Assembly: GCA_040954595.2 (NCBI GenBank)
Contig: CM082576.2
Location: forward strand, 9,055,129 to 9,119,128
Origin: Balanoglossus misakiensis
Lineage: Eukaryota; Animalia; Hemichordata
Length of the DNA stretch: 64,000 nucleotides
Reading direction: 5' to 3'
The notes beneath the pieces are model-generated. The model did no database searches. It was given only the letters and a program-made list of their open reading frames with translations, and had not been told where the DNA came from. Position 1 is the first letter of the stretch, and every line of letters begins with the position of its first letter. This document shows, in pieces, positions 1 to 64,000 of the stretch. Both the position numbers and the translations under genes were made by a program.

Positions 1-650
1 AAATTCCAGGTCGCTTGAATTGCGATCTCCTGACACGATGCTCAGCAACGCCGGGCTGCTTTCGGCTCTTTTATCCACACCTGTGAACGGCGTGGCGACA
101 GCATGATATGCGAAGGAACTCGCGTGAGAGATTGAAGATGGTGGGCCCAGATTATATATGATTCGCGTCAATACTAACCCGGAAGTAATTACTCATGCCA
201 CTTACCTGCGTATTTCTCTCCAGTTTGGGTTCAGTATACGGGGAACTACACAGACACCGGTACAGTTGACGTCCCCCGCTTGCTTTAGAGATCCTCCCAA
301 AAGAGAATCGGGCGAATTCCTTGCCGAAATACCTTGCCAAGCACTTCTGAAACTGGGTCATTTTGTAAACAGTGTGGCTTACAAGTTACACTACGAATGT
401 TCGAACTTTGATAACCTCTCTTGCTCTTGCGCTCTCGCGATCGCAGTGATCTAACATAGTCGTTCGCACCGGTTCTTCTGTCTGTTCCACTCTCTGCAGT
501 CTATCATGCTCCGGCGTTAGGTGGTTGATGCACAGATTCTTCGGTGTTGCTGAAACGTTAACTCAGGGTGAGGATGACGCGGCTGATCTGACTCTGTTTA
601 GTTTGTTCACCCCTTCCCGATAGCTAAACCCTTTTTGCGCATGCGTAAAC
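1..650 (-). other. Possible 5' end (first exons and promoter) of an unidentified minus-strand gene running off the left edge
   Basis: Minus-strand donor CAG|gtaagt at ~201-206 and acceptor cacag| at ~81; NRF1-like TGCGCATGCG at ~636-645 and ETS-like CCGGAAG at ~179 and ~720. ORF 152-361 is Arg/Ser/Phe-rich, but the splice phase does not give an open continuation, so these may be UTR exons. Confidence 0.3.
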
Positions 651-935
651 GTTTTCGTTATAAATACAAGTACATATTGTATACATGATTGAAGGTGTAC
701 AAAGAATATTGTGAAGACACCGGAAAGCAGGCATTTATCGGCAACATTTCGCACTGTAAGCAGTCGGCCCACATTTAAAGTCAAACTTCTACTTGAAATT
801 ACTCAAAATTTCTACCTGGTGTAGGAAGTTTTCTTCGTTTTCTTTCTTGAACTTTTTTTCTAGCATCAACCGAGAGATCGAGACCAAGCTAGTAATATCT
901 AGAGTGTCAAGTACTCACAATAACACACATTTGTC

Positions 936-1088
936 CATTCCTTCGTTCGTTCGTTCGTTCGTTCGTTCATTCATTCATTCCTTCCTTCCTTCCTTCCTTC
1001 ATTCATTCATTCATTCATTCATTCATTCATTCATTCATTCATTCATTCATTCATTCATTCATTCATTCATTCATTCATTCATTCATTC
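936..1088. repeat. (TTCA)n / (TTCG)n / (TTCC)n compound microsatellite
   Basis: Tetranucleotide tandem array seen directly; explains the spurious IHSF-repeat ORF 793-1170. Confidence 0.97.
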
Positions 1089-1717
1089 GGTCATTCAGTC
1101 ATTGTGCAATGAAATATGCGTGGCTTATCACAGAGGCAGAAAGAGCAAGTTATGTTATTATTTTTATTAAATTTCATATGCCAATTTCTCAACCCATTTC
1201 CACCAATCGGAATACACCACTGATTATATGAGTTGTTATGAAATTTTAATATCAAAACAATACTAATGCATTGTGCAAAGCGAATGACAATGTACTTCGT
1301 AACCTCTATTAGATTAGGAAAGAAGTTTAGCTCTCCATAGATGACAATGTTTAGTTTGGTGCTTTATAGCTGTTATTTGGACAGTCCAAAGGTGACGTGC
1401 CAGTACATGTTTCAAAATCAGGGAACTCTGCTTAAACTTTGCCCACACATGCTCGAGTCGATGTCATTTTAAAAATGTCAAAATCTGATCTCCGCTTAGT
1501 AGTTTGCAGATTAATATTCGCTGACGGAAAAAATAGTTACAGAAAAAAAATAGACAATAGAGCTAATTTGTGTTTTATTCCAAGACACTTAGTCATAATT
1601 TTTAAGCTGCTAAAACGTAATGCTTCTTCCAGTCATACGGAACTGTGACGGTGGACATCGGGTTTATTTTATCATCGTATGTGGCCTGTTCCCTCGCAAC
1701 CCATGCGTTGGCCACGT

Positions 1718-4700
1718 CTATTCAGTGACTGTGTAAGCGCCCATGCCGGTCAATCCTGTCAGTTGCTTGGAACTGAACGTGGCAACCACCTGTCTTTTTC
1801 CCGGGCGTTTTGCTATCAACTTCACTCGGAGCATCGTGTTCTCCTCGGGCGCCACGTCCCTGAAACGTGAACATGGTTTTGTAACATTAACGTTTATCTA
1901 TGCAAGTATATTTTTGAGGAAAAAAAATAAAATGTGGAAGGGGTGATGTAAAATTAATATGAGTTGGTGAGTGACACACGGTAACTTTCATAGTCCCAGC
2001 AGTGTAAGCTGCGCGGAGTGGGTCTGGATATCGGGCTGCGATTAGCGTTTCTGGTTCGCCGCCCCTTTCTAACGCTGCTGGCGCTACGAAAGGCGCAGCC
2101 AGCTGTGGCAATGGGGCAGGGGACCAGACTACTGCTGGGGGCACCGAGTTACCCACTATCCCATCCCTCCAAAACCTTGCAATTGCCGACACACTCACTT
2201 GTATTTGACTGCCATGTGGCCCTCCATTCCAGGGGACTCCAGTCGGAAGACGCATCGCTCCAGTTTTTCCGGGAGAGGATTGGTGAAACGGAGAGTGATC
2301 TCAAAGCCATCGCCATGCTTCACTGTCTCGGGTACCTGTCAAGGGAATTCACTTTTCGATTTAGAATGCCCGCCGCAAAATGTTCTTCAATTGACATATA
2401 TAATGAAACGCCAACTGTGATAAGTAAAACGATGACTTTAACGCCTAATTATCATTCAGTGTCGGTTTTAAAATATTTTAACAAAACAAGATGCCTTACT
2501 TCTACGTCGATGTCTGGTTTGTTGAACACAAAATTCTGACGACCAGAGAATATCTGCGCTGTCTCGCCGACGCCGGCCATGACGAAGAAGGTGAGGGCGG
2601 CTGACTCCGTCAACTTTGCACGATAGTCGTCGGCGCTTATCTTTATCTTGTGCATTTTATCTACCCAAAGAAAAAGAGAGAGAGAGACAAACTGAGAGTT
2701 GGTTTAGAAGCGGGCCCCAGTTTCAGCACGATACATGCTATACCCTCGCCGATATTTTATGCCCACAAATTACAACATGAAGACGGCAAGCTAAAAGAAG
2801 TTAACTTTCTACAACGCACACGGATAACCACGTAACTTGCCTTCTCCGGCCGCAACTGTTACTTCGTCTTTCTGCTTCAAGATCTCGTGAACTTTCACCC
2901 CGGTGTAGCGGACCGAAAAGCAAGTCACGGTGACAAACATTTTGCGGGACTGCTCCTCGTTCTTGTTGGTAATTTTGAGGCGGAAGGTGATGTCACTGCC
3001 GACGAGGGTCTCTTCGATGGGTTTGATGAGAAACTTCACGTCCTTTTCGCCTTCCTTGTAAATTTGTTTTCCCTTCTTCACGTGTTTGGAAGCTTCGAAG
3101 ACGGCGGCTCTTTCCTCGACAGTTCCTGGGGAATAAAAACAAAAATAATTGTGATGGATAATGCGCACTTGGGTACGGAATTCTAAGTTCCAGGCGACAG
3201 CACCTATAATTTTATTGTATCGTTGACGACACATTGAAGTTCCGATGCTTTTCTTTTTTACAATTCTACGTTCATTTTGCCCTGAATGCGTGCGGGGAAA
3301 AACTCATCACATTGCCTCGGCGCCAATGTACGATAAAAGATTGTTCTTGAAGAGCTCTCATCGCCTATTTTTAATTTCATTACAGCTAATCGTCTCCACA
3401 TTAGAAATGTCCAAACCTTCTTTGAACTTGTAGATGTCGGTGATATCCTCTCGTTCGAACTTGCCAATTGCCTTTGTACTTATCGCCTGACCAATGCGTC
3501 GGTTGTCCACATCTGATACGTACATCTGTAGAAGCGGGAAAATTGTAGATGAGAAGTGAGAGACACGTAATAACGGACAATTTGCGAACTTCCCACCGTA
3601 TTCCTTAACTTATTATATAAGGGCTGCAGATATATGGTTAAAAGTATATTATCAACCTATACTATGTCCATATGTGTGGATGATTGTCAACATGCTGATG
3701 ACGAAATGGTGATTTGGTCGAAATTAGCCGGACAGGTGACCGACCTTGCCGGAATCGTCCACCACCCAGTCCACCTCTTCTCCGTTGACCTCTGCAAACA
3801 TGAAGAGGGTGTCGTAGCTGTAGTAGACGTGGCCAAGTTTGACGGCTGTCAACGACGCTGGGCCGCATCTGTGCAGACCTACGGGTGCAGAAGCAAACAG
3901 TTATCGAACGGGTGAGGTGAAGACGTTTAAAAAAGGCGCGTTTCAAACCATTCGTTCGTGAAATTCCCAATTTTACTCCTGAACCAACAGCCTCCTATCC
4001 TGTCAGTCAAAATCACCCTTCGGTGTTCTTATTCGTTCTCATAAGTTAGATGTACATCGACTATGTATAAGTAAATATTTTCCTAAAATCGACAAGGACA
4101 AAAATATTCTCTGACGAATGAATATACCTCCGCTGAGTTCCTGGGGGCACGTGTCGAGTGCTTGCCATCCTCCATATCCATCAGGCATGTCTGGCCGGGT
4201 CATCCATATGTCATTCCAAACGTGGAAATTCCTAAAAGAATGTGTATTCACATTCAAGATGAATTTTTTTTCTTTCAAAATGTCATTATTTAAAGTTCGC
4301 TTGTTGAATGTAATTATTTTCAACGCGATAACACGTGCAACGTAATTCACTCTGATTGGTTTGAAACCACCAATCATAACACCAGAAGTCTCTCGCTCAC
4401 CAGACAAAGTCCTTCTGCATTTCGCTGATTCGATAACCGTCGTGGTCGAAGTAGTTGTCGATGGTCAGGCTCATATCCTTGTCCCGTCCTGCGTCGAACG
4501 TTGTGACGGTGCGGGCCGGGATACCGAGGGCTCTAAATACTGAAAGTAAAGAAAGAGGAAATGCGGGAGTGATTGGTTTGTCTTCCATATGGCGTCGTCC
4601 AATTTCTGCGCGTAAAAATCGAACCTGTCTCCGAAATAAAAGCAGTTTTATTGTCAATCAAATACCGCAAATTATAACCAACTTTGGCCAGATGGACGCA

Positions 4701-7700
4701 TGCAGTTTAAAGGCAATCAGCAATTGGCGAATCGGTCCCAATTTGGATCATCCATACCCGAAGTACCGAGTCCGGCAAACACCCAACACTGTCCGTATTT
4801 GACAGGTTTTTTCGTCGACATATACTGCTCAAATATGGCCTCACTTCCGGACCACTCGGTGGGCGAAACTCCGTCCTCGTAGTCGCCTGTCCAGTTGCCG
4901 ACCAACACACCATCGTTGTCCTTACTGTTCATCTGGTGTGGAGACACAAACATTCGGCTTTTTAAAATCGACTATCTCGCGTTAGACACGCGGCAAAACT
5001 AACTTTAAACGTCCATGCAACCGATGCAAAAAGTAGCAGCCCTTACACTCACCATTGATGAGATTGTTCGGGCAATCTGTATAGGGTTGCCAAGGTGATA
5101 CCGTGATAATCCGGAGAGCTTCAGCAGGTAAAAGGCACAATCCAAGACAACCGGTTCGAACTAGATTGAAGTAATTAGAAAGAAGCGAAATATAAATCCG
5201 ACAGTAAACTAGGACCGCTGGTTTTAATTTATACATTTGAAAATATTTATTGATTCGGTAAAAATAACTTTTGATTTGTTATCAGTCGTGATGGCGGTAC
5301 TGAAACAGCAGTTTGGGACATTTTGCAGGATGATTGTAGATATTCTAACGTGTCGGTGGCGGCAGACTGGTGGACATGATCACAGCACATACACTGAACA
5401 CTCCAGGGTATGTATTTATTACGCTTACATGGGCTTGATTCCAATAACTTTTACCGACGTGGTCCGCGTTGCCCCAGTAGTATTGGTTGAAATCCTCCAG
5501 CACGTATTCCTGGCGCTTTTCAGCGTCAGCCATGTACACGGCATCCGCTGGGAGTGTAATTCAAAGGGAAATTATGTTATATAATTTAGAATGCTAATAA
5601 TTCAAAAACCCGACTGTGAAATATGTGTCGTTTGTATAATAATTATTGAACGGGGGATGGATACAGAAAATCCAGCATATTGCACGACGCCCTCTGGCGG
5701 TCCGAATTGCTCTATCGCTCACCTTCACACCACGGATTGAACAGCATGATGATGTCATCCTTCAGTTCAAACTTGTCATATTTCGCATTTTCCGTGGTGG
5801 CCTTGGCAACCAGCTTGTACTCCCCGATGAGGCAGTCGGCCGGAGTGTAAATCGTGACGTCGACGGTGTTGCCGTCGATCTTGGTGATTTCAAATCCCCA
5901 ATCGTTCACCACGGGTGACGTCACCCTGGGTATCTCCACCAAACTTCCATCGGAGATGACGGGCCTGTGGCCTGCAGGATGATATACATGCAAATTGTCC
6001 ATTTGTATGAGCGACTGATCTCAAATGAAATATGGTCAATAGGATTGCAAAATGCAATATGGAATTTGCTGTAGGACATAGTGGAAATCACAAAAACCCA
6101 CCGACTTTTTTTGTTACGTTTTGCCATAAATTTCCCCTTGGACAACCTAAGCGTAGGCCTTACAGACTTCGCACTGTCATTTTATGTCAAAGGTCGTGTG
6201 TCTTTTTTCTCATTCTAAATCATTTAGCCGCACATCTATGCTGCCGCTGATTGTCCGTTTATCAGACTGCGAAGGGGGTCTACTAACGCTCAGACTGGAT
6301 TATGCAACTACAGTGTGTGAATTGTAAAACTGGACAAAAAAGCGAGCAACTGAGTACAGGGCATGTGCTTTTTTTTTAGGTTTCAAAGACATTATATAGT
6401 GCATGCTCTTTACCTAGCCTTAGCTCCAGAGAGAGATCGTGATCATCACTCTTGAAGTCTTTGTCGAAGGAAATGACGATTTCGAATTCTTGGCACCGTC
6501 TCACTACCAGCTTCTTCACCTCGTAGTCGGACGTGTTGTGCTTTCGTCCATTCTTGGCCTTCTGCACATTGATGTCGGTCACCCGCAATTTACCTGGCAG
6601 ATTGTAAAAGAAAGCGACACAGAAAGTCAGAGCGAAATTGTAAAAGTTATTTTCGTTTTCTTATGTATGGGTGAATAGAAACGAAAGTCAGCGGGCCGTG
6701 AAAGGTCAGCGCTGTTTAACCCACACACCCCACCCCCACAGAGTGTATTACTATATTACATGTATTGAGTCAGGAAATTCGTCGTTAATTCGATTCGGCA
6801 ATGTCAGCGTTGACTTATTATTTCTGAGAGAGGCCTGTAATATTTGAGGCAGATTTAATTGAGAATGGAAACGTTTCAACTGAAAAAATTAGTCTGCACT
6901 GACGCTGTGTGATGGATTATTGCCACAAGGGATAGACTCCGTCACTTTTCAATATTAGACGCGAGCCTTAAAACCTATGTTGGAACATTTTATGAACTTC
7001 ACGGATGAATGAACTGTATGAATGGGTAATAGTGTATAAAACTACCCTTACAGAAGCCCCTGGTCAACAGCCGGTCACAGTTCTAGTTTGCGGACATACC
7101 AGACGGTGACCTGTGGGGACTTTTGGCGGAATACTAAAATGCCTCGCATAAATGACAAAAGTCAGAAATTAGACTGATATATTACCAAATGCACGCAGAT
7201 ACCACGCAACAAATGGCACAGCTCCGCAGAAATGGAATGTCTGTTTTTAATTAAAAGATATGATTGATATTGAATAATCTTAAATGTTCTAAAGTCTGGA
7301 CTTTTTGTCCTAGGATTTGAGGATGGCAGTGTTAGGGAATTTTCTGTAACAGACATCATGGAAATTTCACTTCAGCGATAGTGTTGAACGTATAGCCTGG
7401 CTGACCTTCAACGCAAAGACGGTGTACCAGACATAGGCCTATATAAATATGCCAGCCGCCAGGGTCGTCGCCCTACCATGCAGTGCATGGTATTATACGG
7501 CTGCAAGTTTCCAACTTTGGGGTTGGCGTAAGGACACAACTGTATATTTGGATCATCATTACATTCAACTGGACAGTTCATGCACCGCAACGGTTTCTTA
7601 GTTTCACATTTCTTTCGAGCTAGTGTGTCTAGGATCAATGAGTCGACCAAGGGCACGTTCCTCATGTTTCTGGTGGTAGCCTTTTATAGACAAACGCGTA

Positions 7701-9240
7701 TATTGATGGACCGTCGACAACACTGACAAAATTAATGATATACACTGTCATCTTAGTCGATCACGTACAGTCTGATTCAATAGCCTGCTCGGTATAATTG
7801 TAAAGAGCCGAAATTTTATTTAGCAGAGCGTCTAAAGTAAGGTTTAATATGTGGATCACCCTCGCTCGAGGTCACTGCGGGGTTAAGCCATCGTTGCATC
7901 TGTGGTCCAATGACATCTGTCAGTAAATATTTAGCATGTAAATATTGAGTAACACCTGTCATGTCTGCATGCAGTCTATCTGTCAGGCAAAACGCGAACA
8001 TCTATTCGGCTGCTGTCTGAACTGGAGGAAATTTTCTGACTCTTGGATTTTTTCAGGTATGTCGAGGTTCTGTAATGCTCTCGGTAGGCTATAGCGTCTT
8101 TCAAACGCTGGAATACAAAAACCGAGGCCATAAAAACTTTAAGGTTTGTACGTTCCCGCAGATGTAGCCCTTATAGGCCTGGTGCAAGACCTGCGATAAA
8201 CTTCTACGCATCATGCAGACAACGCCCCACGTCGAAACCGCAATCTCAGCTCAGACAACACAGTCAAGAAGAGGTAGGTTAGGCTGCATTCACAAACACC
8301 TCTGGAGGGGGGGGGCGGGAGAATTCAATTTTTTTTTACCGCTAATTTTCACATGCCCCCCTTCCGAACTGCCAATATTTTCAAATCCCCCCCTTCCGAA
8401 CTGCCAAAATTTTGAAATCCCCCCCCCCCCATTTTCTTTCACAGAGCAAAACACATCACCTATCTATCTTGTAAAAAGAAAAACAGCGCTCCCATGAAAA
8501 GAATTTGAAACTGATGTTTCCCTCATCAGTGGGTATTAAAACTGAACATTGTTTTTATTTTTTAAGTACATATATTTGTATTCTGTGTTGGGAGACATTG
8601 TAAACCGAGAATTGAAGGGGGTGGGTTTGGGAGGGGGTGTCCCCCTCCCACGTAAGAAAATTTTCTAAAATACAGAGCTCAAAGCTGCATTTTAATGAAC
8701 CCGGCAAAAGCAAATTAACTCAACTACCGGTATGTTGGGGAGGACAAATTTAACCCTCGCCGCTCAAAGTTATCATGGGGTGGGGCAAGTCCCCTGACCT
8801 GGGACACTAGATAAACCAGTCAATGATTGAAAGGTGTTGATGAATGGAGGGGGTGGGTGTGGGAGGGGGTGTCCCCCTCCCACATTAGAAAATTTTGTAA
8901 AATAAAGGGCGCGAAACTGCATTTTTGTGGACTCAAAATAAATATTTAGTCGTTAAAGTTTTCAAGTCCCCCCCTTTCAGTCCCTAAATTATTTCAAATC
9001 CCCCCCCCCTTACATACCCTCAATTTTTTCAAATCCCCCCCCCTCAATTCTCCTGCCCCCCCCTCCAGAGGTGTTTGTGAATGCAGCCTTAGTGGTCAGC
9101 GTGATGTCACCGACTGAACTCCACACAATGGTCCCAATATATATGATCTTTGGGTCTTGAAAATATTTTTTTGGTCAATGCGATACAGCCACACACATAA
9201 AGTACATGTCCAGGAACAAAATCTTACCTTGGTCGGCCAT
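1718..9240 (-). CDS. Protein-glutamine gamma-glutamyltransferase (transglutaminase, TGM1/FXIII-A/hemocyte TGase family), 14 coding exons, ~684 aa
   Basis: Phase-consistent exons 9228-9240 (MADQ), 6414-6593, 5723-5971 (LFNPWC), 5429-5547, 5053-5160, 4758-4932 (YGQCWVFAG, catalytic Cys), 4401-4539, 4128-4231 (WNFHVW His; WQALD Asp), 3745-3878 (CGPAS, FAEVN), 3417-3525, 2841-3125, 2500-2660, 2199-2335 (FTNPL), 1718-1859 (stop TAG). Total 2055 nt with no internal stops. Confidence 0.96.
1995..2139. mobile_element. Possible tiny non-autonomous DNA-transposon relic in the last transglutaminase intron
   Basis: GC-rich 145 bp island bounded by inverted CCCAGCAGT / ACTGCTGGG, with internal inverted motifs (GCTGCGC/GCGCAGC, AGCGTT/AACGCT); no clear TSD. 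Confidence 0.35.
8282..9088. mobile_element. PIF/Harbinger-type non-autonomous element (MITE), ~807 bp
   Basis: ~45 bp near-perfect TIRs (GGCTGCATTCACAAACACCTCTGGAGGGGGGG... / ...CCCCCCCTCCAGAGGTGTTTGTGAATGCAGCC) flanked by a TTA/TTA 3-bp TSD (8279-8281, 9089-9091); no transposase ORF; internal ~75 bp direct repeat. Confidence 0.88.
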
Positions 9241-11038
9241 GGATCCCAATGAACTACCACCAACAGAGCGAGACGCGTCCTTTCAAGACAGATTAGATGT
9301 GCGAGCGTCGCTTGACACAGCACGTAGCCTTGCCTGCGCTTGTCACCTGATGACACACGCTGTATACACCGTACTCGGAATTCGGAGCGGATACGGTACC
9401 CAGAACTAAACAACACCAAACCCACACAACAAGTTGCACGGAGTTGGGTCACGATACGTTTGACTTCCGCCTCTACAAGCAGAAGTCTATGAGGTCACTG
9501 CAGCGGCCTCGTATGATGGAGATAGCAGAAGGGCAGCCCAGTCTGTCTGCCTGCTGCTGTGGGATTGTTCTATGGTACAGAAATAACACAGTCCTGGCCT
9601 TGCGATTATGCGTGATTTAAAACCGGTCCCTTGATTCACATTTCTGCGATACACGACCCAAGCTGTTCGCGGGATTTAAACGCTATTTTTGTGCTTCCAC
9701 TGGCCATAGTAAATAGGTCAATTAAGTGTCATCGACCTACACTATACATATATCGAAGCGGACGTCCCGCGAACCGTTTGAGTTGTTGAAGACGTATACA
9801 TATATAGTACATGTATAGAAATTATTAATTAATTAATAGAGCTGTCTCGATAGAAACTCGGATTGCAATTTCACACACACACCTATGCGACAAAGGCATC
9901 AGTATGTGAAAATAAAACAAAAGAAAATTGCAATGCAAGTGCAATCAATATAATATCTTTGTACAATGAGATAAGAATATACTGGTAGTATTTTCAACTT
10001 AAAATAATTATTGACATACATGCTCCATTCTGAAGACTCTTTACAATATAAAGTTATAATTGAGTATCATTTTTATTTAGAAATAGGATCAAAATTATGG
10101 CTGGGGTAACAAAAAAAAGACAAAACTATTGTCAAGACAATGTTTTATTAATAAGTACATCAAAATATAAAAAGAGACTCAAACAAAAGTATATTTTCCG
10201 TATATACAAATTACTTCTTCTTTTCACATATATTAAAATTCACTTTCACATTTCTAGAAATTTTTTTGCCCTGAAGAACAACTTTATAGTCGCCTCCTCT
10301 TACTCGTCCGTTTACTCTTAGTAAATATTGTTGTGTATATCTCAATGGAATGGCATAGGAGTATTCAAATCTGATGTTCCGATTGGCTCGTTCTCATTGC
10401 ATCTTTGTCCACGGCAGAGTGACCGTGGTTTAATTGGTCAAGATGTACTATACGGGCTAATATGCGATAAACGAGGATAAAAGTATTTTTCTACCGTGTG
10501 TCATCTCCGATTTATTTTTTACTCTGGAATACTGTATATGAGTAGTGACAATTAAATCCAAGTTCGGACTTGAATTCGACGTTATGCAACTTTAATGCTG
10601 ATTATATTCAACAGAAATGCAGAAAAAACAACAACTTATCCGACATAGCTGGATTACATTTTATGACATGCGGAAAGCGTTAACTGAAGTTTAATAGAGT
10701 AAAAGTGAGGATCTGGTTACTGTAATATCTCGATTATTTGGCTTGATACTGGTTATTGACTCTGTTACGTCTCAATAACGTATCCCGTCTTTAAAGAGTT
10801 GTCGTGCCCGGAGTTCTGGTCAGTACTGATCCTAAAATAAAAGAGAAAAATAGTAACGCGTTACAACGACAGCAATGTTTTCTCGCGACAAAGTTCTGGG
10901 CAACACCCTCGGGTGTGTATAGGTGAAACATTTCAGCATAATTGATAAACTGTGTACGCAAAACAATAAGTTCAATCCAATGAAAGCTTATGCCGCATGT
11001 ATAGCCGATGTTGAATTTATGTCGGGTATTACCTTGTT

Positions 11039-14000
11039 TTAAGTTTCTCCGGTATATTCAGATTGAACAAGGTCGATCTCACTTGGGGTCACTGAACGTT
11101 CCTACAGGAACAAAAGAATCATGTGAAGTCTTGTTACGTTAAATCATTGCTACAATTTTACGTTCTGTAAATTGGGAAGTGGGGATTCATTCTCGATTTT
11201 TGCCAATCAACGTTTGCATTTTCAACTCACCTTTTTCTTCACTTTAAGATATTTGACAAGGAAGAATGCGCCCCCTGTAACAATTGGAAGAAAGTATTCT
11301 TAGAGAACTGTATAGATAAGTGATTGTATGCATGCATGCATGCATTCAATGTATGTCAGTGTCAGCCTTATATAGTTATTTGGGTACAAGATAAGTATGC
11401 ATAATTATCTTTAATGGGAAATGTATTCTTTTAGTCCTTTAACATTGATTTACGAGGCCATTCCTTGTAGAATACCCGACTTTAGGGGGTATAGCGTTGG
11501 CCTAAGGATAGCCATAATAACTCGAAATCTCGTAGAGTTTTGCAAGGGCCACGTTCGAGAAACTCACCGACTACAACAGCTGCCAAGGCAACACCCGCCA
11601 AAATCCCGACCAAGATTGCATACCACAGCTGTGGTTAAAAAAAAGAAAAGATTGTGACTGTCCATTTAAACTACATTTAGTTAATTTCAGTCTTAGTTCT
11701 TGTTGTTCTGCGTGCTGAAGAATGTTGGCACCCCCAGCCAGAGCCATGTTCACGTCGTGCTTGTCATTATAGGGTATTTATGTCATATTAGTTTTTATTA
11801 TAAATATATGCCTCTAAACAATGATTATGAGATTAAAACAACGGCTGACTAAAATGGACAATGATAAAGAAAGCGTTTATCTATAACCTTAAAGATAGAA
11901 AGACACAAAAGTAGGCCCCTATTCTAAACAATGTAGACAATTAGAGAATTCCCTCGAAACAAAATTATAATGACATTTTACTCACAGTACTGTCTTCAGA
12001 ACTATCTGTAATAAAGAGGAGAAATAAACAATAATACTCAGGGACAGAAAAAAATCCGATATAAAATTTAAATATAATACAGTAAGTACACAATGCTATG
12101 GTTACCTGTCCAGTCATACTCATCTGCATCCGCATCACAAACTAAACCATCTTGTGTTGGATGAGGATCGCCATCCGCGAAGCACACTCCATTGATCAAA
12201 CACGAGTCAGTCTGAACAAAAAAAAAACAAAAAAAATTCGTCGATTCATGTTTTTTCATAATCACCGCCGTTTAGACGGAAGCAGTTTAATTAAGACCTG
12301 AACAGAATTTATTGTATGGATGGATGGTGCTTTCAAGATATTTAACAAAATGACAAAAAATAATCCTCCCGAACAAAATAGTTGACAAGTAGGCCTATAC
12401 TCAACGAATGATATTTTGTTTTTTGCTGTACGGAGTAAGGACGGCACTGCTCCATCACTAGATCTATATCACCCTCTGTTGTCTATATAATCGGCCTGAT
12501 CAACATTAACGCTGCCCTCGGACTTCCATCTGTAAGCACGACCCATAAGTACTGAGATCAGAGAAAACTTTTAAAGTTACTCACTTTTTTGTTACACGAT
12601 CCAGAGGATTCACATTCCACGCAAACGGAATCGTAAACAGTGAAGTGGTACTCTTCGCTGAATAAAACCGCGTCGTTACTGACGGATATAACGTTGTCTT
12701 CCACTGGCGCGTGGTAACTCTGGTTACGGGTCTCAGAATACTCAATGATTATTTGCGGTGCTGGAAGCAGGCACGCAGCTTCGGCGAAATTCATGAGAGA
12801 TGCGTCTACCATAAATTCATGCACGTTGTTGTCCTGTTAAAAGCAGATAAATTGTCGTTTGGGCAATTCATTTTAGTGTTGACACACATAATCTAGGCCA
12901 AAAACGCAACGAGGACAGTTGCTATAGTATAACGGACGAAAATAAACGGTTCACGAAAAAAGAGAGTAATTCACAATAATGCTTGTGCCGTTTCAGCCTA
13001 TACTTACCATTTCTCGCCGGACTTTGCATGTAAGATTCTCAGAAGAATACATGTTTCCACCGACTGCGAATGCTGTCTCGCAAGGTTTATCTCTGACGTC
13101 ACACAAACCATCGTGTTTCAGATAATTCACCACTGGTGGCGCGTTGGCATCAACGGAGCAATCGCTACCAATGTACCCATCCTCACAATTGCAAACGTTG
13201 TCCACACACTCGCCCCGATTGCTGCAGTAGCCCGGACAGACGACGGACACAATATCAGATGGTGGAACGAGGTTGCCCTCATCGTCCTCCTCGTACAGAG
13301 ACAGGTTCCTGTACGCCACATCGACACAAGCACCTTCAAAAGCACTTAGAGATGAAACAGCAATGCTCGTATCATCAGAAACCTGTATAACCGCGAAAAA
13401 ATAATTATTTTTTAATAAAATGTATAGACGTGTTAGAGATCGCTCGTAAGGCTACAAGTACAATGTAGTGTGATTAAAGAATAACCTGGGAAAGAGGTGG
13501 TTTATATACACGAGATTTGTGTTGGTAACACAGGTCCCTGCAGTACAGCCACGTATATGTACATGTACATATGGAGTGACAGATATGTACCCAAACGATT
13601 ATGCATGGTATGAATGTATGTAAAAAGTCACATATTTTCTGTCACTATTAGTCATATGTTTGATCTGCACTATAATTACGAAATTAAAAAAAATACAAAA
13701 CTCAGGGCCACAGAAAGCATAATACCTGTATATCCGTAATACATGTATTCACGTAGTGTTCCAAGTCAATGTCAACTAAGTCTAAACACGATGCAGTAAA
13801 CGGTGCGTCAAGTATGAAGTTCTCGCAGTAGTCCCGGGCCATATCCTCTGTCATGCCACTTGGCGTGGGCCAGTCAGGTATATACGGTTCAAAGTCCGGG
13901 TCAGATTCAAAATTGAAGTCGTAATCTTCCTTGTAGTCACCATGGATGTCGCGTTCGTCAGATTCTGCCTTCGTGAGGATTGAGGTTTGAGAGCCCGATT

Positions 14001-17000
14001 CATAGCAAGGGTCAGTGTTACTGTAGCTGCCAACATAATTGTTTGTGACGTCATTTCCATTCCTGTCTGCTGCAGTGTGTTCTGTATAACCACAGCACAC
14101 CGTTGCATCGTCAGAATCTGCTGGGCAGTTGCACTGGATTGGATTGTCGTAGTCGATATTCGGCCAATCATTTTCTTCGAAGAAAAGGTTCTCGGAATCT
14201 GGAACTCTGAAATGGGAAAAAATGATTTGAAACACATGATATTGGCTTGCAATAGGAGTATACTGGTGAAAGATTTGAAATATGAAAACGATACAAGAAT
14301 CAGAAATACGATGCAGAGACACTCGAAATGTCAATGAAAGCATCACCTTAGATAAATGTACTTGACACTGTCAATTTCGTTTCATCCTTTACAATTGGAA
14401 TAAGAATCTTGCTGGTTTTAACCTGATACACTTTTATAAAATGGCCACCATTCGCAGACAATGTAAGTGTTATCCCCTCGCAGTCAACATATTTTAATAA
14501 TAACACGTGCTAGTGAGGGCAACGTCATGATTTTAGCCTGCACGAGGGAGGGTGGTCTTTACCATATTTTGCAATAAAGTGCGAGTTTTCGTTTCTACCT
14601 GCTTGTCCCAAATACATACTGTAGCTATAATCCGACACAAAGCAAGCTCGATTCCATGTTCTGTAATTGTCATACTTACTTCCAGGACTTTGCAAATTTT
14701 TGAACATCGTTTGTCATCTCCCCGTCGCGTGTAACCATGTCATCAGTTTTGTCAAGATTTGAGTTGCCACACAAAGCTTCAGTTTCACGTGCATAGTCGC
14801 TCGATATCATAGGATGCACGTTTATGTAACTATAGCTGCTGCTATAGATTACTTCCACCTCAACCATTGTTCCGGAGTACATATAGAACTGTCGAGTGAA
14901 AATAGTCATCTCGAAAGTCAAAACCGGCTGAATGATGATTAGTTTTCTGATTAATCCGTGGCAAAACGCATCCAACAGTTATTCCTTTTTAATACAAAGA
15001 AATGAAAACAAGAAAATTGCTATGATATTATTATATTCATTCTCACATAATACGTTTTATAGTCGTCAGAGATTCGAATCTGGGTACCATTAGATAGTCT
15101 TTCCGCTGGAACAACTAATTGAGGACTGGTCCTGTCGCAGTTATTCAGAATAATTAGATCGTTGTTTTCCTTCACAGCAATAGCACAGTTGCAAGTCACA
15201 CTCCAACAGTTGTCCAGGTAAGTCTGAATCTGGAGTGTTAAAATGTTGTTGATATATGAACATTTTTCTCTTGACAGCTAGGAAAATTTCAACTATATTT
15301 GTATTCGATGGCATGCATAATTTATAATTCGCGATGGAATTATGAAATGGTTATCTCAACAACAAACTCGCGTATGTGCCGTAACGCTTACCTCCAATTT
15401 TCGATTTTCTAAGCTTAAACTTCTAACTAGGGTGTAGAAGCCAGTGTTATAGAAATCGTACTCAAATCTATCCAGACATTTAGAGAAAAAAAGTGATATT
15501 AAGACTTTGACTTGGTTCCCAAGGTGAGAATGCGATAATTATGCAATGGTCTGTTATGCTGCAGGACTGTGTAGAACGTCGTGGGGAATGGCTCTAGACA
15601 GTGTCGTGGACAAATCGTTGTGACATATAGCCTAAAGCTTCTGCCTGTCCAAGACTATTTTGTATGTCCAGGGTTAAATTCAGCGTCGTGAACACAACCC
15701 CGTTTAGGATTTTTTCTGAAAAATATGCACAGCTGATCCTATGCGACTTCACACACCCATATTTCAAACATGTGTTCAGTCAGACTGGATACAGTCAGAA
15801 AGTTGCATCATTGTACACGGTCCAGAACCTGTATTACTAAGCTCGTGTCTGCACAGCTCTGAAATCATTACAACCTACCTGACCATATTTTCCAGTCTGT
15901 GCTACTTTTGTAAATAATTACTTACCCATCAAACGTCACGTAATGTGGATCACCCCAGGATGTGCAAATTGCATGTGGTCTACTGGGGATCTTGATCTGG
16001 AAATATATAACAGTTTACAGCTTTGTCAATTCTGTGATGTCATCATTCAAGATTGTTTGTAATAGTGTACCGCAATTATAATATGAGCAGAATGGGAAAC
16101 GTGGCTTTGCGAATTACAGTATACTACTGGGTTAACCGGTATTATTGTGTTCCAACAAATACATACAGTAAGTCAAAGAGTGCATTATTGCACTGTTTCG
16201 TACTAAAATTACATGAGCTAATTTCAAACTTAGAATTAAGTGACATTATGGCAGAACTTCATAACTTCTGCGCGCGATCTGTGCCGTACAGAAGTTATTT
16301 TTACGAGTCACTCGGTGTATTCTGCGACAGTACTTTCACGAACACAGCGAGTGAAAGCACAGCTGAATACTCCGCATCACGAGTGAAAGTAACTTCTATC
16401 GCGCACAGAGGTCATGGAGTCGAGTTCTGTTATTATGGCATATGTTTCTTCAGATTTGACGATAATTGAAGTTTCGGTCGCGGCATATTGATTTTCAGTA
16501 ATGCGATGCACCAGAAAGGATGCAACCAAGAGACGATCGTTCATTGGGCAAAATTATGCAACCTTTTTATGGAAAGTACATTGTAGGTCATGTCAGGTCA
16601 GTTCATCGGTGGTTTAGCTCAGGTCGCGAGATCGCATCGGCAGAATACTGGTTCCCAAACATACTGACAGCTAATTTTTGTTATTTTTTTCTGACAATAG
16701 TTGGGAAGGAAAATATGATGATGTGCCAGAATGTTGAAAAATCCCCACGTTTCGGCGACCATATATTTAAAAACTTAGCTCTAGGCGTTCGATGTTTACA
16801 AACAGAACATAGTCACACGTGTTTACTCATTTGCAAAAAATGTTATGGAATACCAAAAAATTATTAAATGGACACGTGACTAATTTTCACAGTTATTTCA
16901 TGGCTCATTAAAATCTCTATTAGTAAAACTTTTGACATGTTATACGTGGGGTTTGTTGTGAATATTAAATGAACAATATATTTTCTTCATTCTCACAGTA

Positions 17001-19583
17001 ATACCAAAGCAACGTAGTATAGTGAACCGCAGAATAATCTGCAGTACATATGCAATAATTCTTGTTATGTTATGTTATGTTATGTTATGTTATGTTATGT
17101 TATGTTATGTTATGTTATGTTATGTTATGTTATGTTATGTTATGTTATGTTATGTTATGTTATGTTATGTTATGTTATGTTATGGGTCCCATACCACACA
17201 GTTACTAGCAAATCAAAATAGGCGCAAAATGTAACTACTACAATGTACATCAATGCAAACGAAGTGGTTGTTACTTTGCAATGGACCGTACACCATGGCT
17301 AAAACTTACTGTGATTGGGTCTACGTCATAGGAATACCAAATATCTAGATATTCGCTCATACCCATAGGGATTATTCCATCCAGGTCAATTTCCATATAT
17401 CGCTCCCCGTCGTCAAGATTATCACGCGTTGCTAATACTGTAAACGTGGTTTCAGCTCGTCCAGTTGCATCATCCCAGTCGTTAGGGTATATCTTGATCT
17501 CACATTTGTTAGAAGTTGTCTGTGCCACACCGAGACTGTCATCTGATGAGACATCTAGGTAAACAACAACGGAATGAACAATAGATGATGTGATGTATTT
17601 CACACAAATGTCACGCAAATTAAAGAAATACGTTCAACCCCCAAAGCGACCACCCTCCCTCTGTGACTGTCTGTGTATCTCTGCCTATCTGTCCGTCTGT
17701 CTGTCCGTCTGTCTGTCCCTATTTCGGCCGTACGTGCATGTAAGGTCACCTGGTCAGTATAAAACTGGACATTTTGGTTTGAAATACTTGTTTATGTCTT
17801 GTTACAGACACACATGTGAAGCTCCTGCGCAAAACTGCAATGGCCTCTTTTGTGTTACCAATGCCTTACCCCTATGCAGCATTTGAAATGCCAGCATGCA
17901 CTTTCCCTCGTCGTTTGTGTTCCCTTCACATACGATAGGTACCGTCGACCAAATTCGCACGATTTTATCAGGTTCGTTCTCTCTAATTTGAATTGTGCCA
18001 CTTGGAGATGTCTAAACACATGTACATAAGAAATGGTATTTTTGAGGATTAGCCCTTGATAAAGGCAGATAAAGTGATTAGTTTTATGAAGTAAGAGATT
18101 TGTAAAATACATATCACAGGCGTACGACAAAATAACATTGCAAATTATAAAAAAATAAACCAACAACATTATGACAATAAATGTATTTATAAAATTATAA
18201 AAGTTTGAAGACATGGCGATATGAAATAAAATCTGCTCTAAAAAACTAAAAATAAGTAAATCGTACAATAGAAGCCAAACAAGTACTTATATTCTGATAA
18301 AGGTTTCATACCATACCTGAACACCAACAAAATAACGATCGCTTTGCTGGAATGGGCTTTTGTCACTGCCTTCATAGGATGTTCTGACGTGACATCGAAG
18401 CTGTAGATACAAATTATACGTGAGAATGGACACTTTGGAGGTCAGTGGTTTTAAGCTAGCCTCGATCATAAACCGAAAGGGCCTATAAATTAGTAGACTA
18501 CTGGATCGAACATCTGGCTTTGAAATGCCATATTTGAGACTTGGTTTATTTCGTTTGTAGTTAATCAGTCTTTTGCATGTTGTACATTCAGTTTACTTTC
18601 TTCATTCTACACCTGATATTTCACGAAAATTTCAAGGAAATGAAGTCTGGTTTTCAAATTGTAAAGAAAGAACTCAAGAAATCGGCACTCACATCAACCC
18701 CAAGTCTTCCTTCCTCGTATACCAATAATTTACCATCTAAAGCTACTTCCAGCACTTCAGTACCATAGTAGGTTTCCCGGGGTATTGTATCGTTATGAAC
18801 CTCGTTGTCAAAAAGCCACTCGATCTCAAATATGGCGTCAGGATCATCTTCACTATAGTTAATGATGCATTTGAAGTCGAAAGTCCCATCTTGATAACGG
18901 TTTGGCCCCTGTAGTGTTGGCGGGCCATCCATTACAGGGTACACAGCTATGAAAATATTATGTGAACAAATTCGATTGCGACATCAACGAATTGGCACAT
19001 TCAGGGTGTAGTGACTGAATGGAATTAGCAAATGATTAAAGAAGTGTTAAAGAATTAAATTATAATGAAGAGGTAGTTGGTAGTAATTAAAGAATTGAAA
19101 CCAAATGGTCAGGATGAAATATTTTTAGGTTGATGATAGTTACATGTATGTAAAGTTTATAGGCTTCTAGTGGGTGGGCGCTTAAAAACAAGATTCTTGC
19201 AATCTTTTCCCTCGACCTAAAAGTCGAGTCAGAATTTCACTTATGGGTGATAAATTCTTGAAAATGACTAAGTTCTCAACTAAATAACATGAATTTACTT
19301 ACTGCTGCAATTATGTTGTCCGTCTTCGTTACATATGACCTTATCACCTTGAAAAGGAAGTTACACAAGTATTGCAAATGGTGACCGTTTGTGTAGAATC
19401 CGAACAATAAAGTGTTCATGTACAAAGCAAGTATTATCCATGATCAATGTTGAGGGAGCCATTTGTTACACTGCAGCAAAACGGCAACGGTCGACCATAC
19501 TACATTTCCTGACCGAGTGTTTTATAAATTAAAGACTTAATCGAAACGGCCAGACAGACAGACAGACAGGCAGGCAGGCAGGC

Positions 19584-19650
<67 letters not shown>

Positions 19651-22099
19651 TAGACAGACAGACTGACGGACTGACAGACTGACTTACAGACTGAACGCAA
19701 ACATATTACAATTGTGGAATGTGTAACATTTAGCTGGGACCATTTAACATCATGCATAAAAGCCAGAGTGTAACGTGACATGCGAAAAATGGTTTTCCAA
19801 CCAAAATGACTAATCACTCTGTATTAGAAGGCAAGTTTGAAAGATGAAAGTACATTTAGATTTGGGAACGAACAGTCACAAACACATTTCCTGGCTTTTT
19901 GTATGCTTTTAACAGGGTTAACTTGAGACATGGCTAGGTGATTGTTCGAAATTTAGTCCAGGATAATGTCCGTGTAACTGTCGCCCCTTTCTCTTACAAT
20001 CGCAATGCCTTCCAGATAAATACTAAATACATGTACATGGCAGGCAAGGAAAAGGGATTCTCTTGTTGTTTTTAGAACAATAGGAAAAGCAAGTAATTAT
20101 AGACGGGTTTGAATTCGGCTATTGAGTTCTTGAATTCTACTTTTTTTTACAAGAGTTGTGGCTGAAGTTCAACTTAACATCAATAACGGGAGTGGTACGT
20201 CCCGAGTTAACGTAGGCGGTATTTAAATGAACCAATCTAAACGTGGAAATTAGACGTGCCACGAAAATATCACAAAATAGCAGCTATTGGATTTCAATTA
20301 TCCCTTCAAAGAATGCACTTCCTATAAGTAAACTTCTCTTAGGGTTTCGACATTTTTGAATAGCATCATGGTTTAAACGTTTGGACCTCAATAAAGAAAT
20401 TCATCCGCCCTTCCTTAGACATAACTGTCACATTCAAATATTGAAGAAGAAAATCAAAATCGTATAACCAGGTATCGTCTGCTCATTGTGATAAAAATAA
20501 ACGTTCGTACCTGCGCAGTAGGCATATGCGCATCCTGGCACTTGTGCCAATTTGTATACGTAGAAATCGCTACAGTTAGTTACGTTGATAGTAGAGGACC
20601 AATCACAGCATGTGAGGGTATCATACATCATGGTGCAGACTTCACGTTGCACATTTCCTTCTGCCACAGTCGGATGTTCTCCGTTCATCCAAATCGGATT
20701 GTGCGTGCCACAGTAGTCCTTCTGCACACATTCGGTCGGCATCATGCCACCTGCTGTGCTATCAAATCTTTTCCAGTCAAAACCTAAGTTTACGTCACAT
20801 AGGGGCTCTTCCCCAAGTCCAAGGCGGTAGCCAGTGCTGCGACGATGATCGGTGATGACGTCATAGTTTTCGCAAGGGTTAGAGGACGACAGCGTAGAGG
20901 CTGAAGGGAGATGTAATCTCATGATTAGTAGTATAACCGAGGCTGGGCCTGACAGCTTGCCCCCTGGGGTTTCCCTGGCCCTACAGAGCCTCCCAGCCCA
21001 ATCGGTTTAAAGTCAGATGTAGAGTTGGGCGCCGTCTTTACCTTTTCTGATTCGTGGCCGGCTGTTCTCCGTCTGCTTGGTGTACGCGCTTCCTTCCGAA
21101 CTGAACAACCAATACAGAGATGTCCGAACTCCCAGCTCTAATTAAATGTTCTATTCCCACAGAGTGTACATTTTGTTGGGAATTTTCAATTAGCCGTAAA
21201 ATAAAAAAATAATTGGTGGATGGGGATGGAGTTCAAAGACCTTATACGTGTGAATTTGATTTTTCGACTTGCGTGTACCAAGTATGAACGGGTGCGATGT
21301 GATGGATTTTTGTGCCTGGCTGCATGTCGTCGATCGGAGCTGCATGCAGTACACGAAAGGGGGTTGAAGGTGATCATTTTTGAATCTTACGAATTCCATA
21401 TCAAAGAACGTTGGGGGCACAAATGCGTGGTATATTTCTTTTAAATAAAAGAGACAAATGTAAAAAAGAGAGGCCAACTTAAACCGTTTGGTCGTACAAG
21501 GTGTCTTGAATGCGTAGTAAGAGTACTACATTCATCGAGATTGGCCAAAATGACAGAATACTTTCAATCCAACCGAATCACATTTGTGAGCCTAAGCAAG
21601 GAATACTCCAGTAATGTGTATATGTGGCCACCTGCCCATCACTACAGATTGCATTTTCCTTGTTTTCTAACGTTTTTACCACAAATGAGTGTAGGCGAAA
21701 ATAGATGAGCGCGTACCCCTGTTACATATACATCTGATATATAACTTCATGTTTGGGAGTTGTACAATATCTTTATCGTAAACCTAGGCGACGGGATCTT
21801 ACTAAACAAGTTAAGAAAGTTTATGATTTCAAAATGAAAACCGCACCTCTTTTCACAATCAGTGTACAGAAACATACTGTCTTTAAATCATTGTAGATTT
21901 AGCATGTAGGATAGGCTGTACAGCAATAGATCCGTGAATCGGCGACAGCATATCAATGTCGGTCTATAAATGCGCTCAGAAATTTGACATCTTTCTCTCA
22001 CACTGCGAAAGTAATGTTTATCAAATTATAATCGGATTAAAGCATCTTACCCGAGAGTATAATGGTCAAATAGGAGAAAAGTGGAAGTACGGCGAACAT
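11039..22099 (-). CDS. von Willebrand factor D and EGF domain-containing (VWDE-like) type I membrane protein with N-terminal UMOD/GP2/OIT3-type D8C domain, 22 coding exons, ~1101 aa
   Basis: Phase-consistent exons 22051-22099 and 21680-21718 (signal peptide MFAVLPLFSYLTIILSGVRA), 21279-21339, 21042-21100, 20511-20900 (D8C: CGTHNPIWMNGEHP...YAYCAG), 19303-19347, 18693-18946, 18317-18400, 17870-18011, 17310-17554, 15926-15996 (CTSWGDPHYVTFDG), 15392-15467, 15047-15229, 14680-14888 (LCGN), 13726-14206, 13008-13382 (EGF CPGYCSNRGECVDNVCNCEDGYIGSDC), 12585-12833, 12106-12211, 11986-12005, 11568-11628 and 11231-11274 (TM LWYAILVGILAGVALAAVVVGGAFFLV, then KYLKVKKK), 11039-11101 (stop). Total 3306 nt. 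The first four small exons are less certain. Confidence 0.9.
17063..17184. repeat. (TTATG)n pentanucleotide microsatellite
   Basis: Perfect tandem array in an intron; explains the CYVML-repeat ORF. Confidence 0.97.
19551..19693. repeat. (CAGA)n microsatellite
   Basis: Tandem GACA/GGCA array in an intron; explains the LSVC-repeat ORF. Confidence 0.97.
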
Positions 22100-22239
22100 C
22101 CTCAATCGAAATCTAGTCTTCCAGATTCTGGCACTCTTGTATGGTACAATGATGAGTCCGGGCACACTGTGGCCCGGGTTATTGTCTTTCCAGTCGAATA
22201 TGGTATTGTCTAAGCAAAGTGACCACAGTCTCAGATTCG

Positions 22240-22290
22240 ACACCAAGTTAAATGTATCGCTACGCACCAAGTCAAATGTATCGCTGCGCA
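22240..22290. repeat. 24-bp tandem duplication upstream of the VWDE-like start codon
   Basis: CACCAAGTTAAATGTATCGCTACG followed by CACCAAGTCAAATGTATCGCTGCG. Confidence 0.8.
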
Positions 22291-24060
22291 GTATCACAGC
22301 ATCGGCAGCCTACATGAATGTAGGCTCTATATCACCTCGTAATCACGAGATCAATAAATTGCAAAGCCATCGATGTGACAGCACAGTACCATCCCCAAAG
22401 AGGTACGAAGCTATTTGGGAATTTTGTGCGGAAAAAAGGGGTTTTCCCATCTCTTTGCTTTTTTCAATCTTTGTGATTCCATGGAGAAAATTGCCAGGGA
22501 ACCTTTTTTTCAAACTGGAAACAATTCATTTATTTAGTATTCATTTATTTAGTATTTAGAGTGGCTACATTTTTTTTATTCTCGTGTGAGTTCGCGTTAT
22601 GTCTGATTCATCTTTTTCCAATTAAGGTGTTCGACTCGGTCCGATCGAGTAAAATAAAAAAAATAGACTAGTAAATAGAATACTTGGCAAGAATATATTG
22701 GTAAATGTCCCTCAGCTGCTTATAAAAAGACTATACTGACATTGACAGGCCTTATCTGCATTAACGGGGACGCGGATCATGAAGTTTGTGTACGTGAGCG
22801 TGAAGGGAAAACCCCTCCGCCAATGTCAAATTCGATATTGCACGTGTAGTAGAGGGACTGCTGTCAAAGACATGATATACTGTTATCATTATCCAATTGA
22901 GGGTAGCCTAGCGACGATGACAACAGTATTATTAATTGACGCTCGTACCAACCTTTGTACATGTATACAAGAAAAAAAAAGAACTTGGCAACCGGGAATT
23001 ATGTGAGGTTGTCAATTGGTCTTATCTCAGCACTTTGTCGTTGGTATTTGTACAGAAGAGCTAGAAAATGTATATTCTTGTCAAATTCTACCGTATACTG
23101 CAGCACAAAGGAATGCCCCCGTTTCGCGTTGAAAAGCAACACACGACAAAAATATCGGGATTTCAGCATTTACTGTTCAACTAACATGAAAGTGACATCA
23201 AATTTAGATAAAATAATTAGATAATTAGATAAAAAATAATCCTAAAAAGACCACTTTTGCAAAAATGTACGTGAGTGAGGAGTCTTTTTGAAAACAAAGA
23301 AGAAAACGGGTTGTTAGTGTTCATTAAAATGCCCACTTTAATTTTTGTTTACAGAGAGAGAAGTGGACATTTTGAATTTCAAAATTGAAACAAGTTTGCT
23401 TTCCAATCAAAATTTCGCACGGTAAACCCTAAAATTAGCGAAATTTGAGAAAGGGTTAAGACATTGACATTCATACTTAACTGTTAGTCAAAATTGAAGA
23501 CATTCGATAGAATACACTGCTTAGACAAATCCGGTATATTATATTTTATTTTTATGATTCAGAATAATACTGACTGCCACTTGGCATTTATTTTAATGTG
23601 AAAAGCAGTTCGCGACCGTTACTGAATAGCAACAGGTCGGAGCTCCGTCACGACCCTACAAACGGGCTTAGTTTTTTTTAAATAGTTTCATATTGTCATT
23701 TATCACTATGAAAATCATCAATACTACATTAATCTAGACGTTCTGTCACCATATGTTTTGTATCTAATGACTCAGAAGCTCATGCATCTTTCTGTTGAAC
23801 AACGTGTGATGTCACCGATTCGATCATTAGTTGAAGCACAAGTCGAACTATTCTTGCTCCAAGACTGTGTGATACTGAAAATGAAATGCGCGTCCGCGTT
23901 ACGTATAGAACGTCCTGTGGACGCGACGCTTATTAGGATAAATATCTGTATTATGTTTTAGATAGATGACGTATTCTTCATTATTTTAAATGATGGATAC
24001 TCCTGCGCGAAATATACATGTTTTAATCAGAACGCCCCATACTGTCAAGTTGACCAATAA

Positions 24061-27000
24061 ATGCAACGGACAGAATGGCCGAGCCCTTTTGTCAGTGCAG
24101 CGAAAGTCCTGGGGTTCGGATTAACGTGTGTTTGTATAGTTGTTTATTTGGGAGTGGTCGTCGTGCATAATGACTGTGTAATTGCTCTCATGTACACAGA
24201 AAATAATTGAACACTTCACACTTCCACGCGATTGACAACTGTTTGAATGGCGTGGTTATTGTTTCCCAGGGACGCTTCTGAAAAGCACTGAAACCAGATT
24301 TCTCCCAAAATCATCGTTGTTTCATAAGCTCGTGTACTTTTTCGTCGATAACTTTATGTTGTGTGTGTTTATAAAGCCAACTACTGTCGTTGTGTGGTGT
24401 AATTCTTTATGCTTGGACCTGTTTGGGCCGATTTTCATAGAGCCAAGATCGTTGGTGTTGTCTGTTGTCAGTCAAACGGCATTAAGATTCGCCACTGATT
24501 TGGGGGGTCTTTTATACCCCGCACCGGGGTTTAACGGACATAACGGGCCAGGGAACCAAAATTGACCTGACCTTTGATGCAAAACGCCTGGAGACAGACA
24601 TAACACAGTCAATGTACAGTTAGGTCGCAATGAAGTTGAAGGCAATCGAGTCAGTTCTTCTGTTTTCCTTATTTTGGCAAATTTATGAAGGCGAAACCGT
24701 ATCTCTTTATGGGTAAGCTTTAATGTTCTAAATTTTAAATGCACAGTTTTGGCAGATGTTATTCACGTAGGCCTATGTCAGTGAACATAAATGGCTGCTA
24801 TAAGTTAGTAAGAGACTTGTGGCGGCCAAGAAATTTTCTTTGTAAAACCTGGAACCTATAGATTTGGCGCGTAATACTGTGACGGGTACAGTAGTATTCC
24901 ATGGCAAAAAGATCTGTGTTGACACTATTAATTCTTCATTAGTGTTTGGGCACAATCTGACACCGGCTCCTTCCTCCACAACACACCCTATATGGACTGC
25001 ATTGTCCTAAATTCAAGCAATACTGCTACTGCGCATTTGGTATAGATTCTGAACGTCATCCGGGAGTCCAGTCTCAACCAAATTTACAAACATAATGATT
25101 TAAGTTTAGTAGTATTAATTTATTTGTCCCATCTTTTGCTCAAGTCAACTTTAGATTACCCTTTCTTAAATTTGTTAATGAGGGATCATCTGATGAAAAT
25201 ATATTGCATCATTTATTTTAAGGGATGGCGTTTGCACGATGACGTCATCAAGGGTAGTTACTTACCAGAAATCAGTGAAAGTCAGCTACTCTCAAGGATA
25301 TCACACCAACTGTGGCTTGTTTGGATGGCAAGCGTGCACTAAATACAGGTATTCTCTTTACTGTTTTCCCGCCTCTTCTTCTGACACACTAAAACTTACA
25401 AAAATTGTCACCGCTATGTACAATATATGACATAGCAAGTGATTGCCGGGCACAATCATACTAAGATGTCGATTGATCGAACACCTATTTGCCCTTTAAG
25501 GCAAACATGAAGAAGATACGCATGTGCTTCTTACCTCACTTTATTAGAACTGCGTCACGTTTTCTCAGTTTCGGACCCCTCTGTGCCGCATTTCAGATTG
25601 AAACAAAGACCTTGGTTTTCGTTATTTTAGGGTGGCATACAAGACGGAATATGTAACCGATAGCCGCATTGAATACTACATACAATATTTTTGCTGCGAT
25701 GGTTACTTCCAAGTCGGTGACGAATGTATAGGTATTGTATTTTCAAATCTTTTAGAGATTCTATGGTGCAGACAGAGATACACACATACACATTCAAACG
25801 CACAGACAGACAGACAGAACTCCGGGTATGACATAAGCAGGAGCTAATATGGTGACTCTATTCGAGAAGAAAGTGTGCATATTGCACCCTAAAATGGTGC
25901 GAATTTTCCTTAACACACAGATCCATGTGAAGAGCATGAAATCCTGGATCAAACGTGGCGAAGTATGTTTCTCCCGCTGGACGTCGACAAGGGCGCCAGG
26001 TGCGACAGTCCGTGGGAGGAGCAGTGGTATAGATTCAACAGCAGTGCCGGTGGGAAAATGGCGGATGTCTGTGTGCTGCCCGGATATTGCGGCACTGATT
26101 TGCCAGTGTGGATGGACGGCAAGTACATTTTCATGCCACTTGTAAGACATATGTGGTAAACAGACAAAGAAACAAAAAGTTTAGTTTGCGGCAGCAGAAT
26201 ATTTTAGCCGTGTCATGTCATGTCGTGTCGTGAGAGTTGTTTTGATTCGCTGCACAAGAACCTGTATATTCCCCTTTCATTGCAGGATCACCGTTGCCAG
26301 GCGACGCCGAAATTGTCGTTCGGAGAGCTTGTGTCGCGACTGATGACGAAACCTGCTGCGGACAGTGGTGGGATATCTCGGTCAAGAGCTGCTCAGACTT
26401 CAACGTGTATTACTTACCGGAAGTCCACTCGTGCAATATGGCATACTGTGAAGGTAGGTAAATCAACAGGTGTCTCTGACGATGTCGAACTGACAGCGGT
26501 AATAATAGCAGCCTATTACTACAGCTGACAGTTCACCTGCAACACTTGACAATGACACCTGTGGGTAAATGTACATCCTTCTGTACTTTCCTCGCTGAAT
26601 CCGGCGATATAGATTTTGGCTTCACGCAAGTGCTATGCATCCTCAATTCTTCGTGTTAAGGAATTTCATCTAGTTTACTGTACGCTATAATAAACCCACA
26701 AACATGTCGTTAAACTTGTTTCACCTAGTACCTTTTTCATCATAAGTTTTGGTGCTAGCTCCATCACACGGCTTTCTATAAATAATCATTACCATGGAAG
26801 AACGGAAACGGGACCCAAAACTGTGTTTTTGTTTGTAGTAAGTCATATCACTTGGGTGTACGTTCATAGATAAATGACGCATTGCCAGAGTGTAACATAA
26901 CAGATGGTTTCGCTGAATTATGTTTACTACTATTGGTGATCTAAGCATGACTCAGTTTGTAACAGATAAGAAACTGACGAGTGAGATTAAGGGCAGTCTT

Positions 27001-27844
27001 TGCAGGATTGGTCGCTTCTTTGTAACACTGCGGCTCACTTATAATGGTCGCAGGCCTCAGTAGTGTTACCAGATCGGGTATTTCACGAAACCGTCAAGAC
27101 TTTTTCACAACGGTGACACCCCTATAAACCCAAAACGAAAGTGTTTAGTAGGTTCAGATATCGTATAACTGGTCTACTGGAGAGATATGGTCCCTTATAA
27201 CAGATTACCTGGGCGCTTGTACGGAGATTGGGCCTACGATCGGTTATCTTGAGACATGGCTAATGAACTGAATTGAATGAATACCTCGTATTCCAATCTT
27301 CGAATAATCGCCAAGGTTACTGTTTAAATAATTTTTAAAAGGAATTACGAAACACCGCGTGTATAATATTCATGTCTTGTGTAACATTATTTGTATATAC
27401 AGATGTATACTTTACATGCGTATTTGTATCACATGTATTTTCTGTGTTAATATGCCGTGTACGTGTAAATGAATACATTACTTGTTGAATTTAATGTTGG
27501 TCTCGTTCTTGTTGAAGAATGATACTTTAAGTCATTCTGTGAGCACACAGTAGGCCTAATTGACTGACGAGCGTTTTAATTTGAAAGAGTGCTGAAAGTG
27601 GCATATATTGGAAGCGACAACATTGTATTTAGTGAGGTGAGTAATTCTTTTCCGAAATTACCAGGCCTTTAGCTGGCACAGGCGTTACAAATCGCTATTA
27701 ATATTGTGGAATTATCCACCACATTCTCATAAACTTGGAAAGCCGTTTGCTTTGCTACTGCGTCTCTGCTATGAATACTAACAACAGAATGAATTTCTAA
27801 TTGAAATATGTATTTCATTTTTTTCAGATGAGTCGACAGTCTGA
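24061..27844 (+). CDS. Small extracellular protein with an EMI domain and a UMOD/GP2/OIT3-type D8C domain (N-terminal exon tentative)
   Basis: Exons 25223-25348 (DGVCTMTSSRVVTYQKSVKVSYSQGYHTNCGLFGWQACTKYR) and 25631-25731 (VAYKTEY...YFCCDGYFQVGDECI) give the EMI Cys pattern. Exons 25921-26118 (DPCEEHEILDQTWRS...WYRF...CGTDLPVWMDG) and 26286-26453 (...RRACV...CC...ISVKSCSDFNVYYL...CNMAYCE) give D8C. Probable last exon 27828-27844 (DESTV*). Tentative first exon 24061-~24177 has a hydrophobic stretch (VLGFGLTCVCIVVYLGVVVV), but its link to the EMI exon is unresolved. Confidence 0.8.
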
Positions 27845-28329
27845 CGAGATTTGCCCAAACTGATAAGTTGGTGTTAAACCGGTCAAGACGTTTTATGCGA
27901 TGGAAACAGCTAATTATGTATATGAGATAACACGTTATTGTTCTGTAATCGAATCAGGCCTTGCAACCATGGAGAAAACAGACTTGTTTGCTTGCTTTTA
28001 ACTGACGTGCTGTACAAAAATAGCAGATTACCCAATGGGAGTCATCGCATGAGAGTTGGGCCGCATCACACCGTCAATGACAATGTATGCATGTGGATAT
28101 GAACTATCAACACGACTCGCACGTAGTCAAGATCCGGGTCCAGAGGGCATCTTTGTTTCGTGCTAAGAGAACTATAGATTATCTCTACAAACAGAGGCGC
28201 ATCAATTTATCAATGCGGTGACATGTGTGTTCAAGTATAATGTAAATCTCCGTACACGCATATCAAAAATGACGTGGTGAAGTTATCAGTGATGGTCTTA
28301 ATTTGTCTCCAAACAGCACGGTTCATATT

Positions 28330-28452
28330 TCCTTCCTTCCTTCCTTCCCTCCCTCCCTCGTTCCTTCCTTTCTTCATCCATTCCACCCTTCCTTCCTTCC
28401 ATCCTCCCTCCCTCCCCCTCCCTTCCTTCCCTCCTCCCCCGTCCTCTTCCTC
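28330..28452. repeat. (TTCC/CCCT)n pyrimidine-rich low-complexity tract
   Basis: Degenerate TTCC/CTCC array between the convergent 3' ends of the EMI-D8C gene and CFAP70. Confidence 0.9.
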
Positions 28453-29071
28453 TGTCATTATTTCATTCTACCGTGCAACAATGATATTTGTACAAAATAC
28501 CGGTATATTTTCAAATAGAAGAAACCAGCTATGTTCTCCACAACACACAATTGACGCACCTGCACACGAAAATGTTATCAAGGCAAAATCTTTTATTTAT
28601 AAGTACATCACAGTGATTATTTGATTAAAAAATAACAAATAGTGACAAAATAACAACTAAGAGGCTTAAAAGTTTTAAAAAGACAAGTATATTTTTCGTA
28701 TATACAAATTGGTTCTCCTGCAAGTCAAGACGCCATGAGAAGTACATGTGTATATGTTACAAGGTCAAAACACAAAATGTTACATAAAATGGCATTTGGA
28801 TGACATGTATACAAGGGGTGTAAGATCACAGTAAAAGTCTGTCTGACCGATGATGCTTCAAGTGTCCTGTACATTGTAAGACTCTTCAGAAAAAAACCCA
28901 TCACATCCTCCCCACCTCTATAACTTGTATATTATCAAAAAGTCCATTGGTTTCTTCTACACCTGGCCTTTTTCCACTCGCCAGAGAATGGGGAAAGTTG
29001 GCAAAAAAGTCAACATTTTGCCATGCACTGATGCAATCATGCATTATTTTTTTCCGATGAAGTTTTTTTTC

Positions 29072-32000
29072 TTAAAACTGTGGATCACCAAAGCCTACTT
29101 CTTCCTGTACTTGGTGGATCTCAGCCAGGAGATCTTCGTCTTGGAGTCCCACCTTGAGGGCGTACTTGTAAGCCTGCTCGGACTCCAGCTGGCGATTGGT
29201 TTTCAGACAGACCAGAGAGAGGTAACCCCAGACTTCAGAGTCGGTGTTGTTGAGGATGTTCGCCTCCGAGAGAGCGTCCTCAGCTTCTCCAAGTTCACCA
29301 AGCTGCAAAATAGTTTTTAAAAGTCAGGAAACTACAAAAAAAAAAAGACATGCATAACACTCAACAGGCAACCTTCTATAGTCTTTTGTAGAGGTCGCAA
29401 ACCTTCAAGTTTCTGGAGATGAAGCGACAGTACTACATGCCTTTGTGATCACTGAATTTATTAGTGAGGGACAATACAGCCTGTACAAATTCCACAGTTT
29501 CTACCAGAGCAACTAAGGCCTAATTTTGGTCTAATTTCTTTCACATTTGGCTTAAAAGATATAAAGATATACTTGGCATTTTCATTGGCCACTCACAAAA
29601 TGTACTAAAGGGTGAAATAGAGTATTGTGTTGCATAAACAAATCATAGCTGATATTGAGACAAGGGCCTTCACATATATAGGTCTTACCCTATAACAGGC
29701 AATGCCAACTCCCAGCCAAGACACACAGGACGGAGATTTCTTGCAGGCCAAGAGGAATGTGTTCTTAGCATCCTCGTACTGAAACAGCCAAGAAAAGGAT
29801 AAAGTTGACATTATTCTCTGTACACAATTTCTTATAGTGGAAAAGGTGTCTCATATTTGGGCACATGTTCCCTGGAAAAATTATCCTGCAAACTGTTCAA
29901 GATCATACACACAAAATACTGAATTTGGATTGATCGGAAATGCAGTAACTCATATTCAAGCAATAAAATTATCAAAATAAAGAGACAGGGAAAATGTAGA
30001 AAAACAACAACAGAAACCCAGTTTTGTTCAGAGGCTGGATCTGGCAGACCCCACTGTCATGTGGAAATTTGGCACTTGGGATTTCAGTGAACTATTGACA
30101 GACCACAGAGGGCGCTGTTTCTCACCTTTCCTTCTTGCAGATAGATGGAAGCCAGTCGGAGATAGATGGAGTGCATCTCCCTGGCATCGGCAACAAAGGA
30201 GAGGGTTCTCTCGTAGCAGCTCTTAGCTTCCACAATGTCGCCCTCTAAGTAGCGCAGGTGACCGCTGATGGCCCAGGCATCGGGATCCTTGGTGCAAAGA
30301 AAACAAAAGAAGTCGTATTTTCATCTCAACGAACTGATAAAGAAGATCTCCACAGTCATTGCAAGAGTCATTAAACCAAAATGAAGCAGAATAGCTAGTC
30401 CATCCCAAAGAACGGTGTTATATTTCTATTTACCTGGTGGTCCAAGACAAGTGCTTCCTGCAAGTTTTCTTTGGCGTCGTCCAGTTCTTTCTTCTGCAAC
30501 TTGAGTCTCGCCAAAGCTACGTGGTACGCGGCACTCGGACCTCCAGTTGGTGACAGAAGTTCATGTGACAGTGCTATCTCGCAGAACTGCAAATAAAAAA
30601 ATCAGCATGACAAGCATAAGTAGAGCACATGACACTAACAATGATCGTTTTGCTTTCGATCTGCAGGGGACATTTCAAAGTCCGGTAGCCTGCAGATAAT
30701 TTCAACTTTAAAAAAAATTTTTTTAAATTTTTTTCCAACATACTTTCATAGCTTTGACTTCCAGCAGGAAATCCACCGCGATCATGAATATGCCAGTCTC
30801 TGGGACCGGTGTGGGTTCCCTTGGAGGGATTTCTTCTTCAAACGGTGTGCCCTGCACGCTGCCCTCTGCAGGTTGGCTGGTGGGTCGGTTGCTCTGAGCG
30901 CTCTGCTTTCGGCCGTCTGGAGCTGAAAACATCACAACGACCACACAATTGGTTACTTCTATTGATAATTACATATTACAGGCATACCTGAGATAGCTAC
31001 GTATATATACATGTATATGGACATAATGCACCAGTTTAAACCCAAGACTTTGATGAATGAAGTAACCCGCGACACATAGCATGGCATTATTATTTGTCAA
31101 CTTTGTACCAAATTAATTATTGCTTTCTCAAGCACAAGATATTTTTTCTGGGTATAAAAATGGAATAAAAATTCTGCACACAGAGGTTAACACGAAATCT
31201 GAATGCATTTTTTTAGGGGGAGGGCAAGATTGTAAACTTGAACACTTGTGAGCACGCTACACATGTCACAGAACAAGAAAATAGAATCAACCTCATCACT
31301 GGTAAACTTGAAGGAAAATGGCCCACAATCCCACTTGGCATTTACAAATAAAATAAACTGGCCCGCTTTCCATGCGCAGTGGAGTAATCCTGTTGCTTCC
31401 CTGGTTTTGAGGGTTACTCCACTCCGTGTGGAATAGGGGGTGGGGGTGGGGATAGGATGGTAGATTTATTCAGCCATGCAGCCTGCTACTAGTATGGACC
31501 CTTAGGATAAACCACACCATGCCCAAGCCATGAACAACATCAGGAATAACACATACAACACCACCGGCAACTGTGTGTGTGTGAACACTGACATATACCA
31601 CCCACAATAAACTAAAGACTATTATAAAATGCCATGATTTAAACACAGCGACATCTACAACACCAAGCGACACAGAGATCAGTTACATGTCTTGAATCTG
31701 GTCTTGTGGCGAAGCCCTGAACCCCAAAAGGCATCATGGACAAACAATGAATACACATGAAGAATGTAGAAATGGAAAAAAAAAGATTACGCTGAAGTGC
31801 CAACAAAAGTCATCACGAATAACATCAACGGACAAAACATCTACCCAAAGCTGTACATAACACTCATGTTTAGCAGACAAAATACATCATAAAAAAAACA
31901 CTCAAGTTCGTTACACGCAGCAAAACTCCCCAGTTTCAGAATATTATAGCAAGACATCTGATTCAACTCGTTGCTACTCTGAGAAATGTTCACCAACAGA

Positions 32001-35000
32001 CACAGACGTCCAAACTTCTCAGTTTGGGAATGGAAACAAGCAAGATGTTATTATGGTAGAAGAAAAACAGCACCGTAACATGACCACCCTGAAATGAATG
32101 TAGATGGCTAGTAGTAGTACTGTACATTGTAAGAGTTTCACAGTCAAGTCGGAAAGGAATGTGGAAGCAGTTTTCATCAACTAATGGGCAGCCTTCAACG
32201 CAGTTTTCTTCCAACAGCTTGTTTTCTTTTCATCTGGAAACATGCATTTTACTACAATGCCAAATAATTTGAAAAAAAAACTAAACGGTTTGAAATCAAG
32301 ATGGTAGTTGTTTGTTACAGAGGAAAAATGCTGAGACCCCATTATGTTCTCGTTTTGCTGTACATAAATGTTCTCAATACATGCACAGAAAAATTGGCCA
32401 CCTGCTTCTTGATTCCACATTCCTTCCACAGAAATTACACCAGTCTTTTTTTCTTTCATACATGAAAGCCGCACAGAGCCCACAGATTTGTTAAGCAACA
32501 AAATAAAAAACAAATATAAATGTGCAAAGCAGAGGCAAACATAGAATAAGATATGTTAGTTGGATTAAGACTTTTAGAGCAATGCAGCACTCTCATTGGA
32601 AGTTGTCTTGTTGAGGTTACCTTTGTCCATTTGAAGAAGTGAATGCATAGAATCTGAAGAGAAAAGCCATCTAGTTACTGAGCTATACTCCACAAATTAC
32701 AAGGTGGTGTTATTATAATACACACCGATGTATTCGTCAATTGCATAAGTGCTTAATTATTTAAAAAAAAATAATAAAGTTGATGTTGAACACAGATAGG
32801 TATGTATTAGGCTGTGTCGAAACATTGAAAGAAAAATTGTGCATTTCTTCACATGCTTAAGTCTCGTGTGTAGCTAAAATTTCATGCGTATGTCATTTTT
32901 AAGTGCTGTGCATTGTCCAGACTGCCATGCGCAGCGTGTGGTGCTGGCTGTACGGATGGGTAAACATCGGGTAGATATTCTCTCCTCCAAACACAGTTCA
33001 ACCCTATGTCTATATCCCCTGCTAAACGCAGTTCAATTCTATTATTTATTCTGATTTCAACTCACCTGATTTAGATGAAACTGACAGCTTCTTCTTGTGG
33101 GCCGAGGAGACACTTCCTGGCTTCTCTTTGCCCGACTTGTGAGACTTGCCACTCTCTGATGGAGTCGCTGGAGTTTTCACCACTGAGAGGAGGGAGAAAA
33201 TACATATCAGTCTTTGGCAATTTCCAAGGTGTATGAAAGCGATTGGTACAGGCCAGTTGTAGGCCGATGAAAAAAGCATGTCTCACATCACACTGATATA
33301 TATACATTAACGCCACCCAGTAGTAATTATTTTACATTGTAAAACAGCAAATGTGGGTTGTCTGCCTTGCATGACTTAACACATCAGGGACAATTATCAA
33401 CACACCTTTTTCTCTTTCTGGTTCCGCATCCCCACCATCCATGGCGTTCTCTTTCTCGGTTTCCTCCGGGCCCACTGATTTCACTTTGGCCGCCGCATTG
33501 GCAACGTTTCTCTTGTTGGCCTCCTGAAAGGCAAACTCTGCCTGGATGTCGTTCTCGATGCCGTCATAAAACAGACCTTGATAGAAGAAGGGGGGGGGGG
33601 GGGAGGGAATAACAGACATAAAATTGAATCCCACATGATATCAGTCACTGTCCAAATACAATATCCACTAGCCTTAATGATGAATATCAATGATGATAAT
33701 ATTTTTAAGTTCACAAAATAACCTACCCAGTAACGTCCAAGCCAGAGTGCTGTTGGGGTCAACGTTGGTCGCAGTCTCGAAGAATGTTTCGGCGACATCG
33801 TTTCTCTCTTCCATCGCACAGACGATACCGTACAACAGAAGGCCATTCACATGGTTCTGATTTATTGAGACGGTTTCCTTGAAGCACTCTTCAGCCTTGG
33901 GGAGACAAAAAAAAAAGGGGGGGGGGCAAAAACTGAAGTAAGCTGCTGATATTCAGAATATTGGTATTTCATAACTGTATATCAATCTTATAGAATTGCC
34001 GTATTTGGATTTAATTAGCATATGCAAAATGGGCCAATCAACAGTCAATTATATATACATGTACATTAATTCATTATTTATGTCTGAATAGTTATTATTC
34101 TTGCACACATCCCTCATCAATGTGTCAGTTGAATTGATCCGGTCATGAGTGCAACATATTACACCAGGCACACATCTGGGAGAATTACATGTAGTCATGA
34201 ACTTACTTTGGTAATGTCGTTAATCAGCAGGCAGAATGTACCATAGTCAAACCAATGGTCTGCTTCATTCCTGTTACGAGCTATCCTCTGTGAACGGTCA
34301 AAATCGAAGGAAAACAAATTAATACACACATCAAAACTGTATCCACTTTCGGAATGAATGAATGAAAGTTTCTTGTCATCAGACTGCACATTATGATATT
34401 GTCACAAAGTCTGCTGACAGAGAAACTCCTACAATACACTTATAGTATAGCCTGTGAATAATGTATGTGTATACGTGACACAATGTGGTAGCCATAACTT
34501 GTCCAACAATCCTAAAGAACCGCCTACCTCCTGATAGTACTTCGAAGCCGCTTCAAAGTTCTCATTGACTTCAGCCTCTCTGGCGAAGTGTTTGAGCTGA
34601 GCGCTGTCGGTCAGCGGTGGTGGTACCGGAGTTTCGTCCTCCAGGGACAAGACTTTGCTGAGCCCCGTGTGCATCTGGTCGATAAGGAACACGTTGAGCT
34701 CGCTCAGGAATGTGTGCAGCTCTTCCTTGTCTGTGAACGTTGTCGTCTTCAGGTATTTCTCGCGGACGATTTTCACCACAGAGTGCTTCAAAGAGGATCA
34801 GTAAAATTGTTGTGAAATAACTGACAATGAAAAAATTTCGACCATGCGCGAGTTTTTGTCATCATACCCACCATAAACATGCAGCTCTCATTTCAACCCT
34901 AATTTGGGACACAAAGAGGTTAGTACTTTTATAAATCAGAGACAAGACTCACCAATCTGCAAGACATTTTATAGCATATCTTTTTTTTATCTCAGAAGGG

Positions 35001-38000
35001 CCATGCATATCACTTCAATCACAGTACAGAATAACGTTAACATGCAATACCATTTATGAAATGCTCCCCCAAATTTTGAAATGTGTGCTACCAGCGTTAA
35101 ACAAAACAAAACAAAACAATGACTAATTCGTTTTGCAGTTTTTCTGAGATGGAATATTCCATATCTCCACTTTCCTTTGGGAGAGCTCTCTTGAAACAAG
35201 CTCTGTCACCGTCTGGTTGCACAGAACAAGCGAACCACTTCAATCCATTTACTATCAGAACAATGCAAGGTTAATTTTTTGACTTTCTAGTTGTCGTCAC
35301 AGTTCTGTTTTTGGGAGTGCGAAAAAACATCAACTCCCAAACAGCTTTTGGTTCCATGACCTCCAGATCAACAGCATGCAACAGGCACAAGAGCATAACA
35401 GCAAAAAGAGATTTTTCACACAAGAGGCAGCACACAGCAACAGTCAGTAGAGGAACATGGAGATCACATGCAACTTGGCCTGCATCTATCACTCCTGGAA
35501 CTTTGTCATTCAAAAAGTATTTCTGCCACACTGCTTTTGCCAAGAACAAAAAGTTAATGCAAACCCCAGCAATTCCCCCATCACCAGCAGCAAAAAAAAA
35601 TCAGTGTTAAAGTTTTCCATTTTCTGAAGCAAAAACATCACTACTGAAAAAAGTTGAACACACAGCATTGAAACGTATTATTTAATGCGTGCATTAAAAT
35701 GCAGGGGGGGGGGGGGAAATGTGCATGTGAGGTGTTTTTCCGAAGAGGGGAAGAGAGCATGTGCAAAAAAAGACGGCATTTTGAATGACAAAGTTCCAGG
35801 GTCTCTTCCGCGGTGAAAGTCCCAAAACAAACCTTGAGCTGTTCTTTGAAAGCAAAGTATTTTCCTGAAGTGTTAAGTTCATAAAGCAGTTTACGTCTTC
35901 TCTCATCGGAGGCCTCTGAGCCACTCGGCAGATCACCTTGGATCAGTTCATCTGCAAATAAACCCCTGAAACAGACACGAGAAAGAAGTCATGAAATTGG
36001 AACAAATGGCTTGATTTTCCCCCATATGAATGTATATCAATTGGCACATTGAATGTAAATACATGTACTTATCAAAGTTAAAATTGTACTTAAACGTAAT
36101 ATACTAGCAGACATTGTTTTCATTTTCTTTTCTACTGTGGGCTCACCTTTGTTAGACATTTGAGATGGCCAACATCTGCTTTGGTTACATGCAATACTAT
36201 TTCTAAAAGTAACACATGTCAGTTTCTGCCATTTGCACTGAAAATAATGACACTGACATGATCTTGTCTACAGACAAGGGCCATGTTCACTCATGCAGAT
36301 ATTCTCCAAAATGATATCATTCTGCAATTGATATTCTCACAAAGTCACACTGGAGCTTTTACTGAGTCAAGCATGTCAGATTCAGTCGAATACAACCTGT
36401 TGCCTATCTGCCCAGCAGTTTCAAGCAGCATAGTTTACCTGAATTCTTCCAACACCAGATTTCCCACACTGGCCACTTGATGGTGGAAATCTTCCACTGC
36501 CTTCTGAGCACCGTTTGTCCTCCTTGCAAACAGTGGTCTTGGTGGAATCAACTCCGCAACCCTATGCAAATCACATGAGATGAAAGTACATAAGTTTGAC
36601 CAGTACATGTGTGCATGTAAATGAAGAAACAAGCCACAGCCTGATACTGACCTCTTTGCAAGAACTTCTGGCGGTCTCTTAGGTACCAGTGGTCTGTGCA
36701 GGGTGATCTCCAACATGAGATAACTCTTGGCTTCCACGTACTGCATCCCTTCCAGGTTCTGTGGAGGTGTCACGTCCGTTTCCGATCCGGCATCGGATGT
36801 CGGCTTCAGCATGGATGATGGTTGCTGTGGAAAAATTGCAAGTGTCATTCCGCAATCAGAAAGGGAACTGGGGGTTAACAGTGTTTCATGAAACACTTTT
36901 TATGTGAAAACCCACTTCAACATATGAAATGCTTTAAAAATCTACCAAGGTTAATACTGATCCAGGAATTCCATGGCAACCAATATGGAAACATTACCTT
37001 CTTTGCTGCCTCCTTTTCTTTTTCTTTGCCTCCTTTCTCTTCCTTAGGAGCTTTCCCTCCCTTAGCAAAGGGGGATGCATTTCTGTTCATGGCCGTTGCA
37101 ACCCGCACTGCTTCTTCAGCCAGACCACCTTTACGTTTTGTCTGGAAGCGAAAATAGAAGGGGGGAAAAATCAGAATAATATTTAAAATCGATAAAGTCA
37201 AAATTATCCACAGCATACTACATGCAAAGTTGCCTATTCCCCAAAAAACTGAAACCTAGCTGCAAAGCAGAATGGTATACATGTAAGTACATAGGACAGT
37301 CCTCCACACATGCCAAATTTCATGTCTTGACCTCTTATATATAAGGCAACAAGAGAATACAGCAATCCAAACAAGATGTGAGTAGAATTCTAGTGGTCTC
37401 CCTTGTACAAATAAGGGCAGTAGAGGCGACCATCCTTTGATTTCAGGAAGAACTCTGGCATTCATAGAAAAAAACAAACACGTACTGCTAATAGCACTTT
37501 CCAACCCTTTCATCCCCATTTTCCTATAATGGTCTAACCACTCAACTAGTGGCAACTCAGGACCAGGACAAATTTCGGGTGGTGAAAGGGCTGGGGAGTG
37601 AAAGAGGAAAGCAAGCAACAAATACAAAAGGTTGAATTTTAAAAAAGTACCGGTAGTTCCAGTGGTAGACCCCCCCCCCCCCCCCTCCCCCTATTTTCCA
37701 CTATTAGTACAGACAATATCTTATAATACAAAACCCACTGTGGACCATTCCACTCGCCCGAAAATGGGGTAAATGGATCAGAATATGGGTGACAAGTCAG
37801 CAAAAAGAGAGTTCTATAAAAGAACAGACAGTTCTATAAAGCACAATCAAAAACAGAGTTTAGAAAATTAGACATTTCCAAGCAGTTCATGCTGTATTTT
37901 ATCCAAGAATAAACTTCTAGCAGACACTCAAATTTCATTTGAAAAGGCTCCTTCTACCTCTGCTTGGAGTTCTTTCACATACATAAGTGTCCGGTATGCT

Positions 38001-41000
38001 TTCTAGTGATTGAAAGATGCTTTTTCAGATATTTTTTAAACATGTATGATTATTATGTAACACACACACATTCATACACAAATATCACGGCCAAGCACAT
38101 GGCAGTTCATCGACAATGCCAATCTGTATTAAACACTGAATTGATGGAAAACTGTAGGAATCATGCTTGCAACACAACTGATTGAACAAACTACATTTCC
38201 CTTTCATTTAATAAGTGATCACACTGCCTACATTTTAGCTACCACACAGCGTTCTTAGATAGATATTCTTCCATAGGCAAAGATAGTTGATCATGAACAA
38301 CAAATCGATCCAAACAAGGAGTGCCCAAACATGCGCACATTTTCACGAGCTGAGAACTATTTGCTATTAAACCAATAAGTTGTATGTTTAAAACTTTGTG
38401 GGAGAGACTTCTTTTGACATATTTGATGAGTTCACTCCATGAGCACATCCCTGTGAGATCCAGCAAAGCAGATCAACACAGCTACCTCACGTCATGCATG
38501 CATCAAGAAAACTGCGATGCCTCCTCATTCAAAATAGTCACACTCTCCAACACTACATTTCCACGTACATCCTTTCTGTACAAAGGTCTATTTGCAATCT
38601 CACATGCAGACATTCCTATGTTAGTCACACTTCTAAGTTCTAAGCCTACCATGAGTGTCAATCTCATGCAGTTTTCTGCATAATGCACACTTTCTCATGC
38701 TTTTGCTAGTTCAATCTTCAGTTCATGGGCAACGTACTACATACCGCATATTCCTGCCAATGTTCCCAACGATCTGCCCATGGAATCTAGACATTATATT
38801 GCCCAGAAAAGATGCAAAATTATAAAAAAAGCTGCTATTTCACACAGAATGGTGAATGGAGGTTCCACTAAAAGTCATGAAAGTAGTGAACAGCATTGAA
38901 AAGCAATTGTAAACTAAAATGAAGATACCGATATAATTTTTCCTGATACTTTACGAATTAACACAAAGGTCATGTATTTAGTCTCCATATAACATATAAC
39001 CAAATTAACATCCTGAATGACAAGATTGCTGTTACACTGCAAGGATTTACCTGTCATTCAAATTTACCACATTTGAAATCAAACCCTCCCACCACGATAC
39101 TTTTGGTCTGATCCCACTGTTTTCAATGGTGTGGTTGGATACATACACATGGAATTGGGGATGGAAGGATCAATGCACAGTGAAGGGTGTATAAACTTTG
39201 ACTGGACTCTATGGCTGCAGTGACGAAAATCAGTCTGACTGTTTTGATTAGCAGCCTTGCAGATTTGTGAAGCACCAACTGTGAGAGTATCACCCACCTT
39301 CTCAAAGACTTCATGATCACTGAAAGCCATCACTTTGTACGCACCACGGATCTTCTTGACTGCAACATAATGCAAAAGAAATAAGCAATATGAGACGCGA
39401 TATAACAAACACCAGAAATCACTGCTTTCCTTCTTCATTGGGTGCAATCATGAAATCAACATTACCAGTCGAGAAAGCAGTCTGATAACATAATCATTAT
39501 ATGAAAGTGAAAATTCACTAAGAACTCAATGTGTACTCTGATGTGCGATGGAATATTACATATGACTCTTGAGGGAATCTTACCTCCAGGGTAGAGAAGT
39601 GGGGCCAGGTTGACGTAGGCAACACCGTGGAAAAATATGGGAGTTTCATCTTCCTGTTATCAAAGGAACATTGAAATTATTTATTATAAGACATTGACCG
39701 AATTTGCCATTGTATGCTGTTTGGGACAGTGGCAAATAATATACTGGAAATACTTGATTTCCTATAAACTTAATTTTGAGCTCAAGACAACCAACGCCAA
39801 AATATATTGGCTATCTGGATGTCTGGAAAAGCACAACAACAACACAGTAACAGGTCTTTTGACATTGCAAAAACGAAAGCACACAGTATACATGTACATC
39901 ACAACTCTTGCTACGATAGTTTTCCCGAGAAAATACATACATTTTTACTCAAAAAATTTGAAATGATAATAAGATTTGTGGAGAGAGCAAAACCCTACAA
40001 CTAAAGAAAATGAAAGCAAAATGCACTTCATTGCAAAATTAGACTACTAGTATTAAATGTAGAATAAAGTGGTGAGATTGTGTGGGAAAGAAATGAGACT
40101 TACGCGTGCACTAGCACTACCCTACACCAAGAAAGCAAAATGAAAAAAAAATGTTAACTTAAGAAAAACTGGTGATTATATAAAGAAAACAGTGTGAATG
40201 GTTAAAAATGTTGATGATAACTGATATACACTAAAAACCTGTCATGAAATGACGTATTTCATTTTCGAGTAGAATATCGTTTATAAAAGCTTTTCCGCAA
40301 CATTGTTCTCAGTGCTTTTGTTGTTTAATTTAGACAGGTTTTTATTGTACTTTTAAACTGTGGTTTAGATGATGTTGCTAATGAACAAAATTAAAGATGT
40401 GCTGTTGATAACGTACAATGGCTTTATAAAAATAATGATGGAAATGGTAAAGGTTTGCATGTGCAAGTGAAATTAATAAATGGAACAGATTTGCAATTGT
40501 CAGAGGGCAAAGGGTTAATGTACATTAAAACATCGCAACATACCGACTTTCCTTTGCCCTTTGTAGCAGTTGGTACAGGGGTTCTCATGATCTCCACTGG
40601 CCACACTCTGGTCTGGGCGATCTTGTTTTGAAAGCTGTTGACAGTGGGATAAAATTGCAAACCACAGAGATGTTCGTTCCATTACTTTTGAAAGCAATAC
40701 GTTAAGTTTTTGTGTTTGAACATACATGTATTTCATAGTCAGGCTATCACCATTCTGTGATGATACATTAATGATACATGTTGGACACAATATTCAACTC
40801 TGAAGGACGCTTGTAGCTAGGAGGTGGCAGACGCATTGGTGTGTGCACTGCCATCAGAATTGCTTATTTCCCATCAAATGATAGTTACAAACCTCTGCAC
40901 TGCAGCAGGATCCATAAAACATCTCCTCTCCACATTCCATGTGACTCTGGTCTTTTCTGTCTCTGCTTCAGTTCGGAAGTCTCTGTCCTGAAATGGTCAC

Positions 41001-44000
41001 AGGTTGAACTTGTTAAAAGAGTCCATTCCTTACATGCTATTTTGTACAAATGTATTTCATTTTAACAACACTATACAATACAGACTGTTTATCCATTTCC
41101 AAATTTAACTTTCTGTGAATTTATTACACCTCACGTATTATACCATATTCGTGATTGGCTGAGACGCGCTCACGTGATATAGAAAAAAAAGTGATATAAC
41201 ATGGCTAGAGTTGATAAAGCCCTGTCGCGTGCGCTGATATTGCCCGCTGGGTTGTTTTGTGTTCTGCGCGCGACTTCTGCGCGTTCCAAACTGTCGTTCA
41301 ATGGCTTCCTCCACGATCAGTCAACTCCCGCATCTATGGCTTCAAAGCGACACATAGGCTTAACACCTGTTCAACTGGACGATATTTTACCACAAACGGA
41401 CAGTAAATACAACAAAATCGCAACCAACAGTGCAGTATTTTCAAAATAATCTAAGTTCGAAGTAGGTATCGTATAATTCTTGGGAGATCGAGAAATTTTA
41501 CATTCTCAGCAACGTACGACATATGGACGCGCGTCTACGTTCTTCTATGCCTGCCTTGTATGTACGTTCAAATGTTCGGCGTAATAAAATTAATAACACA
41601 TGATGCTCGGGCAACATCACGATTTGAAGCCTGCCCTCGGGCTGGTGATCTCTGACCACAATATTGATGATACCCTCGCCTGCGGCTCGGGCATCATCAA
41701 TATTGTAGTCAGAGATCACCATCCCTCGTGCAGGCTTCAAATCGTGATATTGCCCTCGCTATCATGTGTTATTATTTAAATATTGTTGGTTAGTGCACCC
41801 GTGTTAAAAAGTGATCTTGCCTCTTTTGATGTGAAATCACCATCCTCTTCCTCATAGTTGCTGGTTGGTACATAACTGAAATGAGAAAAAATACAATATT
41901 ACACAAATCAAATGAACAAAAATCTGCCATGAGTTGTGATGACAATCCCACAATGCACTGATTGGTTTGAGATAGTATACAGCACTTTACAGAAATGATG
42001 TAACAGTTGATTTCAAGAGAAAGAAAATGCCAGTTGTTGCCAGCCTTACCTGTCTGGGATGTAGACAGCACCACCTTGGGCATTGCCAGGAACACACCAT
42101 TTCTTCTGCCGGGTCGGAAGGTCTTTATCCGTGCCTGCTTTAATGACTCCATTGGTCGCCACCACCGTTGTTTCTTTCTGTGTCAGAAAATAAACAGCAA
42201 AACTTTACCGTGTTGTCTGTAGTGATACAGATCTGTGTAGTATTAAAATTGTACTTTTTTGGAATGAGAACATTTTAAATGACTGCAGTCAGAGAAAAAA
42301 AGAGTGTGAACGCATTCTGACGAAATAAAAAGATGCTTATAACAAGAGCACACCCTGACAAGTAACCTGAACATGTACACACACACAAACTGTACCTTGG
42401 GGGTACATTTTCTATCTCCGAAAAAACTCAGGTACAAAAATATCTGCGATTGCCACAAAAAATCCAACTTTACCTCAGCTGTTATTGGAACTGGCAGTGT
42501 CACATTATAAATGAACGGCGCACCGGTTGGGTTCCAGACTTCTGGCACGGAGTAGACAGATTCGACCGTCACTGTCAGGAGATTGACATCCTTGAGTACT
42601 TCTTCCGTCAACAGCGGTTCAGTCACTGAGACCACCACGTCAAGCTCAACCTGGAAATAAGCGGCAAAGCGTACGCCATCATCATCAAAATCAAGAGTTT
42701 GCGCTAGCGGAGTTTATTGACTTGCTATTTATGAACCGAACTGACTGTAATAAAACACTCATGCAGGAATCTATGCCAGTATTCTAGATATAATAATTGA
42801 TTAACACAATAAAGCGAGATCTGTCTAGAACCAGATCATGACTAAACTGGACACCTGCCCATAATGAAGACGTTTCATATGGGACATTCAGGAACCTGCT
42901 GTATCTTGGTCCCTTGATTGGCATCCAGTTTAGATCTGCAGGTCTAACTGGACCTTTCTAGTATGGGTACCATCGTAATAATAATATTACTAGTAACATC
43001 ACTCAGGTGTGTGTTACTGATCATTGCACTCATGGCTGCCTCTTGCTAAATATCCTGATGTGAGTCTGTTTACAGACTACACATTTTTACTATGCGATAT
43101 CTCATACATCATGTACCTCACACAAGAATTCATCAGCTGGATGTGCAGAGAAATATGACCGTATTTCAATTTTATCCTTGGTGAATACTCTCATGCGGGA
43201 TTGTCGATCAATGGGATGGAGAAGAACCAACCATGAAATAGAATGTAACAATGCAGACAGTACCCATGCATTGGAAAGGTCTTAGCTTTGTGTTAATAGT
43301 GTTATGTATGTCCCATACTAGCGGGATCTAACATACCTTACCAATGAAATTGGTTATGGTCTTTATATAGACCATATTAATTAATGATTGAAATTGTCTG
43401 TTCTGTAAAGTTAGTAAGTAACCACAGATATAGTGGACCCATTATACTTTGTACCAATGTAATTTTGCACAGAATAAAACGTACATTTAGCTGGTACAAT
43501 TGTATAAGAAAACACAGTAAAAGTCCATGTAATAAATGGGTCTACTAGTCTGCGGTCTAACCAAACTTTGCAAGGCATGCTACTTGTATTATCATGTCAA
43601 TTATTTACCTAGAGGGGGGTAGAAGGAACGAACATGCTATTATCTGTGTTAAAACCCTTTCACAATCACCACGGTTTAGTCCATTCCTATTGTTTCCAAT
43701 GGTGAGGACAGACCGTTGCATTTGGAGAAGGGAGTGAAAGAGTCATGGTATTAATGTTGGCAAGCATTTGTTTCATGCGGTATTACAAAATATGGATGCA
43801 AGTCAATCGACTTAGGATGCTTTGAATGAAACTCATGCAGTGTGTTAAAATCATTCTACTATGAAAATGCAATGAAATTATCGAATGGTTGGATAACTCG
43901 GAAAAAAATATGTATCGGTCTCCAGATTTAAAGGGGTAAAGCTGCCACTTCATGAGTGTTGTTTGGTTGCTTTTGTTTCAAACAAAATCACCAAACTACT

Positions 44001-46197
44001 GTCAGAAAATGGTGACTTTGCCCCCCTTATTAACACATAGATACATTTGTACCATAGCAGGGTGGGCTATGTGGGGAGAAAGGTAATAGGCAAAAAAACT
44101 GCAACTATGCTGCAGGATACGGCACTGTGCAATAGCTGGCTTGTAAGTATTTGTACTGTTGTCTGAAATTCTAGTCTTTGTTTTTACCTGAAACGTTATG
44201 GAGGGCTGTCAGAAGTTGGAAAATAAAGTAGAGAGGAAGTGTTAGTGGTCCATCACACTTCTGATGCACAATAAAATGCTCTCAGAGCACTGACATCAAG
44301 TTCAAGCTCAAAGATGTCACATATGACCTCAACATTCAAAATGGATCATGAAAAACATGACTTAATTTTCCTTTTTTGGATAATTCACAAAATCACTGTA
44401 ACTGCCACTTCTAATCCTGAATGAATCAAGAAAAATCTAAAGTAGTGGTTTTGATGTTTGTCTTGTCTAGTATATTCTAGCACAGGTACATGCATAATCA
44501 TGTACTGCAGGACTGGCTATCAGTTTCAGGTGACAGACACGATACAATTCCAATAAGTTGTCTGAGAGATTTCAGAAACAGGACTTCTAATGGTAATTTT
44601 GGTGATGCAGAGTCTCTGTTTTGCTAGAAATACAAAGAATGGTGATTACAGGAAAAAAAACAGATACAGAGCAACTTTAACATTATTTGAAGTTTCATTT
44701 TAAGACATGAACCTGATCATGCAACCACTGGTGAGATGTCTGGTTGCAAGTGGATTTCCTTTTAAAGCCCTGATCAAATTATCAGTTATGTGACTAAGAC
44801 GATTTAACAATTATAGTGTGTTTTTCTTTACTTCTGTAATTGCAGGCACTTGCAAGACCTCAGATTTGTATTTTTCACACATGAGATCAGTAATGAATTG
44901 TTAAGAATTTTGCCCACAAAAAAGCTACAACATGCAATGTAGGTGTGGCATACCAGCTTCCATGGAAAACCAAAGCAAAAATACTTTGAAAAAGACCGTT
45001 CAATATTTACCTTCGCCTGATCAGGTGGTGCTGTCTCCAGTGGTGACCCAGGTAGTGGATGCACCACCAAAGTACATTTGTATTTATTTTCTCCCTTGAG
45101 CAGAGGGAGAAGATCCACGGTACTCTGACCCAACAGCAGTGTCTTTTCCTCCTTCTGTTTCTTTTCCTTTGGGAGCACTTCAATGACGGTCACTGAAAAT
45201 TGAGGATCGGAATCCAAGGGTAGAACGTTAGGAAGACTTGCAATTGTAATAGTAAGCAAAAGACATGACAAATTGTTGCATACTTTTTAAATTACCAGTA
45301 CCGGTACTGTCAAAATGTGTTATTGCTTAGCTGTATATTTTCAATGTTTGCCTACCAAGCATAAGTCTGGATTTGAAATTGCTGGCCATAAAAAAACTTT
45401 GTCAGTGTACACATAGACAGTAGAAGGGAGATATCCTCCTGCTTTCTATGGTACGCAGAATCATAATTCTACTGAAAAATATATTTCAAAACCTTGTTGG
45501 CTATTTTGCTAAACTCTACAGCCTAAACCTACAATGGTGTACTTTGACAGCAACAGCTGGCCATTGCATGGCATCTGCTCATGTACATGTACATATTATG
45601 CTTACCCATGACAGGCTTGTAAGCGATCTCGTCCAGAGTGATGGGATCATCAAAGGTGCACTCCAATCTCGCATTGTAATTGTATTCAGTTGGGACATCT
45701 GCAGTCGACTCCACTTTTGGAGATTCACCCAAACTTTGATTGTTGTACTCCACGCGAACGAGTGAGTTAAGGTTATCACCTTTGGATCCCCTCTACAAAA
45801 TAATTACAAAAAGTTAATATTATTAGCAAAAGGGGAATGGGATGATATTTTAGTAGTTCTAAATGTAATGCTAACTTGAGTCTTATTCCAAAACTGAATA
45901 TTTGTTTGCTGATGAGGTACGAAACCATGAGCTTGCCAATATTTGAAACCACACAAGGTGTTTTGCATGGCAGTGATGGGGACATCAGTCATCAGATGCT
46001 CATAAAGCATCCCTGTACAAACTGTCGTAGTGGGAACTATCCACAATGCATCCATGACCCCCCCCCCCCCCCACAGAACAATTGGGCAGTCCCTAAGTAG
46101 TAAAATGAGCGTGACTTACCAAATTCCTAGCTCTCATCACAGTGATGTTGATATATTCAGGTGGCCTAACCTTAGGCCCTTCATCTTCCGATGCCAT
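29072..46197 (-). CDS. CFAP70: Cilia- and flagella-associated protein 70 (TTC18; N-terminal C2-like region, C-terminal TPR repeats), ~25 coding exons
   Basis: Start exon 46120-46197 ([26 protein letters not shown]); 45606-45792 (LGESPK...LDEIAYKPV); 45011-45192 ([16 protein letters not shown]...VDLLPLLKG); 42474-42650; 42050-42177; 41821-41875; 40893-40987 ([11 protein letters not shown]); ~40544-40634 (RVWPVEIMR); ~39583-39653 ([16 protein letters not shown]); further exons include [15 protein letters not shown] and [12 protein letters not shown]; TPR exons ([16 protein letters not shown]; [19 protein letters not shown]) ending VGFGDPQF* at 29072. These motifs match CFAP70 as I recall it. 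Confidence 0.93.
41121..41774. mobile_element. Non-autonomous Crypton-like element with a long terminal hairpin, in a CFAP70 intron
   Basis: TTATTA direct repeats at both ends (41121-41126, 41769-41774); ~184 bp near-perfect palindrome at 41591-41774 with CTCG/CTCG mismatch bubbles and a CTCGCCTGCGGCTCG apex; GC-richer than the flanks. Family assignment is inferred. Confidence 0.55.
43407..43570. mobile_element. Degenerate MITE-like inverted-repeat element
   Basis: Imperfect inverted ends AAAGTTAGTAAGTAACCACAGATATAGTGGACCCATT / AATGGGTCTACTAGTCTGCGGTCTAACCAAACTTT. Confidence 0.4.
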
Positions 46198-46569
46198 TGC
46201 TCAGGTCTGCAGCAAATCAGACAAGGTTGTGTGTTTTTTTACGTCTATGATTGAATGTATTGATTAGCATTGCACAGTCGGTTGTGTGATCGATGCCTTC
46301 GGAAAATCGCTTATGATTAATTCGACCGAACTTTAACACATACGACATAAATGTGCAAATATGTTGGTAAAATTAACGGATAACTGCAATCACCACCACA
46401 TTTTAAAGGTAAACAACATGCTGTGTACAAATCATCAAAAGCTACCGAGTTGCCTTTGACTTGGTGGCATTTGATCGAGCGCGTCGGGCGCAATGTTTTA
46501 TTTTCAGGAGCTCGAAAAAATGTATATTGGCGATAAATGACTTTGTCGTTCACATTTCTTGAACAGAAA

Positions 46570-46888
46570 ACCTACCTATTTCTGGAAACCCTTCCTATTC
46601 CAACAAATATCCGCTATTCACAACGTTAGGACCTGTCTCCAGTATCAACAACCCCGGTCGCTACAAGTTGCCATAGAAATGTACATTGACGCATGCGCTA
46701 TGACCTGATTTCACCCAACCCGGAAGTACATCAATATAAACGTGAGTCAGTACGGTGTGCTGTCTGTTTCAGCAAATTTTTAGTGTTTGTTCATATTTAA
46801 CACCCGCCATTCTCGCCAAACTGTATTGCACGGTAGAGCAGAATCATTTGGCCGTTTTATTTAAATTCTACCACTTACAGAAAGAAAG
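46570..46888. promoter_or_regulatory. Bidirectional promoter of CFAP70 and DTD1
   Basis: Divergent ATGs ~690 bp apart (46197 minus, 46889 plus); CFAP70 non-coding first-exon donor near 46575; RFX X-box-like GTTGCCATAGAAAT at 46667-46680, NRF1-like GACGCATGCGCT at 46688-46699, ETS CCGGAAGT at 46720-46727. Confidence 0.75.
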
Positions 46889-49376
46889 ATGAAGGCCATA
46901 GTTCAACGAGTAATGAAAGCAAGTGTGACAGGTAGGTCATTCAATGTCATTGCCCCTCCCCCCAGTTAATCAGTGTGTTTTAATATGCCTAACAACGTCA
47001 CTTTTAAAAATGGACAGAATACATATGGAATTTGGATGCAGCTTTATTTCATATTCAGTATTCCTGTCACTGTCACACATGGACCAGATGGCTAGGATAG
47101 TGCAATTTTACAGATATGCATACTGTAAGATTTTGAAGTTAATCAGCTAGGCCATATTACCATGGCACAGTTATTGTGTCAAAATTACTTGCTTGTCAAT
47201 ACTGCAGTCACTGCTACATTTTCCATACTGAGCTTTGACTGTATAGTAATTCCACCCTCATTGTATGTGTTAATTCCTTCAGTTGGAGATGAGCTCATAA
47301 GTTCCATAGGTCGGGGATTGTGTGTGCTGGTTGGTATCTCCGTAACTGACACACAGAAAGAAATTGAATTCATGTAAGTACAGCCAATATCTCTGGTACA
47401 TATTATTCAGTTTTAAATGCAGAGACCAAATCAAACAGAATCTCTGCTTTTTCTTCAAACATTTGATTAGTGACGTTAGAGGTATGTGGATGCACATAGC
47501 TTTAACTCTTACATGTGCACTGAATTTCCAAAAAAATAAGAATTTAATATACAGTTGCTTGTTCAGCAACTTTTTTTGTGTGGTTTTGCTCTTCAGGGTT
47601 AGAAAAATATTAAATCTGAGGATATTTGAAGATGAGAACCAGAAGAGATGGATGAAGAGTGTTAAAGATAAAAATTATGAAATATTATGTGTGAGCCAGG
47701 TAAGACAGCACATCAGTTTTGTCAGCCTTTTCAGCATACAATAGACTAACTCAGTAGTTGTTTCTCATTTTTAATGGTAGTAAATTCGAGGATTTATCTC
47801 TCATGTTGTATACTGACTAACACACACCTGTGCCTGTCAGCCAGTTCAGACATGACTACTGAACAAAAGGACAAATTATCACAATACCTGTCCATAGAGG
47901 GCGCGCACACTACCTATCTGTTGGCTGACATGATATGCAGTGATGATTGCCTACCTGGCTACCAGAACTTTACCAAGATTGACTCTTGATTCAAGCTGCA
48001 AAGAAATAAACCTTGTAATGGGAGCAAAGAAAAACAAGCTCTGTTCGTCTCGTCTCCAATCATCAAAAGTTCTTTATTTACCTATTTTTCAGTGACGCAC
48101 AAGTCACAATATTCAAGGTAACACATTGTAATACTTTGTACAGAGAATAAAACATATCCTATGTGAAGGCCACTACAGCTCAAGGTGTCTGAGTATTATT
48201 ATTGTACTTCTGGCTGTATCTCCAGATCTAAAAAGCGTAATTTGATGCACTTGCATTAAAATCATTGTGAAAAATTTCAGTGTTTCACCTTGAACTGTAC
48301 AGGCATTCGCACAGGCCTTTGTATTCTCCAAACAGAAAATGTTATCCCAAAGGTAATTTGTGCGTCAACAAAATCTCGGTAAATAGAGATCTATTGACAT
48401 TTTTTAGAGACTTTTCAAATAAACTTGTACATTTAGTTAGGTGGACACTCTTCAGAAGACGCTTTCTAAAAATGGCATCCAGGGCATTCTAATGGTTGCA
48501 TTATTACCTCCTTATTTTCACGAGTAAAGATCTAAAGAATACTTTCACTTTTACTCCCCAAACTTTTCTTCCTATCTGTCTTTCTTCCCAACCACACCGT
48601 TTACACTATGCAGTACTTTGAAAGGAAACAAACCAGATTACCATTTAGCGATGGGTGGCGACGAATCCCAGGCATTCTATGAACAGTTCATGGCGGCACT
48701 GAAAAAGGAATACAAACCTGACCTTATAAAAGGTAATCACTACATTGCTAATTGTGCACACACACGCATTCCACATGAGAAATATTTTATTTGTTGAAAA
48801 TCGGCACCTGAGATGAAATCCATATCTGCCTTTTTTGAAAACTTTCATAGATACCCATCATTCTCCAGCGACCAGGTAAATATATTTTTACAGACTTCCT
48901 ATTTACATGACATTTTCTTGCAATGACTCACAGGCATGTCTGTTGCACTCCTAGAATAATTCAATAAAACATCCAGGGAAGTAGCTCAAACATACCAAAT
49001 TTCTGAGAATTTAGTATAATACTAGTAAAACTGTCTCAGTGTAATGGCCTCACAGGTGCCCCTCCTGTCCTAACACTGCCCTCTAGAGGACACATTTTAT
49101 TACCCAGCTACATTGTATAAGATGTGATATATGGAGGCTGCTCAGCCAGTTCACGTCTCATGCTTCCACTCATTTCACCAAGCCAACATCACAGGATACT
49201 ATAAATTAAACTGAGTAGACATTCCAGACTGCACTTTATGAATTTTTCATTTTTTTTTTCAAATACCAGATGGCAAATTTGGAGCATATATGCAAGTTCA
49301 TATTCATAACGATGGACCTGTCACCATTCAATTAGACAGTCCCGTTCGGAAACAGACTACAGAAAAACAAAAAAAT
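46889..49376 (+). CDS. DTD1: D-aminoacyl-tRNA deacylase 1 (core exons; 3' end unresolved)
   Basis: Exons 46889-46931 (MKAIVQRVMKASVT), 47283-47373 (VGDELISSIGRGLCVLVGIS), 47597-47699 (VRKILNLRIFEDE...LCVSQ), 48600-48732 (FTLCSTLKGNKPDYHLAM), 49270-49376 (DGKFGAYMQVHIHNDGPVTIQLDSP). SQFTL and NDGPVT (Gly-cisPro) signature motifs are present. Confidence 0.96.
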
Positions 49377-50583
49377 GTAAGTATCTAATGTTTTAATTGA
49401 AGTAATAAAGTAAGATGGTCTCAGTCTTTCATCTTATCTGGACTTTAAATGTTGTGTTTGAATCTTGGTATAACTGATTTTTAAAACCAAGTTCCATGGA
49501 TGTCTGATTGATGAGAGATGGTTCAAATGACAGTTATATTTGACATATTTTTTGATCTTCAGAAATCTGGTAATTTTATTCTTTAATTGCATTAAACAAA
49601 TTGATGATTCAAATGTTCATTTATAGAGGAGGTGTGAAGTACCAGCCTGACCCACTCCGTGTTTAACATCTGATAGAATAATAATAATTGTTGTAGGTGA
49701 AGATACAAAGTGCAGGCTGTCTTGTAACCCCTGCCATTAAATGTGATAGCTCTGGAACAAATTACTACCTTGGGGAGTGATTATTGATAATAGTACGTGT
49801 ATACAAGCATCATAAATTTTGACATATTAAAGTATGGTTTTCTGAATTGATGTATATACATGCATAATTCAAATTGTTGTCATTTTTGAAAACAAGACTG
49901 TTCGGGTCGTTGGAAAATAATCTCAACGATTTCTTTAAATCTGGGCAGTCATCTTCCACTATTGCCTTCTGCAGTAAACAGTTCTGTAAAACAAATGTAG
50001 ACAGACATCGGGGTTAAAAAGTCACAGCAATGAAAGCCCTGCTTTTTTATGAGAACAAGCACAATCTTGCCCCCGCTGACCTGCGCAATATGTTGTGTAT
50101 TGTCCGTAACTGATTACAGCTGACAAGACTGCCCTCTGGAGCCCATTTATATACAGATGTGTAGAGCTTTCGCAGTCTTACCCTTTTCAAGATCGTATCG
50201 CCAAATGAGAGCTCCTTCAGCACGCTATATGTCATTCACCCGTCGTTTGCGTAATTCATTTGGATGCACATTTTCTCCTTTAGTTAAATTCTCGAAAAGT
50301 CTGTGTCAAGTAGGGCGCATCAGAGGATAATGTCGGAAAGCTGATGTTGTCTTCTCTGCCGCTCGGCCCATTTTCTCCCTTTTTGACTCAGGTGTGGTAC
50401 AGCCCTGTGAGAGTTATTGCCTGTCAGTTGCCATCGGCTCAGACCAGGCCCTTGAAAAAGCGTTCGCTGTTTTGCTTTCGGGGCAAACTATGCGTTATTC
50501 CACACTTGGGAAAACACCGGTAGAATTGGAGTGTTTTACTCCAGAGGCCGCGTGGAATTCCACTGCACCTGATCTTGAAAGTT

Positions 50584-50633
50584 TCCAAAATTGATGGCTT
50601 TGATGAGACTGTCCAAAATTGATGGCTTTGATG
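50584..50633. repeat. 28-bp-period direct repeat containing CTTTGATG
   Basis: TCCAAAATTGATGGCTTTGATG at 50584-50605 and again at 50612-50633. Confidence 0.85.
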
Positions 50634-53600
50634 GGTCTTCTTTGGGATCTCTTATCCATGATAACATAACATAACAGTAACATCTAAATCTCGTCCCTGG
50701 ATTATACTTACCGCTCTTGGTCTTAGTCAAGCCAGTCGTAATTGTTACAAGTCTGCCATTGGTTGTGCTTACAATAGCACTTCTTGCAAACCTAAGGCTC
50801 AGACTGTGGTAAATGCATGTATTTTGATCCCTTAGATTTTACCATTATTTTCTACGTTTTTTTTTTAATTCTCAATGTTTTTTTTACAGAAAATATGTTA
50901 ACATTTTCAAAAGTGGGGGAGACCAGACAGATGTGTAGTAATTCTTAGCAATGACACCAAAAACTGTCACAAAAAACATCAGTCTTTCCCAAAGTGCAGT
51001 AGGAATTGTATTTTGAAAATTTGATTTCTCTTTTGATCACCACATCTCATTATATTTGATGGTTCTTTCATATACCAATGGCGGTGTAATTAAATCTGGG
51101 CGCCCATGGTCAACATAATTTCATCATTTTTTTCTGGCACACAAGGCTCCCCCTTGAATGCAGTAATGAACTTGATATTTTTTTTTATAATAATGGTGTA
51201 ATTCAACTGTCGTCAGCATGCTCTCACTACGGTGCCAATAATGAACCCCGGTGAAATTCAATCAAATTCTAAAATTAGTTTGATGTGGTGGCAGTTAGCG
51301 CTATTGATCTCGGCGAGATAGACCGGCAGCTCTCTGTGCGCTTTCATTAGAACATATTAACAGAGCTTTCTGTGGTTTCTTAATTGGATGGGGAAATAGA
51401 ATTGTCCGGTGCAAAGAGCTCAAATTCCAGACTTGTGTAAACCATCCAGTGTTCAATAATTGGCTCGACTCAAAAAAGAACACAGAGAGTGGGAATATTA
51501 TCATTCTCTGAACCCAGTCAGAATCGGAAGTTTTGATTGAAATTTTCACCTTTGAAAAAAGTGACTTTCAAAGAGCTGTAATGGACAGACATGCTATTTA
51601 TTGTTCCACATCTTTTATGCATTATGATCAACCGATGTAGGCATTAAAGTTATTACCGGAAGATAAAAGTTGTCCACCATTTCTGCGGACTGATGACTAG
51701 ATTATTTTGAATTTTATTTCCCACGATGAATGATATTTGACTACATTACAGTTTTACGGCTGTGTATTTTATCATCTTAAAATTCGTTTAGAATTAGTAC
51801 CAAAATCTTTCTGAGGATTCTAAGCCTAAGCTGGCACATTCTCCCGGCAAACCTCGCCCTTTGGAAGTCAAGGGTCAACAGTTCAGATCTCACTCAGAAA
51901 ATGACATGCCACAAATGTGTACTGGCAATTTCTGCAGTATCAACTTTGACAGAAACAATCAAAAGTCCAGATAAAAGCCTTTTTAGCCATTCCCGCGAGT
52001 ATTTTTCTATACTTTCACTTTTTTTTTCAAATGGATTTTATCGGTAAAAGGTTATAACTTGGAATTTGTGACACCATGTGCAATTGCTTTGGCCATCATC
52101 AAAAGTTTGACTTGAGTCTGTCTCTGTTAGTTTCGATTCCTAGTTGTCAATCTACATGTATATGGTCTCTGTGTGGCAGTTGTATTTGACTCTTGAAAAA
52201 AACAGAATCAGTTGTTTTTTTGCGATTCTGTTTGGTTAACATCAATGAAAATCAATTATTTCCTAAAAAGAGGTGCCAGACTCGGACGTGTTGACGTCAC
52301 AGTAAATATGAATTTCGCGGAAACGGTTGTTTTCTTTCTCTGATTGAAGGCCATTCTACTTTGTTTGAACTCACCTGGCCATTATGCCAATTCAATCCTT
52401 TTATCAGTCACCTGGGCTTGCAAAAATGTACTTTTCTGATAATCCAGCCTTAAAACTGTGGGCTGGGCAAGATTGAAATTTTTGATGGCTTAAAACTTCC
52501 AAGGGTGCAATGATTAAATTCAACAGGAAAACTGAAAACAACAATAAGAGGATATCAGTGAAGCTGGTGTGATTTTCAGCATTTCACAGATTATAAATGA
52601 GTCGATACCTGCAGCAGATTTTGTTTGGCAGCATGTTAGAGTAACCCCCGCGATACCTTGACACGTCATTAGCAAGAAGATGAATATTGTGATTCGTGAT
52701 GTGTTTTTGTTTTTCTCCAACCATCATTGTGGGGGGGCTTTATCAGGGCTTCCTTTGGGGCTTTTGGTTAAATCCTACAAAGTTCCTGTGGACATGTGAT
52801 ACGAGATGTTTGGACTTGATGTTTGTTTCCCCCATGGGAGGGATTCCACCCCCCACTAAGGGTGACGTTTGCGATAGAACTGCGGAAACACACCTTGTTG
52901 TCACACACGTAACAGTTATTATAAAATGTTCCGTTGGTCTACTGATGGCAAAAACATGCGTGATCAAATTTTCTATACATCAGAATTGTAACGTTGTACA
53001 CTGATGCTGCTAGTACTTGTCAACATAGCCTTGGGGGGTTTGCTTCAAGGTAGAATACCCCTTTCATTTTACACTGATCTATACAAAATGGGAAGCGTGG
53101 GGGAAAAGGACAAAAAAATTCTCCCATTAGCACTTTATCACTCAAAGTTAGCCATATACTCAAGCCACAGGAGACAGAAAATCAGTTCGATGCATGTTGC
53201 CAGATTGCCTGGAAGAATTACATTCAATTTCTCATCAGCTTTCGTTTCTTTCGCCAGACGTGAAAAGCTTGTCTACTTGAACGGAACATAGCGAAACATA
53301 TTTTCATGGGAGTAGGTCGCCGAGAGGTCAAACCACTGTTTTCAACTTTCCATCAGTGCCCTTATTCAGCTTCCAGAAGTGAATGCAGAGAGAGTCATTA
53401 CTGTCAAAAATTGTTCCATCTCGCCAAGATTGCTGAAAATTCCTGTTGACTCGAGATTGGTGAAATCGTGTCTGATATAGTCCATCATACTGATTACCTG
53501 TGAAGACATTGCGCACAATGACAATCGGGTTGGTGGTTGTTATGATGAGAGTAAAGGCGCTTCTCAGATTGAAACGGTGGTCATGGCAACCATCCGGTAG

Positions 53601-56600
53601 GAAATTGTGTTGTTTTTTTCCTGTTACAAACGAGAGCCGTGCCGAGCGGTAAATTGTGCCTGGAAGATGTTGGTGACAACACGGTGAATGCGGTGACCTT
53701 GACATTGACCTATTATTTGCACGTATATCATTCAGTGGAATAACATCACTAAATGTAACAACCATTTCCAGTATTCTGAAATTTTCACGCTCCACTGTAC
53801 CCTTGGGTCCTGCCAAGATGCCAGGTGGAAAAATAGCAGCTTTCATAAAACTTGCAGTTTTAGATGAAAATGTGGATGAAAACAGGATGAGATTGTTAGA
53901 TGACTCTGTAGTAATGTAGAATCTCAGATTTCAGATTTTTGGAACCTAATAAACAGGGACAGTGGAAGAGAGTTTGTGGGTTTTTATAGCACAGCGAGGA
54001 CTGTTGGATTTTGTGAGTCTGTGACATATCGCACCAGCGTGTCTATACCAGTTACATTTATAGACATCTGCTGTGTAGAGTGAATGGTGCAGGGAGGCCT
54101 ATACAGTTGCAAATTTACTCTCAGAATGTGTGAATCAGTGAGAGCGCGCTGAAATTGCTCAATCACTCACTCATTCAGCATCGCACTGTAACTAATATTA
54201 AGTGGTGTAAGGTACTAGTGCGTGATTGTGATCTCCAGTGTGTCGGTAAATCTGTAGCAGCTTGCAAGGAAACATTTCCCGCCAGTTTAGTGGCACATCA
54301 TCCAAGACAAATTAGAATCCACTTGTGCGCATGCAGGCAGTGCCTTCGTTTATCAGGCAAGCTTTAAACAGCGTCTTCAAAGTACTCAATCTGGTTTTAC
54401 TCGCCTCGTTGTACAATATTGTAACCAAGCAACGGCTTCGGAGGATGATCACGTGACCTGCAGTGTTGAATGGTGAAAAGAAAAAAATACTGTCAGTGGA
54501 ATTATTCCTCAACATTGATGATTGATGCAAAGTGCACAATCATCTCGGTTTCGGTTGAACCTGAGATGTGAATAGCAATGGCCTTGTCGGTGAAGGAGCT
54601 GTTTGTATAGAAAGATTCATATACACAAACAGATGACACACAGACTTCTGTGACAGTGTGGTGTTTATTCACAATTTTTTTTTCTGTGTGACACATACAT
54701 GTACACGCCAGCATTCACTGCAAAATGTGTTTCGATATCACAGTGAGCTTGCGTGCAAGAGATGTAAACCACTCACTGCTGGTGCCAAAAGTACACCATT
54801 TATCTACTTATGCCATTTTAATAACCTATTACAGTGTTTTCAGTCCAAAAATAATAGAAATCGTCATGCAGTCTGAATGAGTGAAGCCATAAAAAAATTA
54901 CCATTACATTCATGTGATGGCTACACATTAGTTTAGACTGACTGGAGTTGTTCTGTGTACTCGGGAGAAATGAGATGGACACAATCATTTCCCAATAATC
55001 AGATTAGTCCCCTCGTTAATCCCCTTGTTAATCCACTTGTCTGAATGATGCTTAGGGCAGATTTATCCAATTATGAATCAATGATTGTGCTTCATAGCCA
55101 TTAGCTCCAAACAAAAAAATGAAAGATTTTAATCAATATAAAAGGGTCTGATGCCTGCTGCTTAATTAAGTACAAGTAACCCACTTGCCAGTCCATGTTT
55201 AGACTCTATTATCACTGGAATAACATAAACTGATTTATGACGTTTGTGTTTGCACAGTGGATTTTACATAAAGATTGTGATATCTTAGTGAAAGTGTAGT
55301 ACTCTTGTAGATAGGCAAAAAAGAGGGAGTGTGTGTGTTGGGTATAAGGAAAACAAGACAGCTGTATAATGATTGACGGATGAATCATGTGACACCAGAT
55401 CACCTGACCCTACTCCCTGACCCAGTCCACTGTTCTAATTTTATATAGCGCACTGCATATTATCGCAGTGTCTCAGTATGTCGAAGCAGCCGTCGCTCAC
55501 GGACATAGTACAAACCGTGACAGTTCCCCCCAAGACTCCCTAAGTCTGATTACTTTGCAAGCTGGTAGACCCCGAAGACCGAAGATTTTGTGATTAAATT
55601 GCCGTTGATCCTGAAGGTGTTCATGTCTATTTCCCCTCCCTGTAATGCTCTGTGGCATGTTTCTGTTGAGTGCCACACGAGTATGTAGTACGTTTTGATG
55701 TAGTCATCAGTGATGTGATCGTGTGATGTTAAAATTTTATCTGTGATTTTATTTGAAAACCCCACATCCTGGGAGAACAAACATTACCGGCACGATCGAT
55801 CGAAGCAAAAGGTCCTGCAGTCATCAGCTACTCATATTTGTTTTAATAGAAAAATATGGGAATATTTTGGCATGATGTTCAATACAGCATGTGACACCAA
55901 GTGACACAACACTAACTCCCTGTTGTGTGGCTGTCTGTGATATCCCTGGACCGCGGGTCCGCGCACTCTCCAGTGAAATATAATAATACCGCTGTATTGA
56001 CCAAACGTGGTTGATTGAAGCTAATGGGATTTGCAGGGAACAGGTTTCACAAATAGAAAATCATGGCAGTGTGTGATTAAGAATATTTTACTGAGATCAC
56101 TCGTAAGTCAAATTGTTTGATATCATAGGAGGGCGCTTAGATATAAGCAAGGCAAATATTTCTTCAAATAGGAAACCCTGGGTGTCATTCACGAACAAAT
56201 TGGAAGGCTGTGTCAAACATTACTTTTTGGGTGCCTTCAATATAGTTTTATAAGTACCTAATGGTATTGGTGATATTGACTGGGGGGTGGGGGTTATGTG
56301 GCAGTACAGTTGGATGATTGACTAACCAAACTAAAGCCATGGGCATCGGTGGCATTTGTTCCCCAAATACAGCACAATAATCTGCCTCCGTTTATTAGAT
56401 CTGATAAAGCCCTTTGAACGGTCGGTGACTCTCCCATTTGAAACGCTCTGTTAGAAGTAATTACTGTCCTGAGATGAGCAAGTCCTACGTGTGTAGTAGG
56501 GCATCTGTGCAGCTTGTAACTGACATATGCTGAAGGGGAACGTACTCTGAACCATTGATGAAGTTTTAGAAATCCAACAAGATCACTTGAAGGACATGTG

Positions 56601-59600
56601 ATTTGCGTGTTCGGTTTGCCGGTTACACTCCAGGGACGTAGAGTGCTCCTCCATTGAAGTAAATTGTGCAATAAGTCTTTGTAAAGTAACACTCTCATCA
56701 GTTGACTTTATATTCAACAGTAATGTGTGGGCAGTTGGTTTTTCTGTGGATTTTGTTTCCGTTCCGCTTTATTTTCGCTTCCCTTTAAATTTGTGTCAGT
56801 GAAATTTTACAAGGAGTCTTTATGCACTTTAATCAGTGCGTTGCCTGCCTGCTTGCATCCATCAACCTCCATTTTTTTTAAAAGACTTATTTTTTAGAAA
56901 ATTGCTTATCAGTCAGCCAGATAAGCCCGAACAAAGGAATTTTGAAATTCAGATATTTATTTACATCATGTGCGACCGGCCACGAAGCATTATCTCTTGT
57001 TTTTTTAAGAAACTGCTTTTATCATTCAGTCAGTCAGTTGGTTGGTCGGTCGTTGCACTGATAGACCGAGCGAACACGTGATTCTAGTCATGTAACCAAT
57101 TCAATCAGCAGACTATCATTTTAATGCTCCATAACTTAGTGCAATAAAAGGCTTGCCAGTGTGGCCTTTGTGTTCGCAAACAAAAGTGATATCTGCAAAT
57201 ACCTATGGACGGTTAGAACACAGTCTTTTTAAAGCCTTGAGCCAATTGTTTACATGGTATTTTTCTCAGTGCATGCACATTTTAAATAGCACTGCCTTTG
57301 TTCTTCGAATGAAGATAAAAATTTAATATGAGAACGATCAAATTTTATGAAATTTCATAAATGCAGGTCTGACCAATCGATAAAGCTGTAAAAAGATATT
57401 TATTACATTGGTGGCTGCCTGAAATAGTAAAAACCTTAGCCTTTTGTCATCCGAGATCAGAAATTTTATCTTTGTATCTTCCTATCTCAGTATGAGGTTT
57501 TATGAGACTGTGGTATATTGCGAAGTTAATATTTGTATGCTTGTTGCCTCGATGTAGACATCGGCTGGTAACAGAGAGAATTCTTTGAATTTTATGAATT
57601 GTTCAGTCATGTCAATGTGATCTGTTGAATCTTGATTCAAGCTGCATATTGGAAAATGTCCATATTTTCTTAGGTTTCTTCCTTCATAAATACCCTCTGT
57701 GTAATTGGAAGCATTTCAAAGGAACCGATAGAGTACTGACAGATCTGATGAACAGATGGCAAACAAAAAATGTGCTGTTAAAGCCTCAAAGAATTTATCG
57801 TGGACATAGGATTAAATCGTATCAATTTTGCTAACATCAGAATATGAAGGTACAGCAGGGAAAGATAAAACTTACATAAAAGTAAATATCACATTTGCAG
57901 TAAAAATAAATTAGTATTGGAAAGAAAAAAATCCTGATGCTTGAGTACTCAGGACGGAGTCGAACTTTGATATCAGACTGGTAATTTCAAGAAATTCTAT
58001 CATCTGCAGCTGTCTTCTGCAGTTGTTCAGTAAACCGTTCTATTCTCCCATGTGTGGAGAGAGGTTGCTCATCGCCGACCCCGAGGGCATGATCTTGAAA
58101 TTATTTTCAGAAAGATTAACCTCCTTGTTTCCCTCCGTTCGAGTCGTTGTGGAGGCCCCTTGGGAAACTCTCGGTTTTGTTCTGCTCACGCTAAGTATTT
58201 ATGGTGATTTTAAAAGGCCATAATATCACATTCCGTCACACGGCATTTTGAAGTAATGATCGAGCCAAGTTGTCACAGATTTGAAATTCAAAATGGCCGC
58301 CAAACTCTGTGGAGAAAATGTGACAAATTTCAGACTGTCAGCCATGGACTGTCTATTATTACTCCATGCTTAAATTTATCCTTCTATGTGCTGAGTCATG
58401 TGCTGTTTCTCTCTTTTCCCTTCTTTTCGTGCCATTTCACCAGGTGCCGCTTCGAACTTGAAATCTGTGTCTCCATCACCTCCATCTTGTGACCCACTCA
58501 AAAGTGACACATCATTTGCCCACCCGATCTTCACACCTGTTTATACACACACACGACACGCACACTCCTCCCGCTTGGTTTGCCAATTTTAACTAGGGTT
58601 CCCCAACGCCTTCAAGGTCATATATATATATAGGTCAGATGATGTATATGACATGAGCCGACATAAGTCCAATTATGCACATGTGTCTTCGATGGCCGCC
58701 AGGCAAATATTTCTGTCATGACAACAAAATTGGACAGGGAACAAGATGATCTGACGGCGCTAATCTTGTCGACATTATATCGGAAGTCAGTGTGCCACCT
58801 TGTAATCTGCTAACCAGTGGTCTGCAGCAACCAGACGCCGTGTTGACACAAAATAGTTGCAATCAAACTCCTTTTACAGATCCCATAAAATGGCCGAAGC
58901 AAAGGTGCCCAGTAGTTATATTAACGAGACCTAAATAAAAGGACTTCATGTTCATCCAGAGTGCATTTCAAGGAAATTCTTTTTTTTTCAATCTTTCTGG
59001 CGCAGTGTCAACTGGGGGTTCGAAGATTGATGTTGTGCTCATATCGGCGATGTCCTTTTATTGCGTTTTTGGATTGGGGTGAAAACTGACTGCGGGCTAA
59101 ATGCAAACAGAGCCATAAAATAGGCTGTCTAAAGTAGGCGTGTGTATGGAGCCTTGTTTTGTTGTGACATAAGATTGCAGATCAGCAGTTAAATGGGTAT
59201 TTGGAAATCTGGCCCATGTTTGATTCATGAAATATGAACGGCGCTGTTTAAAGTTGCACCAAGGTCGAACAAGGTCAGGAGTGTGTGCCAGTGAGAATGT
59301 AGACATGGGCTGATTTGATTGCAACTGTCACGTTTATAACTACTACTAAGAATTTGTTTTATGTTTCTTACCAAATCTAGCAACATACATGTAGTTTATA
59401 TTACCTTGAACCATACAATTGTTGTATTGTCCCATATTTTAGCTTAAATTCTTGTTGTTTTTTCAATGTGACGATTGTAATACACAGTCAAATTTAAACT
59501 CATTTGCCTGTGTTTGCAGACAAATCAATGTCGATGTTGTTGTTTTTAAGCAAGCAAAATTACACCAACTAATGCATACATCGCCTCAAGCTGAATGTCA

Positions 59601-60553
59601 CTTTGGATGTTATTGTGCATGAAAATGACTTGTAAAATCTGAATAAGGTACAAGATGATAGTCATTTTAATAGTCATACCTTGAGGCTATGCATCTATCA
59701 GGCAATATTTTGATGAGCGTGTAGTCAAATGAAATCAAAATAATCATGGAGACAAGACTGTAAAATATGTACTTTTTATTATTGCAACATTTTACATGAA
59801 CATTTATCGGGCTCAATCTGACCTGATTTGCAACACGCATACAAGACAAAGGCACTGATGCATTTTTAGAATAGACAGTCGTCTCTGCTTGACTGCTGTG
59901 TCGAAACTTCTAATTTAACCATCTGAATTTCAGATCTCCTGCAGAGAATTCTAAATGTTCTTCTGTACGAGGGAGGACATCACGGGTTGCAATGTCCTTT
60001 TTTAGCTGCAGTAGTGTTTTTTTGCACTGTGTGTAACTCTTGGTAACCAGGCACGCTTGCCAGCAATGATATTCAACTCAAATTTCCATCTTCTAATTTA
60101 TCTGTCGCTGTTTATTACGATGTGTGCAACGTTCGTCACGTTTTTTGTTATTTTTATACCACTGTGGTTTAAGAAATGAACTTGCCCAATGTTGGCTGTT
60201 CCCGTTCGATTTGATCAAAATCCATCCTTTTGTCATGTGCAGCCCACTTCAGGTTGTGGGCTTTGATGAACGTTACCATGGCAATGTGTGATTTTGATTT
60301 AGGTCAGGCAGTCAATATCGCTCGCACAGTTTGAGTTCTGACGAGAACATTCACTTCACATCCTCAAGGACACGGTGACCTCAAGAAAAGTGATTTCCGA
60401 CTGGATCCCATTTGGATTGCATACGCATAGTTTTGAACAGCAAGGGGGATATTACATCTGATTTCTGAATTTATTTACACACAAAACTATGCGATTTCCG
60501 TGCCTGCCTCCATGTCATAACAAATATTACAACCATGTTTGTTTTTATTTCAG

Positions 60554-60717
60554 CATCCCAATACGCCCATAGCCGTCGTGAAACCCGAAGCCAAGGAGAA
60601 GTCGGTCACTGCCGAGCGTTCCGTCAGCTTTATCGACAAAGTGAGGGCCAGCTTTTCGGAGCAGCCGGAATTCTATCAGCACTTTCTGGACGTCATGCGA
60701 GAAGTTAGCAACAGAAG
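60554..60717 (+). CDS. Internal coding exon encoding the first two helices of a Sin3-type PAH (paired amphipathic helix) domain; possibly part of DTD1
   Basis: Acceptor ttttatttcag| and donor AG|gtatgg; GC3-rich codons unlike the flanking DNA; translation HPNTPIAVVKPEAKEKSVTAERSVSFIDKVRASFSEQPEFYQHFLDVMREVSNR resembles Sin3 PAH1 (VEDALSYLDQVKxxFxxQPxVYNDFLDIMKEFKSQ). Confidence 0.75.
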
Positions 60718-63700
60718 GTATGGCACACAGGGTTCTGCTGTTGCATTTCTCATTTCCACTCCTTTCCTTCGAATATTTTTGCTGTCTCAATTGGGCTACT
60801 CATGTTTTAATTACAAGGCATTTAATTTCACTTTATTAGCATCATTAAGAAATAATCATAGCACACTTGACATGTGGGATAGGTGAGAGGTTGGAAGAAA
60901 CTTTTTATGTGGTGTGGCATAAAACTTACACATCCTCTCGAACACTCTGGGATGGACATCTCCACCAATAAACATATCTCCTATGATTGCCCTTGAGACA
61001 ATTATTTTAGTTAATTGAGCCAGCAAACAGCAGAGGAAGAGTTTGAAGTGTTTACTTAACAGCTATATTAAAAGCCTTGGAGTGTTGGGCGGTGTGTGTT
61101 TTTAGCAATTGACTCAGTTGGTAGTCCCTTTGGCTATGGTATTAATATTGTGTAGTTACTGGTGTAGTTGCTGAGACCTGAAAACGGAAGCCAAGGGAGA
61201 CACGTACAGAGAGAGAAAAATGGTAGATTGCTGTCCTCAACCTGACATCAGGAGGATTTAGTTTTTTTCTTACATCAGGCAGTTGTTAGTTGAACTGCAG
61301 AAAGAGAGAGAAACTATGTTGCGATATGGAAGCGATGAACATGATGAAAAGATCTTGGGTTTTCAGTTCAATTTTTACTAGCAAGCACTTTCCTAGAGCT
61401 TTTAGGTTTTACTTGAGAGAATTTCATCTGATGCAGTTCATCTTTTCTGTAGTGAATAAACCATAAAAGTCTCACATTCCTTTGCTGGACAAACATTCAA
61501 ATTGATACCCTAATCTTTGCCATTTTGAAAGTGATTTGATTTTAAATAAATGAGGTACACTTGTACAAGCAATCACTTTCAATGAGGAAACAGGGAATAG
61601 TTTGTCTCGGGTCGTTTGTCTTGCAATTGAGGTGAATTACACAGAACTTCCTGCGATCTGCATCAATTTTAGTACCAGACAAAACTCTTAATTGAAAAAC
61701 CTTGTTCAGTCCAATACAATTCAAATTTATGTCTCTTTGAACCATCCCCCATCATGCTAAATTTAGAAAGTGGCCAACACAAATTTAATTATCATTCCCC
61801 ACCCGTTTTGTGGTTCCCCATTGAGAGAAAAACACAGGATAATTGGTACTTGCAGATAAATGTGTGATATGGCATTGACACATTGCATGTACTGGTAATT
61901 ATTTTAAAAGCTTACAGAGGAACCTCAAGAATGTTTAGCGTTAATTCCCCTCAAGAACAATTTGTCCTCGCATTTTAGTTTTCTCAGTCAATGCCGTGCC
62001 AGAAATAGCTGAAATGGCAGAGCATTGAGTGAGCGGGGAGTTGTCGTAATGTCAAGATTGAGGAGAATCTGTGTTGTCATCTCAAAGTATGAGAGAGACC
62101 TACGATGACCTTCTCGGGGCATGCAAAACACGCGGCAAATAAGCCTTGTCATGTCTGCTGCAACATTCCATCTCTTGTTTTCATTTCGTGTGCGTTGCGC
62201 GTTCAGACTGCAATCAGGAGCCAGTCGGATCTCAGTGTTCTCTGTGTGTATCTGTATCAAGTCAGGTCAGCCTACATGTAGTTACGTATTTATAAAAATT
62301 GTAAAAATATCCCAAAGTTACAGCTAATGGAGCTTTCAAGTCATATCACCAAGTAATATCAGAGCTGCGCTGACTGTAATTTACCAGAAGTTCCTTGCTG
62401 ACACATGGTTGAATTTAGACCCGATCTTTTCACTTTTGAATTGATATTTCTATGCAGGAAGCCATCCAATTTACATACTGATCAACTAATTTTAAAATTT
62501 GCTATTTATATCTTGAAAGCATCTGTCTCAAAAGCCAAATTTATCATAACTCTACATTTCAATAAATTCAATTACATTTTATATTTTGGTCTGACACTGA
62601 AAGCTATTTATAAGACCATCAACATATTAATTATTTTCATGGTCTTAGTTACATTGTGTGTTTATGAAAATGCAAGATTTTTTATAATTGCACTGTAGGT
62701 TATTGACCTTTGATGAATGCAGACAGTATGTACGCACACAAAATTTATAGTCCTCAAATTGTTATTCCATCATGGAATTATCGCTGATTCTGCTGTGGCC
62801 ATCTTGTCCCACACAAAACCCTTGCACAGTTTCACTATGGCTGTTGATCACAGCAAAGAACTTGCTGCATTGTCAAAAATAGGCTCTGTGTCTTTCTCCC
62901 TAATAACAATTTCTTGCTGTAATTTTGTGGCAGTCAAAAACCAAAATTTGATGATCTCGCAGCAGTTAATGGGGAGAAAAGTTGTTAGAGGGTCTGCTTA
63001 ATCAGTCTTCAAAGCAAGTTGCATCAGATCAGAAGCACACAATACAATCCAGGGTTGCAGAAAATCTTAATCCAGTGCTAATACATATCGCATCTAACGC
63101 ATGAAAACGTGAATGCTGTCCTAATCACAGTTTCACATCTCATCTGCACTCGGTGACAATATATCACAACAGCCTTACAAATGTATCTTACACTGGGATA
63201 AGTTCTCCGCACACTATTTTCTAGTCTTTCAATACCTCAATAAACTCAGCAATACAACATTTATATAAATCCATTCATGCAGCCATTCAGGCAGAAATCC
63301 CCTCACATTCTATATGCTTCCATATTTGACATTTATAATACTGTAAAAATGCCGACTCCTAATCAACATAGACGTACGGTTGCTATGCACCTTTTCTCCA
63401 CGTACACTTGGATAGGCGAGCGCACCAGGCATTGCTTTGAGCTGTCGTTTGGCATATTCATTCTACACAGAAATTATCACCACAGTTACCATGGATATTG
63501 GAGATCAATAGCCAAGGCACAGATTATTACTCGGGTGGGCATTCCATTGGGACATTGTGTAATTTACAAATATGGTAGCGTATTGTACAATAGAACTTCA
63601 TGGGTTACGGCAGAAGGTCTATAAAAATATAAGTCACTAGTGTGTGTATAAGCAGTCTGTTTGGCTGTTATTTAGAGGTGTTCTGAAATCAGCTTCTTCA

Positions 63701-64000
63701 AATTTGTTGATACAGAAGCGAAGTTGCTACTTGGACAATTGGAATGTACGGTACAATGACTGGTACATCCATTGATTTTGTGGTGAGATCAAATATGGCT
63801 GACTTTAACATATGTATTCGTTTTTGGAGACACATATTTCTCAACAATGTCATCTGCAAGAGCTGGTATATCTTTTGTAGTATCGCAATATATGGAGGCT
63901 AAAAAGTTGTTATTGTACATCTAGTGTCCTTACTTAAAAATGGCAATGTGTAGGTCCAGTTGTTGTTTTCAAATTTATTCCATCGGATTAGATATAAATA

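Follow-up and report, generated by a model that had tools for sequence, protein, structure and literature searches.

A DTD1 gene of Balanoglossus misakiensis with a predicted PAH1-derived domain and a candidate Siah-binding motif

A single DTD1 gene of Balanoglossus misakiensis appears, on balance, to encode a D-aminoacyl-tRNA deacylase with a likely Siah-binding motif and a docking domain derived from the first PAH domain (PAH1) of Sin3, the abundance of the product being regulated by Siah. The gene lies on the plus strand of a window of 64,000 nucleotides (the whole stretch of DNA that was analysed, from contig CM082576.2), to which all positions below refer. That the fused DTD1-PAH gene is real, with a splice from 49376 to 60554 predicted from the sequence, is in our judgement nearly certain, and the fusion is supported by the same join and architecture in 12 species and in Logan contigs. 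The fusion was not found in the literature searched and is implicit in public (Pfam) annotations.

Gene structure and distribution of the fusion

Coding exon 1 (46889..46931, 43 nt; tblastn, 13/14 identical to Ptychodera flava) starts with ATG and ends in phase 1 at a GT donor. Exon 2 (47283..47373, 91 nt) and exon 3 (47597..47699, 103 nt), both with an AG acceptor and a GT donor, were also matched by tblastn, and the end of exon 3 falls inside the SQFTL motif. Exon 4 (48600..48732, 133 nt) and exon 5 (49270..49376, 107 nt) matched Pfam Tyr_Deacylase with E values of 1.4e-7 and 2.6e-6, respectively, and exon 5, which contains NDGPVT (Gly-cisPro), has an AG acceptor and a GT donor, the donor in cumulative phase 0 being as the preliminary description had it. 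Intron 5 (49377..60553) is 11,177 nt long and is followed by exon 6 (60554..60717, 164 nt, phase 0 to 2, AG/GT), which encodes a linker, the Siah-type motif and helices 1 and 2 of a PAH (60611..60717; Sin3 PAH1 type by profile match). When the six exons were joined (46889-49376 and 60554-60717), 213 codons formed a single open frame without a stop, so that the in-frame join proposed earlier was confirmed. The sequence of the P. flava DTD1 isoform X1 (P0002) was identical without gaps at 146/159 residues for exons 1-5 and at 43/54 residues for exon 6, and the same join is found there, the exon-5 match ending at residue 159 and the exon-6 match starting at residue 160.

The acceptor of exon 4 is CG, not AG, in this assembly; the other splice sites of exons 1-6 are AG/GT. 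If the CG were real and unspliced, this DTD1 allele would be broken; it may be an assembly error, a variant or a rare intron. The acceptor pattern gave no match in the metagenome scans. Neither this acceptor nor the Siah-type motif was mentioned in the preliminary description.

When all six frames of the complete window were searched with Sin3 PAH1, PAH2, PAH3 and fused-PAH profiles, exon 6 was the sole convincing PAH match (E of 8e-9 with the PAH1 profile; at least 0.17 for all remaining matches), and hence there is no second PAH exon in between, and helices 3 and 4 are outside the window. They, the hairpin and the terminal helix are encoded past position 64000. The 54-aa half domain of exon 6 alone had no Pfam match at E<=1. 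For a separate promoter or exon at 58.3-58.9 kb, nothing coding or PAH-like was found there. A different final exon within intron 5, similar to the DTD1 tails of other animals, was considered and rejected, with no substantial plus-strand match (the macaque and shark DTD1 tails had no convincing tblastn match in 49377-64000). No Rfam family was found in 46000-64000, intron 5 included, and the repeats around the locus in the same range are short and unremarkable.

Read-through into intron 5 (49377..49409) meets a stop at 49386-49388, as described earlier, and AATAAA at 49404-49409, 16 nt past the stop; at 2.7% of the locus positions, AATAAA occurs within the next 40 nt. A short catalytic-only isoform is thus possible from the sequence. 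An annotation artefact, or a DTD1 that ends by intronic polyadenylation with exon 6 as a separate mini-PAH gene, would suit the 11 kb intron and the fact that exon 5 is immediately followed by a stop in frame and by AATAAA, but we consider it highly improbable, as the join is identical to the residue in P. flava, the architecture recurs in 12 named species and on whole-ORF Logan contigs, and exon 6 has a phase 0 acceptor and lacks a start codon ahead of the PAH.

The architecture, put forward as a candidate in the preliminary description, was found in RefSeq/GenBank models of 3 hemichordates and 9 echinoderms, and whole fusion ORFs were found on Logan contigs of 1.7-1.8 kb, which, being uninterrupted on such short contigs, are best taken as spliced mRNA. 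Among 122 DTD proteins compared, PAH was present in 13 and absent from 109 (vertebrates, amphioxus, corals, a nemertean and a chiton) with a fused-PAH profile built from 11 of those 13; the independent Pfam PAH profile matched 11/11 fused proteins at E<=0.5 (best, 8e-14). The PAH profile gave no confirmed relative in the metagenome scans. The fusion has persisted in hemichordates and in four or more classes of echinoderms. In the best trees, the fused PAHs and the fused DTDs each need two changes, not a single origin; monophyly was not rejected for either (p-AU of 0.81 for the fused PAHs and 0.18 for the fused DTDs). The PAH would likely go back to a duplication of Sin3 PAH1 in the ancestor that hemichordates share with echinoderms.

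The deacylase half and the PAH domain

The product is predicted to be a deacylase with intact active-site motifs. SQFTL and NDGPVT were present in 12/12 fused proteins, SQ|FTL spanning exons 3-4 in the window, and SQFTL and NxGP(V/F)T define the DTD active site (PMC3845328). With the Pfam cut-off of 25 bits, Tyr_Deacylase scored 32.4 bits for exon 4, 28.3 for exon 5 and 186.9 for P0002, and the model of P0002 matched human DTD1 (2okv) in Foldseek with an E of 1e-19, a TM of 0.91 by target and 74% identity. The catalytic domain, the SQFTL and NxGPVT motifs and the fold are thus those of DTD1/DUE-B (Pfam PF02580; PDB 2okv), and the DTD half would dimerise and strip D-amino acids from tRNA like other DTD1s; as a dimer, it would display two tails.

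The tails themselves differ. Vertebrate DTD1 has a charged tail of ~60 residues (e.g. P0017) that the fused proteins lack, whereas the DTD1s of amphioxus, corals, the nemertean and the chiton have short unstructured tails, and none of the 109 has a PAH. Since the charged C-terminal tail of DUE-B is vertebrate-only according to 10.1101/2025.06.17.658125, the earlier suggestion that the PAH replaces it is not borne out.

The fused PAH is very likely derived from Sin3 PAH1. The fused-PAH profile matched Sin3 PAH1 over 17-101, including the hairpin, and PAH2 over 15-83 only; the first PAH was the best match in 86/89 long multi-PAH proteins, and the PAH1 profile was top-scoring for 11/12 fused proteins. 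Hemichordate PAHs scored 80-86 bits with PAH1 against 58-59 bits with PAH2/3; for echinoderms, the gap between PAH1 and PAH2 was narrow, and the tree support for the PAH1 subtype was weak. Pfam PAH scored 41.4 bits for P0002 (cut-off, 21.3). The PAH model (pLDDT 80) has helices at 18-31, 36-50, 56-66 and 71-80 and two strands, and its top Foldseek matches were Sin3-family PAH structures; Sin3 PAH chains were also top with VIA-align, at Z of 8-9.6, values to which helical bundles can also rise by chance. In the ESM Atlas, the tail matched generic PAH clusters only (scores <0.9), and the whole fused protein gave no usable feature match. An intron position may, judging by human SIN3A, be shared with Sin3 PAH1. 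A four-helix bundle followed by a beta-hairpin is common to the fused PAH and Sin3 PAH1 (PF02671; PDB 2rmr, 2czy, 8i02), and a C-terminal beta-sheet is also present in human PAH1 (PMC13068551). The fused proteins differ from Sin3 in having one PAH, no PAH2/3 and no HDAC-interaction domain, and from Sin3 PAH1 in an extra helix past the hairpin, a conserved terminal helix and a diverged cleft, most so in echinoderms. No match to the Sin3 HID/Sin3_corepress family was found in 11/11 fused proteins, each with a single PAH, which is at odds with the possibility raised earlier of a full Sin3 gene. A lineage-restricted combination of an enzyme with PAH is also seen in the 2-hydroxyacid dehydrogenase~PAH proteins of Agaricus and Coprinopsis (PMC3499355 supplement; P0123, P0126); those consist of a complete Sin3 protein to which an enzyme domain is attached, whereas here an otherwise normal enzyme carries one PAH, retained in two phyla.

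Identity to fish Sin3a was 37% for the window (over the 35 positions present), 40-48% for hemichordates and 28-33% for echinoderms. The cleft sites compared (among them A126, L127 and K155) were in part presumed to be ligand-contacting. In the window, Ser stands at the equivalents of both A126 and K155, L127 is polar in most echinoderms, and most hydrophobic positions are kept in hemichordates; variants at A126 and K155 weaken ligand binding of human PAH1 (PMC13068551). The fused cleft probably still binds a helix, and it would take an amphipathic one, either of a partner or the conserved terminal helix of the protein itself. A prediction, made without alignments, of the P0002 terminal helix in complex with its PAH region scored 0.14, short of the mark of 0.34.

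In a reading that extends the preliminary description, the PAH would tether DTD1 to chromatin or compete with Sin3 for PAH1 ligands (REST, Tet1 and SAP25 types), which would tie proofreading to the repression of transcription or to replication origins. The domain is indeed of the PAH1 type, and PAH1 binds such helices (PMC6168491), but the HDAC-interaction domain is absent, the cleft carries substitutions and the Siah-type motif is left unexplained; moreover, the link to replication or chromatin is weak. DUE-B is reportedly not required for replication in zebrafish or in Xenopus extract (10.1101/2025.06.17.658125), and its tail is confined to vertebrates. We regard this reading as improbable.

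The Siah-type motif

Just before the PAH lies a 7-residue PxAxVxP segment (PIAVVKP, 60566..60586), which agrees with the Siah/Sina binding consensus as given in PMC13368847 and PMC5646344. It is the most conserved non-catalytic segment, with a cross-phylum identity of 94%, whereas DTD reaches 73% and the PAH core 25%. Its P, A and V are invariant among the fused proteins, with a variable position between them (Arg in Patiria); the full PxAxVxP is present in the window and in 3/3 hemichordates, and all full-length echinoderm proteins have PxAxVx[G/A] without the final Pro. The motif was recognised post hoc. Its chance rate is ~0.2% per 30 residues, and the full PxAxVxP is also carried at a non-homologous site by 20/109 non-fused DTD1s (all birds by name), which shows that linkers of this kind can acquire it. 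Inheritance from Sin3 was considered and rejected: Px[ARTE]xV occurred within 45 residues before PAH1 in 1/25 proteins that have the start motif of Sin3 PAH1, and at another spacing. A similar Px[ARTE]xV-like pattern is presumably present in mammalian SIN3A. When the opening 22 codons of exon 6 were searched against PDB sequences, nothing was found at E<=10.

Siah/Sina binders (SIP/CACYBP, AIRE, AFF4, the adaptor Phyllopod, and ORF45 with a partial motif) likewise carry P-x-A-x-V-x-P, at this spacing and within an unfolded linker; the fusion differs in the last Pro, which is Gly or Ala in echinoderms. In a spot assay, SIAH1 bound a peptide containing PVAVVAG, which like the echinoderm form has no final Pro (PMC12258915). 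In AIRE, replacement of Pro by Glu at that position impaired SIAH1-mediated degradation (PMC13368847). Such a motif on a deacylase was not reported in the literature searched. Siah is somewhat likely to bind the candidate motif; the PxAxVxP strand would lie in the groove by which Siah, a dimeric E3 ligase, holds its substrates, and the abundance of DTD1 would become regulated.

Alternatively, the tail could be self-contained, binding neither Siah nor Sin3 ligands: the terminal helix would fill the PAH cleft, and a strand would join the hairpin or the DTD sheet, tuning stability or location. All 12 fused proteins have a terminal amphipathic helix (hydrophobic moment, 0.43-0.60; LxxL in 6/12), which shows higher conservation than the residues on either side of it, the V-A-V-V strand is hydrophobic and might add to a sheet, and the divergence of the cleft is consistent with co-evolution with a private ligand. 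However, the motif context is of low confidence and unfolded in both AlphaFold models (pLDDT <50), neither of which places a strand there, and the spacing of P, A and V around a variable position is the Siah pattern rather than that of a plain strand. We hold this alternative to be rather unlikely.

Possible roles in Ambulacraria

The preferred reading of a DTD1 that is itself regulated by Siah has to be set against one in which the DTD1 dimer, with two PxAxV motifs, brings Siah to putative helix-bearing partners of the PAH, and these targets, not DTD1, are degraded; the precedent, by analogy, would be Phyllopod, which brings Sina to Tramtrack. The motif stands ~15-20 residues before the ligand-binding domain in all fused proteins, Siah is dimeric and uses adaptors (PMC5646344), the hemichordate cleft retains most of its hydrophobic positions at the above identity to Sin3a PAH1, and fly screens list Sin3a among factors synergising with Sina. 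Against it, the echinoderm cleft is strongly diverged, and a K-K/R-x-K/R nuclear signal pattern, searched with a crude regular expression, is missing after residue 150 in 11/12 proteins. This alternative also seems unlikely.

The retention of a single Sin3 PAH1 on a proofreading enzyme, both in hemichordates and in no fewer than four classes of echinoderms, implies that its function is under selection; such a function is described in no paper found. It is conceivable, though doubtful, that ambulacrarians turned a housekeeping tRNA-proofreading dimer into a Phyllopod-like Siah adaptor, whose two motifs and two PAH1 clefts would catch helix-bearing repressors or other proteins and pass them to Siah. 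If so, translation quality control would be linked to regulated protein degradation, and the fusion would be a shared derived marker for Ambulacraria, scorable in Xenacoelomorpha. Being a rare genomic change, the fusion also offers a character for which Xenoturbella and acoels can be scored in the Xenambulacraria question.

Exon structure and the DTD1-PAH junction

The window holds six exons of the DTD1 gene on the forward strand (46889-46931, 47283-47373, 47597-47699, 48600-48732, 49270-49376 and 60554-60717), which were joined into 213 codons with zero stops. As claimed in the preliminary description, exons 5 and 6 had AG/GT boundaries, the intervening intron (11,177 nt) was phase 0 on either side, and exon 6 ended in phase 2; PAH helices 3-4 were not found within the 64-kb window. 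When exon 6 (54 codons) was searched among longer proteins, one of six candidates matched, a Ptychodera flava protein with the Tyr_Deacylase and PAH domains (80% identity over the full query length). The identity of the window with the full P. flava isoform X1 (P0002; XP_070577280, 341 aa) was 146/159 for exons 1-5 and 43/54 for exon 6. The exon-5 match stopped at residue 159 and the exon-6 match began at residue 160; the proposed in-frame join of DTD1 to the PAH domain is supported by an identical junction in the P. flava model. From this similarity, an enteropneust hemichordate is the most probable source of the DNA.

The acceptor of exon 4 (48598-48600) was CG, preceded by a 60-nt pyrimidine-rich, AG-free stretch; the closest in-frame AG upstream leads directly into TAA, and the closest downstream AG breaks the frame. 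An assembly error, a variant allele and a rare GT-CG intron are candidates. A disabled gene seems less probable than a base error or a recent variant, since the exons that follow show no damage. The stop expected upon read-through into intron 5 was located at 49386-49388, followed after 16 nt by AATAAA (49404-49409; locus rate within 40 nt, 2.7% of positions), and a short DTD1 isoform is possible. A GT-rich stretch lies about 40 nt beyond this AATAAA, a possible intronic polyadenylation site. From 58444 onward on the same strand, intron 5 also has a strong-looking pyrimidine-rich acceptor, which in phase 0 gives five codons and then a stop, with AATAAA at 58934; it may mark an alternative last exon or have arisen by chance (eight such acceptor sites passed the intron-5 scan, which failed to recover the true exon-6 acceptor).

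On the reverse strand, a multi-exon gene (about 28800-46300), which looks CFAP70-like, is divergent from DTD1 with a common short upstream region near 46.3-46.9 kb; no Pfam match was obtained among the exons tried. The same strand carries transglutaminase exons (2800-6100; Transglut_N, Transglut_C) and exons of an extracellular, presumably VWDE-like, protein (12900-21100; uromodulin-like D8C, VWD and EGF matches).

Distribution of the fused form and origin of its PAH domain

The P. flava protein search gave 556 matches. Among the best 120 of these, together with cluster look-ups, the fused form was named in at least three hemichordates (Ptychodera, Glandiceps, Saccoglossus) and at least nine echinoderms (Anneissia, Antedon, two Asterias, Acanthaster, Patiria, Amphiura, Apostichopus, Holothuria), and in no sea urchin. 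A Logan protein without species name (P0011) clustered with echinoderms. Logan contigs of 1.7-1.8 kb carried complete fused ORFs (318-329 aa); as the gene in the window exceeds 14 kb, these contigs most probably represent spliced mRNA. PAH was present in 13 and absent in 109 (mainly vertebrates, also amphioxus, corals, a nemertean and a chiton) of 122 DTD proteins, a set taken from the top of the ranked matches with tunicates, arthropods and xenacoelomorphs represented on neither side. Two starfish fragments (48 aa each) terminated at the residue aligned to the split codon of the window, which would fit a common intron position. Some models deviated: P0008 (Asterias rubens) lacked the terminal helix found in A. 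amurensis, probably by intron read-through, and P0001 (a P. flava isoform beginning at residue 45) and P0124 (Apostichopus, with part of the PAH skipped) are probably annotation variants.

With the profile of 11 fused tails, the match to Sin3 PAH1 ran over positions 17-101 and took in the beta-hairpin that follows helix 4, whereas the match to PAH2 covered only positions 15-83. Of 89 long proteins with several PAHs, 86 had their best score to this profile in the first PAH. With subtype profiles derived from 64 Sin3-like proteins, PAH1 was top for 11 of 12 fused domains, by a clear margin in hemichordates (80-86 bits versus 58-59 and 36-37 bits) and a narrow one in echinoderms. The top named single-domain matches were animal Sin3 (4 of 10 named). 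The model of the domain (pLDDT 80) consisted of four helices with two strands and an additional, fifth helix, and its best Foldseek matches were Sin3-family PAH structures. The preliminary description had allowed that the PAH exon might belong to a full Sin3; since the HDAC-interaction domain was absent from all fused proteins examined, the fused protein is not a Sin3. In the PAH tree (73 of 199 domains, 69 columns), hemichordate PAHs were sister to PAH1 (SH-aLRT 85), and echinoderm PAHs took no resolved position. A single origin was not rejected for the fused PAHs (p-AU 0.81) or DTD halves (p-AU 0.18; the best tree puts amphioxus and chiton inside). The trees being weak, one origin of the fusion is argued from features common to the fused proteins, namely the motif in the linker, the fifth helix and the helix at the terminus.

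A putative Siah site in the linker

Between hemichordates and echinoderms, identity was 73% in DTD, 25% in the PAH core, 32% in the terminal helix and 94% at residues 163-169, where P, A and V were invariant at alternating positions. This stretch, just before the PAH (PIAVVKP, 60566-60586, in the window), was PxAxVxP in the window and 3/3 hemichordates, and PxAxVx[G/A] in every echinoderm full-length fused protein. PxAxVxP is described as the Siah binding consensus (PMC13368847, PMC5646344). The echinoderm form resembles the peptide PVAVVAG, likewise without the final Pro, which bound SIAH1 in a spot assay where the motif Val was most important (PMC12258915). Against a Siah site stand the reported impairment of AIRE degradation when the final Pro became Glu (PMC13368847), the noticing of the motif after the fact, and full matches at another site in 20 of the 109 DTD1s that lack the fusion, each from a bird according to its name. 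In 159 non-DTD proteins (161,907 residues) the full motif occurred 12 times, a background of about 0.2% per 30 residues for a motif picked post hoc, and Sin3 proteins do not in general carry it (1/25 Sin3-type proteins). In bird DTD1 (P0062, P0066, P0109 and others), PxAxVxP directly follows the catalytic domain, either by chance or as a convergent candidate Siah site.

Proposed working of the fused protein

SQFTL and NDGPVT, which build the cross-subunit active site (PMC3845328), were kept in 12/12 fused proteins. The predicted model of P0002 matched human DTD1, and the enzyme half looks intact. The terminal amphipathic helix was present in 12/12 fused proteins, and PAH identity with fish Sin3a was 40-48% in hemichordates and 28-33% in echinoderms. 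The window PAH had Ser at the positions putatively equivalent to A126 and K155 of human PAH1; some of the other cleft sites likewise have putative assignments. Human PAH1 variants at A126 and K155 reduce binding (PMC13068551), and the cleft residues give mixed indications for helix binding.

The active DTD1 dimer would present two tails, each combining an unfolded candidate Siah-binding strand with a cleft of the PAH1 type and, at its end, an amphipathic helix. In the simplest reading of the sequences, Siah would control DTD1 turnover and the PAH would dock a helix, supplied either by a partner or by the protein's own terminus; in a bolder one, by analogy, fused DTD1 may be an adaptor for Siah, as Phyllopod is for Sina (PMC5646344).

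In the open-access literature searched, no paper named D-aminoacyl-tRNA deacylase together with the paired amphipathic helix. The term "deacylase" was absent from an alpha-alpha-hub review (PMC7948954), as was Tyr_Deacylase from the text and 12 of 16 supplements of a domain-combination study including Saccoglossus and a sea urchin (PMC3499355). Public Pfam annotation does show this architecture, in models that are unnamed or bear a DTD name. Two Coprinopsis Sin3 proteins (P0123, P0126) were annotated with 2-hydroxyacid dehydrogenase domains, a combination already in a supplement of PMC3499355. Judged from the proteins compared, DTD1-PAH is a real, ancient, lineage-restricted DTD1 variant of putative function, and the Siah-type motif gives a concrete new lead on it.
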